Shown: positions 1 to 64,000 of the stretch, in pieces | Layout of the letters: every line of letters begins with the position of its first letter | Numbering within the stretch: the stretch's first letter is position 1 | Origin: Escherichia phage vB_EcoM_011D4 | Strand: one strand, 5' to 3' | DNA length: 64,000 nt | Sequence record: MT478991.1 | Made by a program: the position numbers and the translations under genes | Notes under the pieces: generated by a model | The model's database searches: none | What the model was told of the DNA's origin: nothing | What the model saw: only the letters and a program-made list of their open reading frames with translations

Positions 1-377
1 CGGCAACCGCTCCAGCAATCGGTAACATCGGTTTCTGGAATATGCGAGTTACTACCCAGAACATCAAAGAAACTTATCCAGAGAAGAAAAACGGTACTCT
101 GATGCAATGGGGTACTGACGCGGACGGGCTTACCCAGCTTTGGTCCCCTGATGGTACTCATAAACATTATATCCGTTCCGGTACTGGTGGTCAATGGACT
201 GCATGGGGTGAAATTTACACCAAACAGAATAAGCCTACCGCTCAGGAAATCGGGGCAGTAGTTGCAGAAGGTGGTTTAATGAACTCTATGACGGTTCGTG
301 ATTGGATCAAAGTTGGTAATGTTAAAATCATCGCCAATAATCTGACTCGTACCGTAGACTTTATCTGGGAAGACTAA
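1..377 (+). CDS. 34: Long tail fibre proximal subunit (gp34-like), C-terminal fragment; 5' end lies outside window
   Basis: Frame is open from window start to the TAA at 375-377; lies immediately upstream of gp35/36/37 in T4 order; contains a tail-fibre NKPT motif (YTKQNKPTAQEIGAV). Confidence 0.6.
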   Translation, partial: ATAPAIGNIGFWNMRVTTQNIKETYPEKKNGTLMQWGTDADGLTQLWSPDGTHKHYIRSGTGGQWTAWGEIYTKQNKPTAQEIGAVVAEGGLMNSMTVRDWIKVGNVKIIANNLTRTVDFIWED

Positions 378-410
378 TTAAAGGGGGCGAAAGCCCCCTA
401 TGGGGTTATT

Positions 411-1550
411 ATGACACAAGATATAGAATTACGCAACACTGGAATTAGGTTTGCGCATTTCGACGAAGACTCTGCGACATTTACCAGCATTTCAGAAAAT
501 AACTCTGTGATGTATAAGCTGGAAGTGCGCGGATCTAATGCGGATTCTACCAAACCAGCAAGAATTAGATTTAATGGAGTGGAGATCGTTGGCACTGGCT
601 ATGAAAATGGCCTAAATTTTAAAGTTCTTACTCCAACTGGACAACTACACGAAGAAAAGGTATTCTATGGTCGCGGTGCTGTTTTGGCAATGCGTGATTA
701 TCTTTCTTTGCTGAAAGGTGATTATATCATTGCGATGGCAACTCATGGAGAATTGTTTGCAGATCCGATAAGTGATGTTGTATTTTCTAAGCTGGGATCG
801 GTATCATTCCCGAATCACATTTTGTTACAGCAAATGCCTCGTGTATCATATGCAGCAATTTATTCTACGAAAATGGGTAAAATTGTTTGTGAGGGTATGC
901 AAGCGACCCACGGGGAAGGACAAGATTCATCTATACAAATTGAGAAAGTCTATGATACTATAGATGATCTTGCTATAACAGGAACACCACAACGATTTTT
1001 AGATTATCCGGTTGAGTATGTTAGCGAAGATGCCGAACATTTCGAGCTAATACAATGGCCTCACGATGAGATCAGCGCACCACTTGAAGATTTTAACATA
1101 AAGGCAGGTGACAAACTATCAATATCCTTTGAATTGTTCCGTGATAGTGCCGCAGCCGCAGCCAACGTAACAGCGCGTTTCTATCACAACTACTTCACCG
1201 ATGGACAATATAAAACTGGTGTTCGATACAATGCCAGCAAAAAAGACCAATGGGAAAAGTTTGAAGCAGTCTATACAGTACCGGAAGGTGTCGATGGTGT
1301 AGTAACTGGTTGTATCAGATATCCAACCAACTCAAATGAAGGTATTGTTAAAATTAGAAACATACTAATAACGCCGATCAGTGGAGTCGTTAAAACTACT
1401 GGTCCTACTTCATTTGGTGTTAATGGTGTTAGAACAACTCATATTCAGGATAACGGTGATTTTACTAACCCTGTAATGAGTCTTCTTAAACTACCCAGAG
1501 ATAATAAACACATCACATCCAACAACTTTAAAGAGTTCGATGTTGATTAA
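411..1550 (+). CDS. 35: Long tail fibre hinge connector protein (gp35-like)
   Basis: 379 aa ORF between the gp34 fragment and gp36, matching the T4 34-35-36-37 order; size similar to T4 gp35. Confidence 0.6.
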   Translation: MTQDIELRNTGIRFAHFDEDSATFTSISENNSVMYKLEVRGSNADSTKPARIRFNGVEIVGTGYENGLNFKVLTPTGQLHEEKVFYGRGAVLAMRDYLSLLKGDYIIAMATHGELFADPISDVVFSKLGSVSFPNHILLQQMPRVSYAAIYSTKMGKIVCEGMQATHGEGQDSSIQIEKVYDTIDDLAITGTPQRFLDYPVEYVSEDAEHFELIQWPHDEISAPLEDFNIKAGDKLSISFELFRDSAAAAANVTARFYHNYFTDGQYKTGVRYNASKKDQWEKFEAVYTVPEGVDGVVTGCIRYPTNSNEGIVKIRNILITPISGVVKTTGPTSFGVNGVRTTHIQDNGDFTNPVMSLLKLPRDNKHITSNNFKEFDVD

Positions 1551-1560
1551 CATTTTTTAC

Positions 1561-1591
1561 AAGCCGATCCATGTGGTCGGCTTTATTTTTA
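1561..1591 (+). terminator. Rho-independent terminator after gp35
   Basis: Hairpin AAGCCGAtCC-ATGT-GGTCGGCTT followed by TATTTTTA, 11 nt after the gp35 stop. Confidence 0.55.
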
Positions 1592-1711
1592 TACAGTTGG
1601 TTAAAATGTAACCAAAACGAAGAAAGATCTTTAGAATAATAGAAAATTTGTTTCGGTTAAAAAATAGTCAGTGCCTACGGCACGTCGCGAAGCGATATTT
1701 TGTTAACATTC

Positions 1712-1719
1712 TATAAATA
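1712..1719 (+). promoter_or_regulatory. T4-type late promoter (TATAAATA) for gp36
   Basis: Exact TATAAATA about 34 nt upstream of the gp36 ATG at 1753; the T4 late promoter consensus is TATAAATA. Confidence 0.5.
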
Positions 1720-1752
1720 ATCGGAACTATAACTAATTTTTGAGGTTACTTT

Positions 1753-3243
1753 ATGGCAGATTTGAAATATGGATCTACTGTAGGTGGATCTCCCATTTGG
1801 ACGCAAGGAAACTTGACGATCCAGCCAGCGGGGGATCAGCTTTTCTACAAAGGTCATAAAATCTATACCGCTTTTGATAGACCTTCGGCTACCGATTTTG
1901 ATGCTGTTAGTGCATCCGAAGGTGGCACATTTCAAAAGCAAGTTCATTTCGAGGAAGGTTTAAGCGTAGGTAGCGCATCGGCTGGAGAAACCAAAAAGAA
2001 TGGTATCTTTAAAGGCCAGAGTGATGCCGCTAATTTTGACGGCGTAAGCTGGGGTTTGCATTCATGGAAGTCAATCGGCTTTGTTAATGCCCGTGATGGC
2101 GTTATTATGGCGTATATTGACACCACAACGGGCGAATTTAAGTCTAAAGGGACTATCGAAGGGACAACCATTAAAGACACAGGTCAACGCGTCTATAGCC
2201 CTGTTAATAAACCAACGAATAATGATTTAGATTTGGTGTCTCGTCGCGGTGATACTCTCACAGGAACATATAATTTAAACACTGTCACTGTTAAACTATC
2301 GGTTGATTCGAAATTAATTGCAAGGGAACGTGATTTAATTAATTTTGATGCGACTAAGATCTATTATGGTAACGTTCTTGATACGTTGGTATTCCGAAGT
2401 AAAGATGAGCCTACCATTTTTGTTAATGGCAGAGAAGGTCGTTTTTATCACACCAACAATAAACCAACTAAAGCCGATGTTGGGCTAGGCAATGTCACCA
2501 ATGATGCACAGGTTAAACGTGCTGGTGATATTATGGAAGGTAACTTGCAAGCGCCTAGAATGTTGGCGACAAACGATCCTGCTGGTCCTAATGAATTGGT
2601 TCGTTTGAGCTACTTTGAGAGAAAATCAATGGTAGCAAATCCAACCATCATTGGAAACGTTGATTGGAACACTCTTATTAATCGCGGTATCTATCGTGTG
2701 GAAAATGCTGGGTCGGGTACTAATAAACCGTCTGATAGTTATTATAACGGCGTTTTGATGGTATATCGCCCAGAAGATGCGGTCGGTACTCGTCGAATTG
2801 TTCAGGTGTATTATCCTGAATCTATTGATCATCCGATGTGCTGGCGTTCGTGTTCTAATGAATCATGGACTGCATGGAACTATGTAGATCACCGTAAATT
2901 AGCCGATATTCGCTATGTTAACGTAACTGGCGATACCATGACAGGACCGTTAACTGTTCCGGCTGCAAACGGTGTTAGAACAGCTAAAACTAACTATAAC
3001 GGGGATAACTGTTATGCGGCGTTAAGCGGTGCTGATGGTACTGCTATGATTCACCGTATTAGTGATATTAAAGGGACCGAAAAGCTGGGGATCACCCACG
3101 ACTCAAAGGTCGTGTTTTTCCGTTCTAGAAACAATACTCAAACCGTGGACCGCTATCAGCTTTATCATGAAGGCAATAAACCTACTCCGGCTGATGTTGG
3201 CGCAGTTCCACTTAATGCGGTGATTGATTTTGGTACTTTCTAA
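1753..3243 (+). CDS. 36: Long tail fibre distal subunit, proximal part (gp36)
   Basis: N-terminus MADLKYGSTVGGSPIWTQGN matches the conserved gp36 N-terminus as recalled; repeated NKPT tail-fibre motifs; RBS GAGG upstream. Confidence 0.8.
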   Translation: MADLKYGSTVGGSPIWTQGNLTIQPAGDQLFYKGHKIYTAFDRPSATDFDAVSASEGGTFQKQVHFEEGLSVGSASAGETKKNGIFKGQSDAANFDGVSWGLHSWKSIGFVNARDGVIMAYIDTTTGEFKSKGTIEGTTIKDTGQRVYSPVNKPTNNDLDLVSRRGDTLTGTYNLNTVTVKLSVDSKLIARERDLINFDATKIYYGNVLDTLVFRSKDEPTIFVNGREGRFYHTNNKPTKADVGLGNVTNDAQVKRAGDIMEGNLQAPRMLATNDPAGPNELVRLSYFERKSMVANPTIIGNVDWNTLINRGIYRVENAGSGTNKPSDSYYNGVLMVYRPEDAVGTRRIVQVYYPESIDHPMCWRSCSNESWTAWNYVDHRKLADIRYVNVTGDTMTGPLTVPAANGVRTAKTNYNGDNCYAALSGADGTAMIHRISDIKGTEKLGITHDSKVVFFRSRNNTQTVDRYQLYHEGNKPTPADVGAVPLNAVIDFGTF

Positions 3244-3248
3244 TTTTA

Positions 3249-3273
3249 GCGGGGAGACAATCCCCGCTTTTCT
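3249..3273 (+). terminator. Rho-independent terminator after gp36
   Basis: Hairpin GCGGGGA-GACAA-TCCCCGC followed by TTTTCT directly after the gp36 stop. Confidence 0.55.
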
Positions 3274-3313
3274 AAATAATATTATTCTAATAACCGTTTA
3301 AGGATTTTATAAA

Positions 3314-6232
3314 ATGGCAGATTTAAGCAGAATCCAATTTAAACGTACTAGCACTAAAGGCCGTCGACCTGATGCTGGTACGATGAATCCGGGGGAATTG
3401 GCAATCAACCTTGCGGATCAATATCTTCTTACTAAAAATGATTCCGGTGCTATTATCAATTTAAGTTGTCCTCCGGTTTATGACCGCGATGTTACAATGG
3501 CAGGTAAGGTTAAAGGTAATAATTATATCTTAAGTAAAACCGCTAACTATTTGGAAGACCAGACAGCGCGAGATCTTAACTACTTTGGTGCTTTCCGTAC
3601 CAATGGTCTTGATGGTCTTCTCGAACTCACGCTAAACGTTCCTCATTCTTCTGGTGTTCAGCATGGTCGAGGATTTACTTTCCAGTATGGACACACTGGA
3701 TCGCGTGTAGAAACTTATGGCTATAATAAAGAAGGTCAAAAAGCATTTAGCTATAAAATGTATCATGAAGGTGATAAACCAACTCCAGGAGAATTGAACG
3801 TTTATAGCAAACAAGAAGTTGACCGTATGTTTGTTAAGAACGTTAAACTTTCTACAGGTTCTGGTGATATCGTTGAAGGCTATTTTAAATTAGCAACTGC
3901 AATGATTCCACAAAACGGTCTTAGCGTATTTTTCCGTATTCATGGTGGTAACGGATATAACGTTACTGCATACGACCAAGTTGATATTGTAGAAATTGTT
4001 ATTCGCAGTGGAAATGGTCGCCCTAAAGGTGTTAACGTTATTGCATATCGCCGAAATACAAACAAATCATTTGATGTTTTGGCTGTTAATACTTCTGGTG
4101 ATAACTATGATATCTATGTGAAATATCAGCGTTACACTGATAACGTTATTGTTGAATTTGGTAAAAGTGTTGGTGTTAATCTGGTAGTTCATGACGTTCC
4201 AGATTTTGTTGCTGAACGTCCTGCTGGCGATAATGTTATTGGCGGTCGTGCTGTAACTCTTTTTAACACAGAAAATAAGCGTGGTGTGTTGAGTTTTGAC
4301 GATAACACACAAAACAGCTATGATATTGTTCATATGAGTAATGATAAAGGTACTGGTCGGAAATATATTCGTAAATTCCGTAGTAACTATAATGAAATGA
4401 TCTGGCACGAGACGGTTCAAGGTAATACATATCGATTGGCAACCGGAACGACTGATGCATCGGAAGTTTTTAGAATTACTAGCCGCACCATGTTTACTGG
4501 TAAAGGTGTATTTGATGCCGGACAAAACGTTCTTAGATTAGAGCGTCCTAGTAACCAATCAAACTATATTGAATGGCAAGATCGCCGAAATGGTGCTGAT
4601 GTTCGTCAAGGTTGGATCGGTTTTGGTGGTGCTGAAACAAATGACTTCCAATGGTATAGCGATCACGCAAAAAACTCATTCATGTTGGATGCTAACGGTC
4701 AATGCTCTATTATTACTGGTGCGACCAAAATTGTATATACCAACGGACAATATTATTCCGCTAACTCTGATGCATATCGTATGATCTATGGCAATTATGG
4801 TGCATTCTGGCGTAATGACGGGACTAAAGTTTATCTTCTGTCTACGGCTGAAAATGACCGTTTTGGTGGCTGGAACGGAAACCGACCATTCATTTACGAT
4901 CTTACTTCCGGTAACGTTCAATTAGGCGGTGATGGTAACGAAGATGCATTAACGTTAGAATGTGCTTCTCGTGCCGCTCGCTTTAGTAATGACGTTTACA
5001 TTAAGAAAGGGCTTTTGACTTTCGACGCTGGGCGCGCTGGATCTCGCGATTATATTCGATTTAATCATTGGGGTGATAGTAATAATGCCCGTGATAACGT
5101 TTTGTACATAGAAGATAGTCAAGGCCGACATTTTAGCACAGAACGTGCGATGGGTACTGGTGCTCTTAAAGCATACTTCTTAGGCGATCTTGAAGTCGGT
5201 GGTAAGTTTACTTGGGGTAAAAATACAGCTACATCTAGCTTTAATATTCGTGCATGGGGTAATGATTCCCGTAAACAAGTATTAGAATGCGCGGATGAAA
5301 GTGGTTGGCATTGGTATACCCAACGTCCAGGCGGTCCGGGAACAAATGAGATTATATTCAATGTTAACGGGAAAGTTCAATCTCAGGGTTTTGAGACTTC
5401 CGGTAATATTAAGATAACTGGACCAGACATTGAGTTTCGTCGCACTGGCAATAAGCACATCTGGTTTAGAGATCCTGACGGCTTAGAATTGGGTTTGATT
5501 TATTGTGACGACAACGGCGTTATTCGTTTCCGTGGTCAAAAACAAACTCAAGATTGGATATTTGGCAATAAGACGATCCAATTAGGAACTAGTGCTACTG
5601 TTAGTGGATCTGGTAACGGTTTGATTCGCGGACAAGTTCAAGGTGGTGCTTGGACACAATGGAGAGATCGTGCTGCTGGCTTATTGGTTGATTGTCAGAA
5701 TACCGAAAACTCTGCACATAACGTGTGGAAAGCGACACATTGGGGCAAATTCCACATTGCAGCTATGGGTATTCACGTTTCAGGTGGAAATATAGCAAAC
5801 GCATTGGCGCGTCTACATGTTAATGATGCAACTTTTGACCATAGTGCGAGCGGTGACTTCCAGGCAAGCCGTAATGGTAGCTTTAACGATGTTTATATTC
5901 GTTCTGATGCTCGCCTTAAAATCAATAAGGAAGAGTATAAGGAGAATGCCACCGATAAAGTTAATCGCTTGACTGTGTACACCTACGATAAGGTTAAGTC
6001 TTTGACGGACCGCACTGTTATCGCTCATGAAGTTGGTATTATTGCTCAGGATCTTGAAAAAGAATTGCCGGAAGCAGTAACAACTTCTAAGATCGGCGAT
6101 CCTGATAAGCCAGAAGAGATCTTAACAATTTCTAACTCTGCTGTCAACGCTCTTTTAATTAAGGCGTTTCAGGAAATGAGCGAAGAACTTAAAGCCGTTA
6201 AAGCTGAACTAGCGGAACTTAAAAAGAATTAA
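3314..6232 (+). CDS. 37: Long tail fibre distal subunit gp37 with C-terminal intramolecular chaperone-like domain
   Basis: N-terminus MADLSRIQFKRTSTKGRRPDAGTMNPGELAINL resembles the gp37 N-terminus; 972 aa; C-terminus has SDARLKINKEEY and a coiled-coil tail typical of self-cleaving tail-fibre chaperone domains. Confidence 0.85.
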   Translation: MADLSRIQFKRTSTKGRRPDAGTMNPGELAINLADQYLLTKNDSGAIINLSCPPVYDRDVTMAGKVKGNNYILSKTANYLEDQTARDLNYFGAFRTNGLDGLLELTLNVPHSSGVQHGRGFTFQYGHTGSRVETYGYNKEGQKAFSYKMYHEGDKPTPGELNVYSKQEVDRMFVKNVKLSTGSGDIVEGYFKLATAMIPQNGLSVFFRIHGGNGYNVTAYDQVDIVEIVIRSGNGRPKGVNVIAYRRNTNKSFDVLAVNTSGDNYDIYVKYQRYTDNVIVEFGKSVGVNLVVHDVPDFVAERPAGDNVIGGRAVTLFNTENKRGVLSFDDNTQNSYDIVHMSNDKGTGRKYIRKFRSNYNEMIWHETVQGNTYRLATGTTDASEVFRITSRTMFTGKGVFDAGQNVLRLERPSNQSNYIEWQDRRNGADVRQGWIGFGGAETNDFQWYSDHAKNSFMLDANGQCSIITGATKIVYTNGQYYSANSDAYRMIYGNYGAFWRNDGTKVYLLSTAENDRFGGWNGNRPFIYDLTSGNVQLGGDGNEDALTLECASRAARFSNDVYIKKGLLTFDAGRAGSRDYIRFNHWGDSNNARDNVLYIEDSQGRHFSTERAMGTGALKAYFLGDLEVGGKFTWGKNTATSSFNIRAWGNDSRKQVLECADESGWHWYTQRPGGPGTNEIIFNVNGKVQSQGFETSGNIKITGPDIEFRRTGNKHIWFRDPDGLELGLIYCDDNGVIRFRGQKQTQDWIFGNKTIQLGTSATVSGSGNGLIRGQVQGGAWTQWRDRAAGLLVDCQNTENSAHNVWKATHWGKFHIAAMGIHVSGGNIANALARLHVNDATFDHSASGDFQASRNGSFNDVYIRSDARLKINKEEYKENATDKVNRLTVYTYDKVKSLTDRTVIAHEVGIIAQDLEKELPEAVTTSKIGDPDKPEEILTISNSAVNALLIKAFQEMSEELKAVKAELAELKKN

Positions 6233-6272
6233 GGAAACTCCCAGGGAAGGGAACTACTAAGGAGAAACGGCT

Positions 6273-6512
6273 ATGGTCTATAATATCGTCATTGGTGCTT
6301 TGTCTAATTTCGGAATGAAATTATTGTCAAAGTTAATTAGTGAAAAGATGCTCACTAAAATTTTCTTCTATTGCGCTCGTCGTCTTGCGGCTTATACCAA
6401 TACGCCAATTGATGATCGTTTTGTGGAAGAACTTTATAAGGAGTTTAATAAAGATCAGTCAGAAGATAGCAACGAGCAAAATAAAAATAGTGATAGTCAA
6501 CTACCTAAATAA
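6273..6512 (+). CDS. Hypothetical protein (79 aa) in the position T4 gp38 would occupy
   Basis: ORF between gp37 and holin t with an acidic Ser/Asn-rich C-terminus; no glycine-rich or gp38-like features. Confidence 0.35.
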   Translation: MVYNIVIGALSNFGMKLLSKLISEKMLTKIFFYCARRLAAYTNTPIDDRFVEELYKEFNKDQSEDSNEQNKNSDSQLPK

Positions 6513-6545
6513 GAGTACACTGTCATAGTTATCTTAGGGCATTAT

Positions 6546-7202
6546 ATGCAAGTTTCTGAAAAAGGGAAAGACTTTGCTATCTCAAATGTCCTGCGCGCTA
6601 TTTTCACAACTAAAAGCACGGAGTTGCTCGTACTTCGTGTTTTTGCTGCCGTCGTGTTGTCCATATTAGCATTTGTCGTTTATAGTAAAAACGAGTTATT
6701 TGCGCTTTATAAAGAGACTCGTTATGAGACTTATGCTCACGTTCTCCAGGTAGAGAAAGACCGCAATTTTGATAATGCAGCACAGGAGCAGTTACAGATA
6801 GTTCATGTGTCGGCTGATGCCGATTTTTCTGCTGTTTTTAGTTTTCGTCCGAAAAACCTAAACTATTTTGTTGATTTGGTGGCATATGAAGGAAAGCTAC
6901 CGCATACAATCGATGAAAAAAATTTAGGCGGATTCCCTATCAATAAAACGAGTGAAGAATATCGTAGACATCTTTTAGGTAAATCCTATTTTACCGATAA
7001 AGATTTCCAGTATATTCCATCAAGAGAAAAGAAATTAGAGAGTATCGATATAGGGGTTATGTATTCTTGTCCTATATTCAATCTCGATAATGTCTATTCT
7101 GGTAGTATCTCCATTGCATGGAAGAATAAACCGGATATTGACATTGAGAATTTAGATACTCTTTGCAATCAATCTGCCAGAATCCTCGGAAGGATTAGAT
7201 AA
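6546..7202 (+). CDS. t: Holin (T4 t-like)
   Basis: 218 aa, same length as T4 holin T; N-terminal TM segment (VVLSILAFVVY); conserved block LQIVHVSADADFSAVFSFRPKNLNYFVDLVAYEGKLP and C-terminal ARILGR. Confidence 0.85.
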   Translation: MQVSEKGKDFAISNVLRAIFTTKSTELLVLRVFAAVVLSILAFVVYSKNELFALYKETRYETYAHVLQVEKDRNFDNAAQEQLQIVHVSADADFSAVFSFRPKNLNYFVDLVAYEGKLPHTIDEKNLGGFPINKTSEEYRRHLLGKSYFTDKDFQYIPSREKKLESIDIGVMYSCPIFNLDNVYSGSISIAWKNKPDIDIENLDTLCNQSARILGRIR

Positions 7203-7207
7203 CTTAA

Positions 7208-7240
7208 AGGGGAAGCCTTTCGGCCTCCCCTTCTTTTTTA
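7208..7240 (+). terminator. Hairpin plus T-run terminator after holin t (possibly bidirectional)
   Basis: AGGGGAAGCC-TTTC-GGCCTCCCCT followed by TCTTTTTTA at the convergence point of + and - strand genes. Confidence 0.5.
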
Positions 7241-7486
7241 TTGACGCATAGACGCGCCTGAATCGCATTTTGACGCTGTATGATGAAAACATGTAGCGTA
7301 CCAGTCATCGGCTTGTTTGTCTTCGTCAGAAAACGCGTAATTTCGTTGTATGCCGTTTTCTACTTTGACCAGTGCAATAGCTGTTTCTGGAAGATCAATC
7401 AATCGGACAAAATCACCATCTTCCCACTCTACACGAGCAATATCATAGCCCATCTCAAAGTATACAATCGCTTGTTCTAATTTCAT
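7238..7486 (-). CDS. Hypothetical protein (82 aa)
   Basis: First ORF of the - strand early block, start overlapping the next gene's stop. Confidence 0.4.
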   Translation of the reverse strand: MKLEQAIVYFEMGYDIARVEWEDGDFVRLIDLPETAIALVKVENGIQRNYAFSDEDKQADDWYATCFHHTASKCDSGASMRQ

Positions 7487-7806
7487 TCTGGAAACTTCCC
7501 GTAAACATTCTCTGCCAACTTACGTGCATCTTTTACAATATCTTTCATGTAATGACTATAATTTTTAGCTAGATCAATGATACAATCAACAAAGAAGTAA
7601 TAGCGTCGCAGTGCTACCAGCTCAACATCTTCAAGATGACCATTTTCTCCAATCGATGAAATATATTTAAATTCCTTTCGGATCGCGTCCATCGCTACAT
7701 TAACTTCTTTTATAATATCTTTAGTATTATATGCACCTCGACTAATCAAAATTTTGGTTATGTCTTCTGCTTTTTCGTGAAAGTTGTCAATTTCAAACTC
7801 GATCAT
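7483..7806 (-). CDS. Hypothetical protein; paralog of 7921..8253
   Basis: Track start is GTG; ATG at 7806 with GAGGTG RBS. C-terminus ARKLAENVYGKFPE parallels ARIMTENIFGKF of the neighbour. Confidence 0.45.
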   Translation of the reverse strand: MIEFEIDNFHEKAEDITKILISRGAYNTKDIIKEVNVAMDAIRKEFKYISSIGENGHLEDVELVALRRYYFFVDCIIDLAKNYSHYMKDIVKDARKLAENVYGKFPE

Positions 7807-7918
7807 AATCACCTCTCATAATTTCACGCTGTTGTTTCAACATTTTTTCGTGGTTTGCTAATTCTATACCTTGTAATAGCATAACCAGTGCAATTTTCAA
7901 TGATTCATCATCTTTCAT
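7793..7918 (-). CDS. Possible small ORF (41 aa) in the 108-nt gap
   Basis: ATG 2 nt after the upstream stop; fills an otherwise empty gap; overlaps the next start in another frame; below ORF-track threshold. Confidence 0.2.
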   Translation of the reverse strand: MKDDESLKIALVMLLQGIELANHEKMLKQQREIMRGDYDRV

Positions 7919-7920
7919 AA

Positions 7921-8253
7921 TCAAAATTTACCGAAAATATTCTCTGTCATAATTCTTGCTTCGTCGATTATTTTCGTCATGTTCATGGTGTAGTTATGAT
8001 CATTTAGTGCTTTAATAACAACGAGCAAGGAATCTAAAAACACTCGATACCGGGTATATTCTACGCTATTTGTGAATACCGATGTTTTCTCGACTTTATC
8101 GATCAGATAGCCTAAAACCGATAGCGCCTCGTTTACTTCCCTTGTTACTTTATCGGCGCTAAACAACACCGGATAAAGACGCGGTGTGATTAACCGCGCT
8201 GCCTCTTTCAATTCGGTTGCTTTCCATGATTCATATTTGTCATAATTAAACAT
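7921..8253 (-). CDS. Hypothetical protein; paralog of 7483..7806
   Basis: 110 aa; shares the C-terminal ...EN(V/I)(Y/F)GKF motif and overall size with the adjacent gene. Confidence 0.45.
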   Translation of the reverse strand: MFNYDKYESWKATELKEAARLITPRLYPVLFSADKVTREVNEALSVLGYLIDKVEKTSVFTNSVEYTRYRVFLDSLLVVIKALNDHNYTMNMTKIIDEARIMTENIFGKF

Positions 8254-8265
8254 TGTATAATGTCC

Positions 8266-8598
8266 TTACAGATGAAAACCTGTTACAATCACCGCATCGA
8301 TCATACCGCTAGGAATAAACGGTTCACCCTCTTTTATTTCAACTTTGAATTGATGCCATTTCGCTAATACTTCTTCCGGTACACCCAGCGATTCGGCGTC
8401 TGCTTTAGTTTCATCCATAATCCAACTAGGCTGCATGAGAGCATAGTTTACATAGTCCATTTCTGGGGTCATGTCATCAATGTTAATATATTTGCAGTTG
8501 ACGCGTTTCAGAATTTCAAATTCTTTATTGTCAACCTGTACCATGTATAATTCAGTAGTTTCTGGAATCAGTTCCCACACAATCAGTACATTTTTCAT
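8266..8598 (-). CDS. Hypothetical protein (110 aa)
   Basis: Compact - strand ORF in the early-gene array. Confidence 0.45.
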   Translation of the reverse strand: MKNVLIVWELIPETTELYMVQVDNKEFEILKRVNCKYINIDDMTPEMDYVNYALMQPSWIMDETKADAESLGVPEEVLAKWHQFKVEIKEGEPFIPSGMIDAVIVTGFHL

Positions 8599-8606
8599 AG
8601 TTCACC

Positions 8607-8975
8607 TCACTTAACAAAGATTTTCTTTAATGCTTTCAGGATCGTTGCTTCCGGCGCTTCTTCCGGTGGAGGAAGCAATTCTACCACTTCCTCTTCCAAC
8701 TCGATATAGTCTACCAGATATTCTACATAGAATGCAAGTGCTTCCATGAAATTAAATGCTACATCCGATTCACCACAAGCGCCCACATGCATTGTATAAA
8801 CATCACTGCGATCAAGTTTGTGGATGCTTCCCAGATAGTTTCGGTTATACCAGACTTCCCACACTTTCAACTTTCCGGTTTTTGTTGATGTTTTATAATC
8901 GGTTTCGTAATGATGCAATTGACGTTGCAAATCATTGATAATAACACATTTTTCGTAATTGTTTTGAATTTCCAT
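8607..8975 (-). CDS. Hypothetical protein (122 aa), acidic C-terminus
   Basis: Compact - strand ORF; C-terminal ELEEEVVELLPPPEEAPE acidic/proline stretch. Confidence 0.45.
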   Translation of the reverse strand: MEIQNNYEKCVIINDLQRQLHHYETDYKTSTKTGKLKVWEVWYNRNYLGSIHKLDRSDVYTMHVGACGESDVAFNFMEALAFYVEYLVDYIELEEEVVELLPPPEEAPEATILKALKKIFVK

Positions 8976-8985
8976 GATGTAATCC

Positions 8986-9177
8986 TCACTTATCGTTAAG
9001 AAGTTCTAAAACTTTCTGTCGTACTTTGTCAATATTAGTTGATTCAAAAACTGTACGGTATCCCCAGCTTTGACCGTATGATCGCGAGCAATCCCCATAT
9101 CCCCATTGTTCAACCTGATAGTATTCAAGGAATGGATGTTGCCGAACTATGATACCATCGCGATTAAAAATTACCAT
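8986..9177 (-). CDS. Hypothetical protein (63 aa)
   Basis: ORF with TGAGGA RBS 8 nt upstream of the ATG. Confidence 0.4.
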   Translation of the reverse strand: MVIFNRDGIIVRQHPFLEYYQVEQWGYGDCSRSYGQSWGYRTVFESTNIDKVRQKVLELLNDK

Positions 9178-9200
9178 AATATAATCCTCACGTCAACAAC

Positions 9201-9488
9201 TTATTTTCGGTTGTGGTCACGATATGTTTTAAAATATCCCTCGTACCACGGTAAAACATCTGGATTTTTACCACTATACAGACCTTTAACCATCATGTCA
9301 ATAAGACCGTCCGGTGTTTGATAATTACCAGCTTTTATAAGCTCTCTGATTAAAATTTCCCTGTATATGTCTTTCGGATCTTCGTAATCAACTTGTATCG
9401 TGGTTGTTGTCTCGCTTAATTTGGTTTCTGGAGTATCTTGCATCGCCTTCCACCAATCTTTTGTAATCTTCATGTTATTGAATTGCAT
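9201..9488 (-). CDS. Hypothetical protein (95 aa)
   Basis: Compact - strand ORF directly downstream of the secreted-protein gene. Confidence 0.4.
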   Translation of the reverse strand: MQFNNMKITKDWWKAMQDTPETKLSETTTTIQVDYEDPKDIYREILIRELIKAGNYQTPDGLIDMMVKGLYSGKNPDVLPWYEGYFKTYRDHNRK

Positions 9489-9499
9489 AATTTAACCTC

Positions 9500-10258
9500 T
9501 TACTTGCAAACGTATTGATCTACATCAATTGCGCCACCGAATGTAGGATGACGTTTTTCAAATCGAATAGTTCCGTCGTTTGGTTCGAAAACGGAGTATT
9601 CATATAGATCTTTCTTGCCAACATTCTTATAAAACCCGCCTTTAGTCATAACGGTTTCTTGTACGTTTGCTTTGTGTACGTTGTATTCATCAATGTATAC
9701 AAAATCAACCATCTTCCCATTTTTAATGGTTACTTTAAGATCTCCTGGTTGATTTCCATATTTGGCATACAGTGGCGCTTCTTTAATTTTTGTGGAAATT
9801 CCATCTTTCATACTCCACTCATAACGAACGGTGCATTGATAGGTAAAAGTTTCGACCTTCGGTTCTTCCACCACTTTTTCTTCCTGTTTCGGTTGTTCTT
9901 CGTCAACCTTCACAGAAGTCTCTGAATCGCTTTCTGACGCGGTTTCTTCTTTAGGTAATACATTCATCAAGTTTTGGATTTGAGCGTTGTATACAGCCTC
10001 CAGTGGCTGAATCTGCCCGATATTGATCATTGTATCACGAATAGTTTTATTCCAGTTGCGTTGCTCTTGTTTAAGAGACGGATCAATCTTAACAGCCTTA
10101 ACATATACTTCATGAAGTTTCGAATCCAGCGCGGAGATAGACTCGTTAGCACAAATAAACTTCTCTGATTTGGTAGTCGCTTTAGCGCAATCAAAGGACG
10201 CAGCGTTAGCACCGAAAGCAGTAGCAGAAAGAACGATAGCAGCGATAATGTTTTTCAT
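9500..10258 (-). CDS. Secreted/periplasmic protein with LprI/DUF1311-like (lysozyme-inhibitor-like) N-terminal domain
   Basis: Signal peptide MKNIIAAIVLSATAFGANA; then FDCAKATTKSEKFICANESISALDSKLHEVY...QEQRNWNKTIRD matching the DUF1311/LprI pattern; strong early promoter immediately upstream. Confidence 0.55.
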   Translation of the reverse strand: MKNIIAAIVLSATAFGANAASFDCAKATTKSEKFICANESISALDSKLHEVYVKAVKIDPSLKQEQRNWNKTIRDTMINIGQIQPLEAVYNAQIQNLMNVLPKEETASESDSETSVKVDEEQPKQEEKVVEEPKVETFTYQCTVRYEWSMKDGISTKIKEAPLYAKYGNQPGDLKVTIKNGKMVDFVYIDEYNVHKANVQETVMTKGGFYKNVGKKDLYEYSVFEPNDGTIRFEKRHPTFGGAIDVDQYVCK

Positions 10259-10291
10259 AATATATTCCTCAATGTTTTTCTTGATGGGAGT

Positions 10292-10320
10292 ATCTTACTA
10301 CTCCCTTAATCCGGTGTCAA
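10292..10320 (-). promoter_or_regulatory. Sigma70-like early promoter (TTGACA-N17-TAAGAT)
   Basis: - strand reads aaaaagtagTTGACAccggattaagggagtagTAAGATactccc; -10 sits inside the palindrome GGGAGTA..TACTCCC; AT-rich UP region. Confidence 0.6.
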
Positions 10321-10327
10321 CTACTTT

Positions 10328-10540
10328 TTAATTTTTACCCGCTCGTGCATTAATACGCATTTTCTGCATAGCCATGATCTGGTTTACTGCTTCTTCTTTA
10401 CGTTCTTGCGTGATAACGTGACCAGATTCCGCAAACTCTCCAGAGACCTCTTCCACGATCTCGCGAACTTGAGAACGTCCAAAGATGCGGTTTCCTTCGT
10501 AGCTCATAAACTCTGTTACTACTTGCTCGATAGATTTCAT
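10328..10540 (-). CDS. Hypothetical protein (70 aa)
   Basis: ORF flanked by early promoters on both sides. Confidence 0.45.
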   Translation of the reverse strand: MKSIEQVVTEFMSYEGNRIFGRSQVREIVEEVSGEFAESGHVITQERKEEAVNQIMAMQKMRINARAGKN

Positions 10541-10569
10541 GTGATTCTCCTTTCGTTTGGTATGGGAGT

Positions 10570-10598
10570 ATCTTACTACTCCCGTTTCTTTACGTCAA
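10570..10598 (-). promoter_or_regulatory. Sigma70-like early promoter (TTGACG-N17-TAAGAT)
   Basis: - strand TTGACGtaaagaaacgggagtagTAAGATactccc; same GGGAGTAgTAAGATACTCCC core as at 10292. Confidence 0.6.
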
Positions 10599-10605
10599 CT
10601 GGTTT

Positions 10606-10848
10606 TTAGAAATTTTTCGCTTCTTCTTCGGTCATCATAACCGCGCATTCGTGCATAACTTTGAAAACCGGATCAATCATGTCGAATGCTTCGCGAGACA
10701 GTTTACGAGAAGCGATTTTGATTGCTTCAACGTCTTCTACTACAGGAACAAAAACAGTTTTCAGTTCATCGAGCACGGCAGCTTCTTTTTCATTCAGGAA
10801 GATTCCAGCGTCGTACAGTGCAACTTCGATAACATTAACTTTAACCAT
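10606..10848 (-). CDS. Hypothetical protein (80 aa)
   Basis: Track start (10911) lies upstream of the predicted transcription start; ATG at 10848 has a GGAGGAAATAAAA RBS. Confidence 0.45.
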   Translation of the reverse strand: MVKVNVIEVALYDAGIFLNEKEAAVLDELKTVFVPVVEDVEAIKIASRKLSREAFDMIDPVFKVMHECAVMMTEEEAKNF

Positions 10849-10882
10849 TTTTATTTCCTCCAGTTCGTTTCGGTATGGGAGT

Positions 10883-10911
10883 ATAATACTACCGATGACC
10901 TTTGGCGTCAA
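10883..10911 (-). promoter_or_regulatory. Sigma70-like early promoter (TTGACG-N17-TATTAT)
   Basis: - strand TTGACGccaaaggtcatcggtagTATTATactccc; overlaps the 3' end of the upstream ORF. Confidence 0.5.
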
Positions 10912-11122
10912 CTGCTTTTTTATTATTTTCGTGAAAATTTTTCGTTGCCTCTAGGTTCTTTTCGACCTTCATCCATTCCGCGTATTCTTGCGCGGCTACT
11001 TTCGGATTTAGTCCGTCTTCGTACATTGCATCGAGTAATTCTTCGTCGGTGGGCTTATACCCTAGATAAGCCTCCACCTGATTTTTCCAAATTTTATACC
11101 AGTTCATATTATCACCAATCAA
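10889..11122 (-). CDS. Hypothetical protein (about 72-77 aa)
   Basis: - strand ORF; start uncertain (ORF-track start or ATG at 11107, MNWYKIW...). Confidence 0.4.
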   Translation of the reverse strand: MIGDNMNWYKIWKNQVEAYLGYKPTDEELLDAMYEDGLNPKVAAQEYAEWMKVEKNLEATKNFHENNKKAVDAKGHR

Positions 11123-11384
11123 GAGCGCGTGTCTCTGCGTCTTCCCATGCTTGATCCATTACAGCCTTAAAAACATACTCTAGAGTATCATCTTTAGAGA
11201 ATCCGAAGACTTTAGACGGAATATCTTCGATTGCTACTCCCGCAACTTCTGCATTACGCGCTTGGCAATAATGCAACTCTAAGTTATCGAGATAGCGACC
11301 GCCTAATTTCTCCATATCATCCCAGCATTTCCAGTAACCTACTTTATCTGCAATTGCTAACACTTTGCTGTTTTTGTTGCTCAT
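11112..11384 (-). CDS. Hypothetical protein (90 aa)
   Basis: Track start lies upstream of the promoter; ATG at 11384 (MSNKNSKVLAIAD...) has the AAGGAGAATCAAAG leader. Confidence 0.45.
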   Translation of the reverse strand: MSNKNSKVLAIADKVGYWKCWDDMEKLGGRYLDNLELHYCQARNAEVAGVAIEDIPSKVFGFSKDDTLEYVFKAVMDQAWEDAETRALDW

Positions 11385-11415
11385 CTTTGATTCTCCTTTT
11401 GTTTGGGATGGGTGT

Positions 11416-11444
11416 ATTATGCAATGATGGATTTGTGAAGTCAA
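11416..11444 (-). promoter_or_regulatory. Sigma70-like early promoter (TTGACT-N17-CATAAT)
   Basis: - strand TTGACTtcacaaatccatcattgCATAATacacccatc; the -10/+1 context recurs at 62006 and 63249. Confidence 0.5.
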
Positions 11445-11449
11445 CAACT

Positions 11450-11484
11450 TTTTAAAATAAAAAGCCGACCACAAGGATCGGCTT
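11450..11484 (-). terminator. Rho-independent terminator
   Basis: - strand AAGCCGATCCTTGTGGTCGGCTTTTTATTTT just after the stop at 11494; nearly the same hairpin as the + strand terminator at 1561. Confidence 0.6.
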
Positions 11485-11493
11485 AATAATCAG

Positions 11494-11889
11494 TTACTTA
11501 CTAAATTTCTTTTTGGCTTCGTCTACTGCATGAGATGCCAGTACCGCTGCCGCATGTGCACTTTTATCTGTGTTGCAGAGAACACCCAGATAAACATCAC
11601 GCCAAAGTTTAATCATCTCGTAGATCATATCAATATCATTTTCTTGTTTGTTGGCGATGCTATTCGTTGTTATCTGGTAAGGTAACGGCTTAATCTGTAC
11701 TGGTTCCGCCATCGGGCTAATCGGTTTCGGATCAGTCATAATAGGTGCTGTTGTGTGTGGTGTTTTCCATACGCCATTATTCCACGGTTTAATCGTTGTA
11801 TCGTAAAGTTTATAAGGATTTTTGTCTGGGTCAACCATCCATGCATGATGAGTACCCAAACCATTTGAAGTGATGCGTCGTTCAGTCAT
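11494..11889 (-). CDS. Hypothetical protein (131 aa)
   Basis: - strand ORF followed by a terminator. Confidence 0.45.
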   Translation of the reverse strand: MTERRITSNGLGTHHAWMVDPDKNPYKLYDTTIKPWNNGVWKTPHTTAPIMTDPKPISPMAEPVQIKPLPYQITTNSIANKQENDIDMIYEMIKLWRDVYLGVLCNTDKSAHAAAVLASHAVDEAKKKFSK

Positions 11890-11892
11890 AAT

Positions 11893-12096
11893 TTATTTCC
11901 TCTCTGATAATTCTTTCATCAAGCTGTCGATCTTTGCTCTGTGTTCTGGCGTGTTTGTCATCTCTGCTAATTTGCTCAGAGATTCACTGGTGATCCGGTT
12001 GGATTCTTCCAGTGTTTCAACGACAATTGGCACAATCTTTTTATTGTTGTACAGAAATGCAATATAACCGCCTTCTGGATATTCTTTCATAATCAA
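11893..12096 (-). CDS. Hypothetical protein (67 aa)
   Basis: Small ORF whose stop lies 3 nt after the gp52 stop-start overlap. Confidence 0.4.
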   Translation of the reverse strand: MIMKEYPEGGYIAFLYNNKKIVPIVVETLEESNRITSESLSKLAEMTNTPEHRAKIDSLMKELSERK

Positions 12097-13454
12097 CCCT
12101 TCTTAAGTTCTTTAAGATCTTTCTTATATTCCTTCATTGCGGTCGTCTTTGTCCAATACTCATATTCACTATGATGTTTATCGGCATCTTTGACCAGTCG
12201 ATCATACTCTTCTTGAGTAACGCTATACAATGGCATAGAAACGAGTTTATCGGCGTATGGACGCAGTTTTTCATGTCCATTGATAGATTGCATTACCTCG
12301 GCCTTTTTCTTGCCCTGTAGCTCGATTTCGCCCTTAATTACAAGGTCGATAAATTCGGCTTTAGCCATTGCATAATTGTATGCTTCCAGCGTTTCCGCTT
12401 GCATCAATTCAATGCGTTTATCGACATACCCTAATCGGATTTCGACGAATCGACGGATCAGATCGCTCGCTTTCTCGAATACTTCAACTAAGCCACGTTC
12501 ATTAACTACCACGATATTCTGGGCTACTAACTGCGTTAGTTTAAAATCCTTCATGATTTGCTCATGTCGAGCGTATTCATCTTCGCTTTTGAAATAATCG
12601 CGTTTCAGTGTTACTTCAAATCTGAATCCGTCCTTAGAGCAACGGTCATTATACGATACAATCAGATCTTTTTCTTCCAGCGCATCCAGTACCGCTACAT
12701 ATTCTTCACGGTCGAACTTATAAGGAACTTCTGATATTGTCAGTTTAGTCTTGCCGTTTAGTTCATATGTACCCTCAAGAATCACACCATCGCGATCATC
12801 TCGCGGGATAACTTTACCCGTGAATTTTGGGAATTGAACACTAGGTTCTTTATCCAGTTTTCCGGCAAGTGCTAGCTCTGTGCATTCAATGAGGCTTTCC
12901 AGTGAATGCGGTAAAATGTCGGTTTTATACCCTGTAGCAATACCACTAATACCATTTGCCAATACCATTGGCACAACTGGCAAGTAGAACGCTGGCGGGA
13001 TGTGTTCCAGGTCTTCGTGCTTAGGTGCGCAATTCATATCTTTATAGATTTTAAAGAAGTTTTCATGCACACGAGCAAAAATATAACGTGCTGCACCTGC
13101 TTTCTGGACTAAACGCGATCCGAAGTTACCTTGACCGTCAAGCAGTGGAGTATTATTGCTCCATGTATTCGCCATGAGTGATCCGGCTTCTACGGCATTA
13201 GTTTCCCCGTGGTGATACCCCAACTCAGCGACACCAGATCCAATATCTGCCATCTTACGGAATTTCTTACGGTCGCCTTTACTCTTTTGCAAAGCACATT
13301 CCATAACAAAGCGTTGCACTGGTTTAAGACCATCAACTAATTGAGGAATCCCGCGTTCCTCGGCAGAATAGATCGCATATTCCTTAGCTTCATTATGTAC
13401 AATGCTTTCAAGGCTGCGGTAAGTAACTGATTTATTCATCTTCACCTCATACAC
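12093..13454 (-). CDS. 52: DNA topoisomerase II medium subunit (gp52, GyrA-like)
   Basis: 453 aa; DGLKPVQRF motif typical of GyrA/topo II breakage-reunion domain; LGYHHGE; position next to the rIIB/rIIA/39 block as in T4. Confidence 0.9.
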   Translation of the reverse strand: MYEVKMNKSVTYRSLESIVHNEAKEYAIYSAEERGIPQLVDGLKPVQRFVMECALQKSKGDRKKFRKMADIGSGVAELGYHHGETNAVEAGSLMANTWSNNTPLLDGQGNFGSRLVQKAGAARYIFARVHENFFKIYKDMNCAPKHEDLEHIPPAFYLPVVPMVLANGISGIATGYKTDILPHSLESLIECTELALAGKLDKEPSVQFPKFTGKVIPRDDRDGVILEGTYELNGKTKLTISEVPYKFDREEYVAVLDALEEKDLIVSYNDRCSKDGFRFEVTLKRDYFKSEDEYARHEQIMKDFKLTQLVAQNIVVVNERGLVEVFEKASDLIRRFVEIRLGYVDKRIELMQAETLEAYNYAMAKAEFIDLVIKGEIELQGKKKAEVMQSINGHEKLRPYADKLVSMPLYSVTQEEYDRLVKDADKHHSEYEYWTKTTAMKEYKKDLKELKKG

Positions 13455-13809
13455 GCTTACAAATCACATTCTTTACTTTATCAGATTTATCAGCCCAATC
13501 CAATAGCCATTTTAACGGAAGGATTGAAACAATAAACGGGGCAGCAATCAAAGCAAACATGATACACCGGATAATCAGGAAAGCGCAAGTAACAAAGCTA
13601 GCGATAGCGATCCCGACAAAACAAAATACCATAGAAAACAGAGTAATGATATAGAAAGGCCAGAATACCCACTCCCGCATCTTAACGCCTTTGTATTCTC
13701 TGAATTGCTTAAAATCTACAAACAACTCTCGGATAGACGCGTACAGGACCGAAAAATCATCTTTCATTGCTCTGAATGAGCAATCTTCTATTTTAGAATG
13801 ACCTAGCAT
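13447..13809 (-). CDS. Predicted membrane protein (120 aa)
   Basis: Two long hydrophobic segments (FYIITLFSMVFCFVGIAIASFVTCAFLIIRCIMFALIAAPFIVSIL). Confidence 0.45.
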   Translation of the reverse strand: MLGHSKIEDCSFRAMKDDFSVLYASIRELFVDFKQFREYKGVKMREWVFWPFYIITLFSMVFCFVGIAIASFVTCAFLIIRCIMFALIAAPFIVSILPLKWLLDWADKSDKVKNVICKRV

Positions 13810-13811
13810 TA

Positions 13812-14105
13812 TTAACCGCCTTTCATCATTGATACTGGAATTGTTTTCTGATTTGTGTATAATTGTCCTACTTCAATTTTTTCTTGAATCACCACGACGT
13901 TACAATATCCACTGTCTTTAAGTTTTCTGATAATGACTCGCTTTTGTTCGTCGGTGATAGGATTGACTGTTCTCACCAATTCACCGCAAATAATAGCACC
14001 ATCTTTACAATTACCAGTAACTTTCATGCTACGACCGTGAACAACAACCACATCACCGCAAATCACATTTTCGTCGTCGTATTTGGTAATAACCGTGACC
14101 GTCAT
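13812..14105 (-). CDS. Hypothetical protein (97 aa)
   Basis: Compact - strand ORF. Confidence 0.4.
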   Translation of the reverse strand: MTVTVITKYDDENVICGDVVVVHGRSMKVTGNCKDGAIICGELVRTVNPITDEQKRVIIRKLKDSGYCNVVVIQEKIEVGQLYTNQKTIPVSMMKGG

Positions 14106-14150
14106 AATGTATTCCCTCTAAGAAAGGCCGCTTTGCGCGGCCTATGTTGA

Positions 14151-14477
14151 TTATTGTTCTACAGTATAACCGTTGTTTTCAAGCCATGCAATAACAATCT
14201 TCTCACCAATTTCATCGAGCATTTCATCAGATCCATATTCTTTGATGAAAATCGATGGATCATTATTGCTTACTACGTGCTGAATCACAACATGTTCAGG
14301 AATTGCGTCTAGCAGTTCGCTATGATCATACTCATTAACGATATCTTCAACACTAACATTATTAACCAAATCAACATCATCCATAGTCACAGTAACGCGA
14401 CCGGACGGACGCAATGAATATTGGCTACTTTCAACTTCAACATGTGCACTTTCGCAAGTAACTTTCATATCAACCAT
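14151..14477 (-). CDS. Hypothetical acidic protein (108 aa)
   Basis: Compact - strand ORF; a GGCCGC-TTTGC-GCGGCC hairpin lies downstream at about 14120-14140. Confidence 0.4.
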   Translation of the reverse strand: MVDMKVTCESAHVEVESSQYSLRPSGRVTVTMDDVDLVNNVSVEDIVNEYDHSELLDAIPEHVVIQHVVSNNDPSIFIKEYGSDEMLDEIGEKIVIAWLENNGYTVEQ

Positions 14478-14491
14478 AATTAATTCCTCTG

Positions 14492-15484
14492 TTAGTAATG
14501 GCTAAAACCTTCGGTTACATCTTCAACCACATAGTAACGATGACAGCGCATTTTGGCATTCGCATAATCTTTCGGAATACTTACAACGTGACGAGGATCA
14601 ACTTTGCATTTAATGATTCGGCCTCGTCCACCGCCATAGTGTGGAATATAGTGTTTCGCTGCAACGTGGAGGCCATTAGAGCAAGTGCGATCATCATCTG
14701 GGTCAACGTCTTTACGCTTCATTTTAACCGTGCGCCCTGGGCTATTATCAAACGTATGAGTAAAGAAATCTTTATAATCAACATCAACACGTTTCCATGC
14801 ATAGAAACAACCATCTTCCCCGATCTCAATGTCGTTGTGTTCTAAGAAGTCAAACAGACGATCTACCGCCTTACGGCTAGGGTTTTTCTTGCACTTCTCA
14901 AAGAAGTTCAGATAGTGCGTATATGGCTTATTCTCTTTAATAGACTCAACAACTCGACGAGTCAGATTATTATCAAGAACAATATTATGATAATACACAA
15001 TACCATTTTCGATACGGAAAGCGCCGTGATAATATACTTCAACCGCTTTCTTAATGTCAATCAGCGTAATTGCTTTAATAAAATCATTCTGCTTAACTGC
15101 TTCCAGTGCTTCCTTAAAGTTAACATGTGATGGATCAGCAGTATAAACAATGTCACCGCATGTAATAGTAATAAACTTAGTTGAGGCTATGGCTACGATT
15201 TTTGAGGTAGTAGTCACGGGCTTTTTTGCGCGTTCACCACCTTTTCCTTTACTTGTTTTACGGCGTGCTTTACGTTTTTCTAGTGCCTTGCGACCTTCCG
15301 CTACTGCGTCTTTCTGAATCAGTAATACACGGGAGGCAGTACGACGAGATACCCCAAATGCTGCCGCAAGTGCTTCGCGGGTAGTAAACTTACCTTCGCC
15401 CCACTGTTTAGCCAGTTTGATTTGTTTTTCAGAATCCAGGCATTGAACGTTACGGTCAGAGACGGTGATTTTTGCTTTAGTCAT
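14492..15484 (-). CDS. rIIB: rIIB protein
   Basis: C-terminal half matches T4 rIIB as recalled (AVDRLFDFLEHNDIEI, FYAWK, FDNSPG, CSNGLHV, DVVSIP, DYANAKMR, YVVEDVTE); lies next to rIIA. Start at ATG 15484 (MTKAK) with AGAGGA RBS. Confidence 0.8.
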   Translation of the reverse strand: MTKAKITVSDRNVQCLDSEKQIKLAKQWGEGKFTTREALAAAFGVSRRTASRVLLIQKDAVAEGRKALEKRKARRKTSKGKGGERAKKPVTTTSKIVAIASTKFITITCGDIVYTADPSHVNFKEALEAVKQNDFIKAITLIDIKKAVEVYYHGAFRIENGIVYYHNIVLDNNLTRRVVESIKENKPYTHYLNFFEKCKKNPSRKAVDRLFDFLEHNDIEIGEDGCFYAWKRVDVDYKDFFTHTFDNSPGRTVKMKRKDVDPDDDRTCSNGLHVAAKHYIPHYGGGRGRIIKCKVDPRHVVSIPKDYANAKMRCHRYYVVEDVTEGFSHY

Positions 15485-15546
15485 AGTATTCATTCCTCTA
15501 TTAGTTGGGCGACTATCGCCGCCCGATTCACATCATTATAACAGAA

Positions 15547-15678
15547 TTATTTTGCTTCGACAACCTTGCGGATTGTGCGGTCTGATACATTATAGATTCG
15601 TGCCAGTTCGCCTTTAGTCAAGCCGCGAGCGTATTGTTTACGGATGGTTTCTTTCTGGATAGCGGTCAGTTTAGTCAT
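15547..15678 (-). CDS. Small helix-turn-helix protein (43 aa) between rIIA and rIIB
   Basis: ATG at 15678 with GAGGTGA RBS; MTKLTAIQKETIRKQYARGLTKGELARIYNVSDRTIRKVVEAK; HTH-like segment resembles the rIIB N-terminus (TREALAAAFGVSRRTASRVL). Below ORF-track threshold. Confidence 0.45.
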   Translation of the reverse strand: MTKLTAIQKETIRKQYARGLTKGELARIYNVSDRTIRKVVEAK

Positions 15679-15689
15679 AATATCACCTC

Positions 15690-17798
15690 TTAAAATTTAA
15701 CATTCTTAACCAGTTTCATAAAGTCTTGTGCGCGTTTGTCGTTATGCAGAATACGATACCAGTTATCTACAATATCATACAGTAACGGGCTATTCTCTTT
15801 AAACTTCGCACAAACTGCTTTAATTCGTTCGTTTGCTGCCGTGAATTTTTCATCACAGATCTTTTTAGTTTCTTCGTCCATAATCCAACGAGTACGAAGG
15901 AGTAACTTGGAAACCTCTTTATTATAATGACGACCGTACAGTCTGTCAATAAATTCTGGAACACAGCGTTCTAGTTCATCGTCATGAAACAACATAGTGA
16001 TCACACCCAGATATTCGCCATACCCCAGATGATTGGTCTTAACCTTCTTAGCCAGACCAGCCAGCTTACCGCGAACAAATTCTAGCGCACATTCCAATTG
16101 TTCGTCAACGAGATATTTTTGTGTCTCGTTTCGAGTAATAATATACTTTGTTACCCCGAAGTAGTCAAGCGCCGTGTGTAATGTATCTTCATTATAGATC
16201 GATTGACGGCTACGGCTTTCGAATGCATCACCCACACGGAACATATGCAAACCTGATAACTCGCGAATCTCTGCCGCTTTCATGTGATGGCTGGTTTTAT
16301 GCCAACTGTCACCAATCTTTTCCATGATATACACGTTAGGCAGCTTGGGAGTAGCTTCACGTTGTGTACGCTCGGTCTTCTCCGGCTTAACTGCTTTAGC
16401 ACGCAGATCATCGGCCTCTGATACCTTAATCACGGTCATTTCAGAATCATCATAATACTGTTTGATGTACTCGAAAGTCTCCATATGTTTTTCGTTGTTC
16501 TGACGGAACACCAGTACCTTTTTATTGATTCCGTATTCCTGGACCATGCCGTTAAGAGTCAGTGCACGCAGTTTCGGTTTATCGGTATCATCAATAAGAC
16601 ACGTAATATCTTCTTTATGCATCCATACAAAATGCGTAATGTTGTATTGACTGCTAACGAAAGCAGGGCGCAATTTACTGATTGTGTGACGAGTACGATA
16701 CAGAGTATACACCTGACCTTCTACGTCATTTGGCGAATCTTTACCCGCATTCACAAACTTATTATAGATTGCTACCGGATCATCCCACTGCCCGATCTTA
16801 CCCATCTTGCTAATAATATTGCGTTGAGTCGATGAATACTCGCTCATAAATTGCGCAAGTTTACGCTCTGTTTTAATGTTGGCGATCTTCTCTTTAACCT
16901 TTTCCAACATCATTTCATTGATTTCTGCAATGCGTTTTTCGATGTTCGCTTTAGTATCAATTGACAAGTGAACTTCTTCACGCGATGGCATCAGGTCCAG
17001 ATCACCCAACTCAAAATTAATGTAAATGGTCTGGTGCTGGCGGTTTACAGCTTCTAACCACGTTCCGCGAACATATTCATACGGGATCGGATACTGGATC
17101 TTACCCATGATTGCATATACTACATAGGAATCGTTATCACGACCATTGCAAACATAATAATTATCAAAGCTAGGGAAATAATTAATTTCGATTGCATTGA
17201 TATTAGGTTTGTGTTCCCCAAAATGACGAAGTACAAATTGTGCTTCTCGATGCCATGTCTGAATGTCTTTTTCTTTCACCGGAATAGTGATTTTCAGACC
17301 ATTGTCTTCATAGGTCGGTTCGTCGAAAATCTGCACCATTTTCGGCATAGAGTTTTGCACAAATGCCGTAAAGCCATAAGCGCGACCATTGTAATAGTTT
17401 ACGATTGTAAAGGTGTCAGTGTAGCTATAAGCAGATTTCGCACCTAAACCAAAAGATCCGATATAATCATTAGTCTGGTCTTTTGTTGATTCAAAGTAAA
17501 CCGTAAACAGTTGTTCTAATTCTTTCTTAGACGGAATACCAGTACCATAATCACGCACAGAAAAATACGGTTCGATTGCAGTCGGTAAATGAATATCAAA
17601 CGGACGATCTAAGGTTCCGGCTTCTTTGTGAGTGTCGGTAGCATTGCACGAATACTCACGGACGCAAGCACGTTCACAATATTGATAGGTATTCTTAGAA
17701 AGCACCATAAAAGCCTTGCTACTTGCTTTCAGTGAAAAATCAACCGCACCGCTCAAGTCACTGCCAAATACTTCTTCATTATCAATATGCATTTTCAT
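15690..17798 (-). CDS. rIIA: rIIA protein (GHKL-type ATPase-like N-terminus)
   Basis: 702 aa; N-terminal blocks VREYSCNATD, RDYGTGI, DYIGSFGLGAKSAYSYTDTFTI match the rIIA ATPase-like domain as recalled; adjacent to rIIB. Confidence 0.9.
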   Translation of the reverse strand: MKMHIDNEEVFGSDLSGAVDFSLKASSKAFMVLSKNTYQYCERACVREYSCNATDTHKEAGTLDRPFDIHLPTAIEPYFSVRDYGTGIPSKKELEQLFTVYFESTKDQTNDYIGSFGLGAKSAYSYTDTFTIVNYYNGRAYGFTAFVQNSMPKMVQIFDEPTYEDNGLKITIPVKEKDIQTWHREAQFVLRHFGEHKPNINAIEINYFPSFDNYYVCNGRDNDSYVVYAIMGKIQYPIPYEYVRGTWLEAVNRQHQTIYINFELGDLDLMPSREEVHLSIDTKANIEKRIAEINEMMLEKVKEKIANIKTERKLAQFMSEYSSTQRNIISKMGKIGQWDDPVAIYNKFVNAGKDSPNDVEGQVYTLYRTRHTISKLRPAFVSSQYNITHFVWMHKEDITCLIDDTDKPKLRALTLNGMVQEYGINKKVLVFRQNNEKHMETFEYIKQYYDDSEMTVIKVSEADDLRAKAVKPEKTERTQREATPKLPNVYIMEKIGDSWHKTSHHMKAAEIRELSGLHMFRVGDAFESRSRQSIYNEDTLHTALDYFGVTKYIITRNETQKYLVDEQLECALEFVRGKLAGLAKKVKTNHLGYGEYLGVITMLFHDDELERCVPEFIDRLYGRHYNKEVSKLLLRTRWIMDEETKKICDEKFTAANERIKAVCAKFKENSPLLYDIVDNWYRILHNDKRAQDFMKLVKNVKF

Positions 17799-17812
17799 AA
17801 TATAATACTCAC

Positions 17813-18070
17813 TTAATTAAAATCTTCTTTGTCCATCTCTGCGTAGATTACATCCCACGCCCATAAATCAATAAACGCATTATATGTCACGGTGCAATCG
17901 TTGTCAATCACTTCTTTCGCATATTTCTTGATGTTTTCGTAGGAAACTTGCGGATCAATTTTGTGTTTACGAAGATGCGCATATTCATACCTCAAACACT
18001 CCATAAACAGGTCCATCGATTTCTTTTCTCGATGACACTTGGCGATCAGAAAATCAAAACTTCGACTCAT
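17813..18070 (-). CDS. Hypothetical protein (85 aa)
   Basis: ORF immediately upstream of rIIA. Confidence 0.4.
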   Translation of the reverse strand: MSRSFDFLIAKCHREKKSMDLFMECLRYEYAHLRKHKIDPQVSYENIKKYAKEVIDNDCTVTYNAFIDLWAWDVIYAEMDKEDFN

Positions 18071-18080
18071 TTTCTACTCC

Positions 18081-18275
18081 TTATACATTTTCAATCACCC
18101 ATTGCAGATGGGCTTCTGCGTCAACCAGTTCAGCGCGGCTTTTCTCTAAGCACTTGCTGTATTCTTTACGTTCCCAATCAGCAATTTCGTTTTTCAAGAC
18201 TTCTTCATAGTAAGCAATTACGCCTTTCAGATCGGAAACTCTACGGCTTGCCAGTTCGATGTAATGGTTACGCAT
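18081..18275 (-). CDS. Hypothetical protein (64 aa)
   Basis: ORF carrying the conserved leader AAGGAGAATCAAA-ATG. Confidence 0.4.
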   Translation of the reverse strand: MRNHYIELASRRVSDLKGVIAYYEEVLKNEIADWERKEYSKCLEKSRAELVDAEAHLQWVIENV

Positions 18276-18471
18276 TTTGATTCTCCTTTGTTACTAGATA
18301 ACGAATTTGGTCTTGCATTGCGATCAGTTCCCAGCGTGCTACTTTCATCATGGAAACTGACTCTTTGAACATAATATTAGCTTTTTCCTTCTCCCCTGTC
18401 AAGTAGATTTCTGCAATTTTTTCACAAAATTTTTGAGTTTCTTCATTCTTAAACGGTTTCATATAAGTCAA
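18268..18471 (-). CDS. Hypothetical protein (67 aa)
   Basis: ORF downstream of the early promoter at 18493. Confidence 0.4.
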   Translation of the reverse strand: MTYMKPFKNEETQKFCEKIAEIYLTGEKEKANIMFKESVSMMKVARWELIAMQDQIRYLVTKENQNA

Positions 18472-18492
18472 CCTTTTGTTTTCGATGGGGAC

Positions 18493-18521
18493 ATTATGAT
18501 ATATCCCCTATCTGGTGTCAA
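18493..18521 (-). promoter_or_regulatory. Sigma70-like early promoter (TTGACA-N17-CATAAT)
   Basis: - strand TTGACAccagataggggatatatCATAATgtcccc. Confidence 0.5.
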
Positions 18522-18529
18522 CAACTTTT

Positions 18530-18829
18530 TTAATCTTTTTTCAGTGCGTCCATTACTCGCTCTGCGATCAGTTCTCGTAAGCACTGATAACCATGATATT
18601 TGATGGCAATGTCACGCAGATCATTAACCAGTTCTCGCACTTCATGGTCTTTCAGATCGTCTCTGTATTTCGATTTAACCGTGTCTTTAGGTGGATTGCG
18701 GATAACCTGAAAACCTTGTTCTGCAATCACTGCGGCTTCTCGCTGGCGTTCATGTTGTACGGTGTTTTTGATCAGGTCCGCTTCCATGAACTTTGCCATG
18801 CTCATCATCATGTTATTCTTTTTGCTCAT
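18530..18829 (-). CDS. Hypothetical protein (99 aa)
   Basis: Track start lies upstream of the promoter at 18864; ATG at 18829 (MSKKNNMMMS...). Confidence 0.4.
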   Translation of the reverse strand: MSKKNNMMMSMAKFMEADLIKNTVQHERQREAAVIAEQGFQVIRNPPKDTVKSKYRDDLKDHEVRELVNDLRDIAIKYHGYQCLRELIAERVMDALKKD

Positions 18830-18863
18830 TATTAAATCCTCATAAAAGAAAAGGGAGACTCCC

Positions 18864-18891
18864 ATTATAGAGAATCTCCCTTTTATGTCAA
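18864..18891 (-). promoter_or_regulatory. Sigma70-like early promoter (TTGACA-N16-TATAAT) with flanking 9-bp inverted repeat
   Basis: - strand TTGACAtaaaagggagattctcTATAATggg directly after the gp39 stop; AAAGGGAGA...TCTCCCTTT inverted repeat. Confidence 0.55.
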
Positions 18892-18894
18892 GTG

Positions 18895-20718
18895 TTATGA
18901 TTGCATCCAAATTTTGCGCTGATCTGCATCTTCACTATAGAGCAAATCGAATAGCTCTTTATAGTTTTCCGGCAACGTGATGATTTCCATTACAGGATCG
19001 TTGATCACGCGATGATAATCTGATTCTGTAAGCGATGCTAACCCTTTGATATATCGAATGCTATAACCTTTGATATTATCTCGGTCGTTCTCAAAATCTT
19101 CTAGGTCATAATACCATCGAACATCATTACCTTTCTTTTGTTCCGCAATGATAATAGGTGTTTTGATAAACCGGATTCGTCCATCTTCGAACAATTCAGG
19201 CCAACGAGCAAAGAAAGAAATCAGACTAGGTTTAATAGACCCGATCCCGTCAGTATCAGCGTCTGTCATAATCGCAATATTTTTGTATTGCATAACTTCC
19301 AGCGCATCAACACCAAATTGCAAACCAGTGATCGCCATGATGTTAAAAATTTCGGCGTTCTTAACGATCTTTGCCTCTGGTTGTTCCCACGTTGTAAGAG
19401 TTTTACCTCGCAACGGGAAACCGCCATGTAAATCTTGATCACGTACAGAGATCAGATAGTTGATCGCGGAATCACCTTCCGTCAAAAACAGGGTAGTTTC
19501 TGCGTCAGTTCCAATAAGGTTAGCTTTAACGTGTTTTGCTACCTTAGCCCGTTTTGCTGCCTTTGCTGCCTTAGTCGCTGCCGCTTTATCTGCTGCCTCT
19601 TTGCGTGCCAGGACTACAGCAATAATAGGCATGATAATGTTTTCTTTCTTCGCAATGACTTTAGCCAGCTTTTTAAAATCAAGATCAATATGACGCTTGA
19701 TATCACCAGTTGGATTAGTCAATCGTTCTTTTGTCTGTGAATCAAAACGGAGGTTTGGCAATTCACGAACAATAAGAATACAGGTCAATCCAGACTTAAC
19801 CGCAGCTTTAGTAACATCAACCTTATATTCTTTCTTGATTCGTTTTACAATCTCTTCACAAAGATCATCTGTCACGTAGTCTACGTGTGTTCCCCCGTTT
19901 TTGGTAAACAGACCATTAGCAAATGATACTGATTTAAAACCTTCACCTTCAACCGCAGGAACTAGGGCAAGTGAAAAGTTTTTATCTTCAATGACAAACG
20001 GATCATCATTGTATAGTTTAGCATAATCCTTGAACTTACTAACAATACGTTTACCATTAAACTTAAACGTGATCTTAGGAAATATTACGCTCAATGATTG
20101 CAGACGATCATGAACAATATCTAAAACAGAGTTGTCCATCATATAACCTTCGAAGTGGTCGAAGTCTGGGCAAAATGTAACCTTTGTTCCCTTCAATTTT
20201 GATGGTTTCGATGACCATGTGATATTTTCAGCACCGTTTGTACATTGAACGGTCATTTCTGTTTCGCCGTCACAGGTCACACCAGTAAACCAATCGCTAA
20301 AGAAATTTGACAACGACGACCCCACACCGTTCATCCCTTGCGTTAGTCGATTTGTATCATCAAAGTTAGACCCTGCTTTTGTTCGTGTCCATGCGGCTAC
20401 AGGTTGCGGAATCTGCGTGCCCTCTGGGGTAGTAACCATATGTTGAGGAATACCGCGACCATTGTCTGTTACCGTAACAATATTGTTTTGGATATCGACG
20501 CTAATCACATTGGCAAATTCAAAGTTAGTGCGGATCGCCTCGTCTACAGAGTTGTCGATGATCTCATCAATGATTTTAACCAGTCCTGGAACATATGAAA
20601 TTTTTGTCCATTTACCGAACAGGAAACGTTGATGTTCTTCGTAAGTTGTTGATCCTATATACATTCCTGCACGCTTAAGGACATGTTCACGATCAGATAA
20701 AATGCGAAACTCACTCAT
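18895..20718 (-). CDS. 39: DNA topoisomerase II large subunit (gp39, GyrB-like), unsplit
   Basis: 607 aa; GyrB/ATPase motifs (RAGMYIGS, DNGRGIP, VDYV...); single continuous ORF with no gene-60 split. Confidence 0.9.
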   Translation of the reverse strand: MSEFRILSDREHVLKRAGMYIGSTTYEEHQRFLFGKWTKISYVPGLVKIIDEIIDNSVDEAIRTNFEFANVISVDIQNNIVTVTDNGRGIPQHMVTTPEGTQIPQPVAAWTRTKAGSNFDDTNRLTQGMNGVGSSLSNFFSDWFTGVTCDGETEMTVQCTNGAENITWSSKPSKLKGTKVTFCPDFDHFEGYMMDNSVLDIVHDRLQSLSVIFPKITFKFNGKRIVSKFKDYAKLYNDDPFVIEDKNFSLALVPAVEGEGFKSVSFANGLFTKNGGTHVDYVTDDLCEEIVKRIKKEYKVDVTKAAVKSGLTCILIVRELPNLRFDSQTKERLTNPTGDIKRHIDLDFKKLAKVIAKKENIIMPIIAVVLARKEAADKAAATKAAKAAKRAKVAKHVKANLIGTDAETTLFLTEGDSAINYLISVRDQDLHGGFPLRGKTLTTWEQPEAKIVKNAEIFNIMAITGLQFGVDALEVMQYKNIAIMTDADTDGIGSIKPSLISFFARWPELFEDGRIRFIKTPIIIAEQKKGNDVRWYYDLEDFENDRDNIKGYSIRYIKGLASLTESDYHRVINDPVMEIITLPENYKELFDLLYSEDADQRKIWMQS

Positions 20719-20780
20719 TATTAAACCTCTTCATAACATAACCATAACTTACTGCAACCGCCACAAAGACGGCTGCAACA

Positions 20781-20808
20781 ATCATATTAAAAATTGAGTG
20801 ATTGTCAA
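20781..20808 (-). promoter_or_regulatory. Sigma70-like early promoter for gp39 (TTGACA-N16-TATGAT)
   Basis: - strand TTGACAatcactcaatttttaaTATGAT, about 60 nt upstream of the gp39 ATG. Confidence 0.5.
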
Positions 20809-20817
20809 GTATATGAC

Positions 20818-20991
20818 TCATGATACGCGCACATTTTTATCATAGTACCCGCCATTAATCCCGCGCGGGGCAGTCAATCCCTGTTTGCATTCTTTACCAC
20901 ATTCAGGGCATTCTGCCTTTTCACGCTCGGAAATTTTGCGGATTTTCTGAAATTGACCGTGTTCTTCACAAGAATAATCGTATAATGGCAT
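20818..20991 (-). CDS. Small zinc-ribbon protein (57 aa)
   Basis: MPLYDYSCEEHG...CPECGKEC: two CxxC pairs; AAGGGGA RBS; the track start upstream is probably an over-extension. Confidence 0.4.
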   Translation of the reverse strand: MPLYDYSCEEHGQFQKIRKISEREKAECPECGKECKQGLTAPRGINGGYYDKNVRVS

Positions 20992-20992
20992 A

Positions 20993-21661
20993 TTATCCCC
21001 TTTGTTTCTTAACTGAATTTGGATCTGGATTTTCTGGTAGGTCTTCCAGACCCATAGCATAACGTTGTGCATAGATTAGCATAAGAATATCGCGAGCGCA
21101 ATCATGAATTGCATCATGTGCGATAAAACCATCTAGCGTACCCATTGGTAACGGACACTCACACATCCCGCGATGCATCAATGTACGCTCAATGGCGGTG
21201 CGAACATCTCGGATATTCCAGAATCGCACAGGTTCAAGGCTGAACGTCTCTCGTGTATTGTGTGCACGGCGGATCATATCAACTAGCAACGGAATATCAA
21301 ACGCATTACCGCGTGACCACATTACTGATTTAACCGGATCTACTCCTACGGCTTCACAGAATGCGTTAAAACGAGCTAAACCTTCTTTAGTTGATACTTC
21401 CGTACCATTTGTGATTAATTGCTTTCTCATGCCTTCTGAGGCGGTATTCTTCCACCATTCAACCACACCATGATCAAACACCCTTACACCTTTCTGGGAA
21501 GGAATATCAAATTTTACCAGAAAGGAATTGTCAACCAGTTCTTTAAATGTAGGTGGATTGTGCGGATCTTCTTTAAATCCGATTGCCGCCATATTGATCA
21601 CCGCCCCATCAGGCGGATAACCTAAACTTTCAAAGTCAATCATTAAATCCACTGGAAGCAT
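20993..21661 (-). CDS. dexA: Exonuclease A (dexA-like 3'-5' exonuclease)
   Basis: Blocks IDFESLG, KSVMWSRGNAFDIPLL, LEPVRFWNIRDVRT, PLPMGTLDGFIAHDAIHDCARDILM, YAMGLED match DexA as recalled; start at ATG 21661 with GCGGAGGA RBS. Confidence 0.75.
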   Translation of the reverse strand: MLPVDLMIDFESLGYPPDGAVINMAAIGFKEDPHNPPTFKELVDNSFLVKFDIPSQKGVRVFDHGVVEWWKNTASEGMRKQLITNGTEVSTKEGLARFNAFCEAVGVDPVKSVMWSRGNAFDIPLLVDMIRRAHNTRETFSLEPVRFWNIRDVRTAIERTLMHRGMCECPLPMGTLDGFIAHDAIHDCARDILMLIYAQRYAMGLEDLPENPDPNSVKKQRG

Positions 21662-21662
21662 T

Positions 21663-21905
21663 TTAAATATCCTCCGCGATGTGCCGGAATAACTCCAGAT
21701 CATTTTTATCAAGAATGAAACCGCTACAATCAATAATTCCTTTACCGTAATTATCGGTTAACAGTCGGTCCGTTGCCATGTATTCGCGTACTTTGTTGTT
21801 AAAATTCATTACATGTTGTGCATAGTCACAATGAATCTTTTGACGGTTCCACGCGACAATTGATTGTAGATGTATTACATTAGCCATATCATTAATAACA
21901 ACCAT
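21663..21905 (-). CDS. Hypothetical protein (80 aa)
   Basis: ORF whose 5' end lies inside a 60-bp direct repeat. Confidence 0.4.
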   Translation of the reverse strand: MVVINDMANVIHLQSIVAWNRQKIHCDYAQHVMNFNNKVREYMATDRLLTDNYGKGIIDCSGFILDKNDLELFRHIAEDI

Positions 21906-21919
21906 ATCAAAAACCTCGC

Positions 21920-22084
21920 TTAGTGGAATGTTCTGGCATTTTTATTGATACATTCAGCTTGGTAGTCACGAGATTTTTTTGACGAATTAAGAGCTACAGC
22001 CAAAAAATCCTGTAACTGCTCGTTTGTCATTTTTGGCTTACGACGCGTATCTAAACTCTTCGTTCTTCTAACTTCATTAGCCAT
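21920..22084 (-). CDS. Small ORF (54 aa) flanked by 60-bp direct repeats
   Basis: MANEVRR...AECINKNARTFH; start 1 nt after the upstream stop; below ORF-track threshold. Confidence 0.3.
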   Translation of the reverse strand: MANEVRRTKSLDTRRKPKMTNEQLQDFLAVALNSSKKSRDYQAECINKNARTFH

Positions 22085-22085
22085 A

Positions 22086-22253
22086 TCAAAAACCTCGCTT
22101 AGTGAAATGCTCGATCATTTTATTGATACATGCAGCTTCACTATCGCCGGACACGTTCCAGCCGTATAGACCCCATCTAAAGCACATGGTAACAGTTCCA
22201 TTGTGACGGCTTACCGTCACATCATTAAATTCTGGGATACTTCGCATAATCAT
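22086..22253 (-). CDS. Small ORF (55 aa)
   Basis: MIMRSIPEF...AACINKMIEHFTKRGF; GAGGA RBS after the dda stop; C-terminus parallels 21920..22084. Confidence 0.3.
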   Translation of the reverse strand: MIMRSIPEFNDVTVSRHNGTVTMCFRWGLYGWNVSGDSEAACINKMIEHFTKRGF

Positions 22254-22263
22254 AATAATTTCC

Positions 22264-23655
22264 TCAAATATAGTCTACTCGATACCGCGCACGGGTAACA
22301 CCCACATATAATAACTGCATTGCCAATTCAAAGTCAACATTGTCTGTACACATACAAGGAGTATACAGGAACACGCGGTCTACGCTGATCCCTTGTGACT
22401 TATGAATGGTGCAAGCTGGTAATGCTTTTACATTCAAGAACATACGTTTCATCGTCCAGAAGGAATCCCAATCTGGTTTAAATTTTGGATTCTCTTTCTT
22501 CATTTCGCGATATTGTCCGGCGACCGTATTCAGATAGATAGAGAAAATGTTCTTCTGACGTTGTTCTGTCAGAATGTTGATTTCTACTAAATCCGGTTTA
22601 TCTGTAGTGATTCCGACTGCATCTAAACCGACTTTCTGATTTAGGATTTCTTTGTCTTCGTCATCATCGACGCTTTCCACTTTCAGAGTATAGCCTAAAA
22701 CTGGTTGCGGATCTACCCCCGTGCAACGTAATGTAAATTCACGCGGTATAACCTCTTTAACCCGGATCATCTCACCATTGTTAAAAATAACATTGGGAAT
22801 TTTCTTCCCGCGTTCATCTCGCAGATATTCGATCAACGGTTCCTGAGTAACCAGAATTTCATCTACAATCACTGGTTCATCGGTGTTATAAACGCGCTTG
22901 CGCACAATTTCATTGAGTTTTTCGACGCTCTTGTTAGTGTAAGCCAGAATACGGTTTTCTAGAAGGTCTTCCGGCGTTTTAACGGTTTCGAAATAATGCT
23001 TCATAAACTCCGGCAGAGTTGAGCTATGGAATACACCCTCGTTACCGCACTGCTTTTCGAATACCCATTTACCGTTACGGACAGCGGTCGCCACATCAAT
23101 GATCGGTGCATTAGATCGTTTAATTTCTGTCAACTCCACGTTTTGAAAATTTTCATCCGTGAAGAAAGGAGAAATTGACGTTGCACCGCTCGGATCAACT
23201 GGTCGTAACTGGTGCGGATCGCCAACTGCAATAACAACAATTCGACCGTTGATACTCTTCATGAGAATATCAAATAGTTTCTTATCGACCATACTCGCTT
23301 CATCAACAATGATGATCTGAACATCATCTAGCTTAGGAGTATCTTTTTGCTCAAATACTTGAGTATCTTCATAGTTGGTCGGGTTTAGTCGCAGTAGTGC
23401 ATGTAAAGTAAATGCTTGACGACCTACCGCTTTACTCAAAACTTTTTTAGCCTGGTGGGTAGGCGTTGCCAAAACCACACCAGTTACACCACGGCGGACC
23501 ATTTCCTGAACAATGAATTTCATCATTGCGGTTTTACCAGTACCCGCCGCACCACGGACAGTTGTATGCTTCTTTTGTTCAATGCGTTTCATTAGAACAT
23601 CAAAAGCATGTTTTTGCCCGTCTGTTAACATATCGAAAGTTAATACTCTGCTCAT
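22264..23655 (-). CDS. dda: Dda DNA helicase (SF1)
   Basis: N-terminus FDMLTDGQKHAFDVLMKRI...GAAGTGKT; blocks VLATPTHQAKK, SNAPIIDVATAVRNGKW, AYTNKSV, LLYVGVTRARY match Dda as recalled. Confidence 0.9.
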   Translation of the reverse strand: MSRVLTFDMLTDGQKHAFDVLMKRIEQKKHTTVRGAAGTGKTAMMKFIVQEMVRRGVTGVVLATPTHQAKKVLSKAVGRQAFTLHALLRLNPTNYEDTQVFEQKDTPKLDDVQIIIVDEASMVDKKLFDILMKSINGRIVVIAVGDPHQLRPVDPSGATSISPFFTDENFQNVELTEIKRSNAPIIDVATAVRNGKWVFEKQCGNEGVFHSSTLPEFMKHYFETVKTPEDLLENRILAYTNKSVEKLNEIVRKRVYNTDEPVIVDEILVTQEPLIEYLRDERGKKIPNVIFNNGEMIRVKEVIPREFTLRCTGVDPQPVLGYTLKVESVDDDEDKEILNQKVGLDAVGITTDKPDLVEINILTEQRQKNIFSIYLNTVAGQYREMKKENPKFKPDWDSFWTMKRMFLNVKALPACTIHKSQGISVDRVFLYTPCMCTDNVDFELAMQLLYVGVTRARYRVDYI

Positions 23656-23969
23656 TATCCTAAAATCCTCACCTTGCGAACACAGATAGTATTGAGTTCT
23701 CGCCGTACCCGTTCTTTTTCATATTCAGGAATTTTATATTCGATACCATCCCGAACAATTTCAGAAGACCGGATTATGCCAAATTTTCGTTTAGGTACAA
23801 CCTTGTATTTCGGTTCACCCGCCAATAGACTCTCACAATAATCTATCTGATCACACATTGACGCTAACGCAGCATCATGTGTTTCGCAAGTTAGGACGCG
23901 ACCCTTCGCGTCCACTGAGTATTGAAAGAATCCGTCTTTATCACGATAACATACAGCAAATACATGCAT
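23655..23969 (-). CDS. Hypothetical protein (104 aa)
   Basis: ORF whose stop overlaps the dda start. Confidence 0.4.
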   Translation of the reverse strand: MHVFAVCYRDKDGFFQYSVDAKGRVLTCETHDAALASMCDQIDYCESLLAGEPKYKVVPKRKFGIIRSSEIVRDGIEYKIPEYEKERVRRELNTICVRKVRILG

Positions 23970-24724
23970 TATAAACCTACCTTCGCTTTCATCAATTCAA
24001 TCCACGACGCATCAATCGGAAGCCCGTATTTCACGCGTTCTTTTTGTGCTGGCGTTAAGTTCTCATACTTAGAAAGAGATTCAATCAAAACGCTGGTATA
24101 TTTTAGCACGATTTCGGTATTGTTTGCAATAGCCTTAAGTTTTTCCTCTTTCTTGTTGATTTCGCTAAGGGCTTGCTTGAGATCTGCAATTTTCTGATAA
24201 CGTTCTTCCATACGGAAGAGAGTATTTTTAATCGCTCGCTCGGCTGCCTCTGCTTTCTCCGGTTCGTTGTGCTTTTTATGGCGCTCGATTGCTAATTTCT
24301 TTTCTTCGATTGCCATTTCCTGATTTTTGATGCGATTCTCGTTAAGTTCGATCCACTCGATGTACTTCGCACGTAGGGCAATTTCATCATCAGAAAGTTT
24401 ACCGTTAGTTCCTAGTTCCTGGATCTCTTTAAGAGATTCGATAGTGTGATTGCCACGGAAAGAATTGTATTTCAGTTTAACCGGAATTACATTGCCATCA
24501 ACATATCCCAGATTGCAATCAATGCGCTCTAAGGAGAGTCCGTCATCACCTTCACCGAAAGCCTCACCTGAATATGCGCAATGAGTCTGACGGTAAATGT
24601 TACGCACAGTGACTAAGCTCATAGAGAAGTCTTTGTTGCGACGTGAAGCGCCAGCCATGATAGAGTTCAGACGGAAAACAACCAGCGCCAATTCTTCGTT
24701 AGATTTAAAAGCAAACAGTTTCAT
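23969..24724 (-). CDS. Hypothetical protein (251 aa); N-terminal degenerate HNH-like motif and C-terminal coiled coil; in the T4 dda.1/srd position
   Basis: N-terminal CAYSGEAF...LSLERID...GYVDGNV...NSFRGN loosely resembles an HNH motif with catalytic residues replaced; C-terminal half is a K/E-rich coiled coil. Confidence 0.4.
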   Translation of the reverse strand: MKLFAFKSNEELALVVFRLNSIMAGASRRNKDFSMSLVTVRNIYRQTHCAYSGEAFGEGDDGLSLERIDCNLGYVDGNVIPVKLKYNSFRGNHTIESLKEIQELGTNGKLSDDEIALRAKYIEWIELNENRIKNQEMAIEEKKLAIERHKKHNEPEKAEAAERAIKNTLFRMEERYQKIADLKQALSEINKKEEKLKAIANNTEIVLKYTSVLIESLSKYENLTPAQKERVKYGLPIDASWIELMKAKVGL

Positions 24725-24753
24725 AATTGATTCTCCTTAGTTGGTATGTGTGT

Positions 24754-24782
24754 ATTATTGTCTATCTGGTTTGTGCTGTCAA
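24754..24782 (-). promoter_or_regulatory. Sigma70-like early promoter (TTGACA-N17-AATAAT)
   Basis: - strand TTGACAgcacaaaccagatagacAATAATacacacat followed by the CTAAGGAGAATCAATT-ATG leader. Confidence 0.45.
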
Positions 24783-24785
24783 CAC

Positions 24786-25289
24786 TTAAATTAAAGAAAA
24801 TTTGTAAATCTCTATCAGATCGCCATTACACGCGTAAACTTCCTCGATCTCGTCAAGGATCATGGTCGTCCCTGTCTTGTATATGCACTCGCGCTCATCT
24901 GCCAACATAGCATACAAAGACAGTCGAGTAGTCGGATTGTCATACTCTTTAGACACCACTCGGTCAATAGCATGTTCGTAATAATTCATGCAAGGCTTGG
25001 TAGGTTTTATTGCAATAATCTTTCCTGTTGCATAAACATCGGTTGCAAAGTCCTCTGCTGTTGATTGCAGTGGCGTAAAGCTCATAGGACGCTCTACAAC
25101 GAAAGAATCACCCACAATTAAGGTATCCAGCTTACGGCCTTCTCTTTTGCTCACACCGCGATACAAGGCTTCATGATGCACTAACCGCTCAGTCTTTTCG
25201 ATCAATCCATTAAGGGTCGACATATCGATATTTTCTTTGGAGTTCATAACTTCATCAATGATGTTAAGTTCTTCTGGTGTAAATTGCAT
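24786..25289 (-). CDS. Putative ADP-ribosyltransferase (ModA/ModB-like)
   Basis: 167 aa with an ordered R...S-x-T...E-x-E pattern (LYRGV, SFT, ERE) as in R-S-E ADP-ribosyltransferases; sits in the T4 modA/modB position. Confidence 0.4.
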   Translation of the reverse strand: MQFTPEELNIIDEVMNSKENIDMSTLNGLIEKTERLVHHEALYRGVSKREGRKLDTLIVGDSFVVERPMSFTPLQSTAEDFATDVYATGKIIAIKPTKPCMNYYEHAIDRVVSKEYDNPTTRLSLYAMLADERECIYKTGTTMILDEIEEVYACNGDLIEIYKFSLI

Positions 25290-25322
25290 AATAAAAAAGC
25301 CTCCAATCTTTCGACGGGAGGC

Positions 25323-25351
25323 ATAATAAAACCATTATAGAGTAGTGTCAA
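25323..25351 (-). promoter_or_regulatory. Sigma70-like early promoter (TTGACA-N17-TATTAT)
   Basis: - strand TTGACActactctataatggtttTATTATgcctccc directly after the gp56 stop. Confidence 0.5.
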
Positions 25352-25358
25352 CTAATTT

Positions 25359-25883
25359 TTAGTAGCCGCGTTCTTGACGGGCGAAATTTTCAGCATTTTT
25401 CAGGTAGTACAGAATAAAGAGTTCTTGAGCGTCAATACCAAGCGGGATCATCTTTGACAGAATGAAGTGGACCGCGTCCACAAATTCAAATTTCACTTCA
25501 AGCTGATCTTCTGGTGACAGTTCAGAGAATTTACGCGCTCGCGCTTCCCCGTGGTTCTTTTTCCACATTTTCCAGATTGCACTTGCATCTTTACCATTGG
25601 ACATTCCACCCAGCGATGTGTAAAGCTCTCGTGTTTCGTCTGCGATAGCGTCATCCATCCGTTGCATCCAATCCAGCATTTCACCGCAAGTCTCTAGCTT
25701 AGTTGGATTTGGGACCCAATCAAATTTTTCGGATAGTGCAACCTGCAAACCAGTTTGCATTTCTAGCATCACCTGAAACGGATCTTTACCTTCTGCAATC
25801 GCGTGATGATATGCGGCAATAGCCGCGTTAATATCTTTTTCGTTAACCAGACCAGCACAAGAATTAAATTCTGACATATTCAC
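25359..25883 (-). CDS. 56: dCTPase/dNTP pyrophosphatase (gp56-like, MazG-type)
   Basis: 174 aa immediately next to primase gene 61, as for T4 gene 56; blocks SPEDQLEVKFEFVDAVHFIL and LYYLKNAENFARQERGY. Confidence 0.6.
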   Translation of the reverse strand: MNMSEFNSCAGLVNEKDINAAIAAYHHAIAEGKDPFQVMLEMQTGLQVALSEKFDWVPNPTKLETCGEMLDWMQRMDDAIADETRELYTSLGGMSNGKDASAIWKMWKKNHGEARARKFSELSPEDQLEVKFEFVDAVHFILSKMIPLGIDAQELFILYYLKNAENFARQERGY

Positions 25884-25891
25884 CTCATTAA

Positions 25892-26920
25892 TTAAAATTT
25901 ACAATATTTCATAAACCGCATTTTAGCCATCAGACCTTGTACGGTGTTCTCTTTGATATATTCCATGATCTGATCGCGGGTAGCACCCTCATCCTGAATC
26001 ATGGCGTTAACGTCTTTAGAATGCCACGGGCAACGATCCCATAATACAATCTTTTCCCCTGCATTGATAAACTTTTCCAGTCGGTGCATTGTATCGGCTG
26101 ACCGTGGTTCGGCGTCAAGTACAAACACTCGCTGATCAGGGAAAGGAATTTCATCTAATCCCAAAGTACCGCCAGTAATTGCACACCCGTTATCAATAAA
26201 CAGGGAATCTATCGGACCCTCTAAGAAGTACACTGGCTTGCTCGGATCAGCACGTTCAAGACCATAGACCTTACTCGCTAACTCATGAGTTTTAATCGTC
26301 ATATATTTGGTCTTTCCGTAATCCTTTCTCAATGCTCGCCCCTGAATGGATTCTATCTTGTTTTCGCGGTTAAAGATAGGAATCACTAAACGCGGTTCAG
26401 GTTGTGGATTCTTGAAGGTATCAGCTTTAATGTGATTTGCTACCTTTTGCCATTCTCTCGTGAAATACAGAAGATCCCATTTATCGTGGGGAATGCAACG
26501 ATCACTGACATACTTTATTATAGGATGATTAGCCGGAAGAGTATCTAATCTCTCGCAGAAAGGCAATGTTTGCACTTTCTTAATCTCCGGCTTTTCTACC
26601 TTTTTCAGTGGCTTGAACGTGGTGTTCTTGTGATCGCCTTGTTCCTTCCGTCGTTCCATAAGCCATTCCCTGAATAGGTCCGGCTTATATTGTTTAAGAA
26701 ATTCACCTAACGGCTGATTGTAGTTACAGTTGAAACAACCACAACGCAAACTATCCTTATAGGTATAGATACGGAATCGCGCTTGAGTATGATTTTTCTT
26801 TGAGTCACCGCAGATCGGACAACTACAGACCAGCGTAAATGAGCTAGTATGCAACCGTTTAAAATTTCGTTCGCCATATATGGCTTTTTCCGCTATTTCA
26901 TAATCTGCGTAGTAAATCAT
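25892..26920 (-). CDS. 61: DNA primase (gp61)
   Basis: 342 aa, same as T4 gp61; N-terminal zinc ribbon (CSCPICG...CGCFNCN); TOPRIM-like YFLEGPIDSLFIDNG; adjacent to gp41. Confidence 0.85.
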   Translation of the reverse strand: MIYYADYEIAEKAIYGERNFKRLHTSSFTLVCSCPICGDSKKNHTQARFRIYTYKDSLRCGCFNCNYNQPLGEFLKQYKPDLFREWLMERRKEQGDHKNTTFKPLKKVEKPEIKKVQTLPFCERLDTLPANHPIIKYVSDRCIPHDKWDLLYFTREWQKVANHIKADTFKNPQPEPRLVIPIFNRENKIESIQGRALRKDYGKTKYMTIKTHELASKVYGLERADPSKPVYFLEGPIDSLFIDNGCAITGGTLGLDEIPFPDQRVFVLDAEPRSADTMHRLEKFINAGEKIVLWDRCPWHSKDVNAMIQDEGATRDQIMEYIKENTVQGLMAKMRFMKYCKF

Positions 26921-26929
26921 ATTAACCTC

Positions 26930-27133
26930 TTATAGCTCAAATTTCATGAAAGTTCCTACACTTTCATTTTCATTCTCTCCGTTTTCATCTAAGCCAAATT
27001 TGTAGACACTACCATCTGGCGATGTGTAAGAGAATACACGAAAACGGCCTACCGGGTCAAGTTCTGTAAATTCATATTCTTTTCCGGCTTCAAAAAGTGC
27101 ATATGTGCTTTTAAGACATTTCATCGTAATCAT
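26930..27133 (-). CDS. Hypothetical protein (67 aa)
   Basis: ORF between the primase and helicase genes. Confidence 0.4.
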   Translation of the reverse strand: MITMKCLKSTYALFEAGKEYEFTELDPVGRFRVFSYTSPDGSVYKFGLDENGENENESVGTFMKFEL

Positions 27134-27273
27134 TTAAGCGCCACCGACAACAGAATGAGAACTACACCAACATACATTGTGATCTCGGATAACTTTTCTG
27201 TTTTTGTTTTGTGTCCAGATAATCCGAAAACAACAACACCGACAATAGCGGACAGCAAGCCAACGATAAACAT
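27130..27273 (-). CDS. Possible small membrane protein (47 aa)
   Basis: MFIVGLLSAIVGVVVFGLSGHKTKTEKLSEITMYVGVVLILLSVALK: two hydrophobic helices; stop overlaps the next ATG; no clear RBS; below ORF-track threshold. Confidence 0.3.
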   Translation of the reverse strand: MFIVGLLSAIVGVVVFGLSGHKTKTEKLSEITMYVGVVLILLSVALK

Positions 27274-27280
27274 GATGATA

Positions 27281-27457
27281 CTAAGCACCGTCTTTCTCCT
27301 TTTTGCGTTTTTCTTTACCCGCTACACTAGGTCCACGATTGGTAATAGATCCGCTCGTTTCACCTGCTGCGATCTTCTCAGGATTGCCGCCAGCATCGCC
27401 AGCGGTCATATCTTCTTTGAGTTTATTTTCTTCAACAAACTGTTTAAAGCCAATCAT
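27281..27457 (-). CDS. Possible small ORF (58 aa)
   Basis: ATG overlaps the upstream stop; fills the 180-nt gap; Gly/Lys-rich, low complexity; below ORF-track threshold. Confidence 0.25.
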   Translation of the reverse strand: MIGFKQFVEENKLKEDMTAGDAGGNPEKIAAGETSGSITNRGPSVAGKEKRKKEKDGA

Positions 27458-27831
27458 AGAATAATCTCTTTCAGTAAGTCAACAATCTGGTCTTTCGTCA
27501 GTTTATCCTGATTCTCTACAATCTTGATAACACAAGCGTTAACATCTTTTCGAGTCACGCGGGAGATCGTTTTAATCCGGTTAAATGGTTCGTAGAAATA
27601 CACTGCTTCATTATAGAGAGCGGATACTTTACGACGCATTTGATCTTTATCTGACAAGAAAACAATTGCTGTTTTATGACCTTCTACACCCGCCACGTTA
27701 TATAGTTCAGCAACACCCCAGCGACCGTTAGGTTCAATCATTCCGGCGTGTTTACCGTCGATAAAAATAAGAATATCTCCGTTGAATGCGGTTTTGAATG
27801 CTACATCTTCCGGCGTAATCATATTTTTCAT
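27454..27831 (-). CDS. Hypothetical protein (125 aa)
   Basis: ORF between gp41 and gp61. Confidence 0.45.
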   Translation of the reverse strand: MKNMITPEDVAFKTAFNGDILIFIDGKHAGMIEPNGRWGVAELYNVAGVEGHKTAIVFLSDKDQMRRKVSALYNEAVYFYEPFNRIKTISRVTRKDVNACVIKIVENQDKLTKDQIVDLLKEIIL

Positions 27832-27861
27832 AATATAGTCTCCTTAGAGTTTCATTATAGA

Positions 27862-28497
27862 TCAATCGAATGTAGAAAGCAACTGTTTTGTTTCTTTCAG
27901 TTGTCGTTCAAGATTTTTGCGTTTCTCTTTAAGTTGCATTTTAGCATTATTTCGCTCTCTTGTAACCTCTTTATCAATGCTCTTATTCCAGTTATCAATA
28001 TCAGAATAAGTTGGCATACCCAATTCTAGACCTAATGCGGTTGGATGCAGGGTAACAGTCCATAAACCGCTAATCTTCTTAAATAGGTCGGGGTGTAGTG
28101 TACTACCTACATCTTCCGGTGTCAACTCTTTTTCTTCTTTCAGTGGTGGGGTCTCGTCATATGGTTCCAGTGCATTTACTTTAATATCAGATACCTCATC
28201 AAAGAATCCGCGTACATCCGCAGGAAATACACAAGCAATTTCCCAACCGTGTTCACGCAGAGAAGTAATATTTTTCACACCCCCGCCATGTGTGATGATT
28301 GATGTGACATTGCCATCAAGGTCCACCGAATTTACGAGAAATGGCTTATCGTCTGTCAGATCATTATAAAACTGTGCTTCGGCTGTAGTCATCTCCAGAA
28401 ACAGATCTCGGATCGGACGACCATCAGGTGCGTTACCTTCCTTGAGAGTATAAAAGCGACTTACGATCCATTTTGGCGGTAAAGCATTAGCGATCAT
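27862..28497 (-). CDS. Hypothetical protein (211 aa), C-terminal coiled coil
   Basis: ORF downstream of gp41; a GCGCCC-CGCA-GGGCGC hairpin lies in the 41-to-ORF spacer. Confidence 0.45.
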   Translation of the reverse strand: MIANALPPKWIVSRFYTLKEGNAPDGRPIRDLFLEMTTAEAQFYNDLTDDKPFLVNSVDLDGNVTSIITHGGGVKNITSLREHGWEIACVFPADVRGFFDEVSDIKVNALEPYDETPPLKEEKELTPEDVGSTLHPDLFKKISGLWTVTLHPTALGLELGMPTYSDIDNWNKSIDKEVTRERNNAKMQLKEKRKNLERQLKETKQLLSTFD

Positions 28498-28547
28498 GTT
28501 ATATCTCCTATCAAATCATTCACCAGCGCCCCGCAGGGCGCATTTTA

Positions 28548-29960
28548 TTAGAAAGTCATGTTATTTGCTAGCTCGTCGAGTTTTTCTCGTTTCTCGGCTT
28601 GCTGTGCGCTTTGTGGTTTAACTTGTGCATTCTCCTGATCTGCGATCTGGTTTGGTACTTCATACCACCGCTGATTGCCTTTTTTCACACCAACGTTAAA
28701 CCGTGAATAATAGTTCTTATCACCGTAACGAGACTTGATCTGCTTCATGAGTTGGACGCCCATTTTAGCCAGGTCTTCGGTTTCGATAACACCCAACATA
28801 AAGTCGGCAGTAGCCGGAAGACCTGCTGATTCAGCGGTATCACTCATGTTAAGGTCTGACGCATCCCAACCAGCGCGGGTAGTCTGTGCCGCAGTCCAAC
28901 CGACAACATCCCACTTAACAAAAAATCCTCGCAGTTCTTCCGCAATCGCCTTAACTAGTGTGTAACTATTCTCAGAGTATACACGCAAGCGAGACGATGC
29001 GCAAATCCCCAGATAGTCAACAATCACAACATCAGGTTTAAACTGTTTCTTGAGTCGCAATTCATTCATTAACGCCTCAAAGTGATTGGAGTTCGCGCCA
29101 CCAGTAGGATACTGCTTGATCATCAATTTTCCAACCGGACGATCTCCGATCTTCTTATTCTTAACACGCTTCATGCGTGCGGAATATTCCGCAAAAGAAA
29201 CATTACCATTATCCAATTCATCTAATGTAATGTCAAGCAAGTTTGCGTCGATACGTTTGGCTACGACATGCTCTGCCATCTCCATTGAGATATACAATAC
29301 ATCATAACCACATTCCATATAATCCGCAGCAAGAGAACACAAGCCCAATGATTTGCCAACGTTTACACCAGCAAGCAACACATTTAGCGTTTTTCTTTCT
29401 GCCCCTCCTTTCGTGATTTTATTCAACATCGGCAGCTTAAACGGGATCTTATTCGCCTTAGTCTGATATAGCAAGAATCGTTTTTCAAAGTCATTAAACC
29501 AGTCATGACCTACATCAGAATCAAACGTAATGGATAGTGCTTCCTGCATGATCTCAGGAATAGCACCCTCACTCGGCAATTTCTTATTCTGTTTCTCTTT
29601 TGGTAGTTGTGCGTTCGCCTGAATCTCTAGCGCCCGTGACATTGCATTATACATAGCGCGGTCACGAATAAATTTTTCGGTTTCCTTCATTAACCAATCA
29701 AGGTCTTCCGGTGTATTCTCAAGCGAATCGAGAAGAGTTTTAGCCCCTTCATATGTTGTCTGATTGCCTCTCTCCTTGTCTAAAGCAATCTGTAATGCTG
29801 TTGGCGTAGGAATATTGGAATATTCGTCTACGTGCTTTTTAATCAGCTTATAAATCAGTTTTTCTTCGTCTTCGGTGAAGTAGTCCGCTTTAAGGTGAGG
29901 CCATACATTCGTAAAGAATGCGCTATTGTAAATCAACTGTGAAAAGATAGTTTTAATCAT
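28548..29960 (-). CDS. 41: Replicative DNA helicase (gp41, DnaB-like)
   Basis: 470 aa; Walker A LLAGVNVGKSLGLC; blocks VLYISMEMAE, KRIDANLLD, IVDYLGIC, AESAGLPATADFMLGVIETE match gp41 as recalled. Confidence 0.9.
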   Translation of the reverse strand: MIKTIFSQLIYNSAFFTNVWPHLKADYFTEDEEKLIYKLIKKHVDEYSNIPTPTALQIALDKERGNQTTYEGAKTLLDSLENTPEDLDWLMKETEKFIRDRAMYNAMSRALEIQANAQLPKEKQNKKLPSEGAIPEIMQEALSITFDSDVGHDWFNDFEKRFLLYQTKANKIPFKLPMLNKITKGGAERKTLNVLLAGVNVGKSLGLCSLAADYMECGYDVLYISMEMAEHVVAKRIDANLLDITLDELDNGNVSFAEYSARMKRVKNKKIGDRPVGKLMIKQYPTGGANSNHFEALMNELRLKKQFKPDVVIVDYLGICASSRLRVYSENSYTLVKAIAEELRGFFVKWDVVGWTAAQTTRAGWDASDLNMSDTAESAGLPATADFMLGVIETEDLAKMGVQLMKQIKSRYGDKNYYSRFNVGVKKGNQRWYEVPNQIADQENAQVKPQSAQQAEKREKLDELANNMTF

Positions 29961-30274
29961 ACATAGCCCCCAACTACACGCATAACAAAGGTCTTGAGTT
30001 TATACCAGAAAGTTTCTTTTTTCAACTTTTCTTCTGCTTCTTTGATCTGCGCGGTTAACGCCTTAATGACGTGTGGATATACCACATCACGATCTGACGG
30101 CGTGGAGTAGTCGACCACAATACCTTTAGTGTCTGGATCGTATTCAACATTATGAATATAGACAATATGATGTTCTCCCTCTTCATCAACAATTATCAGT
30201 TCCTGAATAACTGTCTTCATTGCTTCTTGAATCAAGCCGTGTGCTTCTTCTAAACTTGTTGGTTTCTTATCCAT
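29957..30274 (-). CDS. gp40-like protein (positional)
   Basis: 105 aa between uvsX and gp41 as for T4 gene 40; hydrophobic C-terminus; stop overlaps the gp41 start. Confidence 0.45.
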   Translation of the reverse strand: MDKKPTSLEEAHGLIQEAMKTVIQELIIVDEEGEHHIVYIHNVEYDPDTKGIVVDYSTPSDRDVVYPHVIKALTAQIKEAEEKLKKETFWYKLKTFVMRVVGGYV

Positions 30275-30290
30275 AATATAATCCTCTCTA

Positions 30291-30319
30291 GATATGAAAA
30301 AGGGGCATGTAGCCCCTTT
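30291..30319 (-). terminator. Hairpin terminator downstream of uvsX
   Basis: - strand AAGGGG-CTACAT-GCCCCTT followed by TTTCAT. Confidence 0.5.
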
Positions 30320-30329
30320 ACTACCATTG

Positions 30330-31400
30330 TTATGCTAACATATCTTCGATTTCTTTGTCAACTGCTTCGTCGCTGATCACTTGTCCCAGCTTATAATGAT
30401 CGTTGATTGCTTCGTTAAACTTATCGTTTGTCAGAAGTGGTTTCCAGAACTCAATACTATTGGTTTCTTTAGCACGGAACTTGCGTTCTTCGGTTTCCAT
30501 CTCTCCGGTCTCAATATTCAGGATTGAACGAGAATACCAGCCGTTTGACGGTTTCACTACCCAGCCTAACTCTACAGCCAACTCCAGCAAACCGGAATAA
30601 GGATCGATGCCACCGCTAAATGTTACGCTAATCGGGAACTTAGATTTTTCTTTAACGGTTCGTGATTTTTCCGCATTCAGGATAAAATCATAACCAGTAA
30701 TTTCGGTTCCTTCTTTCTGCTGACGACGACCAATAATGAAAACTTCATTGGCTGAATACATCGCGCCCGTACCGCCGGACATAACGGTCTTACTAAACAT
30801 TTCTTGCGTTTCGTAAGTGTGGTTAATAGCGATGCACGGGATATCATTCATAGTCAGATACGGCGTAACCATACGGAACAAGCCTTTAAGTGCTTTAGCT
30901 CGCGTCATATCCTGTGCGGATTTCTCATTAATCGCGTCTTCAACTTCTTTTTTACTTGCTAAGTTACCGATTGAGTCAATAAAGATGATCACTTTATCTT
31001 CACGGGTAATTTGCTCAAGCTGGTTCATGATTTCAAATTTAAGTTCTTCGATGTTCTTGATTGGAACATGCACCACGCGATCAGGATCTACACCCATAGA
31101 TTCAAGATAAGCGGGTGTAATACCGAACTCAGAATCAAAGAACAAACACGCCGCATCAGGATTCTGTTTCATGTATGCGCTAACGCAAGTTAATCCCATG
31201 TTTGATTTAAAGTGCTTAGATGGACCAGCAAAGAAAATCAGACCAGATTGAAAGCCCTTTTTAAGATCACCTGAAAACGCAATATTCAGCATCGGGATCT
31301 TAGTGCGAGTATTTGTTTTTTCGTTAAAGAAGCTGGATTTAGACAGTACCGCAGTAGTTTTCAGGGTAGAGTTCTTTTTCAGTTTTTCCAGTACAGACAT
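30330..31400 (-). CDS. uvsX: UvsX recombinase (RecA-like)
   Basis: 356 aa; P-loop FFAGPSKHFKS; blocks LFFDSEFG, DSIGNLASKKE, MYSANEVFIIGRRQ typical of UvsX/RecA; next to gp40/41. Confidence 0.9.
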   Translation of the reverse strand: MSVLEKLKKNSTLKTTAVLSKSSFFNEKTNTRTKIPMLNIAFSGDLKKGFQSGLIFFAGPSKHFKSNMGLTCVSAYMKQNPDAACLFFDSEFGITPAYLESMGVDPDRVVHVPIKNIEELKFEIMNQLEQITREDKVIIFIDSIGNLASKKEVEDAINEKSAQDMTRAKALKGLFRMVTPYLTMNDIPCIAINHTYETQEMFSKTVMSGGTGAMYSANEVFIIGRRQQKEGTEITGYDFILNAEKSRTVKEKSKFPISVTFSGGIDPYSGLLELAVELGWVVKPSNGWYSRSILNIETGEMETEERKFRAKETNSIEFWKPLLTNDKFNEAINDHYKLGQVISDEAVDKEIEDMLA

Positions 31401-31411
31401 TATTAATACCT

Positions 31412-31600
31412 CTATTCAGTTAATCCGTAATACTTTAATTGCTTCATTGTTATTCGATCTTTGTAGTGCTCTTGAATTAACTTTTTCATCGCACCAACAT
31501 CGATCGTCACAAATACTTCGTTGCTGTGATTTCCGTGAACTTTCTTGAAATGCTCTATGCCTTCCTCACGTTCACGTTTAATCTTTTCAATGTCTCTCAT
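31412..31600 (-). CDS. Hypothetical protein (about 62 aa) in the uvsX-43 interval
   Basis: Only ORF between uvsX and gp43; track start is GTG; first ATG at 31600 has a weak RBS. Confidence 0.35.
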   Translation of the reverse strand: MRDIEKIKREREEGIEHFKKVHGNHSNEVFVTIDVGAMKKLIQEHYKDRITMKQLKYYGLTE

Positions 31601-31644
31601 CGTATATTTCTCACGTTGGCGGGTATCGTCACCCAACACCCGCC

Positions 31645-31672
31645 ATTATACACACTTTATCTTAAATGTCAA
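31645..31672 (-). promoter_or_regulatory. Sigma70-like early promoter (TTGACA-N16-TATAAT) overlapping the gp43 3' end
   Basis: - strand TTGACAtttaagataaagtgtgTATAAT; a GGCGGGT...ACCCGCC inverted repeat follows in the leader. Confidence 0.55.
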
Positions 31673-34340
31673 ACAGGTCCGTAAGCGATGCCACTTTTTC
31701 ATATTGCAGCTTTGCAGCCGTGGTAATATTCTCCAGTGGTTTAACGAAAGTCTTATTAAACAACAAAGGCCAGTCTAACCACTTTAACACCTCGCTTTCA
31801 ATTTCTGGTGGAATACGAGTACCAGACAACCAACCAAAACAGATTTCTCCAAACGGATTTCGATCTTTGAGCGGTACGATCATAACTTTCTCGCCCTCAC
31901 GAATCGGATCTAGTCCAAATTTTCGAGCATTACGATTATAACACAATACGCTCTTAACCGCATACGGACAACCCTTAATCGGATACCCGTTTGAATCGCT
32001 GTATTTCTGTAGGTTGTTTGCAGATGACACCGCAGCAACCTCAAGATAGTCAAGTTTTCTAAATTCTTGCTCAAAAATACCGTAGTATTCCTGCAATGAC
32101 TCTTCACCTTCCTGCAACATACGACGAATACATTCTTTCAGTGATTTCTGACATGCTTTAGGCGTAGAGCTACGTTGCGTTTCCAAGCCCATGATTTTTA
32201 GCTTAGGTTCAGCAAAGCGCGTTCCTTCCATATCCCAAACATTAAGAGCATAACGCTTTTTACCAGTCCAGAATCCACCGATACCCGCAGATTTCAACGG
32301 AGGACCAGCAATTGCTTCACGGTCCATAAACATCAAGTGCTCATAGTTGTTCATGTACTCGCACAACTCTCGATATCCTTTGTCGATAATCGGTTCCATT
32401 CGATGTTTACCGAAATTATCAAGGAAGTCAACAAGTTTTTCGGTATCGTCGAAACGATCTTCCCCGCCAACCTTATCAACAACATTGTTAACCAGCACAT
32501 AAACGGAGTCAGTATCACAATAACGAACATATGCAAAATCAGTTGTTCCGCAAAGCTCGTTTAAGTATTCGTTAATCTTACGCTCAATCCACTGAATTGC
32601 AAGCTGACCAAACAGTGTGATCGCACTAGCGTTACGGAGATCATAAAAGCGGAATTTAGGATTCCCCAACGCACCATAAAGGGAGTTGATCAAAACTTTA
32701 CGAGAAAGCTGGTTTGTATTGCACAAGATCGACTCGTCTTTACATTCTTCCAGCAATTTTTCTAGGGTATCTTTGCTTAATTCCAAAAGCATAGATTTAA
32801 ACGCTTCATCGAAGTCATGACGCACTTCAACGCTATAGCTAATGGTTCCCCCATAAACATGATTTTCATCGTGTAGAATCGCTTTACATAGTTCAGCATT
32901 GCGATCACATGCCAACATCATGTTTTTGTACTGCTTACGCTGATCGAATACCTTTTTAATCTCAATCGGTACGATACCATGAATATCTTTTCTATACATC
33001 CATCCGTTAGGCGAGCAAGAATACTCATCACTCGGACGTGGTGCAGTTTTATTGATATACTCGTGCATCGGTGCAGCATCAAAAGATCCAGCGATAGTTT
33101 CGGGTGAAATATTTACCTGCCTAATTATTGAAGGATACAAACTCGTGAGATCGAAGCTCATCATCCAACGGTAAGCATTCGGCACAGGTTCTTTTACAAA
33201 TGCGCCTGGATACGTCTGCTTAGGCTGTATCTTATTTTCCGGTACTACTTTACCCTCTGCTTTCAGAGATCCGAAGATAATAGCATCCCATACTTTCATC
33301 GGATTATAAACATGGTTAAATTTAATCTTTGCATAGAAACATAGGCTATACACCAGATCAATAAAACCACGCTTTTTATCAATCGCCAGCACACGGTCAA
33401 CGTCGCCGATGTTATAATCGATGTAAAGTTGATGGTTGTCATCACGCAATTTCTTTAATGGACCATCATAATCAACCTTACCGATTCCTGTCTCATATTC
33501 AGCAACATAATCTAATGCATATGTTGGTTGAGTCGTAAAGCTAAATTTCTTGTACAGGTCAATATAATCAAGGCTTTCGATCCCCATGATCGTAAATGCT
33601 TCACGCTCGTTGCCAAAATCATCCTGTGAGATTCGGGATTTAATCTTACCGCACGGGCTTAATCGGTTTGCCGTTCGACTTCCAAACTTATTACTGATAC
33701 GCTTAATGATATATGGAATATCGAATGTTTCTGTGTTCCAGCCAGTGAAGCCAACTGGTCGGTTTTCCTCAAAGAATCGGATGTATTCTAATAGCAATTC
33801 ATCTTCTGTATCATAGACGTTATAAACAACGCGCTCTACAATATCAGGTCGAAGAATAGATTTGCTTGCTTCCCAGATTTCACCGTTCTTTCCTTTCAAA
33901 TCAAATACAAAGAAACGATCATGTACGGAATCATAATGCGTAATTGCATCGATAGGATATTTCGCTTCTTCTGGTTTAGGAAATTCTGGGGCAGTGACCT
34001 CAATATCAACCCACGCTACACGGATTTTATTTCGGTCATATCGAATCTCGCCTTTATATGTATCGGACAGATAGGAGATGATAAAATCATCCATCCCTAG
34101 TGCCTCTTGCCCCATTTCCCCCATCTTTTTACGCCATTTGTTGGCCTCGTTCATAGATGGGAATTTTTTAGCAATGCAAGGCTTGCCATAGATATCTTTA
34201 TAATTCGTAACCATACCAGGCGCGGCATGATGAAATAAAGTTGGCGTATATTCAACGTAACGCTCTTGTTCTTGTCCAGCATCATCAATATAACGCTCGT
34301 AGATCTTATCACCTACTCGCTCACATGACAGAAAATACAT
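31662..34340 (-). CDS. 43: DNA polymerase (gp43, family B)
   Basis: About 892 aa; long blocks match T4 gp43 as recalled (FPSMNEANKWRKKM, YPIDAITHYDSV, MSFDLTSLYPSIIRQVNISPETI, DEYSCSPNGWMY, INSLYGALGN, YCDTDSVYV, GKKRYALNV). Start at ATG 34340 with AAGGAG RBS. Confidence 0.95.
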   Translation of the reverse strand: MYFLSCERVGDKIYERYIDDAGQEQERYVEYTPTLFHHAAPGMVTNYKDIYGKPCIAKKFPSMNEANKWRKKMGEMGQEALGMDDFIISYLSDTYKGEIRYDRNKIRVAWVDIEVTAPEFPKPEEAKYPIDAITHYDSVHDRFFVFDLKGKNGEIWEASKSILRPDIVERVVYNVYDTEDELLLEYIRFFEENRPVGFTGWNTETFDIPYIIKRISNKFGSRTANRLSPCGKIKSRISQDDFGNEREAFTIMGIESLDYIDLYKKFSFTTQPTYALDYVAEYETGIGKVDYDGPLKKLRDDNHQLYIDYNIGDVDRVLAIDKKRGFIDLVYSLCFYAKIKFNHVYNPMKVWDAIIFGSLKAEGKVVPENKIQPKQTYPGAFVKEPVPNAYRWMMSFDLTSLYPSIIRQVNISPETIAGSFDAAPMHEYINKTAPRPSDEYSCSPNGWMYRKDIHGIVPIEIKKVFDQRKQYKNMMLACDRNAELCKAILHDENHVYGGTISYSVEVRHDFDEAFKSMLLELSKDTLEKLLEECKDESILCNTNQLSRKVLINSLYGALGNPKFRFYDLRNASAITLFGQLAIQWIERKINEYLNELCGTTDFAYVRYCDTDSVYVLVNNVVDKVGGEDRFDDTEKLVDFLDNFGKHRMEPIIDKGYRELCEYMNNYEHLMFMDREAIAGPPLKSAGIGGFWTGKKRYALNVWDMEGTRFAEPKLKIMGLETQRSSTPKACQKSLKECIRRMLQEGEESLQEYYGIFEQEFRKLDYLEVAAVSSANNLQKYSDSNGYPIKGCPYAVKSVLCYNRNARKFGLDPIREGEKVMIVPLKDRNPFGEICFGWLSGTRIPPEIESEVLKWLDWPLLFNKTFVKPLENITTAAKLQYEKVASLTDLFDI

Positions 34341-34372
34341 AATATAAACTCCTTCACTTACGAAAGACACTC

Positions 34373-34401
34373 ATTATAGGGGAATCGACTTAGTTTGTCA
34401 A
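34373..34401 (-). promoter_or_regulatory. Sigma70-like early promoter for gp43 (TTGACA-N17-TATAAT)
   Basis: - strand TTGACAaactaagtcgattccccTATAAT about 30 nt upstream of the gp43 start; flanked by an imperfect inverted repeat. Confidence 0.6.
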
Positions 34402-34422
34402 TACCCCTATCCCATCAGTATC

Positions 34423-34785
34423 TTAGCGTCCGATCTGATATTTCTCGATCAGCGTCCACTCTTCTTTCTGTTTAAAAGACAGTACACGGAAATTATTAAC
34501 TTCGGTAGTTTCAAAATCACTATCAATCAGGGTACACAGATTCCACTGCGCCAGAAGTTTTGCAATGTTATTGCGGCGTAATTCATCTTCCCACGTCATT
34601 TTAACACTACGACCATCTAATTTCAACAACTCCTTGAAATGAACGATGTAATAGCGCCCTTTCTTCTGGAGAATATGACAAGACTGATACAGTGTCTTGT
34701 CTCGATTGTTGGCAATGCCGCAGCGGGTTAAAGTTTCCTTAATTTTAAGGAAGTTTTCAGGACTAATCAAATTAATTTCAATCAT
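34423..34785 (-). CDS. regA: Translational repressor RegA
   Basis: 120 aa; blocks KETLTRCGIANNRDKTLYQSCHILQKKGRYYIVHFKEL and NNFRVLSFKQKEEW match T4 RegA as recalled; adjacent to 62/44/45. Confidence 0.85.
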   Translation of the reverse strand: MIEINLISPENFLKIKETLTRCGIANNRDKTLYQSCHILQKKGRYYIVHFKELLKLDGRSVKMTWEDELRRNNIAKLLAQWNLCTLIDSDFETTEVNNFRVLSFKQKEEWTLIEKYQIGR

Positions 34786-34786
34786 T

Positions 34787-35365
34787 TTACCACCTTTCTA
34801 TAATCTTTTTAAGTCGTTTCCTTTCTGTCTGATTCTTAGTAACACCCGCCAAAAGTTCATCGGTCGCATACGGTTTAATGTGCTTCAATAACTTGTCCAT
34901 ATATCCCTTTTCATTAGCCAAATCGAGATAAAACCGGGCGTCATCCATATTTACACAATATGCTTTCGCCACTGCCGTTAAAACCAATTTTTGGTCCAAT
35001 TCTTCTGTTAGTTTAGCCCATTTACCGTATCGTTTCCCCTTAGAAATACTCTGTAAGAGATAATCAAAATGCATTTGATCTGGGAGGCCATGACCGATTA
35101 AATTCATCACATACGCGCTATATAGGCAATCTGCGTGCTGGGAAAGAGCGGTGTTAATCCATCTCTGGTTATATGCAGAATTGTTTCCCACATTAACGCG
35201 CTGTTTATCTAAGGTGATATGATCCATCAGAGCAAATAATGCATTGTCGGTTTTCTCGGTGAATGTATCCGCTAATTCAGACACCTTTTCCCAATCACGA
35301 GAGCGCCATGCAATTTCATGCTCGTTTAATTGTGTATCATCTTCACCGAAAAATTGACCTAACAT
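34787..35365 (-). CDS. 62: Clamp loader small subunit (gp62)
   Basis: 192 aa between regA and gp44, as for T4 gene 62. Confidence 0.7.
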   Translation of the reverse strand: MLGQFFGEDDTQLNEHEIAWRSRDWEKVSELADTFTEKTDNALFALMDHITLDKQRVNVGNNSAYNQRWINTALSQHADCLYSAYVMNLIGHGLPDQMHFDYLLQSISKGKRYGKWAKLTEELDQKLVLTAVAKAYCVNMDDARFYLDLANEKGYMDKLLKHIKPYATDELLAGVTKNQTERKRLKKIIERW

Positions 35366-36354
35366 TATACGAACTCCAATTCAACCATTAATTGCATTAA
35401 CAAAAAGACAATGTGAATCTCTTTATCAGCCGCGTGCGCAAACATCTGATTATTTTCACCGATGATCTCAGTGAGACGAATAATCGACGCTGGCTTAACT
35501 TGAGTATATAACTCATTATAAAGTTTCTTGACAAATTGAGCGTATGTATTGGTATATCGCGGTGCAAGTTTACGCACATTAGCAAACTGTTTAGTTTTAA
35601 GTGCTTCCACTACATCGGTTACTTCGGTATTGCTACTTTCGATAACCATGCTCAATACGCCAGCATCAATTTTACCGTGTTTTGCGTAACGGTCCAAGAG
35701 TTTCATTACGCGCCGGAAATCTGGGAAGTTCTGCTTAACCAGTTCCGCCAATACGCGCATTTCTTCTACTGGAACACCTTCTTTATCAAGAATTGCTTTA
35801 CACCGGACGATCATTTCTTTCATCATGCGAAGCTGATCATCTTTAGTCGGAGATCCAAACGTGATTGGATCAAATCGAGATCTCAACGCTGGGATAACAC
35901 CTTCTAGATCGTTTGCTGTGATAATGAAGGTCACATTGTTTGAGTATGCCTCAGAGAAACTACGCAAGTGTCTTTGAGCATCAGCCAGCCCCGCTCGGTC
36001 ATACTCATCGATAATAACAACTTTGCCTTTTTCTCGTTTTTCTTCATCGAGTGATACACTCTGCGCAAAGCGTGTAATCTCATCGCGGATAAAATCAATC
36101 TTACAATCTGCGCCGTTAACAAACAGATAATCAACACCAACATCTTCACAAAGCGCCTTAGCAACGGTTGTTTTACCAGTACCTGGCGATGGGCTATGCA
36201 GAATCATTGAAGGGATTCGGCCTTGCTTAACGATCTGCGCGAAGATCTTTTTATCTGCTTCCGGCAGAATACATTCAGAAATTGATTTCGGACGGTATTT
36301 CTGTTCCCACTGAAACTCATTTTCATTAACACTCAGCATATAATCACCTCTCAC
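35365..36354 (-). CDS. 44: Clamp loader large subunit (gp44, AAA+)
   Basis: 329 aa; Walker A SPSPGTGKTT; Walker B VVIIDEYDR; position between 62 and 45. Confidence 0.85.
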   Translation of the reverse strand: MRGDYMLSVNENEFQWEQKYRPKSISECILPEADKKIFAQIVKQGRIPSMILHSPSPGTGKTTVAKALCEDVGVDYLFVNGADCKIDFIRDEITRFAQSVSLDEEKREKGKVVIIDEYDRAGLADAQRHLRSFSEAYSNNVTFIITANDLEGVIPALRSRFDPITFGSPTKDDQLRMMKEMIVRCKAILDKEGVPVEEMRVLAELVKQNFPDFRRVMKLLDRYAKHGKIDAGVLSMVIESSNTEVTDVVEALKTKQFANVRKLAPRYTNTYAQFVKKLYNELYTQVKPASIIRLTEIIGENNQMFAHAADKEIHIVFLLMQLMVELEFV

Positions 36355-36364
36355 AAATTACATC

Positions 36365-36391
36365 ATTAAAAAGGGGAGTTTTATACTCCCC
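36365..36391 (-). terminator. Hairpin plus T-run between gp45 and gp44
   Basis: - strand GGGGAGT-ATAAA-ACTCCCC followed by TTTTTAATG. Confidence 0.45.
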
Positions 36392-36403
36392 ACAATCATT
36401 ATA

Positions 36404-37093
36404 TTAGTCGGTGTAGCTGGAGTCAAGGTCACACGCGATCATGTAAGACACGGTTTCACTTGCCAGCCATACAGCCTTACGGCGAGTGAAGCTCAATTTG
36501 TAATCGCCGAAGTCGGTAGCAACCAGTTTCATGTTGTCTTTACGAATAAAGAAATGGAAGTCGGCGGTTCCTGCATATTCGCCCATATCAAGACAAAACA
36601 TCTCATTAGGATTGTTTTTGTCAATCTCTTCCCAGCCTTTGATCATCAGACGGCCATCAATCGGTAGAAATTCAAGGCGGTCCACTTTAAGCTGATTGCT
36701 CATTTTCATAAGCTGTTTCAGATCGTCGTTGCTCAGTTCGTAATCCACATCGCTTGCAGGTGGAGTAACTCGGCCTTTCGGTGATACGATAGCAGCAGCA
36801 CTAGCACCAGGATAATTAATTTTCAGACGATCATTAGACACACGAATGTTTCCGGTGCGGTTATCAACCGTAATATCTGCTTCATCGCCTACCAGATTCA
36901 GAATACCCAAGAAAGAGTTAAGATCATAGATCCCAATTTCGTGTTCCAGTTCTTGATTCAGAGTCGCTTCACCATATACAACGTTTGTCATGTTTTTGGT
37001 GATCAGGACGTTTCCTTTTTTCAGGATGATACCTGGGTTAATAGCGGAAAAGTTTTTCAGGGTAGCAATGGTTTCTTTAGTCAGTTTCATCAA
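36404..37093 (-). CDS. 45: Sliding clamp (gp45)
   Basis: 229 aa (T4 228); N-terminus KETIATLKNFSAINPGIILK...IYDLNSFLGILNLV matches gp45 as recalled. Confidence 0.85.
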   Translation of the reverse strand: MMKLTKETIATLKNFSAINPGIILKKGNVLITKNMTNVVYGEATLNQELEHEIGIYDLNSFLGILNLVGDEADITVDNRTGNIRVSNDRLKINYPGASAAAIVSPKGRVTPPASDVDYELSNDDLKQLMKMSNQLKVDRLEFLPIDGRLMIKGWEEIDKNNPNEMFCLDMGEYAGTADFHFFIRKDNMKLVATDFGDYKLSFTRRKAVWLASETVSYMIACDLDSSYTD

Positions 37094-37120
37094 ATCACCT
37101 TTATCATGTTAATCAATTAA

Positions 37121-37498
37121 TTACGGGTTTACTTCGTGCTCATTTTGAATCTTTAGCATTCTTTCGATAAATTTTTTCTCGGCTTCCTTGTCGGAGGAGT
37201 GAGTATACTTCAATCCAATGTAAGCTGTCAAGTATTGTTGCAGTGCATAGACAGTAACAGGATTCTTTGCGGTCTTTTTGCCGTCGAGATATACCAGATC
37301 ACCACGAACATCAAACGCAAGTTTACGACGAATCACATCATCAACAAATTTATCTAGGACAAAATACCACTCAATACACTCTATCCCGTGACGGTAGTTC
37401 ATTACATCATTATCTTTGATATAATCAAACGGAATATGACATAATTTACTATTTTGTAGGATGAATAGCATTTGTTCTTTTAAGCTCATACGTTTCAT
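37121..37498 (-). CDS. Hypothetical protein in the T4 rpbA position (about 125 aa)
   Basis: Directly upstream of gp45 as for T4 rpbA; assignment is positional only; ATG at 37498 has a GGGAAGTGA RBS. Confidence 0.35.
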   Translation of the reverse strand: MKRMSLKEQMLFILQNSKLCHIPFDYIKDNDVMNYRHGIECIEWYFVLDKFVDDVIRRKLAFDVRGDLVYLDGKKTAKNPVTVYALQQYLTAYIGLKYTHSSDKEAEKKFIERMLKIQNEHEVNP

Positions 37499-37502
37499 TC
37501 TA

Positions 37503-37895
37503 TCACTTCCCATCAGCAATTGCGATCAGACGAGTTACTACTACGCTAGCGGCTTCAATCAGCAGTTCATCAGTGTCAATCTGATAACTTTTTTCGAGAA
37601 TATCTTTACCTCGAATAGTTTTAGCGCCTTTAGCAATTGAATCATCGTAATACTTGCGCATTGCAGCGATCCATTCTTTTTGCACCATATCATCAATATG
37701 AGCGTACAGTTCAAAGCGTGCTTGCTGCGGGATAACCTTCATTTTAGCTTTCTCGCTTTCTGGCATTTGTAGTACCCACGCTTTACGGATCTTGTTCATT
37801 GCTCGGTCAAATTCGAGACTGGTTTTCTTGTTCTGAATGTCTGCTACAGTAATTTTAGCCAGGTTTGCGGAAGTAGTCATAATATTAATCTCCAA
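37503..37895 (-). CDS. Hypothetical protein (130 aa)
   Basis: ORF between gp46 and gp45. Confidence 0.4.
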   Translation of the reverse strand: MEINIMTTSANLAKITVADIQNKKTSLEFDRAMNKIRKAWVLQMPESEKAKMKVIPQQARFELYAHIDDMVQKEWIAAMRKYYDDSIAKGAKTIRGKDILEKSYQIDTDELLIEAASVVVTRLIAIADGK

Positions 37896-37910
37896 AATAA
37901 AATCAGTATA

Positions 37911-38141
37911 TCACGTTCTAAAGTTTGTTGCAACCCCAGCATCAGGGTAATCAAGTTTATCAAATTTGGGGACCAGCATAAACTCATGATGACGACAAGA
38001 CAACATTTTTGTTATGTCTTCATCGCTGTATATGCTGTTTTTCATATCCCCCATACTAACTACATATTCTTCACCGGAATATAGATTGATTAATGTATAC
38101 AATTCTAACTCCGGCTGCGTTACTCTGTCAAATGTTAACAT
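37911..38141 (-). CDS. Hypothetical protein (76 aa)
   Basis: Small ORF overlapping the gp46 3' end. Confidence 0.35.
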   Translation of the reverse strand: MLTFDRVTQPELELYTLINLYSGEEYVVSMGDMKNSIYSDEDITKMLSCRHHEFMLVPKFDKLDYPDAGVATNFRT

Positions 38142-39810
38142 TCATTTCAGTGAATCGCCCACGTTTAACCATCTTGAGATGACGGCTAAAATCATCAGGG
38201 TTATGGTCACGATGGCTGATAATATACACGTTATCATCTAACTTGTCAATGATGGAATCAAGTGCTTTTACGCCTTGAACGTCAGTAGCCCCATCATAGA
38301 TTTCATCGAGTACCAACAAAGAAATATTAGTACCAGATACTTTACCAGCAACATCACGCCATGTAAAGAGCATCGCAAGATCAATACGTGCTTTTTCGCC
38401 TTGACTGAATGATGTATACGAAAACGATTCACGCCCCCGTGATTTGATTGTTTCGTTAAACTCTTCATCTAACGTAAAGATATAATCCGCTTCCATGATC
38501 TCCAGATAATAAGCAATTCGATCATTGAAATATGGAATATATTTCTTGACGATAGACGCCTTAACACCGGAATCCTTCAACATTTCTGTTACAAATCCGC
38601 GATGATATTTTTCAAGAACTAGTTTTGATTTTTCATTGGTAATCTCTACCAGTTCGTGTTCCAGTTTAGCAAGTTCTTCGGAATTGTCAACCCTTTCTTT
38701 TTGTAATTCCTGAATTGCTTTCTGGATCTGTTTAGCCCGACCTACAGATGCCGTTAAATTAGCTCTCTGTGACTCTATAGCGCGTTTAATTTCCAAGACC
38801 TTAGTTTGTGCTGTCTGGAAAGAATTGGCTTTCTCTGCGTATTCTACGCGCTTCTCGTCAATCAGAGACAGCTTATGTTCTGCTTGTGCTTTTTGCTCGC
38901 GCACCGCTTGATCATTACCTTGAATGATCGGTTGTGTACACGTCGGACAAACCCCGCCTTTCTCGTGCATATGGATAACACGGTCAAAGTTCTGGATCTG
39001 CGCACCAATCTGAGCAATAGCAGTATTGATTTTAGCCAATGCCGCGCTGGGGTCTTCCGGCATAACAACAGCCAATAGCTCATCGGTCAAGCGCGTTTCT
39101 TCGGCTTTAAATGCTTTAGCCGATTCTACCTCTTTATCATACATATTCTGTAAACGCTGGAGATTCTCGGCACTCGCCTTGCTAGCGTCTTCTATGTACT
39201 TTTTATGAGTGTTGATTTGTTGCTGAACGTGATTAGCTTTCATTTCCTGCATTTGGATATTCTGGGTAATCTCGCGCACATATGCTTTATTCAGTTTATC
39301 CATTTCGCCTAGCGTAGCAATATCAAGCAAATCCTCGACCAGCTTACGGCGACCCGCTGCCGGAAGACTCATAAACGGAACATAACCAGCAGTGCCTAAA
39401 ACAACGATCTGTTTAAAGCTGGCTAGGTTCATGCCTATGATACCTTCAAAATATTCCTGAAAGTCTTTGGTGCTTGCGCTCTCGTCGATCTTTTGACCGT
39501 CGCGATGCACTTCGAATACTTCCGGCTTTTGACCACGTTTGATATAAAACTCTTTCCCGTCCAGTTCAAACCAGACTTCGACTAACAGTTTCTTTTTGTT
39601 GACGCTGTTAATCAATTGGCCTTTCTTGATACTACGAAACGGTTTACCAAACAACACAAAGCAAAGCGCCTCGATCATTGTTGATTTACCAGCACCGTTA
39701 ACACCAGTGATTAGTGTCTTTTTGAATCCGTCTAGCTGAATCTCAACAGGTTCAGCACCCACGCTCATTATATTTTGATAGCGCAAGGTTTTAAAATTTA
39801 ACTTTGCCAT
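38128..39810 (-). CDS. 46: Recombination endonuclease subunit gp46 (Rad50/SbcC-like)
   Basis: Walker A GVNGAGKST; zinc hook CPTC; LLVLDEIYDG; blocks FSYTSFSQGEKARIDLAMLFTWRD and KYIPYFN match gp46 as recalled. Start at ATG 39810 (MAKLNF). Confidence 0.9.
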   Translation of the reverse strand: MAKLNFKTLRYQNIMSVGAEPVEIQLDGFKKTLITGVNGAGKSTMIEALCFVLFGKPFRSIKKGQLINSVNKKKLLVEVWFELDGKEFYIKRGQKPEVFEVHRDGQKIDESASTKDFQEYFEGIIGMNLASFKQIVVLGTAGYVPFMSLPAAGRRKLVEDLLDIATLGEMDKLNKAYVREITQNIQMQEMKANHVQQQINTHKKYIEDASKASAENLQRLQNMYDKEVESAKAFKAEETRLTDELLAVVMPEDPSAALAKINTAIAQIGAQIQNFDRVIHMHEKGGVCPTCTQPIIQGNDQAVREQKAQAEHKLSLIDEKRVEYAEKANSFQTAQTKVLEIKRAIESQRANLTASVGRAKQIQKAIQELQKERVDNSEELAKLEHELVEITNEKSKLVLEKYHRGFVTEMLKDSGVKASIVKKYIPYFNDRIAYYLEIMEADYIFTLDEEFNETIKSRGRESFSYTSFSQGEKARIDLAMLFTWRDVAGKVSGTNISLLVLDEIYDGATDVQGVKALDSIIDKLDDNVYIISHRDHNPDDFSRHLKMVKRGRFTEMNVNI

Positions 39811-40054
39811 TAATCCACTCCGCAATCACACATTCCATAATATTAAATGCTAACACATCTTCATCAATGTTGTAAACACTTGCAGCCTTCACTTTAACTA
39901 GTGTGTCTCTGCGATCTGGCAACATGATCACATAATCCAGCGTCGCCGGATCATATGTCATAAAGGGATCAATGTAAATCCCTTTATTCAATGCCAGATA
40001 TTCGCGAAGACCTTCTATAACCCTGTGTCTAAGGTAGGTCATCGATAGAATCAT
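39791..40054 (-). CDS. Hypothetical protein (87 aa)
   Basis: ORF between gp47 and gp46. Confidence 0.4.
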   Translation of the reverse strand: MILSMTYLRHRVIEGLREYLALNKGIYIDPFMTYDPATLDYVIMLPDRRDTLVKVKAASVYNIDEDVLAFNIMECVIAEWINGKVKF

Positions 40055-40623
40055 TTTAGTTTATGTTCCTCTAAAAATTCTTCAATTTCACCTTGCAGGT
40101 CTTCCGCTTGCTGTTCCAGAATATCGCGAAATTCACCTACAGTCAAGCGGTGATCACATTTCACCAGTCTATGCGGGAGAATATACCCCTTGTACATTGT
40201 CTCTGACGCTTCCAGGAATACCCCGCTATGCATGACAGAGATCCAACCTGTTAGAGTCAATGGAGTATTCGGAAAATAATATTTGCTGGATTGTTTCCAC
40301 TGGACGAAAGCACCATATACAATCGGATTATATTCACCAACCACACTCTTAATAATAGCTTCTACTTTGTCTTTTACAAATACGCCCATATCCATATTGA
40401 TCATCAATTCTTGTGGATGTACCACTTTAAGATAACGATGATAACCATCATCATAATACAGCTTAACCACTGGCTGACCCCACGTAGATGAAATATTCGC
40501 TTTCAGATAACCATAAATCGGATTCTTGTAATGTGATTGTTTTATCGTGTAGTTATGCAACAGCGTAATAAAATGTTGCATTACCAGTTTATCTGGATCA
40601 GCCGCGACCATAGTCGTATTCAT
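40051..40623 (-). CDS. Hypothetical protein (about 190 aa)
   Basis: Start at ATG 40623 with AAGGGGGAA RBS; the track start may be an over-extension. Confidence 0.4.
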   Translation of the reverse strand: MNTTMVAADPDKLVMQHFITLLHNYTIKQSHYKNPIYGYLKANISSTWGQPVVKLYYDDGYHRYLKVVHPQELMINMDMGVFVKDKVEAIIKSVVGEYNPIVYGAFVQWKQSSKYYFPNTPLTLTGWISVMHSGVFLEASETMYKGYILPHRLVKCDHRLTVGEFRDILEQQAEDLQGEIEEFLEEHKLK

Positions 40624-40915
40624 AATATGTTCCCCCTTCAATCTCATATTGTTTCAGGTCTTCTAAAAGTTCATCCATTGCTTGTTTCAGCACATGACGC
40701 AGCGTAAAATAATAGCTTTCATCAAATTCTATTTCATCGCGAGGAATAGAGCGAAACTTACACTTAACGGTAGTGTCAGTGAGTCGCTTTTCGAGCATCA
40801 TACGAACTTCTTCATGATCTTTGGAATACCATACATCAACGGAGATCCCCTTACGGCGAGCAAACATAGGCAACGCTGCATTAAATTCCATTACTTTTTG
40901 TGCAAGTGTTTTCAT
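40598..40915 (-). CDS. Hypothetical protein (105 aa)
   Basis: ORF between gp47 and gp46. Confidence 0.4.
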   Translation of the reverse strand: MKTLAQKVMEFNAALPMFARRKGISVDVWYSKDHEEVRMMLEKRLTDTTVKCKFRSIPRDEIEFDESYYFTLRHVLKQAMDELLEDLKQYEIEGGTYYEYDYGRG

Positions 40916-41163
40916 CGTACAGACTCCATAGACCCACGAGCAATAACATTCTGGGTAATATCAGCAACCTTACGGGATACGATGGTTGCTAGTTCCAGTC
41001 TAGTGATATTGTCTCGGTCGAAAGGAATTTCATCATGTGTCCACATCCCGTAATTAGAACGGAAGGATAGCATATGTTGACCATTCCGAACAACCTCAAA
41101 AACTCGGATCTTAGTAAACTTCTCTAAACTTGCGTTAAATTCTTTCAGTGTGTCAGTAATCAT
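40912..41163 (-). CDS. Hypothetical protein (83 aa)
   Basis: First ORF downstream of the promoter at 41188. Confidence 0.4.
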   Translation of the reverse strand: MITDTLKEFNASLEKFTKIRVFEVVRNGQHMLSFRSNYGMWTHDEIPFDRDNITRLELATIVSRKVADITQNVIARGSMESVR

Positions 41164-41187
41164 AATAACCTCCCATCAATTTTAGAG

Positions 41188-41216
41188 AGTATAACGGGGA
41201 TTTCTCCCCGCGTCAA
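41188..41216 (-). promoter_or_regulatory. Sigma70-like early promoter (TTGACG-N17-TATACT) with spacer palindrome
   Basis: - strand TTGACGcggggagaaatccccgtTATACT directly after the gp47 stop; spacer holds CGGGGA-GAAA-TCCCCG. Confidence 0.55.
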
Positions 41217-42242
41217 CTAACTTTTTGCGCTATTTACTTCGGCTAAAAGTTCATCAGAGATACGCTTAACTGCCGCAAGTTCTTCCGGTTCTAGGTTTTG
41301 TTCTTCCAGATATTCATAGACCATCTGAATAGTGCTTTTAACTTCAATAACACCTGTTTCCTGTGATGCGCTACTCTCCAGCTTATGGACAACTTTTAGC
41401 TTATGCACAACGGCTTCTAACGCGCTTTCTAACTTAGTTAACCCATTATCAGCGACCGTTGCAATTAGGCGCACACTAAGCCCTTTAAAGCGTTCTACAT
41501 CGATTTTATCATCTGACGGGTAAGCGATACGCACATGATAAGTTTTGTCATTCTGGATAAACTCCTTTTTGTGTGTATCTGTATCGAATACCCAAAAACC
41601 ACGCGGATCATTTTCGTCGCCAGCCGTTAGTGTGTATGGTGTACCGATATACGTTACGTTACCGCCATCACTGATAGTATGAAAGTGACCGGAAAACACT
41701 TCACGGTATTTCTTGAGGAAGTCCGCGCTATAACCTTCGGATTTTAACCCTTTATAGAAATAGTAGCCGGACAATTCCCAATGGCCTACACAATATTCGC
41801 TGAATGAATTTTGAATAAACTCTAAAACCTCGGATTTATTGTCATCACAAAACCACGGGAACAGGTCGAATGATACCCCATCAAAGGTAACTGTTTCCGG
41901 CTTATCAATAACCTTAATGCAATCATACTGGCTTAACACTTCGCGCGGTGCGTTAGGCTGGATCTTATTGCGTTTAAACATATCATGATTCCCGACCGTG
42001 ATATAACAGGTGATTCCTGCCTCTTCCAGTAATGGGATGACCTTAGTACGGTTAAATTTCATGGTTTCATGTGTGATAGCCTTGCGACAATCAAACCAAT
42101 CCCCTGTTTGAATCCATATCTTAATACCGTTTTCTTTAGAATAATCAACAGCTTTCTTGATCGTGTCTAAAATATACTCATGCACCCACGGATCATCGCC
42201 ACCGATACCAGTATGCAGATCACCCAAAAGCAAAATTTTCAT
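41217..42242 (-). CDS. 47: Recombination endonuclease subunit gp47 (Mre11/SbcD-like)
   Basis: 341 aa; phosphoesterase motifs (LLLGDLH, GDWFD, VGNHD, GHWE, GHFH); blocks GTPYTLTAGDENDPRGFWVFDTDT match gp47 as recalled. Confidence 0.9.
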   Translation of the reverse strand: MKILLLGDLHTGIGGDDPWVHEYILDTIKKAVDYSKENGIKIWIQTGDWFDCRKAITHETMKFNRTKVIPLLEEAGITCYITVGNHDMFKRNKIQPNAPREVLSQYDCIKVIDKPETVTFDGVSFDLFPWFCDDNKSEVLEFIQNSFSEYCVGHWELSGYYFYKGLKSEGYSADFLKKYREVFSGHFHTISDGGNVTYIGTPYTLTAGDENDPRGFWVFDTDTHKKEFIQNDKTYHVRIAYPSDDKIDVERFKGLSVRLIATVADNGLTKLESALEAVVHKLKVVHKLESSASQETGVIEVKSTIQMVYEYLEEQNLEPEELAAVKRISDELLAEVNSAKS

Positions 42243-42291
42243 AGTCTCTTCCTCTCTTCGTTTTCGATGCTCTCACTATATCATAGAAAAA

Positions 42292-42324
42292 TAAAAAGGG
42301 AAACCCCTTTCGGAGTCTCCCTTA
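42292..42324 (-). terminator. Rho-independent terminator upstream of gp47
   Basis: - strand 12-bp stem AAGGGAGACTCC-GAAA-GGGGTTTCCCTT (GAAA tetraloop, two G-U pairs) followed by TTTTAT. Confidence 0.6.
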
Positions 42325-42332
42325 TAAAGCCA

Positions 42333-42620
42333 TTACAGCATACTTAATACCGTTTGCCGTGTACTAATCCACATAGCAGAAAGCAGTTCTGGCGTGTGTG
42401 GCTGTTTGTAGATATCACGTAACTTTCCGATAGCGTAGATATACGCATCACGGTTATCATCGATGATAGCTTGTTCAGCCCACCGCTTAAGGCGTGCAAT
42501 CTCTCGCGAGTTCTTACGCAAGATCTTTTCCGCTTTCTTAGCGGCTTTAGCCTCTAGTTCTGCTTGTACTTTGTCTACTTCATTCACTGCAATCTGGTCA
42601 TGCTGTTCATCGTAAGTCAT
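42333..42620 (-). CDS. Hypothetical protein (95 aa)
   Basis: ORF between gp55 and gp47. Confidence 0.4.
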   Translation of the reverse strand: MTYDEQHDQIAVNEVDKVQAELEAKAAKKAEKILRKNSREIARLKRWAEQAIIDDNRDAYIYAIGKLRDIYKQPHTPELLSAMWISTRQTVLSML

Positions 42621-42856
42621 GTTATTTTTCCTTCTGGGATATAATCAATTATTAAAGAAAATTCATCTTCTGATACATTATAGCTATGTGAGATTGTACC
42701 CGTAAAGACCTCAAGATCCGGTGATTTGATATTGCACGGATCGATAATCACCGGAACGCCGCAATCTCTCAAAAATAATTTGGCGAAATACGGCACGAGG
42801 TCAGTTTCAAACTCTGCTTCTTCCAGCAAACGGGAAATGTTAATTTTCAATCTCAT
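42617..42856 (-). CDS. Hypothetical protein (79 aa)
   Basis: ORF between gp55 and gp47; overlaps the gp55 3' end. Confidence 0.4.
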
Positions 42857-43373
42857 AAAATTGGTCCAGGCTAGGCAATTCCTCGGTCAATACATCTTCA
42901 ACCTTTGGCGCTTTCGGTTTATTGACCGATTCCTCGTAGTTGTTGATTTTATCGTAAATGTCCTGTATGAATGCCTCATCAGCAATCTGGCACATATCAG
43001 CGTCGCGTTCGTCATATACATGATGCACAAAATATTTGTATTTTGCGGCTGTCGCTGTTCTCTCTTTTTTAATGCGCTGTACAAAAGCATTAAAGCACGC
43101 TTGCGTGATGTAAGCATGAGGATTTTTATACTTTGTCTCGTCAAAATTAATCAAACCCTTGACCGCCGCTTCGATTCCGTCGTCGATCATTTCTTCGCGC
43201 CATGTTTGACTATAGCCAGAAAAGTTAAAACGTCGTGATAGATTTTTTGAGATTTGCATAATTGCCAGGCCAATTTGATCGCTCATTGGCACTTGCCGAC
43301 CTTCGGCTGCAATTCGTTGTTTCCAACGGCAAATTTCTTCGTAAAGCTCTTTATTGTTTACATAATCAGACAC
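42840..43373 (-). CDS. 55: Late-transcription sigma factor gp55
   Basis: Blocks [65 protein letters not shown] match gp55 as recalled; start codon appears to be GTG. Confidence 0.85.
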
Positions 43374-43413
43374 TTCGCACCCTCGCTATTATTTAGGAAA
43401 TAACCCTTTCGGG

Positions 43414-44883
43414 CTATTCCCCATTACCATTATACTTTCTTTGCTTAGTTATCCACACTCTAACCATCTCTACAGATTCGCCGTCAGACGGATCAAGAGT
43501 TTTTCCCTTTTTCTTCATGCGGTACTTAAATCCGTTAAATCTTGCATTCTCTTGTTCGTTAAAGTCGAACATCTTTTTAAATGATTTTCGCCCTTTACGC
43601 TCACCACATTCTAGCGGAATCATTCGGTCTGTTATTACATTGGCATTAGGTAGAAACGTTTTTAGATAATCTACCAACGCCCAATCAGGAACATATAGAT
43701 TAACATTCTCCTTGCTCTCGTTGTCTCTCAGGTTACAACGCAAACATAATTGAAATGCTGGTTCCAGATAATCAGACACATGACGCGCTTTCAAAAACTC
43801 ATTTGTTGGAAGATCGCAACTGTGCGCCAATCCTTTTAAAATGTCAATCTCCCATCGTTGAGGGTTAAAGCTGAACATCACAGCAACATTTTTATGATGA
43901 ATGTAAGAGTTAAGGCCATAAGATCCGTATGGTATCCGCTCACCAATACCATTTGTGCACGCTTCACGGTCCCTATTCACGGTATAAATGAAGTCATCAC
44001 CACATTCATTTTTAACCATATCAACTAGACGTTCAAAGGTATTGTTTGTTTCTGACTGGTGACGCGACCAGCGTTCGGAGTCCGTCATAAGGATGATATT
44101 AACTCTATCTGTATTTTTATACTCTTTGAAATATAGTCTGGATTCTAGAGCACTCGGAACAAAATCGCAATTTGCATAGTATCGTAGATACTTCCCGCTA
44201 TATGTATCAAAGAGATTTGCACATGCTATCGTAACCTTTTTAAAGTCTCCCCATGTACCGTGTTTGTTATCGTTCAAGAAAACAATTTTCGACCCATTCT
44301 TCCGGTGTCCTTCGTTATGTTTTACCATAACGTTGATTTTCTTCTCTAATAACGCCTCATAAAGCCCTCTAAGAGAAGAATCGATCATATCAGTACCATC
44401 CTTTGCACTTTCTATCTTTTCTTTGATAGCGGCCTTCTCAGAGTCTTTTAGAACTAGGTTCTGTAGACATTCCGATTCGTCGGCGATTGGTTCGCAATGC
44501 TTCGTGATAAGTTCAAGATTAGACTTAAACGGATACTCATTAAATTCAACCAGTTGAGGAACTTCATCAATGTAAAGAGCATAATCACCAAACATTTTTG
44601 AACGTTCCATATTAGATAACGCAGTATGTGTAATGAATATCACATCAGCACCGTCTTTAACTGATTGCATTATCGACGCTTGCACTGTCTTAAGGCTTCT
44701 TAGTCTTGTGCTATCGATCAAGACAGCACGACCGCCCATTCTTTTAAACTTATTGTAAGATTGTTCACTTAAAACACGAGATGGCGAAGCAATAACCGCT
44801 TTTTCTTTTGTCTCTAGGACGTGGGAAAGTATAGCATCAGTTTTCCCCGCCGCTGGCAATGCGATTAATGTTTCAATCTTCAT
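43414..44883 (-). CDS. P-loop NTPase of unknown function (489 aa)
   Basis: Walker A at residues 8-15 (ALPAAGKT) and Walker B-like ALYIDEVP near residue 105; large uncharacterised C-terminal region; ATG overlaps the upstream stop. Confidence 0.5.
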   Translation of the reverse strand: MKIETLIALPAAGKTDAILSHVLETKEKAVIASPSRVLSEQSYNKFKRMGGRAVLIDSTRLRSLKTVQASIMQSVKDGADVIFITHTALSNMERSKMFGDYALYIDEVPQLVEFNEYPFKSNLELITKHCEPIADESECLQNLVLKDSEKAAIKEKIESAKDGTDMIDSSLRGLYEALLEKKINVMVKHNEGHRKNGSKIVFLNDNKHGTWGDFKKVTIACANLFDTYSGKYLRYYANCDFVPSALESRLYFKEYKNTDRVNIILMTDSERWSRHQSETNNTFERLVDMVKNECGDDFIYTVNRDREACTNGIGERIPYGSYGLNSYIHHKNVAVMFSFNPQRWEIDILKGLAHSCDLPTNEFLKARHVSDYLEPAFQLCLRCNLRDNESKENVNLYVPDWALVDYLKTFLPNANVITDRMIPLECGERKGRKSFKKMFDFNEQENARFNGFKYRMKKKGKTLDPSDGESVEMVRVWITKQRKYNGNGE

Positions 44884-45170
44884 TAGAAACCCTTACGTCG
44901 TGCTTTCTGGCATTTCTTGATCATTTTATCAGAAATTTCGCGCTTAGGTGCAATCTCTTTCACACCGAAAGCACTAATGCCAAATTCAGAGAGAATATAT
45001 TCAACTAACAATTCACGCACACGCGCTTTACCGATATTCACGCCGTTATTTTTCAGATATGTCTGGCCTTCGACTTGCATCAGATCTAAATCTGCGTCGG
45101 TAATATTGATTTCTTCCATGCGCCCAAATCGAGAATAAACCATGTGTGCGATTGCATTGTGTACTAACAT
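44883..45170 (-). CDS. Hypothetical protein (about 95 aa)
   Basis: Track start is TTG; first ATG at 45170; stop overlaps the start of the P-loop gene. Confidence 0.4.
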   Translation of the reverse strand: MLVHNAIAHMVYSRFGRMEEINITDADLDLMQVEGQTYLKNNGVNIGKARVRELLVEYILSEFGISAFGVKEIAPKREISDKMIKKCQKARRKGF

Positions 45171-45191
45171 AATATATTCCTCACTCAAGAA

Positions 45192-45350
45192 TTACTTAAT
45201 GATACTTACTTTACCAGATCCGTGACAATGAGCGCAACACCCATCACCACACAATCCTGTTCCGTTACAGTGTTTACACTTCTTCAACGGTAAAGCCATT
45301 ATAACAAATAAAGCAATAATGAACACCGAAACTAAATTCTCAATAATCAT
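45192..45350 (-). CDS. Possible membrane-anchored Cys-rich mini-protein (52 aa) with DnaJ-type zinc-finger repeats
   Basis: MIIENLVSVFIIALFVIMALPLKKCKHCNGTGLCGDGCCAHCHGSGKVSIIK: N-terminal TM helix plus two CxxCxGxG units; ATG overlaps the glutaredoxin-like gene's 3' end; below ORF-track threshold. Confidence 0.35.
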   Translation of the reverse strand: MIIENLVSVFIIALFVIMALPLKKCKHCNGTGLCGDGCCAHCHGSGKVSIIK

Positions 45351-45609
45351 AAATCGCCCTCAGTTCTTTATAGCCTCCAATGTGCTCGTTGTCAATGAAT
45401 ATCTGGGGGTATACAAATCGGAGGCTCTTTGAGTTCAGCCTCCCCGCCAGTTCTTCAATCATATCACGGTCGGGAATAATGTCAACCCCGACCTGCTTGA
45501 ATACTGGTTTAAGTGTATACGGAATACCCAGATCATCCAGTAGCTTCATTGCACCAATACAACCATAACAATGATAAGCCTCTTTCGGTATGCCGTATAT
45601 CTCGATCAT
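45340..45609 (-). CDS. Glutaredoxin-like protein (NrdH/glutaredoxin family)
   Basis: 89 aa; N-terminal CxxC (HCYGC), cis-Pro motif VYPQIF and GGY typical of glutaredoxin/thioredoxin fold; near nrdG/nrdD. Confidence 0.55.
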   Translation of the reverse strand: MIEIYGIPKEAYHCYGCIGAMKLLDDLGIPYTLKPVFKQVGVDIIPDRDMIEELAGRLNSKSLRFVYPQIFIDNEHIGGYKELRAIYDY

Positions 45610-46082
45610 TTCTCAGCCTTTAATCTTTCTAGTTCTTCTTCCAGTTCCTTGATCCGTTGGTCACGTTCAAAGTCACGCTGCAACTTAGTGGCGAATACTC
45701 GTTTAAACTGATTGTAATCATCGATTTTAAACACTTCTTCTTCGCCATAGCGACGCACAGAAACTTCGTAGTTATTGAAGAATTGTTGCATCATTGCTTC
45801 GGATGATAGTTCTGCTGATACTACTTTAAAATATTGATCTTCTGTAGGCGAAAACCAATTACAAGCATAAAGATAAACCTTTTCATTGTCTGGACACTGG
45901 TAAGCCTTACCATCGATTTCAATCACAGAAACATATTCAGGCATAGTAGATGAATCAATAGCTAAGACTTTAAACTGACGGTCCCCGATAAACTCGGAGA
46001 TCACACGATTCGCATCACTGGTTGCAAAGGCTTTACGCGCTTGTTCGCTTTTCCACTGATAGGTCATACCAACAACAAACAT
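45606..46082 (-). CDS. Hypothetical protein; member of multi-copy module family (1 module)
   Basis: N-terminal module VGMTYQWKSEQARKAF...FKVL...VSVIEIDGKAY shared with the next three genes and with 52293..54381. Confidence 0.5.
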   Translation of the reverse strand: MFVVGMTYQWKSEQARKAFATSDANRVISEFIGDRQFKVLAIDSSTMPEYVSVIEIDGKAYQCPDNEKVYLYACNWFSPTEDQYFKVVSAELSSEAMMQQFFNNYEVSVRRYGEEEVFKIDDYNQFKRVFATKLQRDFERDQRIKELEEELERLKAEK

Positions 46083-46083
46083 A

Positions 46084-46908
46084 TTACCAACCTCGCTCTT
46101 TACCGATCAAAAATTCAACCTCACGACGTTTAATGTCTTCTTGAAGGTCTTTAATCTTCTGGCGATCTTGCATGATTTCATCCATCTTGTCAAGTGCTGC
46201 AATAAAATCATCGAAACGTTCAAAGGTTTTACCTTCATTTGCTTCGCCAAATTTAACCATAGTCAGACCGTAACGACTACTAAACAGACGTTTCAACTGC
46301 CCAACGATCTTAGAATCAGTAGTGACGACTTCCAATTCTTCTACTTCTTGAAAGAATTTTCTATCAGAATCAATAAACCAGCTAGTTCCTTTATGGTCTT
46401 TATCTTCGGTTGCACTCATTAGAGTATGGTCTTTACCATCAATTTCAATTACATCAATTTGCCCACATGGACTAACCTTTTTAACAGTAAAAGGTCTATA
46501 ATTTATTGCTCGTGCAATAACATAATTAAGGTTAGATACGTTTTCAGCATAATGACAGAAGTCGGTCATAGCATTCGCATCTTTCCAAGTATAAGTTTTA
46601 CCAACTTCCCATTTCTGGGGAACTTCTTCAACTTCACGAAAGAATTTTCTGTCAGTAGGACTAAAGAAAAATGATGCCGTCCACAATTCATTTTCTGTAA
46701 CAGAGTCTACCGTATGCTCAACCCCATCGAGTTCTATTACATCAATCCAATCGCCATCTTCGACCTTGTTGATGGTAAAAGGCTTATCACCAATAGATTT
46801 TCTGATATCGTCATTAAGTGGAGAAAGGCAACCACCACCACAATTAACAAAATCTGTTTTAGCTTTTTCATCTTTCCAGGTGTAAGTTTTACCAATTTCC
46901 CATTTCAT
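46084..46908 (-). CDS. Hypothetical protein; module family (2 tandem modules)
   Basis: MKWEIGKTYTWKDEKAKTDF and QKWEVGKTYTWKDANAMTDF start two internal repeats, each followed by ...IDVIE(L/I)DG...DRKFF(R/Q)EVEE. Confidence 0.5.
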   Translation of the reverse strand: MKWEIGKTYTWKDEKAKTDFVNCGGGCLSPLNDDIRKSIGDKPFTINKVEDGDWIDVIELDGVEHTVDSVTENELWTASFFFSPTDRKFFREVEEVPQKWEVGKTYTWKDANAMTDFCHYAENVSNLNYVIARAINYRPFTVKKVSPCGQIDVIEIDGKDHTLMSATEDKDHKGTSWFIDSDRKFFQEVEELEVVTTDSKIVGQLKRLFSSRYGLTMVKFGEANEGKTFERFDDFIAALDKMDEIMQDRQKIKDLQEDIKRREVEFLIGKERGW

Positions 46909-46920
46909 AATATATTCCCC

Positions 46921-47400
46921 TTAACCGATTTTATCAAGTTCGTTTAATGCTTTCTCTGCTTCCTGTATAGCTTGCACCCTTTCCGGCATTTTGTCAAGAA
47001 AATCTTTCAACTCTTCAAAACTGGAGATATGACGCAAGGCGTTAGCACCGATAGCCGCATGTGATTTGCATTCAAAGCGGATTTTATAATTATCCATCGC
47101 CAACTTGAGAAGATCAATTAATTTAGATTCTTCTGGAATAATAATTTCTTCAAATCTGCTACGGTCATGATCCAGAAACCAACAAGATAGACCTACATCG
47201 GTTGAACTAATATAAGTTCCATCATGAAGATAAACAGACCGCACGTATCCTTTTTTCGCATCAACCGACGCAACTTTAAACGGTAATCTCAGATATTTCA
47301 AATAATCAACATCATACCATTTAAAAAATTGGTTTGCATCTTTTACATCTTTCCACGCATAGGTCTTACCAGCTTCCCATTTCATAATATCATCTCTCAT
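46921..47400 (-). CDS. Hypothetical protein; module family (1 module)
   Basis: MKWEAGKTYAWKDVKDANQFF...PFKVASVD...; C-terminal coiled coil. Confidence 0.5.
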   Translation of the reverse strand: MRDDIMKWEAGKTYAWKDVKDANQFFKWYDVDYLKYLRLPFKVASVDAKKGYVRSVYLHDGTYISSTDVGLSCWFLDHDRSRFEEIIIPEESKLIDLLKLAMDNYKIRFECKSHAAIGANALRHISSFEELKDFLDKMPERVQAIQEAEKALNELDKIG

Positions 47401-47926
47401 TTTTGATACGTGATTCTAATTGGATCATACGGTCGCGCGTTTGCTTGTATTCTCGGATAGCACCGATCCGGCTAGGCATACCATCAAGCACGCTCTTAAT
47501 ACCTTCTAGGGTAGTAATTTTGGCAATGCTATTATGTAACCCCATCTTATCGATCAACTGAATGTCGTAGGCTTCCATAAGCAGACCCAGGCGTTCTAAA
47601 GTTAGGTCTTCTTCTTTTTCTTCCGAATCTGGAATCTTAGGTTCAATAGTAACTTCGGTAAAGAAACGACGCTCACCCGACCAAAACCACACACCGGAAC
47701 AGCCAATAGGGGATTCTTTTAACGTCATAGAGTCGAAATTACTACCAATAATAGTAATTTCTCTAACATCACCATCATCGTCAAGGTCTTCTACCCTAAA
47801 CGGGCGACCAGCCAACAAGTCAACAATACATCTGTTAATAGACGACGAAAATTTAGTCAGTTCGGCTTTCGACGCTTCGCATTCAATCTTGTAAGTTTTA
47901 CCAACTTCCCATTCCATAATAATCAC
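47390..47926 (-). CDS. Hypothetical protein; module family (1 module)
   Basis: MEWEVGKTYKIECEASKAEL...RPFRVEDL...VREITIIG...ERRFFTEV. Confidence 0.5.
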   Translation of the reverse strand: MIIMEWEVGKTYKIECEASKAELTKFSSSINRCIVDLLAGRPFRVEDLDDDGDVREITIIGSNFDSMTLKESPIGCSGVWFWSGERRFFTEVTIEPKIPDSEEKEEDLTLERLGLLMEAYDIQLIDKMGLHNSIAKITTLEGIKSVLDGMPSRIGAIREYKQTRDRMIQLESRIKNER

Positions 47927-47927
47927 C

Positions 47928-48437
47928 TCAAATAATTTTCACTGGAATACTATTAACAATCTTGTATTGTACTTGATTGTCAGACCCCCGCCACGGCTTC
48001 TTCGTTGGCATATCTTTAATATAACGCCCATCGATGAACATGTCAACTGATTCTACAATTTTTCTTTGCTCATCATTCAATTGGTCAAGGGTATAACCAG
48101 ACCATAGCCAAATATCTTTATTTGGCATCCATGATTTTACTTCATCGATGATCCGCTGTACACCCTTTAAATTGCGTTTATACAGTGGATCGCCACCTAA
48201 GAATGTTAGCCCCTGAATAAAATCAGGTCTAAGCAGATCCAGAATCAATCCCATTGTATCATCGGTGAATGGTTCCCCGTTCTTAGGATTGAGTAGGCTA
48301 GCATTAAAGCAACCATCACATGCGTGTGAACATCCGGTAACGTAAAGGGAGACTCTCACTCCCTCACCGTTAACCATATCACAATCTTTAATATCGGCAT
48401 AGCGTAGTTTGCCGTATGTATCAGAACTCATATTCAA
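47928..48437 (-). CDS. nrdG: Anaerobic ribonucleotide reductase activating protein NrdG (radical SAM)
   Basis: 169 aa; radical-SAM cluster CSHACDGC (Cx3Cx2C); GGDPL; adjacent to nrdD as in T4. Confidence 0.85.
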   Translation of the reverse strand: MNMSSDTYGKLRYADIKDCDMVNGEGVRVSLYVTGCSHACDGCFNASLLNPKNGEPFTDDTMGLILDLLRPDFIQGLTFLGGDPLYKRNLKGVQRIIDEVKSWMPNKDIWLWSGYTLDQLNDEQRKIVESVDMFIDGRYIKDMPTKKPWRGSDNQVQYKIVNSIPVKII

Positions 48438-48573
48438 TTACCCCGAACTCGTTTACAATCTGCGCTTTATAGTAACCACCGCGAGATGCTAATAGATAAG
48501 CTGGGCTTAGGTATTCGTATTCACGGATTTCTACTTGTGCGTTTTCAGTTTCCCAAATCAGTAAAGTCCACAT
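48421..48573 (-). CDS. Small ORF (about 50 aa)
   Basis: ATG at 48573 with AGGAGAATCAAAT leader just downstream of the promoter at 48616. Confidence 0.3.
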   Translation of the reverse strand: MWTLLIWETENAQVEIREYEYLSPAYLLASRGGYYKAQIVNEFGVIEYEF

Positions 48574-48615
48574 ATTTGATTCTCCTGTAAAGTTGTATCT
48601 CGTCTTGATGAATAT

Positions 48616-48644
48616 AGTATAGGGGATCTCGCGATCCCCGTCAA
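48616..48644 (-). promoter_or_regulatory. Sigma70-like early promoter (TTGACG-N17-TATACT) with spacer palindrome
   Basis: - strand TTGACGgggatcgcgagatccccTATACT; spacer is the palindrome GGGGATC-TCGC-GATCCCC. Confidence 0.55.
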
Positions 48645-48648
48645 GCAT

Positions 48649-49197
48649 TTATTTTAAATTTTTTCGAATGTAGTCAGACCATTCCTTCCCTGTCAGTTCG
48701 GTCCCATTCTGGAAACTGAAATATTCATACGGCATCGAGTCAAGATAAAACAGGATCATACATCGCGCCATATAATACCAATCACGATTAAAGTAAACTA
48801 CGTTATCTCCAGTACCATCAGCACCTTTATCATAACCATCGCGGGTACGGGCGACCCATTGAATGGTATCATTTTTCTCACGGATAGTAACAGGTTCCCA
48901 ATATCCAGCACATCCAGCATGACCACACGAACAAGTAAGGAAATATTGACCTTTTGCTTTGTTGTCATCCCATTCACGATGAATTGGTTTGATTTCGTGA
49001 AACAGTGCCAAACAATCATGATTATGCAACACTGGCTTACCATCAATCAATGCATGGAATGTATACAAACGACCCGTAGACAAATAGCTATCCTCACGCT
49101 CAACCAGTTCAATAGCAATCTTTTTAGCTAGTTCTTTGTGTCGTTGTGCTTTACGCTTACGGTTTAATGATTTCATATTCACCTCACACATTATCAA
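48649..49197 (-). CDS. Hypothetical Cys/His-rich protein (182 aa)
   Basis: Contains a CSCGHAGCAGYW cluster and several His/Cys. Confidence 0.45.
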   Translation of the reverse strand: MIMCEVNMKSLNRKRKAQRHKELAKKIAIELVEREDSYLSTGRLYTFHALIDGKPVLHNHDCLALFHEIKPIHREWDDNKAKGQYFLTCSCGHAGCAGYWEPVTIREKNDTIQWVARTRDGYDKGADGTGDNVVYFNRDWYYMARCMILFYLDSMPYEYFSFQNGTELTGKEWSDYIRKNLK

Positions 49198-49736
49198 AGG
49201 TCGCGATATAGTACATTATGAAAATGAGAACTTGCATTACCAATATTGTAGATAATAAATTCTTCATCCGGCGCTTGCGCTACAAATTGAGTATGAGCAA
49301 CCGCCACAACCTTAAAAATACGATCCGTGATCTTGTGTTTAATTTCTGCTCCTACTTCCATAGGAACATATTCATTTGTTTCTGTTTCAGTCGCAAAACA
49401 GCCATCTTCTTCATAAGCACGAACAAATCGGTCGCAATCAGTACGCTTAACAAATTCAAGAGTATATAATTCTCGTGAATTGTCGGTATAGACCAATACA
49501 GAATTATTATGATAGCGAATCACATACAGGTTATTATCATCGTCAATTACGCAAAAGCTACGGATTCCTTCGCCTTGACTCCAGCAGACATTAACCACCG
49601 TTCCTCTAATAAAAAAACTTTCCTTTAAATTAAAACTAGCCAATGTGCTAGCGTGCATTTTAACAACAACACCATCGCCAATTTCCAGTTTACGAAGTTT
49701 AACTTCTTTGCTCAGTACACAAAACATCATCATCAT
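49194..49736 (-). CDS. Hypothetical protein (180 aa)
   Basis: First ORF downstream of the promoter at 49765. Confidence 0.45.
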   Translation of the reverse strand: MMMMFCVLSKEVKLRKLEIGDGVVVKMHASTLASFNLKESFFIRGTVVNVCWSQGEGIRSFCVIDDDNNLYVIRYHNNSVLVYTDNSRELYTLEFVKRTDCDRFVRAYEEDGCFATETETNEYVPMEVGAEIKHKITDRIFKVVAVAHTQFVAQAPDEEFIIYNIGNASSHFHNVLYRDL

Positions 49737-49764
49737 GTTGTCCTCTCGTTGTTTTCGATGTGAG

Positions 49765-49792
49765 CATTATACATTAGCTAATCAGGTTGTCA
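49765..49792 (-). promoter_or_regulatory. Sigma70-like early promoter (TTGACA-N16-TATAAT)
   Basis: - strand TTGACAacctgattagctaatgTATAATgctcacatc. Confidence 0.6.
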
Positions 49793-49794
49793 AC

Positions 49795-49830
49795 ACCCCA
49801 AAACGAAAAAGCCGACCCTTTCGGATCGGC
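49795..49830 (-). terminator. Rho-independent terminator downstream of nrdD
   Basis: - strand AGCCGATCC-GAAA-GGGTCGGCT followed by TTTTTCGTTTT, 7 nt after the nrdD stop. Confidence 0.6.
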
Positions 49831-49836
49831 TGAAAA

Positions 49837-51699
49837 TTACATGTGCTTAACGCGGTTTACCATCTCGGAGTGTTTCCCGTGGTTAAATGGACGCAGATCA
49901 ACAGATCCAAGATATCCACTAACGCGGCGGATAACATTCATCTTTTCCAGATTGTCGTTGCCGCAATCAGGACAAACAAAACCAGACTCGGTCGCTCTCA
50001 TTTCCTTATTAGATCCGCATACATGACATACATCAGAAGGAGTATTAACACCGAAGTAGTGCAATTTATCCATTGCATAGTCTACTACAGTTTCAAGACC
50101 TTTCAGGTTGTTTTTCATGTCTGGGAACTCAACATAAGAGATCATGCCACCGGACGCCAGCCAGTGATAATCTTTCTCAAAGTCGATTTTCTCAAATGGT
50201 GTGACTTTCCGGTCTACGTCAAGGTGGAATGAGTTGGTGTACCAGTCTTTATCGGTAGCACCCTTAACAATACCAAATTGCTCTCTGTCCAGTCGATTAA
50301 ATCGATAGCAAAGGCTCTCGGCTGGAGTACCGTAAAGACTAAACCCAAGTCCGGTTTCATCCTTCCATTTTTCAGTATAATGACGCAGGATTTTAAGAAT
50401 ATGTTTACCGTATCGCTGCGCATCTTCCGAATCAAACGGATGAACACCAAACAGGACGCTCAATACCTCATGCAAACCAATATACCCAAGAGAGATACTA
50501 GCGCGACCATCTTTCAGCACTTCCAAAATTTCATCGTTTTGATGAATACGGAAAAATGCACCTTCTGTATACAGCACCGGAGCAACATTGGCTTTAGCCC
50601 CTTTTAAAGCGTCTACGCGACTCATGAGCGCATCAAAGCAAATAGGCATACGATTAGCTAGCTCTTGTTCGAATAGCTCAATTCTGCGCATTACAGACGC
50701 TTTACCAGCACGACGAGCGGCAATAAGGGCAATACGCGGAAGATTCAGAGTCACAACACCTAAGTTATTACGTCCGTCTAATACTTCTTCGCCTTTCTCA
50801 TTATGCCACACACCCAGGAAGCTACGACAACCCATCGGGCTAACCGGAACACTAGATCCGGTGATACTACGGTTATTCTTCGCAGAGATATAATCAGGGT
50901 AAAGACGCTTACTAGAACATTCCAATGCAAGTTGCTTAATGTCGTAGTTCGGATCTTCCGGTTTAAGGTTTAATCCTTCTTCTAAGAACATCACCAGCTT
51001 AGGAAACACCGGAGTTATACCATCTTTACCTAAACCTTTAGTTCGAACTTTCAGGATCGCTTTCTGAATCAGTTTTTCTTCCCAGCTAGTACCCATACCA
51101 AAGGTTAAAGTCACAAAAGGCGTTTGACCGTTGGTGGAGAACAAAGTGTTGATTTCATATTCCAACGCTTGATACCCGTCTAAAGTTTCTTTTTCTGTCT
51201 TCTCTTGTGCATAGAGAGTATCAGCTTTGATTCCGTAGGTTTCGGCATCAGCAAGGTGTTTATGATATGTTTTCTCAACGTATGGCGCTAAAACCTGATC
51301 GATGTTTGCAATTGTGGTCCCGCCATATTGATGACTTGCCACCTGTGCGATAATTTGAGCGGTTACAGCACAAGCAACGCCGATTGATTTCGGACTTTCG
51401 ATTTGTGCGCTACCCAATTTAAAACCATTCTCTAACATGTCTTTGAGATTAACAAGACAGCAGTTAGTAAACGGCATAGCGGGTGCATAATCCATATCAT
51501 GATAATGAATATCACCGTCTACATGCGCTTTATAGATGTGCTCAGGTAACACGGTTTTAGCAATCTGTTTAGACACAGCACCAGCAATCAGATCTCGACG
51601 TGTCGGGAATGTTCGCGCGTCTTTGTTCGCGTTCTCTTTACTTACTTCGTTTTCTTTACCCGTTGCGATCTCTGTAATGTCTTTGATTAGTTTTTCCAT
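49837..51699 (-). CDS. nrdD: Anaerobic ribonucleoside-triphosphate reductase NrdD (glycyl radical enzyme), intron-less
   Basis: 620 aa; C-terminal zinc ribbon CHVCGS...CPDCG and glycyl-radical motif RVSGYLG; single uninterrupted ORF. Confidence 0.9.
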   Translation of the reverse strand: MEKLIKDITEIATGKENEVSKENANKDARTFPTRRDLIAGAVSKQIAKTVLPEHIYKAHVDGDIHYHDMDYAPAMPFTNCCLVNLKDMLENGFKLGSAQIESPKSIGVACAVTAQIIAQVASHQYGGTTIANIDQVLAPYVEKTYHKHLADAETYGIKADTLYAQEKTEKETLDGYQALEYEINTLFSTNGQTPFVTLTFGMGTSWEEKLIQKAILKVRTKGLGKDGITPVFPKLVMFLEEGLNLKPEDPNYDIKQLALECSSKRLYPDYISAKNNRSITGSSVPVSPMGCRSFLGVWHNEKGEEVLDGRNNLGVVTLNLPRIALIAARRAGKASVMRRIELFEQELANRMPICFDALMSRVDALKGAKANVAPVLYTEGAFFRIHQNDEILEVLKDGRASISLGYIGLHEVLSVLFGVHPFDSEDAQRYGKHILKILRHYTEKWKDETGLGFSLYGTPAESLCYRFNRLDREQFGIVKGATDKDWYTNSFHLDVDRKVTPFEKIDFEKDYHWLASGGMISYVEFPDMKNNLKGLETVVDYAMDKLHYFGVNTPSDVCHVCGSNKEMRATESGFVCPDCGNDNLEKMNVIRRVSGYLGSVDLRPFNHGKHSEMVNRVKHM

Positions 51700-51711
51700 T
51701 GTATCACCTAT

Positions 51712-51735
51712 GAAAAAGCGGGATTTCTCCCGCTC
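51712..51735 (-). terminator. Hairpin plus T-run upstream of nrdD
   Basis: - strand AGCGGGA-GAAA-TCCCGCT followed by TTTTTCAT, 13 nt before the nrdD ATG. Confidence 0.5.
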
Positions 51736-51743
51736 GTTGATAG

Positions 51744-52238
51744 TTATTTTACCAATTCTGCTAATTCTTTTTCTTTAGCTTCTAGTTCAGCTTTAAGCTG
51801 TTTAATCTCTTGTCGCTTCTTATTAGCGGCTTCCTGCTTACTATTTCGGATAACCTGATCTAGATACAATTCCCAATCCTGAATATTTTTGATAATGTAG
51901 CCGTCAACATTAATTGGTCGGAGATTCAGTACAGCTTCCAGTTTAGTTGCAAAAACTTTAATTGCTGGGGTGAAGTATTCATATTCGTTATCTTCAAACC
52001 AATAACCTAGACTTGCATTCTCAATACGAAGATGAAGTTTAAGATCAAGGTCTTTATCATCGGTATATAGGTCTTTTACACACCCCATAGAATTAACCAC
52101 AACTTTAAAACGAATTTTATCTACACCACCAAAAACATCTTCAAGAATATCAGCAATTGAGCTATTAGCGCAAGATTGGTCGCTGAATGCGTCAAGGTTT
52201 TCTTTAGTTACAGTATACCAAACATCTTGTACCCACAT
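51744..52238 (-). CDS. Hypothetical protein (164 aa), C-terminal coiled coil
   Basis: ORF with a K/E-rich C-terminal coiled coil. Confidence 0.45.
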   Translation of the reverse strand: MWVQDVWYTVTKENLDAFSDQSCANSSIADILEDVFGGVDKIRFKVVVNSMGCVKDLYTDDKDLDLKLHLRIENASLGYWFEDNEYEYFTPAIKVFATKLEAVLNLRPINVDGYIIKNIQDWELYLDQVIRNSKQEAANKKRQEIKQLKAELEAKEKELAELVK

Positions 52239-52268
52239 AATATAATCCTCTCGTTGTTAAGTGGGAGT

Positions 52269-52296
52269 ATTATAGCATACTCCCTTCGCATGTCAA
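52269..52296 (-). promoter_or_regulatory. Sigma70-like early promoter (TTGACA-N16-TATAAT) inside GGGAGTA..TACTCCC palindrome
   Basis: - strand TTGACAtgcgaagggagtatgcTATAATactccc. Confidence 0.6.
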
Positions 52297-53471
52297 GCAC
52301 TAACTTTTTTCTTTACTGCTTTCACCTTCTGGCGAATTGCTCGAATCTCTTCGATCTCTTTTTCAGTCTCTTTAACAATTTCTTTGCGATTCTGAATATC
52401 TGTATCTAGATTATCATCAAGTTTAGGCAGCATGTCAATCAAGAACTTTTTAAAGTCTTTCAGGTTTCGGATAACAGCACCTTCACCCATTACCGCCACG
52501 CCTACACCATCCGGCAGGTCGCCAAACAGTTTAACCAGTTCAGACAGATGATCATGATCTTCTAGTGCTTCTTCCGGTTCAGATGGCAGTCCAACAAAGT
52601 AATAACGTTCATCATTGCTGATCAGGTGATACCAGCAAAGCCCAAAAGATTTAGGAGTATATTCTACACCACCAACTTCAACTGCGTCAACACTTCCGAA
52701 AGAATCTACTTTAGTTACCTTAAATCCATGTTCCAGCGTTTTAATAATTTCAATAACATGACTAGATACGGTTTCAGTATTAAACCAATGAGGCAAATTA
52801 TGTGGATTTGGCTTGTATCGTTCGCCTACTTTAAATCTCTGACCACGCTCTTGCATACGGACATATTCAACTCGCGTGATTTCCGCGAAGTATTCAAATT
52901 CGCTACCGTCAAACAAGCAATTCCATTGATCACAAAAACGATCCGCCTTGACGGTTTCACCTTTCGCGGTGATCATGGTAGCCGATCCATGAAATTCTTC
53001 TTCAACCAAAAAGCCATATTCGACAAAATCAACAAGTTTCATGGCTTCTTTATGCTCTGGGTCATGCTCTCCCCAGAATCGCTTAAATTCTTGCAAACCT
53101 TCTGGGGTAAACGAATAACATTTACCTTTTTCAAAGTAAGTCGGCATTGCATCCTCTTTCTTGTTCATCGCTTCGTATGCCTCTTTTGAGATACGTTTAA
53201 AGTATTTGCGCTCATTGTGCATAATCATAGTAGACCAATAATAAACGATATCCTCAGCGGAATAAACTACATCTCCAGCTTCAATAGTAATAACATGACC
53301 GTGGTCATCTTTTTCTAATACTTTAAAGCCCTTTTCTACGATTTCAGCAACCCGAATATGACCACGGCGCGAAGCATCGGTCAGAATAATTGAATAGCGA
53401 GAAAAGTCTAGAAACTCATCTTTACCACCTTCACGGAATGCATAGTAATGACCTTCAAAGAATTTAGCCAT
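52293..53471 (-). CDS. Hypothetical protein; module family (3 tandem modules)
   Basis: Three internal repeats each with G(H/K)(Y/C)Y.F...GFKV(L/T)...G.V...(I/V)E.G...ER(K/Y)YF; acidic/coiled-coil tail. Confidence 0.5.
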   Translation of the reverse strand: MAKFFEGHYYAFREGGKDEFLDFSRYSIILTDASRRGHIRVAEIVEKGFKVLEKDDHGHVITIEAGDVVYSAEDIVYYWSTMIMHNERKYFKRISKEAYEAMNKKEDAMPTYFEKGKCYSFTPEGLQEFKRFWGEHDPEHKEAMKLVDFVEYGFLVEEEFHGSATMITAKGETVKADRFCDQWNCLFDGSEFEYFAEITRVEYVRMQERGQRFKVGERYKPNPHNLPHWFNTETVSSHVIEIIKTLEHGFKVTKVDSFGSVDAVEVGGVEYTPKSFGLCWYHLISNDERYYFVGLPSEPEEALEDHDHLSELVKLFGDLPDGVGVAVMGEGAVIRNLKDFKKFLIDMLPKLDDNLDTDIQNRKEIVKETEKEIEEIRAIRQKVKAVKKKVSA

Positions 53472-53502
53472 AATATAATCCTCTCGTTGTTTAGATGGGA
53501 GT

Positions 53503-53531
53503 ATCTTACTACTCCCGTTTCATCATGTCAA
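53503..53531 (-). promoter_or_regulatory. Sigma70-like early promoter (TTGACA-N17-TAAGAT) inside GGGAGTA..TACTCCC palindrome
   Basis: - strand TTGACAtgatgaaacgggagtagTAAGATactccc; core identical to promoters at 10292 and 10570. Confidence 0.6.
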
Positions 53532-54112
53532 GCGTTAAATGACTTTTGGATCTCTTTCAGTTCAGCTACTTTATCTGCGCTATATTTTGCTTGATGTTCC
53601 ATGCGCTTAATCTCACCTTTGATATAGGTTTCTAGCTTAGGTTTATTCTCAATCAAAAAATCTTTCAGGTCATCGGCATTTTTAAAGTATAGCTGATTAT
53701 CAACGCTAAAATCTTCCAGCGTCAATGATACCAAAGAAGACTTCGCAAACAAGTTAATCAGATCTTCCAGCGATTCTTCTTTCTTAACTGGCTTCATTTC
53801 TTCAAACTGCTTTTTAGTGATACGCTTAAAGTATTTGCGCTCGCTGGCATCAATCATGATTGATGCGCCCTCATAATCATGAGTTTCTACCAAATACACT
53901 TTACCCATAACATTAACAGTCAGAACTTTAAAGCCCTTGTGAAGCACACCATACAGGAACTTGTTATGTTGTGGATAGCGTTTAACAAATTCCTCTGCGG
54001 ACTCAGCATTACGGAAAGTGTAATAACGACCTCGTTCAAAAACAGCATCATTTGAAGACTTAGCCGGATACAATTTATACGTTTTCTGTACCATAATATA
54101 ATCCTCTATCAT
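53528..54112 (-). CDS. Hypothetical protein; module family (1 module)
   Basis: RGRYYTFRNAESAEEF...GFKVLTVNVMGKVYLVE...ASERKYFKRI. Confidence 0.5.
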   Translation of the reverse strand: MIEDYIMVQKTYKLYPAKSSNDAVFERGRYYTFRNAESAEEFVKRYPQHNKFLYGVLHKGFKVLTVNVMGKVYLVETHDYEGASIMIDASERKYFKRITKKQFEEMKPVKKEESLEDLINLFAKSSLVSLTLEDFSVDNQLYFKNADDLKDFLIENKPKLETYIKGEIKRMEHQAKYSADKVAELKEIQKSFNA

Positions 54113-54381
54113 TTCACTAATTGAACAGCACGGAACAGAATGCGCTCACACGGAAGCAGCATAAATTCCCAACGCGGATCAAAGTCTTTAGCGGTATACG
54201 TTTTCCCATCAACCGAGATTTCACTTACATAACCAACAGGTGACACTTTAAGAACAGTAAACCCATTCTTGATGACTTCGTAGGTATCTTTCACCCCTTC
54301 GTATTCATCATCTAAGAAGTCTTTATGTGCTTGCTCAGATTTAAAAACATAGGCCACACCGGATTTAAACATCTTACGCAT
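54109..54381 (-). CDS. Hypothetical protein; module family (1 module)
   Basis: ATG at 54381 with AAGGAGAATCAACA leader; SGVAYVFKSEQAHKDF...GFTVLKV...VSEISVDGKTY. Confidence 0.45.
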   Translation of the reverse strand: MRKMFKSGVAYVFKSEQAHKDFLDDEYEGVKDTYEVIKNGFTVLKVSPVGYVSEISVDGKTYTAKDFDPRWEFMLLPCERILFRAVQLVK

Positions 54382-54412
54382 TGTTGATTCTCCTTCTTGA
54401 TTAGATGGGAGT

Positions 54413-54441
54413 ATTTTACTACTCCCATTTCTTATTGTCAA
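54413..54441 (-). promoter_or_regulatory. Sigma70-like early promoter (TTGACA-N17-TAAAAT) inside GGGAGTA..TACTCCC palindrome
   Basis: - strand TTGACAataagaaatgggagtagTAAAATactccc directly after the gp49 stop. Confidence 0.6.
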
Positions 54442-54444
54442 CTA

Positions 54445-54933
54445 CTATCTTAATCTTTGTATAAATTGTTTCTTATACTTCTTCGTGATCTCTTCTCTTG
54501 TATCAGCGTCACAATAATCGAAGCCTTCTGCGTCCATAATAGCAACCATCTCCGCGCGTGTCAAGCGTGAAAATCGTTTTACTTTATCAACAGCATATTG
54601 AGGATGTAAATGATTGTTGGTGTAGTCTCCTTTGATGTAATTAACATAGTTTGTCGCCCAAACAACGAAATCAGCACCTAAAGCACCAACACCAAACCGT
54701 TTAAAGTCTCCGGTCAACGATCCTTCTAGGCGGTTGCAACACGAATGAAGCAATCCCCTTACGCGGCCTTGCCCTTTACCATCTAGATCGTGGTCGTGGT
54801 CAAGATGGTTTTTGCTCATATCCTCAAAAAGTGGCAATTGACAAAGGGGGCAAATGCCCCCCTGTTTTTCGAATAGTTCTTGTTTGTACTCTTTAGCACT
54901 CTTAGCAGTCAGTAACATAAATTCACCCTCCAA
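54445..54933 (-). CDS. 49: Endonuclease VII (gp49, Holliday junction resolvase)
   Basis: 162 aa; N-terminus MLLTAKSAKEYKQELFEKQGGICPLCQ...HLDHDHDL...GRVRGLL matches T4 endo VII as recalled. Confidence 0.85.
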   Translation of the reverse strand: MEGEFMLLTAKSAKEYKQELFEKQGGICPLCQLPLFEDMSKNHLDHDHDLDGKGQGRVRGLLHSCCNRLEGSLTGDFKRFGVGALGADFVVWATNYVNYIKGDYTNNHLHPQYAVDKVKRFSRLTRAEMVAIMDAEGFDYCDADTREEITKKYKKQFIQRLR

Positions 54934-54942
54934 AGAAGGTAT

Positions 54943-55224
54943 TTAACCATGAATCTTGTTTTTGACTACAAAGGATCGGAACTCATCAAAGCCACCAATA
55001 TAATCACCATCATAGAAAATCTGCGGCATGGTGGCAATAACTTCTACCCCTGCGCGATCCTGAATATCGGCAATGATAGAATCAATCTTTACGGGGCGAC
55101 CGTTTTCGTCAACACCATCATTAACCGGAATGTAGATGTAAGGGATCTTACGCGATTCACAAAGGCGCTTTGCATTCTGGCAATACTTACAGTTGTAACC
55201 TTCAAAACCAAAAATTTCTACCAT
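54943..55224 (-). CDS. nrdC: Thioredoxin/glutaredoxin-like protein (NrdC-like)
   Basis: CKYC active-site motif near the N-terminus, cis-Pro TMPQIF and GGF; lies next to gp49 as nrdC does in T4. Start at ATG 55224. Confidence 0.55.
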   Translation of the reverse strand: MVEIFGFEGYNCKYCQNAKRLCESRKIPYIYIPVNDGVDENGRPVKIDSIIADIQDRAGVEVIATMPQIFYDGDYIGGFDEFRSFVVKNKIHG

Positions 55225-55232
55225 ATTATACC

Positions 55233-56045
55233 TCAATCTACGTTAGTTACATAAACTTCTTGCGTATCAGAAGACTTGCCACCTGAACGGTCTAGGCAAT
55301 AGGTCTTATTCAACAGGACGCAGTTTAAATCATTCCGCTTGATAAAGTCAAGAAGATGATCGTTTACCTTTCCCTTATGATGCGTGACATTACTGATACC
55401 AAACTGAAAACCACGCGCCATAATAGATTCCACCCACCGATAGAATTTAATCTCTTCCTCGTCACTCCAGAACTTATTATATTCCGCAGAAGTGATAAGG
55501 TACGGCGGGTCCAAATAAACGAAATCACCTGGCAAGATCTCGATCTCGTCATAACGACCAGACGTAAAACTGATTCGACCGTCTTTGTTTTCTTCCTTAA
55601 AATTCAGGACACGCTCTACCGCGTTTTCGTTAAAAGTCCGGCGACCAAAATTAGCATTAAATTCGCCCTTTCGGTTATGGCGGTTAATGTTGCTAAAACT
55701 GTGCTGAATCAACACAAACAGCGATAGCGGATCTGGATTCTCGTTATACTTCTTACGGAATGCCATGTAAGCGTCTTTATCATCACGAGACAAACCATTT
55801 TCGGAAATAATCCGATTGATTGTAGAAACCGGATCAGGACACGCATCAATGGCCTTGTAAGCGTCAATTAAACGATGGTCATAGTCATTAGCCAGCACAT
55901 CACCTTCGACGTACAGAGACACGCTCAAACCGCCACAAAAGGCATCAACAAAGCGGTTATAGTGCTTAGGGAAATACTTACTAACACCTGGCAATAGCTT
56001 TTCCTTATTGCCAGTATAGGGAATTAAACCTAATGCTTTCTTCAT
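55233..56045 (-). CDS. dam: DNA adenine methyltransferase (Dam)
   Basis: 270 aa; AdoMet motif FVDAFCGGLSV and catalytic DPPY (YLDPPYL). Confidence 0.85.
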   Translation of the reverse strand: MKKALGLIPYTGNKEKLLPGVSKYFPKHYNRFVDAFCGGLSVSLYVEGDVLANDYDHRLIDAYKAIDACPDPVSTINRIISENGLSRDDKDAYMAFRKKYNENPDPLSLFVLIQHSFSNINRHNRKGEFNANFGRRTFNENAVERVLNFKEENKDGRISFTSGRYDEIEILPGDFVYLDPPYLITSAEYNKFWSDEEEIKFYRWVESIMARGFQFGISNVTHHKGKVNDHLLDFIKRNDLNCVLLNKTYCLDRSGGKSSDTQEVYVTNVD

Positions 56046-56476
56046 TATCCCTTCCTCAAATAAGTTCGCTCAATCTCTACCAGTTCGAAAAAATCTTGCC
56101 AGTCGCAAGGAAAATTGCAGTTTCCGAAATGATCCTCTTTGTAAAGTTCTTTACCGGATGGCAGCTTAATATCTGTTACGCTGTAGTATCCGCAACAATC
56201 GCAATCACCCTCTGTATATTCTGTTTTGGTAGGAATATCCATCATTGCCAGATACAAAGGCACATCGTCTTGCTCAAAGTTCATGTAACCTTCATGGTCG
56301 AATGAAACAAAGTTATCATCACCACCGAAAGGGATATAATGGTCATAATCTGTTACAGGTTGACCGTGTAATTCCCATTCTACAATTTTAACATTACCGC
56401 TAAACTTGATACCCATAATTTCAACAATAAAATGAGTATCGTCAATGTAAATCTTACCAGGAGTTGGATAAACCAT
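56045..56476 (-). CDS. Hypothetical protein (143 aa)
   Basis: ORF; contains a Cys cluster (GDCDCCGYY...CNFPC). Confidence 0.45.
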   Translation of the reverse strand: MVYPTPGKIYIDDTHFIVEIMGIKFSGNVKIVEWELHGQPVTDYDHYIPFGGDDNFVSFDHEGYMNFEQDDVPLYLAMMDIPTKTEYTEGDCDCCGYYSVTDIKLPSGKELYKEDHFGNCNFPCDWQDFFELVEIERTYLRKG

Positions 56477-56486
56477 TATATAATCC

Positions 56487-56783
56487 TCATATCTCAGAGA
56501 ATAGAATCTCTGTTAGCTTCACTGACTGCTCTCTGAATGTTAGCGTATACTCGAAAGGAAAGTCAACACCCAATTTCAAAAGAGAATAGCCTACCGCCTC
56601 TTTATGCTTATCGGTTAGGGCGATCCTAACCAATTCCCGTTGAATCTCTTTAGGCGGTGAATGGATAGTAACACGGGTATCATGTAATGTCCAGTCACCA
56701 TTACGAATCAAGATTAACGGTTTATCGTCATTAAAGATCACCGACCCCTTTCCGGTCGGTGAGTGTTTTATACTAATCATCAA
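56487..56783 (-). CDS. Hypothetical protein (98 aa)
   Basis: Compact - strand ORF. Confidence 0.4.
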   Translation of the reverse strand: MMISIKHSPTGKGSVIFNDDKPLILIRNGDWTLHDTRVTIHSPPKEIQRELVRIALTDKHKEAVGYSLLKLGVDFPFEYTLTFREQSVKLTEILFSEI

Positions 56784-56994
56784 ATTCTAAGAAATATTCT
56801 GGAACGATATAACCGTTAAAGTCATTGCACTTATAAAAATGTGGTGCATTTAATGCTGGATGAGCGTTTGTAAAGAGTTTACCCTCTAGAAACAGAATGT
56901 AATTAATAGGTCTTATACCGACAGAATCAGGGTCTAATCCTTTTTCTCTCAGTTCAGCCAGCGTTAAAACTCGTCCAGATCGTAACTTAGCCAT
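56773..56994 (-). CDS. Hypothetical protein (73 aa)
   Basis: Compact - strand ORF. Confidence 0.4.
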   Translation of the reverse strand: MAKLRSGRVLTLAELREKGLDPDSVGIRPINYILFLEGKLFTNAHPALNAPHFYKCNDFNGYIVPEYFLEFDD

Positions 56995-57280
56995 GATTTA
57001 CCCCCAATTCATCAAGATTGTGTCGCAGCATTTCAGAGTATTTTTCTACTTCCTTAATCTTAGTGTGGATCTCCACGATCTCATCTTCACTATCAGAAAG
57101 TTTAATGGCAATAGCGGTACTGCTTTTACCCGCTTTCATAGTCTCTTTCAGTTCAACCAACAGGTCCGCGTGTTTCAGTAGCAGTTCTTCACGTCGAACA
57201 TAAGCGACGGTCAAAGCCTCATCAGCGATTTCTAAAGCATTTTCAGCGACACCAACAACCATTTTACGAGTAGACAGCAT
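56987..57280 (-). CDS. Hypothetical protein (97 aa)
   Basis: Compact - strand ORF; coiled-coil-like. Confidence 0.4.
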   Translation of the reverse strand: MLSTRKMVVGVAENALEIADEALTVAYVRREELLLKHADLLVELKETMKAGKSSTAIAIKLSDSEDEIVEIHTKIKEVEKYSEMLRHNLDELGVNHG

Positions 57281-57294
57281 AAATTCACCTCACA

Positions 57295-57603
57295 TTATTT
57301 CACGTTAACGCCGCCATCAATCCAGCCGACGCTATTTGGTTTAACAGTTTTACCATAGGATGCATACTTAATCAAGCATGGTTTAACATCATTATCAAAT
57401 CTTCCTAAGCGTACTCCCAAATCAGGAATATCCATGTAAGCGGCTTTATATCCCCATGTACAATATTCAGCATCAATCTCAACCGGACGGCCTTTAAAAG
57501 CATACACTACACCGTAACGGTCAACGATAACATAGCGATAGCCAGCCGGAAGATACACAGTTTCGCCGTAAACTTTAACTGGAGTAGCAGAAGAGATAAA
57601 CAT
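57295..57603 (-). CDS. Hypothetical protein (102 aa)
   Basis: First ORF after the promoter at 57638; GTGAGGAAT RBS. Confidence 0.4.
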   Translation of the reverse strand: MFISSATPVKVYGETVYLPAGYRYVIVDRYGVVYAFKGRPVEIDAEYCTWGYKAAYMDIPDLGVRLGRFDNDVKPCLIKYASYGKTVKPNSVGWIDGGVNVK

Positions 57604-57637
57604 AATATATTCCTCACATCGTTCATTTGATGCGGCT

Positions 57638-57666
57638 ATTATAGGATAACCGCATTTTCATGTCAA
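57638..57666 (-). promoter_or_regulatory. Sigma70-like early promoter (TTGACA-N17-TATAAT) with -10 inside an inverted repeat
   Basis: - strand TTGACAtgaaaatgcggttatccTATAATagccgc; GCGGTTA..TAGCCGC flanks the -10. Confidence 0.6.
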
Positions 57667-57672
57667 CAGTTT

Positions 57673-58035
57673 TTAAAAATCTTCTTCCGGTTTATATCGA
57701 CCGTCGTCTTCTTGTTTTGGGCTGAATCCGGTATGTTTGCGCGGCTTCGCTTCCGGTTTACCCGCAATCATCAAACCAAAACATTTCAGCCCCTTATAAC
57801 ACATAACAATATAAACTACTGTCCACGTTATAGGCCAGATGATTGCGGCAATACAAAATGCTCCTGTATCGACCTCTTTCGTGTCCTTATCGAATCTGGC
57901 ATACAAGCAGAATATAAGATACGAGATCATTGCACCCGTAGGCCAGATATAAAGCACATTAACAATATCTTGTGTTGTCACATTGTCCTCCTTACATGTC
58001 TTGCAGTGCGTAGAAGCATTTTTCTTCATAGTCAT
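57673..58035 (-). CDS. Predicted membrane protein (about 120 aa)
   Basis: Two hydrophobic helices (AMISYLIFCLYA, AAIIWPITWTVVYIVMCY); track start is TTG, ATG at 58035; overlaps the upstream gene's 3' end. Confidence 0.4.
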   Translation of the reverse strand: MTMKKNASTHCKTCKEDNVTTQDIVNVLYIWPTGAMISYLIFCLYARFDKDTKEVDTGAFCIAAIIWPITWTVVYIVMCYKGLKCFGLMIAGKPEAKPRKHTGFSPKQEDDGRYKPEEDF

Positions 58036-58270
58036 AGAAAATGTCAAAGTATGCTTTTTCTACATACTCGCCATTGATCCAAGCGGCAGTAACAATCAGG
58101 GTAGTCCAGTTAGATCCGCTCTCAACGGTAAAGGTTTTAATACCCAGCTTCACAGCAAGGTCACGCGCAAACTGGTCGCAACCACGGCAGGAAGTGATAT
58201 TGGAAGTTTTGATTTTGATGCCACCGCGAGTTTTAGAAATTTCTACTTTAGCGAAAGACAGGTTGCTCAT
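57992..58270 (-). CDS. Hypothetical protein (92 aa)
   Basis: ATG at 58270 with CTTAAGGAGAATCAAA leader; the track start lies upstream of the predicted transcription start. Confidence 0.4.
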   Translation of the reverse strand: MSNLSFAKVEISKTRGGIKIKTSNITSCRGCDQFARDLAVKLGIKTFTVESGSNWTTLIVTAAWINGEYVEKAYFDIFYDYEEKCFYALQDM

Positions 58271-58313
58271 TTTGATTCTCCTTAAGAAAAGTGTGTTTCG
58301 TTTTGATGTGTGT

Positions 58314-58342
58314 AGTATAGGGGATACGCGATCCCCTGTCAA
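58314..58342 (-). promoter_or_regulatory. Sigma70-like early promoter (TTGACA-N17-TATACT) with spacer palindrome
   Basis: - strand TTGACAggggatcgcgtatccccTATACT; spacer palindrome GGGGAT-CGCGT-ATCCCC as at 48616. Confidence 0.55.
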
Positions 58343-58357
58343 CAACTTTTTATGATT

Positions 58358-58678
58358 TTAGTGAATTAACTCTACACCAAAATGAGGCACAGAGAACGCC
58401 TTACGAAACACATATTCATCATGTTTAGGGATCGCCCCTAACCTCTCTATTTCGCTCGCCATAACGATAAACTGTTTATCTGGTGCATATGCCTTGTGTG
58501 CTTCAACAACGCACGGAAAACGCGTTTTAGAGAGTTCTGGATAGTTTTCTGAATCCAGAAGGACGATGAATACCCTATTACATTGATTGTAGAATCCTGT
58601 TTTTGATTTCATCAAGTTTTTTTCTATGTACATTTCGTGCAATCTTCCTTTCATGATTTCGTTGGTTCTTGTCTTCAC
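58358..58678 (-). CDS. Hypothetical protein; 5' end uncertain (overlaps upstream ORF by about 100 nt)
   Basis: Track start is GTG; internal ATGs at 58654, 58633 and 58612 lack strong RBS; possible frameshift partner of 58578..58916. Confidence 0.3.
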   Translation of the reverse strand: MKTRTNEIMKGRLHEMYIEKNLMKSKTGFYNQCNRVFIVLLDSENYPELSKTRFPCVVEAHKAYAPDKQFIVMASEIERLGAIPKHDEYVFRKAFSVPHFGVELIH

Positions 58679-58916
58679 AGTTTACCCACTCAACAAGATC
58701 TTTACCTAACTCGAAAGCCCATTCTCGGTCTTGCTTTACGTTTTGTAGGTATGGGCTTTCCGACACTCGACGAAGTGATCTTGTCGTAACAAGAATGATC
58801 CCAGGAATGGTCGGATGTTCTTTTCCATATACAATAGGACGCGAGTCACTATCAATACCTTGTAAGAAGGTGTATCCTGAATCACTTAGAATCATATACT
58901 TTTTCATTTCACACAT
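58578..58916 (-). CDS. Hypothetical protein (112 aa)
   Basis: ATG at 58916 overlaps the upstream stop; basic C-terminal tail overlaps the next ORF in another frame. Confidence 0.4.
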   Translation of the reverse strand: MCEMKKYMILSDSGYTFLQGIDSDSRPIVYGKEHPTIPGIILVTTRSLRRVSESPYLQNVKQDREWAFELGKDLVEWVNCEDKNQRNHERKIARNVHRKKLDEIKNRILQSM

Positions 58917-59173
58917 CACAGATTCCTCAACCAGTTATTAAAGCGAGCAAACCATGATGCTTTTCGTGCTTCTTTTACTTTATGTGCACGAAAACCACTG
59001 AAACACCATTCATAATCATCACCGAAACATGATTCAACAGGAACACCCGCATTTCGTAGTTCTCTGGTCTTTATCATGAATCCTTGACATAAGGGTCGAC
59101 CTTCAACAATGATAGGAAGTTTAACTTTTTCCATGAAATTATACCCAGCACGGTCAATAATTTCAATCTTCAT
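58916..59173 (-). CDS. Hypothetical protein; small paralog family B
   Basis: MKIEIIDRAGYNFMEKVKLPIIVEGR...AGVPVE; paralog of 59192..59389 and 61743..61964. Confidence 0.45.
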   Translation of the reverse strand: MKIEIIDRAGYNFMEKVKLPIIVEGRPLCQGFMIKTRELRNAGVPVESCFGDDYEWCFSGFRAHKVKEARKASWFARFNNWLRNL

Positions 59174-59191
59174 AATATAATCCTCAATTAG

Positions 59192-59389
59192 TTATACCGC
59201 CCAGGCTTCATTTGCACGAAAACACCATTCATACTCAGGAAAATAACCTTTAATTGGCACGCCAGCTTTTTGTAGTTCCTGCGTTTCTACAAGATAATCA
59301 AGCCCATAACGACGACCTTCCACGATGATAGGAAGTTTAACGCCATTCATGAAAGAAAATCCACCATCATCAATAATTTCAATTTTCAT
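59192..59389 (-). CDS. Hypothetical protein; small paralog family B
   Basis: MKIEIIDDGGFSFMNGVKLPIIVEGR...AGVPIK; tandem to 58916..59173. Confidence 0.45.
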   Translation of the reverse strand: MKIEIIDDGGFSFMNGVKLPIIVEGRRYGLDYLVETQELQKAGVPIKGYFPEYEWCFRANEAWAV

Positions 59390-59633
59390 TTACATTGTCT
59401 CCATAGATCTTTCCAGCAATATCAATTTCACCAGCGCGAACATCTAGGATAAGATGCGGTAGGTGTATGCAGTTTTCCCACCCTACGCGCTTCATTTCTT
59501 CTACGGTAACGTAAGCCCACCCGTTCGCTGTAATAAAGTCTACTTCAACCTTGAGAGGAAAGCAAGACTTTTCTATGTCTTCGAATCCGACAATATGTTT
59601 TGTTGTTGAATATGGAATATATCCGGTGATCAT
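59379..59633 (-). CDS. Hypothetical protein (84 aa)
   Basis: Compact - strand ORF. Confidence 0.4.
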   Translation of the reverse strand: MITGYIPYSTTKHIVGFEDIEKSCFPLKVEVDFITANGWAYVTVEEMKRVGWENCIHLPHLILDVRAGEIDIAGKIYGDNVNEN

Positions 59634-60064
59634 TTTGTGATCTCCTTATACTCAACACACCATAAGCGGGTAGCCCATGATAAACGCTCATAACGCTGGC
59701 AGAAATCGGACCATAGATATTGTGTACCGTCTTGCATAGTTGAAATATGCGTTTTCTCTCCTACTTTCACGAAAGAAGTATTCGATTTTGTGATCTCGAC
59801 AGGAGTATATCCGAAAGCTGGTTCCAAGTCAACATCTGAACTAAATGCCAATTTAACAGAATTTGTTTTTCTGACCGCTGTCCGGTTTCCTTCTGGGTAT
59901 AGCACAGCAGGTTTAGCGCCTAAGCGGATAAACTCAGTATTTTTAATGAACAGAATATCATGATAACCGTCATATTCCGACACTTCCATAGTAACAGGAA
60001 AATCGATATGTGTTAAACCTGGTAGATCTCGCATGTCATGAAATGTAGCCATCAACTTTTTCAT
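59630..60064 (-). CDS. Hypothetical protein (144 aa)
   Basis: GAGGAA RBS; C-terminal half (PAFGYTPVEITKSNTSFVKVGEKTHISTM...YLWSDFC) is duplicated in the next gene. Confidence 0.45.
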   Translation of the reverse strand: MKKLMATFHDMRDLPGLTHIDFPVTMEVSEYDGYHDILFIKNTEFIRLGAKPAVLYPEGNRTAVRKTNSVKLAFSSDVDLEPAFGYTPVEITKSNTSFVKVGEKTHISTMQDGTQYLWSDFCQRYERLSWATRLWCVEYKEITK

Positions 60065-60114
60065 TTTGTATTCCTCACTCTTCTGTAATTACTTCATATT
60101 CAATTTTCCATACA

Positions 60115-60294
60115 TCAATCGCCCAGCTTAAAAAGCTCATACGATTTACAGAAAGATGACCAAATATACTGTTTTCCGTGCATCGTTGTTATGTGTGTAC
60201 GCTCGCCAACCTCAACGAAAGACATATTTGACTTTGTGATAACTATAGGAATGCGACCGAAAGCTGGCGGTATTACTGATTCGTTGGTCTTCAT
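60115..60294 (-). CDS. Hypothetical protein (59 aa); partial duplicate of 59630..60064
   Basis: PAFGRIPIVITKSNMSFVEVGERTHITTMHGKQYIWSSFC matches the neighbour's C-terminus; identical 16-nt RBS context ACAGAAGAGTGAGGAA. Confidence 0.35.
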   Translation of the reverse strand: MKTNESVIPPAFGRIPIVITKSNMSFVEVGERTHITTMHGKQYIWSSFCKSYELFKLGD

Positions 60295-60304
60295 TCTATG
60301 TTCC

Positions 60305-60502
60305 TCACTCTTCTGTTTCATTTCTTTTATATGGTACTATAACAGGATTAATACAGCAAGCACCAATTACGTTATGAGCACCACAATTTAAGCATTTATA
60401 ATCATGGAACTTATTAAGGAATCGCCCGAACTCATAACCGACTAGCGCCGCATGTACTTGAGTCTCGATCTCATCCATATCAGCCAATGTTTTAACCCTC
60501 AT
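60305..60502 (-). CDS. Small Cys-rich protein (about 65 aa)
   Basis: ATG at 60502 with TGAGGA RBS; contains CLNCG...GACC, a likely Zn-binding cluster. Confidence 0.4.
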   Translation of the reverse strand: MRVKTLADMDEIETQVHAALVGYEFGRFLNKFHDYKCLNCGAHNVIGACCINPVIVPYKRNETEE

Positions 60503-60512
60503 ATTATAATCC

Positions 60513-60803
60513 TCAAATGGTAGTTTTGCGAAGATGGTCATTACATGCTTTTAATGCATCAGTCGCGGTGTCATAGCGAGTATTATCATAGCACCAGTAA
60601 CCATCTGTCAACTGATAAATTAATCCATCCTTTTTAGCTTCGATGAAAGATAACTCTTTGAAAGTTTCTACTTTCTTTACGGATACTCCACGGTCACGGC
60701 GCTCATAGAGTTTAGCTAAAATGCGTTCAGCCTGTTCCTCTTTATCACCAGACAGATCCCAAATAATGTTGCGGATATGTTTGATTAATTGTTCAGCGGT
60801 CAT
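60513..60803 (-). CDS. Hypothetical protein (96 aa)
   Basis: First ORF after the promoter at 60833; CTAAGGAGAATCAAAG leader. Confidence 0.4.
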   Translation of the reverse strand: MTAEQLIKHIRNIIWDLSGDKEEQAERILAKLYERRDRGVSVKKVETFKELSFIEAKKDGLIYQLTDGYWCYDNTRYDTATDALKACNDHLRKTTI

Positions 60804-60832
60804 CTTTGATTCTCCTTAGTTGTTATGTGTGC

Positions 60833-60860
60833 ATTATAGCACTATGATTTTCATTGTCAA
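60833..60860 (-). promoter_or_regulatory. Sigma70-like early promoter (TTGACA-N16-TATAAT)
   Basis: - strand TTGACAatgaaaatcatagtgcTATAATgcacacat. Confidence 0.6.
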
Positions 60861-60863
60861 CAC

Positions 60864-60899
60864 CCAAAAAACAAAAAAGGCTATCCCGAAGGATAGCCC
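60864..60899 (-). terminator. Rho-independent terminator downstream of the glycine-rich gene
   Basis: - strand GGCTATCC-TTCG-GGATAGCC followed by TTTTTTGTTTTTT, 7 nt after the stop at 60906. Confidence 0.65.
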
Positions 60900-60905
60900 A
60901 TAAAA

Positions 60906-61688
60906 TTACACGCGAGCACCGTAGATCGTGCCTACTTTATCCCAGCGAGGGGCATTGCCAGTAACAGCCTTACCAGCCGCACCGCCATTATATTCCGATC
61001 CCTGTCCACGGATATTACATTTACCACCAGCACCGCCAGCATCACCACCGTTACCGCCATTATATACACCGTTGACAGACCCTTTACCTGGCGCGGAAAT
61101 AGTACCAGCAGTAGCACCCCGTTCCATATTAGCAGACCCACCAGCAGCACCAAATGGACGACCGCCACCACCACCAAAGGTTAATTTCATTTGTGGCATA
61201 GGAGAATAATACCCACCACCGCCACCACCACCACCGCCACCACAAATAGCGCCGTTATTTGTGATGCGTAAGCGTGTGCCTATACCGTTGTTAATTGCAT
61301 TACCACCAGCACCACCAGCGGAGTTATTGCCACCATTACCACCACGCCCCCAAACATGAACACCGGAGTTAATGATCAATGTTACATATTCATTTGTTAA
61401 CGAGCTAGGGAAGTCAAGACAAGGAACGCCAGTAGATTGGGAAACAATATTACCAGTGATAGTAATTACTACCGGAGTAGATCCCTGTGCTTTCATCCAG
61501 TTAATAAGCGTATCTTTATTGTAACTATTACTAGCGCCAATGCTATAATGAATCTCTTTAGAGCGTCCGACCATTGCCGACATATACGCCGGACGACCTA
61601 AGCGAACAGCTTGCATTGCGGCGCTCATCCACCGTTGACCAGTCTCGGACACAGCAGATGATCCTACCCATCCAGAAGATATTGCCAT
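60906..61688 (-). CDS. 38: Glycine-rich protein resembling T2-type gp38 tail-fibre adhesin
   Basis: 260 aa; N-terminus GWVGSSAVSETGQRWMS resembles the gp38 attachment domain as recalled; C-terminal half has repeated glycine-rich motifs (GRGGNGG, a run of ten Gly, FGGGGGRPFG, GGNGGDAGGAGG); TGAGGA RBS. Confidence 0.5.
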   Translation of the reverse strand: MAISSGWVGSSAVSETGQRWMSAAMQAVRLGRPAYMSAMVGRSKEIHYSIGASNSYNKDTLINWMKAQGSTPVVITITGNIVSQSTGVPCLDFPSSLTNEYVTLIINSGVHVWGRGGNGGNNSAGGAGGNAINNGIGTRLRITNNGAICGGGGGGGGGGYYSPMPQMKLTFGGGGGRPFGAAGGSANMERGATAGTISAPGKGSVNGVYNGGNGGDAGGAGGKCNIRGQGSEYNGGAAGKAVTGNAPRWDKVGTIYGARV

Positions 61689-61699
61689 AAAGTTTCCTC

Positions 61700-61724
61700 A
61701 CAAGAAAAGCCCCATTTAAGGGGC
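61700..61724 (-). terminator. Hairpin plus T-run upstream of the glycine-rich gene
   Basis: - strand GCCCC-TTAAAT-GGGGC followed by TTTTCTT. Confidence 0.45.
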
Positions 61725-61742
61725 ATTGATTAATAATATTAC

Positions 61743-61964
61743 TTAGATGACCTCTGCTTCTCCATTCAGGAAGAAAGACCAAGTTTTGTTTGGGTAACGA
61801 AGCGCCCATGATTCAGCAGTTTTAACACCAGCTTCGAACAATTGACGGCTGGTCACTTTAGCCATACCATCTTCGATGGCAACGTTTTCAATAATCATCG
61901 GGTACTTAGCTCCACGCATGAAACCGAAACCAGCGGAAGATTTGATAATTTTAACAGTTGCCAT
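61743..61964 (-). CDS. Hypothetical protein; small paralog family B
   Basis: MATVKIIKSSAGFGFMRGAKYPMIIEN...EAGVK aligns with the 58916/59192 pair; CTAGGAGAATCAAAA leader. Confidence 0.45.
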   Translation of the reverse strand: MATVKIIKSSAGFGFMRGAKYPMIIENVAIEDGMAKVTSRQLFEAGVKTAESWALRYPNKTWSFFLNGEAEVI

Positions 61965-62005
61965 TTTTGATTCTCCTAGAAAGTGTATCTCGTTTCGATG
62001 GGTGT

Positions 62006-62034
62006 ATTATGCAATGACACCGGATCGCTGTCAA
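62006..62034 (-). promoter_or_regulatory. Sigma70-like early promoter (TTGACA-N17-CATAAT)
   Basis: - strand TTGACAgcgatccggtgtcattgCATAATacacccatc; -10/+1 region nearly identical to the promoter at 11416. Confidence 0.55.
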
Positions 62035-62052
62035 CACTTTCTAAGAAAAAAT

Positions 62053-62337
62053 TTAAATTAATCGAATATAGCCCAGAATTTCAGCGCCTTTAGCCAGTCC
62101 TAAAACTTCCCATTCAAGGTCGCCGTAGTCATAATTTGCAACCATCAACTGACCATTTTTCATGCAGCAATCATGAGAGAAAATTTGCCCCGCATAAACT
62201 ACGATAGTAATAAACTTTCCTGATTCTGGCGGTGTGGAAGACAAAGCGACCATATGACCATTCAGCTTAGTCACCAGTGATGGAACAATAAAATTCGGGC
62301 TTATCTGAATACAGTTAAATTCGTTTGTGTCTTTCAT
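62053..62337 (-). CDS. Hypothetical protein (94 aa)
   Basis: Compact - strand ORF. Confidence 0.4.
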   Translation of the reverse strand: MKDTNEFNCIQISPNFIVPSLVTKLNGHMVALSSTPPESGKFITIVVYAGQIFSHDCCMKNGQLMVANYDYGDLEWEVLGLAKGAEILGYIRLI

Positions 62338-62684
62338 GCCAGACCTCGCAAAACACTAATAGCATAATCATGCTGGTTATTCATAATATCAATTGCATTG
62401 TGATAACGAGCTAAACCATCAAGGATAAATTCTTGTTTATCCTGTTTCAGTTTGGTATCACGCGCAGCCATAAGAGCATCAAGAACAGGTCCAAAGTGAT
62501 TATCTAATTCATCTTCGGTTGCAATGTTTCCTATTGCCTCGTCGATCCGTGATTCTAATGCTTGCTTTTCGTTGATCACTTGCTGGGTATATTCCAACAC
62601 ATCAAGAATATCGCGGGTAACGTCGCCATGATAAGGTATTCCCGCGTGAATATGATCAATTAATCGCTGAATATCAATGTTCAA
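62334..62684 (-). CDS. Hypothetical protein (116 aa)
   Basis: Compact - strand ORF; stop overlaps the next start. Confidence 0.4.
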   Translation of the reverse strand: MNIDIQRLIDHIHAGIPYHGDVTRDILDVLEYTQQVINEKQALESRIDEAIGNIATEDELDNHFGPVLDALMAARDTKLKQDKQEFILDGLARYHNAIDIMNNQHDYAISVLRGLA

Positions 62685-63019
62685 TTGTAACCCTCCTCTG
62701 AAAGTACATCCCAGATCGTTGCGTCAAGGTGCATTAAATTCCACATAATAGAGTCATAACTACCGAAGCCAGAAGTAAAAATTACATCACACTGACGATA
62801 GGTCTTATGAAAATCGGTAGCTGTCTCTGCATCAATCGGCATATCGTCACCGGAAAGCACCAGACATTTAAGAATCATAACCCTGTTAGCCGTTGGCGCT
62901 TGCTTAGTCTTTTCAGCATATTTTTCGATGATCCGTTTTGCCTTTTCTTCTTTGATACGTCCAGACCAAATCCGGTTTCTATATTGATTCATAATAATTT
63001 CAATCACATCATTTTGCAT
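62681..63019 (-). CDS. Hypothetical protein (112 aa)
   Basis: Compact - strand ORF. Confidence 0.4.
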   Translation of the reverse strand: MQNDVIEIIMNQYRNRIWSGRIKEEKAKRIIEKYAEKTKQAPTANRVMILKCLVLSGDDMPIDAETATDFHKTYRQCDVIFTSGFGSYDSIMWNLMHLDATIWDVLSEEGYN

Positions 63020-63218
63020 TCTTCACGGTCTCCATAATTGTTTTGTAAGCCAGTTTAAGATGATCACCGAAAAACTTTGCGGTGTTACCCTTCGGATCGC
63101 GGAGCATGGTTTCTACGATCTCATCGGCAGTAACAATTTCTCCTTTCTTTGCTGCATGTTCTACCATATACTTCAAAGTTTCTTCGGAAGCAAGTGCTGC
63201 CGCTACTGGATTAATCAT
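63009..63218 (-). CDS. Hypothetical protein (69 aa)
   Basis: First ORF after the promoter at 63249; CAAAGGAGAATCAAAA leader. Confidence 0.4.
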   Translation of the reverse strand: MINPVAAALASEETLKYMVEHAAKKGEIVTADEIVETMLRDPKGNTAKFFGDHLKLAYKTIMETVKNAK

Positions 63219-63248
63219 TTTTGATTCTCCTTTGTTGTCGATGTGTGC

Positions 63249-63277
63249 ATTATGCTATACACTATTCCGGTTGTCAA
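63249..63277 (-). promoter_or_regulatory. Sigma70-like early promoter (TTGACA-N17-CATAAT)
   Basis: - strand TTGACAaccggaatagtgtatagCATAATgcacacatc. Confidence 0.55.
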
Positions 63278-63280
63278 CAC

Positions 63281-63313
63281 CTAAAAACGAAAAAGCCACC
63301 CTTTAGGATGGCT
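63281..63313 (-). terminator. Rho-independent terminator (possibly bidirectional)
   Basis: - strand AGCCATCC-TAAA-GGGTGGCT followed by TTTTTCGTTTTT; the + strand hairpin is followed by TTTTGATT. Confidence 0.55.
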
Positions 63314-63546
63314 TTTGATTATATTTTATTCACGTCCATTTGTATAGTAGTGTTTGAATCGACCTTTGCTAAACTAGTTAAACATAGTAACCAATTCACC
63401 ATCCCTTTCCAATGATAACCCTTCCTCGTCTTAGACGGGTCTTCCGATTCGGCAGTAATTGAACACGCGAAAGTATGAGGAAGCCAAATAGTTGTGTTAA
63501 TGCTAGTATTCTTTTACTTATGGTATGCATCCCACGGTGACTAACA

Positions 63547-63945
63547 TTAAGCCAGTCGAGTGAGTTTATAAATTGTTTTAAAGCATAGAGCTTTGATATC
63601 GTCTAAAACGCTCTGTAACGAGCTATCAACATCATTATAAATCTCACTAGCCATTTGCGTTAACTCTTGCAAATAGGCAATTTCGCTAATCTCCTTGCGG
63701 ACGACCAACTTTGGCTGATAACGACCAGTGATCCCAATATTGGTTTCAGTGAAATCATCAACCAATTCTTGCATTTCAAGATAGAACTCTTCTAGAGCCT
63801 TATGTTTTGCATAAGATCCAGGACCAGTTACCCCAAAATGCGCAGAATGCATATAAGTAACACTCATCAGACATTCACCGATAAAGCGGTCAACTTTATT
63901 AGCCTTTCCCTCTTCGGACGTCTTTAGAAAATCACTGAATTTCAT
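63547..63945 (-). CDS. Hypothetical protein (about 133 aa)
   Basis: ORF at the window edge; internal ATG at 63945 (MKFSDFLK...) preferred over the track start; followed by about 230 nt without an ORF of 60 aa or more. Confidence 0.4.
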   Translation of the reverse strand: MKFSDFLKTSEEGKANKVDRFIGECLMSVTYMHSAHFGVTGPGSYAKHKALEEFYLEMQELVDDFTETNIGITGRYQPKLVVRKEISEIAYLQELTQMASEIYNDVDSSLQSVLDDIKALCFKTIYKLTRLA

Positions 63946-64000
63946 GTTCTCGATTCTCCATATTATGCAACAGAACAAATTGTTGTGCGGCATATCCCCC

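Follow-up and report, generated by a model that had tools for sequence, protein, structure and literature searches.

Several early promoters of the Escherichia phage vB_EcoM_011D4 carry their -10 hexamer inside a nearly identical palindrome, which raises the question of whether the repeated unit is a reusable promoter cassette and whether its palindrome acts as an operator for a regulatory protein or as a stem-loop in RNA. The stretch of DNA analyzed here (the window) comprises 64,000 nt of this phage (MT478991.1), and the sites are read on its minus strand. The original prediction of at least five minus-strand promoters sharing TTGAC(A/G)-N16/17 and a -10 inside GGGAGTA...TACTCCC was confirmed at all five sites by reading the sequence, each site having the form TTGAC(A/G)-N16/17-TA(A/T)NAT with the -10 hexamer within the inverted repeat, and the coordinates 10292 (copy 1), 10570 (copy 2), 52269, 53503, and 54413 are correct as the low-coordinate ends of the -10 hexamers. 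A pattern search of the window locates the exact 20-mer GGGAGTAGTAAGATACTCCC (minus strand) three times, at 10286-10305, 10564-10583, and 53497-53516, together with a one-mismatch copy at 54407-54426 (loop GTAAAA) and a variant at 52263-52284, GGGAGTAT-GCTATA-ATACTCCC, which contains the consensus TATAAT. The distance between TTGAC(A/G) and TANNNT is 17 nt in four copies and 16 nt at 52269. The palindrome has a 6-nt loop (GTAAGA), and the hexamer TAAGAT is made up of the last five loop bases and the first base (T) of the 3' arm. With up to three mismatches allowed, the palindrome pattern has five matches in the window against 0.96 expected, and the -35/N18/TAAGAT pattern has 11 against 1.7 expected, a number equaled in none of 100 shuffles; chance therefore does not explain the motif. 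A three-mismatch palindrome match at 57034 was dismissed as probably due to chance, since it lies inside a gene and lacks a -35, and promoter-like matches inside genes (e.g., 6119 and 18374) were dismissed for want of the cassette context.

Each copy takes up the whole of an intergenic gap of 55-70 nt. From 5' to 3', the gap holds the upstream stop codon, in or beside an AT-rich stretch, then the -35 and the spacer, the loop with the -10, and the 3' arm, and the start codon ATG comes after a leader and a Shine-Dalgarno sequence. The 3' half of the 16-17-nt spacer is the 5' arm GGGAGTA, and the 3' arm TACTCCC doubles as the C-rich discriminator and start region. Downstream of the -10, all five copies continue with ACTCCCA, the Shine-Dalgarno sequence, and ATG, with GGAG or GAGG located 5-9 nt before the ATG in 5/5 copies. 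At copies 10292, 10570, and 54413, 3-9 nt separate the upstream stop codon from the -35; at copies 52269 and 53503, the stop codon is the TGA of the -35 itself. On the minus strand, copy 1 reads TAA-AAAGTAG-TTGACA-CCGGATTAA-GGGAGTA-GTAAGA-TACTCCC-ATCAAG...GAGGAATATATT-ATG and copy 2 reads TAA-AAACCAG-TTGACG-TAAAGAAAC-GGGAGTA-GTAAGA-TACTCCC-ATACCAAACGAAAGGAGAATCAC-ATG; the two are 278 bp apart and have a 22-bp exact direct repeat in common.

The genes behind the copies differ in kind. Copy 1 is placed to drive a 252-aa LprI-domain ORF (9500-10258), and copy 2 is placed to drive a 70-aa ORFan (10328-10540, minus strand; phrog_14966), a homologue of RB49 ORF262c that is bracketed by copies 1 and 2 in the layout known as "PeSL + ORFan." The 252-aa protein corresponds to RB49 ORF260c, annotated there as hypothetical; its match to the Pfam LprI (lysozyme inhibitor) domain has E = 4e-5, just above cutoff, and by eye its N-terminal hydrophobic stretch resembles a putative signal peptide. 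Copy 53503 is placed to drive a 392-aa frd.2/goF-like gene, copy 54413 lies directly after gene 49 (endonuclease VII) and is placed to drive a homologue of RB49 ORF060c, and the gene upstream of copy 52269 is goF-like, its stop codon being the TGA in that -35. Four consecutive genes at 51744-54381 (164, 392, 194, and 90 aa) have overlapping PHROG matches to goF/frd.2-like "mRNA metabolism modulator" families, and they look like a tandem paralogue array, three of whose members stand directly behind a GGGAGTA-type promoter. Because three copies precede goF-like paralogues, part of the repetition is a matter of tandem gene duplication rather than cassette mobility, and copies 52269, 53503, and 54413 have probably spread together with their own genes in this way. 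The goF-like genes at 52293-53471 and 53528-54112 end at the TGA in the next TTGACA (52291-52296 and 53526-53531, respectively), with zero spacer between gene end and promoter and the hairpin beginning ~12 nt past the stop. Farther along, the reading frame of ORF 10889-11122 includes the -35 and the spacer of a degenerate copy of the element and stops at the TAG in its decayed 5' arm (CGGTAG); the RB49 homologue of this ORF ends upstream of the -35. ORFans without a Pfam match also occur in the locus adjoining gene 52 (topoisomerase), to which phi1 ORFan263.1 maps, and from ~7.2 kb to the window end nearly all genes, gene 52 and gene 49 included, are on the minus strand.

Megablast searches with 9500-11500 and 52100-54600 matched about 58 phage records at 91-99% identity, and all matched records with a genus assignment belong to Krischvirus (RB49-like T4-type coliphages), among them RB49, phi1, JSE, GEC-3S, ECD7, KFS-EC, and phiS. 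The window is a mosaic relative to its sequenced relatives, phiS being 99% identical at 9.5-11.5 kb and only 96% at 52-54.6 kb, where the closest relative is ELT3 (97.9%). Positions 9500-12100 correspond to RB49 ORF260c-266c and phi1 ORF262-268, and the same cassettes precede ORF260c and ORF262c in RB49 and ORF262 and ORF264 in phi1. In the available part of the list of RB49 early promoters predicted in 2006, the RB49 orthologues of copies 1 and 2 (158711-158746 and 159218-159253) fall inside Pe:158760 (score 38.9) and Pe:159267 (score 36.3), respectively, both of which are among its high scorers (Nolan et al., 2006, Additional file 3, PMC1524935). The RB49 early consensus is described as consistent with the 5' ends previously mapped for early transcripts; it includes a G at -33 (TTGAC), and its favored base from -3 to -1 is C, which the ACTCCCA of the window copies matches; the words stem-loop, hairpin, and palindrome are absent from the main text on these promoters (Nolan et al., 2006, PMC1524935). 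The same positions are annotated as promoter, -10, and -35 in the GEC-3S record (copies 1, 2, 52269, and 54413). A scan of IMG/VR with a pattern of 19 specified bases returned three contigs only, the loci on all three of which carry the same cassettes as the Krischvirus genomes, and the exact pattern was not found elsewhere in IMG/VR. Beyond the primer extensions that Desplats et al. reportedly performed on RB49 early promoters in 2002, a literature search found no mapping of transcript starts or 3' ends and no transcriptomics for any Krischvirus.

Promoter early stem-loops (PeSLs) were described in the coliphages RB49 and phi1 (Arbiol, Comeau, Kutateladze, Adamia & Krisch, 2010, PMC2839356; Comeau et al., 2014, PMC4122927) and are defined as early promoters that follow the sigma-70 consensus, are AT-rich on their upstream side, and include a stem-loop (Arbiol et al., 2010, PMC2839356). 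Each genome has about 52 PeSLs, most of them in front of ORFans in hyperplastic regions; they form five subclasses by stem position, and in the commonest the stem either lies between the two hexamers or overlaps the -10 (Arbiol et al., 2010, PMC2839356). The literature on sister PeSLs covers promoter activity, mini-circle formation, and the ability of one stem-loop, which is of another subclass, to act as a terminator; for example, PeSL206/205 is a strong promoter (about 13,000 Miller units), the stem-loop of PeSL211/210 was shown to terminate transcription, and most of the PeSL193/192 clones obtained had a mutated -35 or -10 (Arbiol et al., 2010, PMC2839356). The sequences of these experimentally handled PeSLs were taken directly from the RB49 record. 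There, the spacer of PeSL211/210, on which the terminator assay was done, contains the stem GGGGATC…GATCCCC, and PeSL206/205 is built in the same way. PeSL193/192, which served for promoter cloning and the mini-circle experiments, has the sequence AACGGGAGTGTCgctaaGATACTCCCA and the same GGGAGT…TAAGAT…ACTCCC core, its stem-loop AACGGGAGTGTC-gctaa-GATACTCCCA with the -10 TAAGAT belonging to the family of the window copies.

Every sequence-level feature of a PeSL is present at the window sites. Near-consensus sigma-70 hexamers (TTGACA/G-N17, or N16 at 52269, followed by TAAGAT/TAAAAT/TATAAT) are combined with a stable stem-loop, here overlapping the -10, and with a Shine-Dalgarno sequence and downstream start codon at the 3' end; the cassettes lie before ORFans in a hyperplastic region of a T4-type phage, and indel or replacement junctions between relatives fall at them. 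The likening of these reusable promoter cassettes to the PeSLs of RB49-type phages was thus well founded, as the window comes from such a phage and its sites are orthologous to RB49/phi1 promoters, and the suggested comparison with published PeSL sequences revealed the core shared with PeSL193/192. The window sites are very probably PeSLs of Krischvirus, of the subclass in which the stem-loop overlaps the -10 box. The promoter-inside-palindrome motif is an already known element class, and the finding itself is already known because the PeSL class was defined in this same phage group.

Further putative PeSLs, including members of the other subclasses, are distributed over the window (Table 1), and 9 of about 15 strong promoters in the window have a fold z-score of -2.8 or lower. 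The element at 57630..57666 keeps the architecture with an unrelated stem, so that it is the layout that is conserved and not the GGGAGTA sequence. The leader of the neighboring element at 11416..11484 resembles that of copy 2. The 902-aa ORF at 31662-34370 is taken, from its size and position alone, to be gene 43, a gene described as bordered by PeSLs (Arbiol et al., 2010, PMC2839356). Positions 25289-25351 hold a promoter-like TTGACA-N17-TATTAT followed by a terminator-like hairpin, GCCTCC…GGAGGC, and T6; its 3' arm is the Shine-Dalgarno sequence of ORF 24786-25289, and the hairpin may be a terminator that also sequesters the ribosome-binding site.

Table 1. Copies of the repeated promoter-palindrome and further putative PeSLs in the window.
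Feature	Position	Strand	Elements
PeSL copy 1	10285..10320	-	-35 TTGACA 10320-10315; 5' arm GGGAGTA 10305-10299; loop GTAAGA 10298-10293; -10 TAAGAT 10297-10292; 3' arm TACTCCC 10292-10286; inferred start near A10285
PeSL copy 2	10563..10598	-	-35 TTGACG 10598-10593; palindrome 10564-10583; -10 TAAGAT 10575-10570
Degenerate sixth copy	10876..10911	-	TTGACG-N17-TATTAT-ACTCCCA (CGGTAG-TATTAT-ACTCCCA); 5' arm decayed to GGTAGTA
PeSL copy, 16-nt spacer	52263..52296	-	-35 TTGACA 52296-52291; stem GGGAGTAT/ATACTCCC, loop GCTATA 52263-52284; -10 TATAAT 52274-52269
PeSL copy	53496..53531	-	-35 TTGACA 53531-53526; palindrome 53497-53516; -10 TAAGAT 53508-53503
PeSL copy	54405..54441	-	-35 TTGACA 54441-54436; 9-bp stem ATGGGAGTA/TACTCCCAT 54405-54428; -10 TAAAAT 54418-54413
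Neighboring PeSL, other subclass	11416..11484	-	terminator hairpin + T-run (11484-11462) upstream of TTGACT-N17-CATAAT (11444-11416)
PeSL, stem over -10, unrelated stem	57630..57666	-	ATGCGGTTAT-cctata-ATAGCCGCAT
PeSL, stem inside spacer	58314..58342	-	TTGACA-GGGGATcgcgtATCCCC-TATACT; core nearly identical to RB49 PeSL211/210
PeSLs similar to 58314..58342 (stem in spacer)	48616-48644, 41188-41216		
Stem over -10, unrelated sequence	57638 (in 57630..57666), 18864		
Stem over -35	34373		directly upstream of 902-aa ORF 31662-34370
Terminator upstream of -35	11484-11416 (the neighboring PeSL above), 60833, 49766		
Stem downstream of -10	36398, 31645, 15535		

Folded as RNA, the core hairpin has an energy of -10.4 to -11.8 kcal/mol (z = -3.7 to -5.1) and the 9-bp hairpin one of up to -13.8 kcal/mol, the 7-9-bp stems overall having z-scores of about -3 to -5, and on the sense strand 12-25 nt lie between the upstream stop codon and the hairpin. 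No U-tract follows the stem on this strand, where the continuation is AUCAAG, AUACCA, or AUCUAA, and the stem was rejected as a canonical intrinsic terminator because the sense-strand U-tract is missing. The terminator role, demonstrated only for the GGGGAT-type stem of PeSL211/210, may not transfer to the -10-overlapping subclass. A terminator scan flagged the copy-2 palindrome on the plus strand only (10562-10585), where it is followed by TTCTTTAC and is terminator-like; some copies could also stop antisense transcription. Rfam gave zero matches at the gathering threshold in the window, and in 10100-11000 the only match was spurious (E = 0.23).

Genomes of relatives break at these cassettes. 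At exactly 10599, where the copy 2 -35 has its 5' edge, homology to the window ends in RB49, phi1, JSE, and others, and these phages lack an extra cassette of the window at 10600-10955 (an ORF and the degenerate PeSL), the start of which coincides with a -35. An additional ORF261c and a GGGGATC-type PeSL are present in RB49, whose alignment pieces share 18 bp in the AT-rich/-35 part of copy 1, and kaaroe has a 303-bp insertion at 10336/10338. The junctions of RB49, phi1, and kaaroe lie at 10318-10338 and 10599. Similarly, KFS-EC (MH560358) is without RB49 ORF059c and ORF060c, and the missing 909 bp are the interval between copies 54413 and 53503, the left-hand and right-hand partners of the deletion, respectively. 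The single junction cassette of KFS-EC (1673-1737 of the locus compared with window 53496-54441) is a chimera with an ORF060c-type upstream part (TTGACAGCATGAAAT) and a frd.2-type downstream part (TAAGAT…AAACAACGAGAGG), which places the crossover within GGGAGTAGTAA, inside the palindrome. This junction is the excision product predicted by the PeSL model, and the junctions together are direct evidence that modular shuffling uses the cassettes as patches of homology.

The anatomy of the sites, their orthology to RB49/phi1 promoters, the constraint on the stem described below, and the junctions at the cassettes were all observed here, and the mechanism with the best support is that of the literature. 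Judging from the spacing, unmodified host RNA polymerase with sigma-70 would start early transcription about 7 nt past the -10, near A10285 and its equivalents, and with such a start the promoter's own transcript would be without the hairpin. Read-through transcripts from the upstream gene would carry the full 7-9-bp hairpin (-10 to -14 kcal/mol), which might attenuate them or mark their 3' end and so insulate each small gene. For the -10-overlapping subclass, we infer both the start site and this action of the hairpin as attenuator or 3'-end mark, since the stem in the published terminator assay was of the other type and no U-tract is present here. The repeated 20-70-bp cassettes would at the same time offer homology patches at which the phage recombination system could delete, insert, or swap the flanked ORFans. 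An unlikely though arguable variant is that the hairpin is no terminator at all, acting on the sense strand to mark the 3' end of the upstream message or protect it, or that the palindrome acts as DNA, as a preferred crossover point that a protein or structure-specific nuclease would recognize; if the latter were true, the promoters would be site-preferring recombination modules and not passive homology patches.

Substitutions in the arms bear on whether pairing or recognition of a sequence is under constraint. In four orthologous groups, the minimum number of changes per site is 0 in the 5' arm and the -35, 0.11 in the 3' arm, 0.25 in the loop, 0.36 in the adjacent spacer, and 0.4-0.7 in the flanks, one stem arm thus being under tighter constraint than either the spacer of the promoter or the interior of the -10. 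With one mismatch permitted in each arm, a search found the 5' arm GGGAGTA unchanged in 43/43 instances from 21 loci, though it lies in the promoter spacer, and the neighboring 9 spacer bases, the flanks, and the loop (GTAAGA, GTAAAA, GTAACA, GTATTA, or TTAACA) vary; a more permissive search added three RB49 paralogues with an altered 5' arm (GGGGGTA twice and TGGAGTA once). Among five variant arm sequences, three give a sense-strand G·U pair, namely TGCTCCC (phi1 and GEC-3S), TACTCTC (phi1), and GGGGGTA, and the two others, TACTACC and TGGAGTA, break a pair; a fourth change of the G·U type, ATGCTCCC, occurs in a 52269-type orthologue on a metagenomic contig. A covariation count over 25 distinct copies gives 91.6% paired cells and 2 double-changed pairs, values as high being reached in 15/500 shuffles, and according to the tool a score at this level can be reached by unconstrained alignments, the copies here being drawn from about 20 short loci. 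Covariation lends the hairpin real but modest support. In RB49 itself, the three consecutive promoters of the ORFans ORF225c-227c (AY343333 112000-135000, locus 19501-20007) have the arms GGGAGTA/TACTCCC, GGGGGTA/TACTCCC, and GGGGGTA/TACCCCC, and these stems are a compensatory series in one genome, from A-U through G·U to G-C.

The two functions that had been suggested for the palindrome, an operator or an RNA stem-loop, did not fare equally, in that the stem-loop is the published reading and fits the substitutions better and the operator is disfavored. That the palindrome serves as an operator in DNA or as a site of recombination, bound by a dimeric protein of phage or host (an early-promoter repressor or a recombination helper), with the RNA hairpin incidental, is doubtful enough to be considered quite unlikely. 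The exact conservation of GGGAGTA in all 43 instances is more than pairing alone demands, the site overlaps the -10 in the classic position of a repressor, the KFS-EC crossover falls inside the palindrome, and a DNA-binding protein was among the speculations of the PeSL authors. Against this, sister PeSLs in the same genome carry unrelated stems (ATGCGGTTAT, GGGGATC, and CGGGGA) at the same or other positions, the half-sites are unequally spaced (N6 in four copies and N8 at 52269), most one-arm changes still allow a sense-strand G·U pair, a compensated G-C pair occurs in one paralogue, and no candidate protein is known. A crossover in the longest block of identity is, moreover, what plain homologous recombination would lead one to expect. 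The pattern of substitutions taken alone would favor a hairpin over a sequence-specific operator only modestly.

The inverted repeat could also be a functionless passenger of the duplication of promoters with their genes, homogenized by gene conversion between copies, an explanation that we regard as very unlikely. It would account for the three copies that precede paralogous goF-like genes and for the leader and Shine-Dalgarno sequences that the copies also have in common, and because the 3' arm coincides with the C-rich discriminator of all RB49 early promoters, promoter function by itself accounts for one half of the palindrome. Conversion should, however, homogenize the loop and spacer as well, yet in the four orthologous groups both vary and the 5' arm is unchanged; in addition, copies 10292 and 10570 precede unrelated genes, one for a putatively secreted LprI-domain protein and the other an ORFan, and hairpins are general at strong promoters of the window, as the z-scores above indicate. 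It is hardly credible that the stem acts as DNA, through a supercoiling-extruded cruciform or hairpin that shows a single-stranded -10 to sigma-70 or through a cut by a structure-specific nuclease (e.g., endonuclease VII) that seeds PeSL-PeSL recombination, for although the -10 is located in the loop, the KFS-EC crossover lies within the palindrome, and stem-loops on single-stranded DNA are reported to have halted sequencing reactions (Arbiol et al., 2010, PMC2839356), the DNA hairpin is weak (-4.3 to -7 kcal/mol), 7 bp with a 6-nt loop is short for extrusion, and the substitutions favor pairing of the sense strand only, a G·U there being an A·C on the other strand.

PeSLs are the proposed linkers by which T4-type phages shuffle small accessory genes, and they explain why Krischvirus genomes differ mainly by indels of whole ORFans; recognizing them aids the annotation of early transcription units in these genomes, which are used in phage therapy. 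No new principle follows from the window, to which the KFS-EC deletion, as one clean natural example with its crossover inside the palindrome, and the substitution pattern add extra examples.

Like LexA- or lambda-type operators, the window copies have a 20-bp inverted repeat over the -10 and start region; unlike them, the arm spacing varies and the sister cassettes carry unrelated palindromes. Like intrinsic (Rho-independent) terminators, they have a GC-containing hairpin 12-25 nt after a stop codon, but the GGGAGTA family is without the sense-strand U-tract, a defining feature of such terminators, whereas canonical T-run terminators do occur among other PeSLs of the window (11462-11484, the 18864 region, and the 36398 region). 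The published terminator assay concerned the GGGGAT…ATCCCC spacer stem of PeSL211/210, and the window copies represent the -10-overlapping subclass, which has no U-tract. Set beside the PeSLs of RB49 and phi1, the window copies belong to the same genus, occupy orthologous loci, and have the same composite layout, the same hyperplastic setting before ORFans, and the same association with indels, and nothing essential differs.

Follow-up and report, generated by a model that had tools for sequence, protein, structure and literature searches.

In phage T4, rIIA and rIIB are separated by a gap of only 11 nt, and their products, RIIA and RIIB, counter RexAB. The start of the B cistron is said to be largely dispensable, as was reportedly found by Crick et al. 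in 1961 and again by Champe and Benzer in 1962. RIIB proteins of the T4 type carry at their N-terminus a helix-turn-helix (HTH) domain of three helices (residues ∼ 7–45 in T4), which is fused to a linker and a C-terminal domain. rIIB orthologues have been predicted to be specific transcription factors (Iyer et al., 2021; PMC7824862), and expression of RIIB triggers a bacterial CARD/gasdermin defence (bioRxiv 10.1101/2023.05.28.542683). A T4 rIIA–rIIB fusion that resembles r1589 and is without the rIIB start is hypomorphic with respect to plasmid-borne RexAB (PMC8594841).

The locus described here lies in a 64 000-nt stretch of Escherichia phage vB_EcoM_011D4 (MT478991.1), the whole of which we denote the window. 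Between its rIIA and rIIB genes is an ORF of 43 codons, the mini-gene, whose product has much in common with the N-terminal HTH of T4-type RIIB: the three-helix architecture, the signature L..QK..I...Y..G.TK..LA..Y.VS.RTI.RV and the position in the genome, immediately ahead of the rIIB body. It differs in being separate from the linker and C-terminal domain of RIIB, with its own start, stop and Shine–Dalgarno (SD) sequence, and in coexisting with a second, diverged HTH which is still part of RIIB. The mini-gene itself is already known to the databases, as a hypothetical protein and as the family PHROG 15481 (an entry with 'unknown function' and no stated link to rIIB). What is new is the link to the RIIB N-terminal domain, which is absent from the literature that we found; searches on the rIIB HTH, on RB49 rIIB, on Krischvirus transcriptomes and on r1589 gave no mention of the mini-gene and no expression data.

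Organization of the rII locus

Positions 14400–16000 of the window match 58 phage records at 95–99.8% identity, all of them RB49/Phi1-like Krischvirus coliphages. The features of the locus are as follows.

15690–17798, minus strand: rIIA, 702 aa, from the ORF list and the GenBank annotation of phage ELT4 (99.8% identical)
15690–15692, minus strand: rIIA stop codon TAA, which abuts the SD of the mini-gene
15683–15689, minus strand: mini-gene SD GAGGTGA, directly 3′ of the rIIA stop and 4 nt from the ATG at 15678
15547–15678, minus strand: mini-gene, 43-aa ORF (MTKLTAIQKETIRKQYARGLTKGELARIYNVSDRTIRKVVEAK) between rIIA and rIIB; PHROG 15481
15535–15563, minus strand: promoter-like site of the sigma-70/T4-early type, from a consensus scan
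15507–15524, minus strand: GC-rich stem-loop GGGCGGC-GAUA-GUCGCCC (7 bp, 4-nt loop), from the fold of the spacer
15494–15498, minus strand: rIIB SD GAGGA, 9 nt from ATG 15484 and 0 nt from ATG 15493
14492–15484, minus strand: rIIB, 330 aa, starting MTKAKIT; 993 nt in GenBank records

The longest rIIB ORF begins at ATG 15493 (MNTMTK..., 333 aa). The likely start is nevertheless the second ATG, 15484, because it is spaced 9 nt from GAGGA and agrees with the GenBank annotation, whereas ATG 15493 touches the SD; RIIB would then be 330 aa and not 333 aa long, and annotations should set the rIIB start at 15484. This bears on the length of the spacer between rIIA and rIIB, which the first-pass annotation of the sequence had put at 196 nt (15494–15689). 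That value is correct for a start at 15493 but becomes 205 nt with the likelier start. The remainder of its description of the locus was borne out: the 43-aa ORF is present with exactly the peptide sequence quoted, it has its own GAGGTGA ribosome-binding site, a GGGCG...CGCCC hairpin stands between it and rIIB, and in T4 the two rII genes are indeed essentially adjacent. rIIA and rIIB are also adjacent or overlapping in Jiaodavirus, Dhakavirus, Marfavirus and two metagenomic T4-like lineages.

The mini-gene is a genuine gene

The peptide is encoded in all 58 Krischvirus records with at least 95% amino acid identity, at a single place in each record listed by tblastn, and is annotated as a CDS for a hypothetical protein in both records whose annotation was read (ELT4 and GEC-3S). 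A search of 5.8 billion proteins yielded five more variants, each exactly 43 aa long and with 98–69% identity, and six divergent metagenomic lineages have a homologue of 43–46 aa between their two rII genes. The lineages with a mini-gene that we looked up are L008, L009–L012, L013 (45 aa) and L019 (46 aa); the gene order rIIA – small ORF – rIIB was found in all contig look-ups of peptide variants and of divergent rIIB homologues, and the mini-gene is retained in L019 although RIIB of this lineage is just 42% identical to that of the window. In every divergent lineage found the mini-gene has its own start, stop and SD, with GAGGTGA, AAGGTGA or GGTGA motifs preceding it in L009, L011, L013, L019 and L008. 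A scan of IMG/VR with patterns of the mini-gene family gave Krischvirus contigs only, plus an unrelated XRE-type protein (L024).

Comparison with the divergent lineages (Nei–Gojobori) gave pS values of 0.52–0.72, which is near saturation, with pN of 0.09–0.23 and dN/dS of 0.04–0.31. The dN of the mini-gene (0.10–0.28) is lower than the values for rIIB (0.32–0.56) and rIIA (0.54–0.78). Helix 2, the turn and helix 3 of the product (TKGELAR.YNVSDRTIRKVVE) are almost invariant, and no member of the family deviates from NVSDRTIRK in the recognition helix. Given this conservation and the dN/dS values, the mini-gene is a selected coding sequence. It is a genuine stand-alone gene, the third rII cistron of the RB49/Phi1 (Krischvirus) clade, and ought not to be passed over as an ORFan. 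The first-pass annotation had proposed a comparison of related rIIA–rIIB junctions, with a sequencing frameshift in a longer rIIB ORF in mind. The mini-gene turned out to be a separate ORF in every lineage found, and a longer rIIB ORF that absorbs it was seen nowhere. A read-through fusion of rIIA and the mini-gene was ruled out, as the ATG of the mini-gene is out of frame with rIIA.

Predicted fold of the mini-gene product

The AlphaFold2 model of the product has three helices (residues 5–17, 21–28 and 32–40) with a mean pLDDT of 88.9. Its best Foldseek matches are the DNA-binding HTH domains of IstA, CENP-B, Hin and γδ resolvase (TM 0.75–0.84, rmsd 1.0–1.6 Å). The minimal tri-helical fold is common to the mini-gene product, the DNA-binding domains of Hin and γδ resolvase, the N-terminal HTH of IstA and the N-terminal domain of CENP-B. 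However, these are domains of larger enzymes or regulators, whereas the HTH of the mini-gene is the entire protein and has no recombinase or transposase context. The best Pfam match is CENP-B_N (PF04218; 26.0 bits, cut-off 21.2, E = 7.3e-6); this assignment to the psq/homeodomain-like HTHs is generic and uninformative on function. The match above the cut-off and the tri-helical model agree with the earlier description of the peptide as HTH-like. The product also matches the 43-position profile of PHROG 15481 from end to end (E = 3e-34), and by residue count it has 11 basic and 4 acidic residues, a net charge of ∼ +7. As modelled, the mini-gene product is a minimal, very basic, three-helix HTH protein. 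Neither RIIB nor the mini-gene family profile gave a meaningful match when searched against PDB sequences.

Relationship to the N-terminal HTH of RIIB

Nearly all of 120 RIIB homologues open with this HTH module. BLASTP aligns the mini-gene product with residues 7–45 of T4 RIIB (41% over 39 aa, E = 5e-4), and when the peptide was compared with 50 697 phage records by tblastn, the non-Krischvirus matches listed lie nearly all in the first ∼ 45 codons of rIIB; these rIIB matches belong to other T4-type genera and include the best-scoring ones. The match of the mini-gene product to the RIIB family PHROG 609 is marginal (14.9 bits, limited to the HTH positions), and we therefore built a dedicated domain HMM from 39 RIIB N-terminal HTHs, taken solely from lineages without a mini-gene. 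On this rIIB N-HTH profile the peptide of the window scores 45.6 bits and the mini-gene family 40–52.5 bits, versus 25.7–27.4 bits for the resident HTH of Krischvirus-type RIIB; the resident HTH of L019 RIIB scores 39.2 bits. The scores of the mini-gene family thus exceed the 26 bits of the best Pfam match. Among the 1016 stop-to-stop ORFs of the window, the profile finds just the mini-gene (E = 3e-13) and the RIIB N-terminus. Judged by these scores (40–52 versus 26–27 bits), it is the free peptide that carries the canonical rIIB HTH signature, and the attached Krischvirus copy that appears to have drifted. Two stand-alone HTHs (P0197 and P0253) that score on the same profile were considered as further 'mini-rII' genes and rejected, as both lie on short, unrelated contigs where rII genes are absent from the vicinity.

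The first-pass annotation had read the HTH-like segment as a mirror of the N-terminal segment of the adjacent rIIB, as if the rIIB HTH had been duplicated or split off. The second part of this reading is supported by the profile, with its score of 45.6 bits and its two matches in the window. The first part stands for rIIB N-terminal HTHs as a class and for T4 rIIB, but not for the direct neighbour: the mini-gene product has 8/20 identities with the adjacent segment, which is not significant in a pairwise comparison, and BLASTP against the adjacent RIIB finds no alignment (E = 18). A recent local duplication of the neighbouring rIIB was rejected on this evidence.

In the AlphaFold2 model of the window RIIB, the diverged N-terminal HTH (helices 18–29, 36–43 and 47–56) is followed by a long helix (58–77), a disordered basic linker (78–95) and a C-terminal domain (96–330). 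This RIIB body (PF26926, Phage_T4_rIIB) is absent from the mini-gene polypeptide, which ends at a TAA after 43 aa; the RIIB ORF begins at least 60 nt downstream. The C-terminal α/β domain (14492–15205, residues 96–330) is modelled with pLDDT mostly > 90. Foldseek found no credible counterpart for it in the PDB, solved structures gave no sequence match, and its fold appears to be structurally uncharacterized.

Two relatives are informative. L015 has the same gene order, no mini-gene and a canonical RIIB N-terminus. The RIIB of L008 (4685–6064, P0009, 459 aa) has three tandem HTH modules (residues 4–42, 59–98 and 146–183), and there is a 43-aa mini-gene upstream of it too. Together with the profile scores and the RIIB model, the canonical N-terminus of L015 and the tandem copies of L008 indicate that the 5′ module of rIIB is a duplication-prone unit, free-standing here and present three times in L008 RIIB. 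Repeated N-terminal segments are also seen in RIIBs of the Aeromonas-phage type (P0075 and P0107, 432–433 aa), with a different type of HTH.

A promoter-like site and a stem-loop precede rIIB

The promoter-like site consists of a −35 hexamer TTGTCG (15563–15558), a spacing of 17 nt and a −10 hexamer TATAAT (15540–15535) within the extended motif TGnTATAAT, with 10/12 matches to the consensus. The −35 hexamer is inside the last codons of the mini-gene, and the annotation of phage GEC-3S lists a promoter here. This strong promoter-like site is not mentioned in the first-pass annotation. From its sequence, rIIB transcription is predicted to start at ∼ 15529–15527. Analogous promoter hexamers occur in L008, L009, L011/L012 and L015.

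The fold of the spacer has an energy of −19.2 kcal/mol (z = −3.5), and the stem-loop of the window would be located at about +4 to +21 of the transcript from the predicted promoter. Such a position, close to the 5′ end, is typical of hairpins that stabilize mRNA. An intrinsic terminator was rejected, since the stem is followed by AACUAAUAGAGG and not by a U-tract, and the scan gave 0 terminator-like sites. Stable GC stem-loops are present in every lineage with a pre-rIIB spacer (L009 2705–2769, L012 1708–1776, L013 3449–3500, L008 4615–4684 and L015 3418–3500), but their sequences are unrelated and their placement varies. The inverted repeats (GGGCGGC, TGCGCCC, GCGCC, ACGTCCTGA and GCGTCCC) are wholly different between lineages. 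The stem comes after the −10 hexamer in the window, L008 and L013, and brackets it in L009/L012; in L015, which is without a mini-gene, the stem is before the promoter and is accompanied by a partial U-run. In L019 the three genes overlap (ATGA, GTGATG), there is no spacer, intergenic promoter or repeat, and the peptide is still conserved.

Origin and expression of the mini-gene

The best explanation of the data as a whole, which we consider on balance to be probable, is that the mini-gene is a real third rII cistron that encodes an rIIB-derived HTH, made with RIIA and acting in trans. The mini-gene would have arisen when the HTH module at the 5′ end of rIIB was duplicated or detached. The free copy would afterwards have kept the canonical recognition helix NVSDRTIRK, and the copy attached to RIIB would have drifted from RTIGRV to RTASRV. 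On sequence evidence an rIIB origin is likely rather than proven, because the best single-domain matches in the protein library (see below) include HTHs of homing endonucleases; with only ∼ 40 residues, the origin is beyond phylogenetic resolution.

The peptide is expected from the early rIIA transcript, because in all lineages its SD either touches the rIIA end or overlaps with it. The strong SD that touches the rIIA stop would direct translation of the mini-gene from the early rIIA mRNA, and the product would be made together with RIIA; rIIB would have a separate promoter and a 5′ stem-loop just downstream of the mini-gene. We suggest that the peptide may supply in trans the nucleic-acid- or partner-binding activity that the canonical RIIB N-terminal domain supplies in cis, and that as a free-standing protein it would uncouple this activity from RIIB. 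The idea builds on an RIIB HTH whose role is itself only a prediction.

Alternative explanations

The mini-gene is very short and has no annotated function, and might be taken for a non-functional sequence, whether a chance ORF, a decaying fragment or the artefact of a frameshifted rIIB. However, it is intact in 58/58 Krischvirus records, it has kept length and frame despite near-saturated synonymous sites, its protein evolves more slowly than RIIA or RIIB, and it is preceded by its own SD in every lineage; rIIB, for its part, has a complete HTH and a start codon of its own. The comparative data effectively refute a non-functional mini-gene, to which we assign next to no probability. A different origin is suggested by a search with the mini-gene family profile in a library of 1.84 billion representative proteins, which gave 304 proteins with E ≤ 0.001. 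The family is represented in this library by one 50% cluster representative (P0001) and one 32-aa fragment. About 25 non-rIIB domains (up to 48.8 bits) outscore the best RIIB (33.5 bits) on the profile, and six of the ten that were scanned against Pfam carry an HNH_3, GIY-YIG or T5orf172-type endonuclease domain, the HTH being C-terminal in those HNH_3 and GIY-YIG proteins. The C-terminal HTHs of HNH_3/NUMOD4 and GIY-YIG proteins and the HTH of a T5orf172 protein are among the highest single-domain matches (42–49 bits). The former have the motif 'KLT..Q...IR..Y..G...LA..Y.VS..TI' in common with the mini-gene product, whose N-terminal part 'KLT..Q...IR..Y' is typical of such endonuclease domains, and T4-type phages often have homing endonuclease genes between conserved genes. 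The mini-gene could thus be the domesticated DNA-binding domain of a former HNH_3/NUMOD or GIY-YIG homing endonuclease between rIIA and rIIB, its nuclease lost and its HTH given a new role. We regard this as unlikely. Endonuclease HTHs vastly outnumber RIIBs in the library, and sampling alone would therefore give the endonucleases the higher maximum score; the same library proteins, scored with the rIIB N-HTH profile, reach a median of 23 bits (maximum 46) compared with 40–52.5 bits for the mini-gene family. The 196-nt spacer is too small for a nuclease remnant, and neither strand of the 196–205 nt spacer contains a nuclease-like ORF. Homing endonuclease genes are sporadic, whereas the mini-gene, which has no nuclease domain, is fixed at one locus clade-wide and under purifying selection, being found in 58/58 Krischvirus records and, without a change of locus, in six divergent lineages. 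There is no second copy in the Krischvirus genomes (one place per record listed), and rIIB is favoured as the source because the mini-gene lies right next to the 5′ end of rIIB and because L008 RIIB has the same module in tandem. A 32-aa protein of the same library (P0159) shares its first 13 residues with the mini-gene product but not the remainder (MTKLTAIQKETIRFHFSRGLTKCDVSRMYNFS); possibly the mini-gene was called in truncated or frameshifted form in some assembly.

The function, too, could be other than that of an RIIB domain acting in trans. The fold of the peptide matches sequence-specific DNA binders, the protein is strongly basic by residue count, and a promoter-like site overlaps the 3′ end of the mini-gene and is followed by a GC-rich inverted repeat, which in L009/L012 brackets the −10 hexamer. 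These features would suit a small local transcription factor that binds the downstream inverted repeat and promoter and so controls the transcription of rIIB. However, the sequences of the inverted repeats differ completely between lineages and NVSDRTIRK is invariant, a pattern that fits an RNA structure better than an operator, and L019 conserves the peptide without an intergenic promoter or repeat. A local regulator of this kind is therefore distinctly improbable in our assessment, and the inverted repeat is unlikely to be an operator for the peptide; because the hairpin sequences vary and the recognition helix does not, we favour an RNA element for the hairpin.

Implications for RIIB

Returning to the rIIB-derived cistron that we favour, the canonical HTH is in this clade a 43-aa protein in its own right, more conserved than RIIA or RIIB. 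That the module has been kept separate and is the more conserved part implies that it has an important function which is separable from the rest of RIIB. A bolder and rather doubtful proposal is that RII of the Krischvirus clade is a three-component system (RIIA, free HTH and RIIB), in which the canonical activity of the RIIB N-terminal domain has been released to act in trans and the tethered copy has a different specificity. The target of the free HTH might then be DNA, or a partner from the host or from a defence system. If this were true, the split could, for instance, change what is visible to host sensors of RIIB without loss of the HTH function, and nature would have detached the N-terminal portion of RIIB that was deemed largely dispensable for B function in classical T4 genetics.

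The fold and the evolutionary mechanism are both ordinary; the locus is historically central and the mini-gene is unusually well conserved. As a natural handle on the RIIB N-terminal domain, its product is a minimal reagent for the mapping of binding sites and interactions and for trans-complementation.

Surroundings of the locus

In the window, the rII genes and a few small ORFs are flanked by the genes of topoisomerase II subunits (12093–20718 in all, minus strand), with the large-subunit gene at 18895–20718 and the medium-subunit gene at 12093–13454. The same order is found in L008, L013, L015 and L019. In T4 and in L017/L020 the rII neighbours differ and include denB, ndd and a SprT-like gene. 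RIIA of the window (15690–17798) has weak, sub-threshold matches to GHKL ATPases (HATPase_c_3, 17.7 bits), which fits the published assignment of an N-terminal GHKL domain.

Follow-up and report, generated by a model that had tools for sequence, protein, structure and literature searches.

A gene-junction repeat flanks a small accessory gene that is probably gained and lost by recombination in the early operon of Krischvirus phages

Background

In Escherichia phage vB_EcoM_011D4 (sequence record MT478991.1), two imperfect direct repeats of about 60 nt flank a small open reading frame between dda and dexA. How did this arrangement come about, and what does it do to the presence of the gene among related phages? 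A first-pass annotation of the 64,000-nt stretch analysed here (hereafter, the window) had read it as a cassette duplication or insertion by recombination between the repeats. The window belongs to Krischvirus (the RB49/Phi1/JSE group), phages of the Straboviridae which match the region at 94-98% identity. That the small gene is variably present is already published: under the name ORFan009.1, it is listed as a Phi1 gene absent from RB49 and lying outside the hyperplastic regions, the main text of that study giving neither a mechanism nor a flanking motif for it (Arbiol et al. 2010, PMC2839356).

From the comparisons reported below, the locus is very probably a junction-flanked accessory-gene cassette in the Krischvirus early operon, which direct repeats allow to be gained and lost through recombination.

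The repeat and its setting

The local gene order is dda - ORF010 - ORF009.1 - ORF009 - dexA, all on the minus strand. The two copies of the repeat, named J, enclose a unique core, named X (Table 1).

Table 1. Features of the locus, with positions counted along the window
Feature	Position	Strand	Remarks
dda	22264-23655	-	
ORF010 (55 aa; PHROG 16162)	22086..22253	-	upstream of cassette; donor of J tail
ORF009.1, ORFan009.1 of Phi1 (PHROG 37371)	21920..22084	-	54 aa here, 58 aa in Phi1
ORF009 (80 aa; PHROG 15021)	21663..21905	-	downstream of cassette; its start codon closes J copy A
Junction repeat J, copy B	22081..22139	-	58 nt; from the last 17 codons of ORF010 (..AACINKMIEHFTKRGF, then stop) through the ATG of ORF009.1 plus G
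SD GAGG of J copy B (plus-strand CCTC)	22093-22096		embedded in ORF010 codons
Junction repeat J, copy A	21902..21960	-	59 nt; J fused to the 3' end of ORF009.1, feeds ORF009
SD of J copy A (plus-strand CCTC)	21914-21917		
Unique core X (120 nt)	21961..22080	-	codons 2-41 of ORF009.1, ANEVRRTKSLDTRRKPKMTNEQLQDFLAVALNSSKKSRDYQ
179-bp unit (X plus one J)	21902..22080	-	missing in JSE, RB49 and 39 other related phage records
T5 run (A5 on coding strand; A4 in relatives)	21939..21943	-	+1 frameshift of ORF009.1 tail
TAA stop of ORF009.1 in this window	21920-21922		17 nt before ORF009 ATG

The two repeats were confirmed at the places and at the distance first annotated: aligned on the coding strand, copies A and B are identical in 52 of 59 columns, with six mismatches and one gap, and their start-to-start spacing is 179 nt, or 178 after a 1-nt indel. 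Their 24-nt exact core, CACTAAGCGAGGTTTTTGATATGG, is unique to them, with two occurrences in the 64-kb window even when three mismatches are allowed, and it is absent from all 100 dinucleotide-preserving shuffles. Across whole Krischvirus genomes J is likewise restricted to one locus, with a single place in each record that lacks the cassette and two in each that has it. The longest unbroken identity between the copies (24 nt in the window, 27 in Phi1) is short for efficient homologous recombination of the T4 type, so that an event between them should be rare per infection.

Each J is a complete gene junction. In coding-strand order it comprises the last ~17 codons of a gene (CINKM.EHFTKRGF) with an embedded Shine-Dalgarno sequence (SD) GAGG, TGA, one nucleotide and the next ATG, the repeat proper terminating at ATGG; copy B is the native 3' end of ORF010 feeding ORF009.1. 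The annotated composition of each copy, namely a 3' end, a ribosome-binding site and the next start, is borne out, for 3' end, GAGG, stop and ATG are present in both. The further suggestion that three successive ORFs share their ends holds in part. The CINK tail is common to ORF010 and ORF009.1 and is not found in ORF009, which ends ..RHIAEDI, while the 'MAN' said to open the proteins does open ORF009.1 and in ORF009 makes up residues 7-9 (MVVINDMANV), outside the repeat. The N-terminus of ORF009 reads MVVINNVANV or MVVINDISKV in relatives and MMIIDEIDKL in the KFS-EC clade, and two cassette-bearing contigs (L033/L034) have the ISK form. Because the match in ORF009 is confined to the window's haplotype, 'MAN' was rejected as a component of the repeat.

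An indel of one period, bounded by the repeat

Had the first reading been wrong, related phages should all carry the same three ORFs, with no variation bounded by the repeats. Variation of that very kind was found. Among the 58 related phage records that match the locus, 17 (14 distinct phages) have the J-X-J arrangement, and the other 41 (34 close relatives and 7 more divergent ones) are without exactly one period and keep a single repeat copy, the locus spanning ~620 bp there against 801. The missing unit measures 179 nt, or 178 in Phi1-type genomes, and the ends of the indel coincide with the repeat in every genome examined. In JSE, as seen in a three-way alignment, ORF010 is followed by one J and directly by ORF009, and in a 28-genome alignment (13 cassette-bearing and 15 cassette-less genomes) the empty site has exactly one J in all 15 cassette-less genomes. 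A scan of IMG/VR and metagenomes yielded only a handful of further loci. Additional metagenome contigs are in the same two states, J-X-J or single J, the non-chimeric cassette-less ones having a single J as the genomes do. The breakpoint of one chimeric contig, L044, lies at the AAGCTG edge of J.

A collapsed or expanded repeat, or homopolymer errors, might in principle mimic such states, and the variable sites do include homopolymer runs (A4/A5, A7, T6) that are error-prone on some platforms. Yet J-X-J is found in 14 independently sequenced phages and in several metagenome contigs, the single-J form in about 38 phages, and the extra A of the window is common to the phage PHB13 and the metagenome contigs L031/L032, for which reason it is taken as a real allele. 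Because so many independent genomes show the structure, the chance that it is an assembly or sequencing artefact is negligible.

Traces of exchange between the two copies

The J retained at the empty site is of the B type in 14 of the 15 cassette-less genomes aligned. The sole exception is PHB13, whose J is of the A type at each of the six diagnostic substitutions and has the window's +A, so that its ORF010 ends ..ECINKNARTFH; in a search with the 801-nt locus, PHB13 is also the closest cassette-less relative of the window (98.8% identity). Single copies of the A and the B type are what J x J exchange or single-strand annealing would be expected to yield and, if they arose in this way, they require at least two separate events. 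Alternatively, the product seen in PHB13 could have come about in two steps: gene conversion would first have altered the ORF010 tail, and an ordinary deletion would have come later.

Within cassette-bearing genomes the copies have been homogenised in some cases. In Makalu001 and Makalu003, copy A matches the genome's own B-type sequence (ATGATCGAATATTTC), and copy A of the metagenome contig L039 is likewise of the B type, homogenised with its own copy B. In L039 the X allele between the J copies is divergent, differing by several substitutions and by 9 inserted nucleotides, and X therefore behaves as an exchangeable module.

The cassette state is unlinked to the flanking haplotype. In four haplotype groups, phages that have the cassette and phages that lack it share one and the same 114-nt ORF010 body, and on neighbour-joining trees of the flanks the cassette state takes 11 and 9 Fitch steps, against 9.5 ± 1.4 with permuted labels. 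Recurrent loss and gain, crossovers hugging the cassette, or both, would leave such a pattern, which alone cannot separate them; most of the scatter could be due to a single gain that flank crossovers carried through a highly mosaic population, and not to numerous J x J deletions. The locus as a whole presents four marks of a repeat-mediated indel, namely an indel of period length, one copy at the empty site, retained copies that differ, and homogenisation within genomes.

Origin of the junction repeat and of the core

J is native ORF010 coding sequence, because the KFS-EC/AV108 clade (~77% identical), which is without the cassette, keeps the ORF010 tail at the amino-acid level (CINSMIDHFTKRG.), with tail nucleotides that differ from the RB49-group sequence.

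As to X, no second copy of it was found in the window. ORF009.1 might be an old tandem-duplication paralogue of ORF010 (or of ORF009), with ends kept alike via translation signals: ORF010 and ORF009.1 are of similar length (55 and 58 aa), have their last ~17 codons in common, and form gene units of 169 and 178-179 nt. Outside J, however, their bodies are no more alike than shuffles, either as DNA (X against the ORF010 body, local score 14 against 14.5 ± 2.2) or as protein (ORF009.1 against the ORF010 body, 12 against 15.3 ± 3.1), and on these shuffle tests diverged tandem paralogues were rejected. The two proteins moreover fall into separate PHROG families which cross-match in the tail only, the divergent KFS-EC/AV108 clade has ORF010 and ORF009 and no cassette, and a homologue of X exists in a phage family unrelated to this one, at a locus without J. 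Taken together, these observations make a paralogous origin very unlikely.

The ORF009.1 family is tiny, with 8 clusters in a word-indexed search, and contigs for two of these (P0004 and P0005) have the dda-ORF010-ORF009.1-ORF009-dexA context too. An exhaustive HMMER profile search of 1.84 billion protein representatives gave only four real matches. One of them is the homologue in question, P0013 (49 aa; profile E = 4e-6), which is encoded in the N4-like contigs L035-L038. Two Pfam families, Phage_N4_Gp1 and Phage_N4_Gp2, are matched by the neighbour genes of P0013, and among cultured phages the N4-like ones of Escherichia come nearest, at ~75% identity. X and P0013 agree at 45 of 52 nt, with a local score of 69 against 15.2 ± 2.2 in shuffles (maximum 31), and at 23 of 36 aa by BLASTP; read in frame by eye, 5 of the 7 nucleotide differences are synonymous. 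The reciprocal tblastn search of P0013 in 50,697 phage records matched only the Krischvirus ORF009.1. No J was found at the N4-like P0013 locus. On the other strand, a predicted gene overlaps part of P0013.

Because its only relatives outside the locus are in N4-like coliphage contigs, X was probably acquired laterally. On the most economical reading, the ORF010/ORF009 junction would have received a mini-gene that N4-like coliphages also have, and would have been duplicated in the process. The original proposal of a cassette duplication or insertion by recombination accordingly divides in two. Its recombination half is strengthened by the one-period indel, the two retained-copy products and the homogenised copies. 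Its duplication half, applied to the gene, is at odds with gene bodies no closer than shuffles and with the homologue of X in N4-like contigs; what appears to have been duplicated is the junction, not the gene.

ORF009.1 as a gene

Neither ORF010, ORF009.1 nor ORF009 has a Pfam match above cut-offs, and PHROGs lists all three under 'unknown function'. An AlphaFold2 model of ORF009.1, made from a 4-sequence alignment, has three helices at low confidence (pLDDT 65), and a ribbon-helix-helix fold, which had been considered, is not supported by it. Over its first 28 codons ORF009.1 has a pN/pS of ~0.37, similar to the 0.29 of the ORF010 body, values from short sequences and of low power.

The tail of ORF009.1 is a different case. 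Among the 13 aligned cassette-bearing genomes it was hit by four independent homopolymer-run frameshifts, in the window (+A), in pEJ01 (-T), in ECD7 (+A) and in the Makalu phages (-A), and L039 has an additional one (A3). The extra A in copy A is what shifts the tail in the window, where the 54-aa form ends ..ECINKNARTFH, Phi1 having the 58-aa form in frame. Of the 28 genomes, 27 have an intact ORF010, the exception being PHB13 with its shifted tail, and all 28 have an intact ORF009. Given four independent frameshifts, the borrowed tail looks weakly constrained, and we infer ORF009.1 to be a dispensable early protein with a tail under weak constraint, the gene seemingly being dispensable in about three quarters of the genus.

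These frameshifts also bear on the idea that the two copies are alike through function, as a C-terminal peptide module or for translational coupling, and that the indel arose from unrelated illegitimate events. Such a view draws on the purifying selection that acts on the ORF010 tail across the divergent clade, on the abutting stop and start (TGA-n-ATG) at both junctions, and on the metagenomic allele P0005 (L031/L032), in which two compensating frameshifts restore the ORF009.1 tail. It has to contend with copies that match at synonymous positions and co-vary within genomes (Makalu, L039), with a tail so repeatedly lost from ORF009.1, and with indel ends that are always those of the repeat; a functional cause of the likeness seems unlikely on these grounds.

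Signals, structured RNA and classes of mobile element

The same phage group harbours promoter-early stem-loop (PeSL) mobile regulatory cassettes, known from RB49 and Phi1, and the repeats could be promoter/terminator modules of that kind: there too an ORFan lies between two motif copies, one of which is left in ORFan-less relatives (PMC2839356), and J likewise ends in an SD and a start codon. Against this, the promoter scan found no sigma-70-like promoter on the coding strand inside either J copy, the region as a whole having 12 promoter-like sites where shuffles give 10.6 ± 3.4, and no terminator-like site or hairpin was found in the repeats. Nor is J an AT-rich intergenic region: it is made up of coding sequence, and the intergenic gap is a single nucleotide. 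Of the two copies, B alone folds better than its shuffles do, into a modest hairpin (z = -2.55) that is absent from copy A (z = +0.61). In the window, the true PeSL stem-loop, GGGAGTAGTAAGATACTCCC, preceded by TTGAC and followed by AGGAG, is present at 10286, 10564, 53497 and 54407 only, nowhere nearer than about 11 kb from the cassette edge. ORFan009.1, finally, is placed outside the hyperplastic regions by Arbiol et al. (PMC2839356). Of the features that define a PeSL cassette, the locus has only a differential ORFan with a single motif copy in ORFan-less relatives, and a PeSL identity of the repeats was rejected as extremely unlikely.

A structured RNA in the repeat was likewise discarded, as just one copy folds better than shuffles and an Rfam search gave no match. 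The cassette is not a self-mobile element either, because it encodes no enzyme: its sole ORF is of 54-58 aa and has no Pfam match above the cut-off and no Rfam match, which speaks against a homing endonuclease gene, a transposon or an intron.

Proposed mechanism

The reading that we favour, recombination between duplicated junctions, may be put as follows. The cassette would consist of X, which specifies the N-terminal ~41 residues of ORFan009.1, and of a duplicated 59-nt ORF010/ORF009 junction, J, and would have been inserted into the early operon dda - ORF010 - ORF009 - dexA, whose genes are tightly packed. The duplicated J should keep all genes of the operon expressed, with X reading in frame into a duplicate of the ORF010 tail and the native ribosome-binding site of ORF009 retained. 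The same duplication would leave direct repeats 179 bp apart, and J x J recombination during phage replication could then cleanly remove X and one J, whether by unequal crossing-over, by single-strand annealing or by copy-choice. The cassette might be restored by the reverse exchange or, in mixed infections, by ordinary crossing-over within the flanks, which are nearly identical. J x J recombination would explain why the 179-bp piece is absent from about three quarters of the related phages; the evidence for it is comparative throughout.

If so, the locus shows on a small scale how, in nature, a single gene may be added to, or removed from, an operon while its neighbours are left undisturbed, the duplicated junction providing both a ribosome-binding site and the homology for clean excision. 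Modular shuffling in T4-like phages, so far associated with promoter/terminator motifs of the hyperplastic regions, would thereby come to include a junction of coding sequence within a conserved region, and the link between a Krischvirus ORFan and N4-like coliphages may be regarded as a trace of gene flow between unrelated virulent phage families. On the practical side, the locus is an unstable marker, unsuited to typing therapy-oriented Krischvirus isolates.

A bolder generalisation, to be put forward only as a rather doubtful conjecture, is that duplicated junctions (C-terminal codons, SD and stop/start) serve T4-like phages as promoter-less 'linkers' for the capture of foreign mini-genes, such as the one in common with N4-like coliphages. 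Were it true, polycistronic early operons could take in mini-genes with translation unbroken and later shed or swap them, and the linkers would be a second, translation-level counterpart of PeSL or integron-like cassette shuffling; the breakpoint of the chimeric contig mentioned above would then hint at a preferred break site.

Comparison with known systems

The closest likeness is to the PeSL and ORFan cassettes, in which an ORFan is bracketed by two motif copies. The PeSL motif is ~60-100 bp long, lies between an upstream stop and a downstream start, has a strong sigma-70-like promoter (-35/-10, AT-rich upstream) and a stable, often polyG/polyC stem-loop that serves as terminator or attenuator, ends in an SD and a start codon and is present in ~50 copies per genome; its copies are proposed to recombine with one another when an ORFan is excised or inserted (PMC2839356; Comeau et al. 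2014, PMC4122927). J differs from it in having no promoter, stem-loop or AT-rich spacer, and in being the coding 3' end of the upstream gene. It is also unique to one locus, whereas PeSL is a dispersed family; and the present cassette is co-transcribed, translationally abutted and outside the hyperplastic regions, whereas PeSL cassettes are transcriptionally insulated.

The 'linker' sequences of Botstein and Campbell, as discussed in PMC2839356, resemble J in that conserved flanks place and express an exchangeable module; those linkers are common to many phages, whereas J is a duplicated junction made at one site. Morons (Hendrix et al. 2000, as cited in PMC2839356) are similar in being single extra genes of unknown function between residents, probably of lateral origin. 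The cassette is not a moron, because it has no promoter or terminator of its own: morons have both and lack flanking repeats, whereas the cassette would depend on the transcription of the operon and on a duplicated ribosome-binding site.

Deletions between short direct repeats in phage T4 are alike in what is lost, namely small non-essential early ORFs on the dda side, and in relying on the general recombination and replication machinery of the phage only. Such deletions were reportedly described by Singer and Westlye in 1988. The T4 cases are laboratory deletions, many of them at GGGC/GCCC motifs, whereas the Krischvirus locus is a natural polymorphism with a 59-nt gene-junction repeat and homogenised copies. 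Both the homology requirement of T4 recombination (Singer et al. 1982) and the deletion endpoints (Mosig et al. 1998) are known, as cited in PMC2839356.

Set beside these systems, the locus, though clear-cut, is a rather ordinary instance of gene shuffling in phages, a non-PeSL form of the repeat-mediated modular shuffling known in T4-like phages. What is new is that the repeats are a coding and translation-initiation junction rather than a promoter-terminator motif, that the natural products of two different exchanges are seemingly visible together with homogenised repeat copies, and that the unique core X has a relative in N4-like phages.

Sequence features of the cassette and its relatives

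The junction repeat J, two copies of which flank the unique core X of ORF009.1 to form the J-X-J cassette, is hairpin-capable in copy B, where AGUGAAGCUGCAU...GAGCAUUUCACU lies 5' of the Shine-Dalgarno sequence; the minimum free energy in a 91-nt context is -22 kcal/mol (z = -2.55), and copy A does not keep this pairing. ORF009.1 itself accumulates frameshifts at homopolymer runs (A4/5, A7, T6), with at least five independent alleles, among them P0005, a compensated double frameshift in which the C-terminal tail is restored.

A 49-aa ORF homologous to X, P0013, is present in N4-like coliphage contigs, in a divergent region adjoining the gp1 homologue, where it partly overlaps a predicted gene on the opposite strand; in the phage collection, it is absent from every cultured N4-like phage.

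In metagenome contig L044, the body of ORF010 is replaced by a GC-rich segment with an ORF (..EVEVRLYQPVNG..GRVTVTVGKNEVGFDKSQIALVKL) whose resemblance to bacterial RimP is presumed here, and the point where this segment meets phage sequence is precisely GTGAAGCTG, J's left edge. A chimera, either of the contig or of a read, with microhomology of 9 nt, is probable for L044, but the breakpoint coincides with the cassette boundary.

In five relatives, the place directly downstream of ORF006.1 is taken by a gene whose annotation reads endonuclease or endonuclease VII; in the window and in most other relatives, topoisomerase gene 39 occupies it. This difference has the appearance of an indel of the homing-endonuclease type. 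It lies about 1.5 kb away from the cassette and could increase local mosaicism.

Coordinates of the features discussed
Feature	Location	Strand or source
Hairpin, J copy B	window 22099-22139	minus
ORF009.1 homopolymer frameshift sites	window 21939-21943; relatives L011, L012, L015, L016, L031, L039	
P0013	L035 3001-3150; also L036-L038	JGI 3300007106 / 3300007143
GC-rich segment	L044 1-260	OQVL01009936.1
Gene with endonuclease annotation	L006 (Skers), L017 (PHB13), L018 (G2248), L023 (MIZ6), L026 (JEP8), locus positions 1-616	
Topoisomerase gene 39	window 18895-20718	
Two small genes (85, 65 aa)	window 58916-59173, 59192-59389	minus
Three genes (274, 159, 178 aa)	window 46084-47926	minus
PeSL stem-loop GGGAGTAGTAAGATACTCCC	window 10286-10305, 10564-10583, 53497-53516, 54407-54426	minus
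PeSL repeat family	window 10542-10611, 10855-10924, 11388-11457, 53475-53544, 54385-54454	

Other repeats in the window

The adjoining 85- and 65-aa genes are tandem paralogues over their whole length (MKIEIID..VKLPIIVEGR..YEWCF) and, in contrast to J-X-J, represent a true gene duplication. Three further adjoining genes are a tandemly expanded paralogue family, having in common a repeated N-terminal module (KWE.GKTY.WKD...) that occurs twice in the first of them.

The stem-loops at 10.3, 10.6, 53.5 and 54.4 kb, together with the repeat family tabulated after them, are genuine promoter-early stem-loop (PeSL)-type motifs, arranged in two clusters, each 5' of small ORFs. Their order is a TTGAC(G) -35 element, the stem-loop, which overlaps a -10-like TAAGAT, then AGGAGAA and the start codon, and they offer a useful in-genome contrast to J.

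Follow-up and report, generated by a model that had tools for sequence, protein, structure and literature searches.

The 261-bp gap between gene 43 and uvsX in Escherichia phage vB_EcoM_011D4 (MT478991.1), short and free of cytosine-modification genes, is the expected and documented arrangement for RB49-like phages. The stretch of DNA analysed here (64,000 nt, hereafter the window) makes 39% of a genome of ~164 kb visible and, as judged from nucleotide identity and gene order, is part of the genome of a Krischvirus (RB49-type, "pseudo-T-even") coliphage, a relative of T4. We consider it very probable that the short gap is explained by membership in the Krischvirus lineage, which carries canonical deoxycytidine in its DNA and lacks gene 42, the glucosyltransferases, alc, denB, and Arn. 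That RB49-type phages have neither gene 42 nor the glucosyltransferases, alc, or denB, and that their cytosine is canonical, was already established in the literature between 1997 and 2010. A purge of restriction sites, described below, is a new sequence-level sign that agrees with unmodified cytosine.

The assignment to the lineage was examined by megablast. With positions 30000–34500 as the query, 64 records matched, in 58 of which a single contiguous stretch covered at least 80% of the query, and the nucleotide identity over this region was 98.7% to ELT3, 98.3% to E26, and 97.3% to RB49. A 25-kb query gave 97–98% identity to Krischvirus records, and the whole window was collinear with RB49 and ELT3 at 94–98% identity, apart from a few short hyperplastic (variable) segments. 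Four segments (4478–4717, 10600–10955, 21961–22080, and 60087–60289) had no megablast match in ELT3 or RB49; the first sits in the distal tail-fibre gene (3314–6232), the second spans a 101-aa ORF (10606–10911), and all four probably represent host-range or hyperplastic-region variation. The GC content of the window was 40.4%, and no tRNA genes were found in it, as is likewise the case for RB49 (PMC2993671). Three homing-endonuclease genes of close relatives were missing from the window, namely ELT3_245, whose place is between genes 61 and 56 (25878–25882 in the window), RB49p040 (HNH-AP2), whose place is between gene 47 and a-gt.4 (42239–42243), and ELT3_198, whose place adjoins dam (55239–55328).

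The genes of the replication region run along the minus strand in the order 45, 44, 62, regA, 43, a small ORF, uvsX, 40, and 41, with gene 45 at 36404–37093 and regA at 34423–34785. Gene 43 (31662–34340, minus strand) encodes a family B DNA polymerase with matches to Pfam DNA_pol_B and DNA_pol_B_exo1. Its ORF is open upstream as far as a GTG at 34370; the ATG at 34340 is preceded by a GAAGGAG ribosome-binding site and fits the RB49 annotation of 892 aa. Its TAA stop codon occupies 31662–31664. The uvsX gene (30330–31400, minus strand) encodes a RecA-like recombinase (Pfam T4_UVSX_C, E 8.6e-35, and RecA) that is 64% identical to T4 UvsX. The interval between the two genes (31401–31661) extends exactly from the uvsX start codon to the gene 43 stop codon and contains one 62-aa ORF, a perfect sigma-70 promoter, and a stable hairpin. 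The first-pass annotation had stated that only one ORF of roughly 62 aa separates uvsX from gp43, and this was confirmed, with the ATG at 31600 and the stop codon at 31412–31414. The same junction, consisting of gene 43, a 62-aa hypothetical protein, and uvsX, is annotated in RB49, ELT3, and SAP, and a 340-bp segment covering it was nearly invariant among the four aligned genomes (window, RB49, ELT3, and SAP), promoter and hairpin included. In JSE, G5211, G2494, ELT4, kvi, and PTE-Eco09, gene 43 aligned to the window in two pieces, and the polymerase of these two-piece Krischvirus records is annotated as two CDSs, which indicates an insertion of ~0.5–1.1 kb in those records and none in the window. 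Gene 43 of JSE has been described as holding a putative group I intron whose homing endonuclease gene is degraded (PMC2993671).

The promoter (31645–31672, minus strand) matches the consensus of a sigma-70 (early) promoter, TTGACA-16 nt-TATAAT, at 12 of 12 positions. The −35 hexamer falls within the final codons of gene 43 (TTT GAC ATT TAA), the RB49 annotation marks a "hypothetical early promoter" at the same place, and the promoter sequence was invariant in RB49, ELT3, and SAP. The promoter is presumably active. In total, the window contains nine perfect TTGACA-N15–18-TATAAT sites, every one of them on the minus strand, where chance would give 0.09; the other eight lie at 15921–15949, 17879–17907, 18864–18891, 34373–34401, 49766–49793, 52269–52296, 57638–57666, and 60833–60860. 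Near-perfect sigma-70 early promoters are known for RB49 and phi1 (PMC4122927).

The hairpin (31617–31645, minus strand) begins at the final base of the −10 hexamer; its stem has 12 bp, G-U pairs among them, and its loop has 5 nt (UGGCGGGUGUUG / CGAUACCCGCCA), with an 8-nt perfect inverted repeat inside the structure. The centroid fold of the hairpin alone was −22.2 kcal/mol, the same value was obtained when 45 nt were folded, and a 76-nt stretch containing the hairpin reached −23.9 kcal/mol (z = −4.4 versus shuffles). The structure is unique within the window, and its stem and loop were invariant in the four aligned genomes, the single SAP difference being located one base past the 3' arm. 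No Rfam match was obtained in 31000–35000. A classical intrinsic terminator was ruled out, because no U-run follows the stem. Since the 5' arm lies upstream of the likely start site, the hairpin would form only in read-through transcripts of gene 43, and it may stabilise the 3' ends of those transcripts. The promoters at 60860 and 49793 have a terminator-like GC stem-loop with a T-run upstream, which is the composite "PeSL" layout of RB49 and phi1; at the gene 43–uvsX junction a perfect promoter is also adjoined by a hairpin (GGCGGG...CCCGCC), but this hairpin lies downstream of the −10 hexamer.

The 62-aa ORF (31412–31600, minus strand; stop codon TAG) is equivalent to RB49p025; in a program-made ORF list it is given as starting at a GTG at 31639 (75 aa). 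The stop codon and the GAGG ribosome-binding site of uvsX overlap, the uvsX ATG follows 11 nt on, and because the two reading frames are only 11 bp apart, they are probably co-transcribed. The product matched phrog_12120 ("unknown function", E 3.5e-41), and no match was found in Pfam or NCBIfam. The ORF is present in Krischvirus records and, among T4 relatives, in Krischvirus only, while relatives with 45–50% identity occur in unrelated 45–49 kb phages of Klebsiella, Salmonella, and E. coli. The family is small, with only eight 50%-identity clusters among 1.84 billion representatives, and its alignment shows conservation of R11, I15, F18, H22, G23, V29, and R49 and the motifs HGNHS(N/H)EV and HYK(D/G)R. 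A distant homologue in Salmonella phage Akira lies among small hypothetical genes adjoining terminase and gave no functional hint. AlphaFold predicted three helices from a 12-sequence alignment (pLDDT 78.7), whereas the prediction from the single sequence was poor (pLDDT 63). A Foldseek search with the model returned nothing in the PDB and only its own orthologue in BFVD, and no solved structure was related to it by sequence (best E 0.67). The product is highly charged and lacks any hydrophobic segment, and the helices predicted for it are soluble. An analogue of Imm was ruled out by the lack of a membrane segment. Our best guess is that the ORF, co-expressed with uvsX, encodes a small early protein whose binding partner is a host or phage component.

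The first-pass annotation had compared the interval with that of T4, in which beta-gt, gene 42, and imm lie between uvsX and gene 43; the T4 record bears this out for these three genes but also places segA and imm.1 there, which had been left out. The window and the complete genomes of RB49 and ELT3 were searched by tblastn with gp42, b-gt, a-gt, imm, imm.1, segA, alc, denB, arn, gp56, Dam, denA, cd, and UvsX of T4 as queries. None of b-gt, a-gt, imm, imm.1, segA, alc, denB, and arn was detected in any of the three targets, with nothing better than E 0.017. The dCMP hydroxymethylase gp42 had no match in the window, and in the whole RB49 and ELT3 genomes it gave a weak match to td only (E 0.008 and 2e-4). 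The best E-values for the glucosyltransferases were 0.56–8.8; the best b-gt match was located inside gene 55, and T4 a-gt found nothing better than E 8.8 in the window. The best match of T4 Imm (E 1.6) fell in the tail-fibre region, and a BLAST-level absence is weak evidence for short membrane proteins such as Imm (83 aa).

The second glucosyltransferase locus of T4, the interval between genes 47 and 55, corresponds to 42243–42856 (minus strand) in the window and holds only a-gt.4 (42333–42620, minus strand) and a-gt.5 (42617–42856, minus strand), both ORFs named according to the RB49 annotation. It contains no a-gt gene and none of the HNH endonuclease gene that RB49 has there. Both T4 glucosyltransferase loci (43–uvsX and 47–55) are occupied in the window by small unrelated ORFs only. 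Seven larger ORFs without assignment, located around the a-gt and nrd loci, were examined with Pfam for hidden modification enzymes, and the sole result among the seven was a weak DEAD-helicase match of a 489-aa ORF (43414–44883).

The weak similarity of gp42 to td was also considered. An Asn at the relevant site of td specifies dUMP and marks a thymidylate synthase as opposed to a dCMP hydroxymethylase. The Krischvirus td contains the sequence LPFNVASY with this dUMP-specifying Asn, together with the catalytic Cys-His, and it scored 283 bits on the NCBIfam thymidylate synthase equivalog TIGR03284 (cut-off 108), on which T4 gp42 scored 30.6 bits. The Asn and the TIGR03284 score indicate that td is a real thymidylate synthase and no hidden hydroxymethylase, and td is the only gene of the thymidylate-synthase superfamily in the complete RB49 and ELT3 genomes. 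In RB49, where it lies outside the part of the genome covered by the window, td encodes 410 aa and, relative to T4 td, has a ~135-aa insertion between YGMAWR and DQLQNVI.

A gp56-like dNTP pyrophosphatase and Dam had been noted in the window, and homology to T4 gp56 and T4 Dam confirmed both. The gp56 homologue (25359–25877, minus strand; phrog_173, RB49 gene 56) belongs to the dCTPase/dUTPase family of all-alpha NTP pyrophosphohydrolases and is 49% identical to T4 gp56 over its full length (E 2e-60); its Pfam dUTPase_2 score of 23.8 bits was barely over the 22.9-bit cut-off. Across the window, RB49, and ELT3, the identity of gp56 to the T4 protein was 49–51%. Dam, a predicted GATC N6-adenine DNA methyltransferase (55233–56045, minus strand), scored 149.5 bits on NCBIfam TIGR00571 (cut-off 114.85) and is 47% identical to T4 Dam in the window and 45–47% identical across the window, RB49, and ELT3. 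Homologues of denA (49%) and cd (56%) were found in the complete RB49 and ELT3 genomes only and none inside the window. The presence of gp56 is not diagnostic of a hydroxymethylcytosine system, as it occurs in almost all T4 relatives (PMC2993671). In addition to Dam, two DNA methyltransferases are annotated in RB49, both of them outside the region corresponding to the window: RB49p143, which matches Pfam models of the MTS, Eco57I, and N6_Mtase type, and RB49p189, which has no Pfam match at E 0.01 or better.

These absences agree with what has been reported for RB49 and its relatives. The RB49 type lacks gene 42, denB, and alc, gene 56 and denA occur in nearly all T4 relatives, and alc and denB accompany gene 42 in every lineage of the same compilation (PMC2993671, Petrov et al. 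2010, Table 4). RB49 has neither the hydroxymethylase nor the beta-glucosyltransferase (PMC4041780, Yaung et al. 2014, citing Monod et al. 1997), and its DNA, which is without hmC and ghmC, is cut by HpaII and NheI, unlike T4 DNA (PMC4041780). RB43 and RB49 keep denA and dCTPase/dUTPase homologues despite their canonical DNA (PMC8056088). Krischvirus phages are without the hmC transferase and endonuclease IV, and RB49 transduces plasmids (PMC12115623, 2025). The Krischvirus TB34 (OX001802.1) was found by HPLC-MS to contain canonical cytosine (PMC13390438).

Restriction sites were examined by comparing the count of each palindrome with its maximal-order Markov expectation in the window, in the whole RB49 genome, and in 74 kb of T4. 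A genome protected by glycosylated hydroxymethylcytosine can keep its restriction sites, but an unmodified one needs to lose them. The observed and expected numbers in the window, RB49, and T4, respectively, were 0/27.4, 0/65.1, and 8/7.5 for TCCGGA; 0/15.9, 0/37.5, and 44/44.4 for AAGCTT; 0/15.4, 2/46.3, and 39/36.1 for GAATTC; 0/15.2, 0/29.8, and 8/8.2 for AGCGCT; 0/14.0, 0/33.9, and 0/1.3 for GGATCC; 0/11.9, 0/35.2, and 8/8.4 for ACCGGT; and 0/9.8, 0/24.0, and 14/16.0 for AGTACT. Among the testable 6-bp palindromes, an observed/expected ratio of 0.15 or less was found for 10 of 41 in the window and 18 of 57 in RB49, as against none of 39 in T4. The purged palindromes of RB49 all contain G/C, and 16 of the 18 had zero copies; a purge of G/C-containing palindromes was noted in ELT3 as well. 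The shorter sites CCWGG (0.4–0.5), GGCC (0.4–0.5), and AGCT (0.6–0.7) were also depleted in Krischvirus, in contrast to ratios near 1.0 in T4, while GATC was avoided in T4 (0.34) and not avoided in the window (1.04). Such a pattern is consistent with a long exposure of the cytosines of this lineage to type II restriction enzymes. No report on restriction-site avoidance in RB49 was found in the literature collection that was searched.

Taken together, the RB49-type identity of the window, the tblastn absences, the published data, and the site purge supported the earlier suggestion that this phage may not use hydroxymethylcytosine. Absence of the modification genes beyond the window is inferred from relatives that are 94–98% identical, 64 kb of the ~164 kb having been examined directly.

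A very improbable reading is that cytosine is modified via a pathway non-homologous to the T-even one, as claimed for the Krischvirus SAP (OZ034687.1), in which case the absence of gene 42 would be uninformative on the chemistry of the DNA. SAP was reported to contain 5-hmdC and alpha-gentiobiosyl-methyl-dC and to be BrxU-sensitive, and no genes of such a pathway were found in it (PMC13390438, 2026). SAP has the same 43-ORF-uvsX junction as the window, and many Krischvirus ORFs are without an assigned function. However, TB34, which is 99.96% identical to SAP, has canonical cytosine, and the authors found no SNPs between the two that would explain the difference (PMC13390438). RB49 DNA, moreover, is cut by cytosine-sensitive enzymes (PMC4041780), and nothing would select for the genus-wide site purge if the genome were fully glycosylated. 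The profile of SAP (~1/3 hmC and ~2/3 gentiobiosyl) equals that of seven Tequatrovirus phages from the same collection (PMC13390438), and in our reading this agreement makes a mixed or mislabelled DNA preparation the simplest explanation. It is highly improbable that in the present phage, as reported for SAP, glycosylated bases derived from hmC take the place of cytosine and are made by enzymes that have no relation to gp42 or the known glucosyltransferases; such enzymes would lie among the many unassigned Krischvirus ORFs and would perhaps be switched on by a very small genetic difference.

The first-pass annotation had also considered that the modification genes lie elsewhere in the genome. 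A phage that uses hydroxymethylcytosine and has its gene 42 and glucosyltransferase homologues outside the window would be compatible with the visibility of just 39% of the genome and with the presence of a homologue of gp56, a protein that belongs to the hydroxymethylcytosine pathway of T4. This reading was not supported and must be regarded as very remote, since the complete RB49 and ELT3 genomes contain no homologue of gp42, a-gt, or b-gt and their sole thymidylate-synthase-superfamily gene is a true ThyA. Homologues of gp56 are found in nearly all T4 relatives, whether or not they have gene 42 (PMC2993671), and alc and denB, the companions of gene 42 (PMC2993671, Table 4), are missing too; the site purge also argues against long-term hypermodification of cytosine. 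Finally, a recent deletion in this isolate alone, or an assembly artefact, can be dismissed as a source of the compact interval with near certainty, because no evidence in its favour was found, 58 database records show the identical unbroken gene arrangement at 95–99% identity, the interval is nearly invariant base for base in RB49, ELT3, and SAP, and the few records that align in two pieces carry their insertion within gene 43 and not in the interval.

In the preferred reading, the lineage replicates its DNA with ordinary deoxycytidine, has neither a dCMP hydroxymethylase nor DNA glucosyltransferases, and is also without the functions directed against cytosine DNA (alc and denB) and the anti-Mcr protein Arn. 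The gp56 homologue would most likely serve as a dUTPase and as a supplier of dUMP for thymidylate synthase, and not to deplete dCTP. Protection from restriction would be provided partly by Dam methylation, predicted here from homology, and partly, we infer, by the genome-wide purge of G/C palindromes, and not by hypermodification of bases. The site 3' of gene 43, which in T4 is the home of imm.1, imm, 42, b-gt, and segA, is compact in the window, with a putative consensus sigma-70 early promoter overlapping the end of gene 43 and followed by the hairpin, the presumed early 62-aa ORF, and uvsX. It should be possible to cut, clone, and target the DNA of this phage with restriction enzymes and CRISPR, and the phage should escape type IV (modification-dependent) restriction and may carry out generalized transduction. 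Cas9 work has used RB49 as a control with unmodified DNA, and in phage-therapy screening Krischvirus phages have been flagged as plasmid transducers.

Among the phages compared, RB49 (NC_005066) is nearly the same as the present phage at this locus, with the order 43, RB49p025, and uvsX, the same annotated early promoter, and the same hairpin. The 62-aa ORF is 97% identical at the protein level, and the 97.3% nucleotide identity holds over 4.5 kb. The differences comprise a few substitutions, including Gly at codon 36 of the ORF where RB49, ELT3, and SAP have Asp, and the HNH endonuclease gene between 47 and a-gt.4 of RB49 (26366–26930 in RB49), which is missing from the window. T4 (NC_000866) shares the order and orientation of 45-44-62-regA-43 and of uvsX-40-41, as well as gp56 and Dam in the window and, with respect to the complete RB49 and ELT3 genomes, denA and cd. 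In contrast, the T4 interval (uvsX, segA, b-gt, 42, imm, imm.1, and 43) spans ~3.6 kb with five genes, whereas that of the window has a single small ORF, unrelated to these genes, in 261 bp. Also missing from the window are a-gt, alc, denB, and arn, all of which are present in T4, and T4 shows no purge of G/C palindromes and avoids GATC, the reverse of what was observed in the window.

Two further T4 relatives place this junction in a wider context. RB43 (Pseudotevenvirus, NC_007023) is likewise a coliphage without gene 42 (PMC2993671) and has a compact 43-uvsX junction, but its uvsX follows 79 bp after gene 43 with no ORF between them. The replication neighbourhood is conserved in Aeromonas phage 44RR2.8t (NC_005135) as 43-42-40-41, where gene 42 lies directly downstream of gene 43 and uvsX is located elsewhere. 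The position of gene 42 in 44RR2.8t shows that lineages which have this gene usually carry it at the site after gene 43, and judging from the genomes compared here, the same site is compact in the lineages with cytosine DNA, RB43 and Krischvirus.
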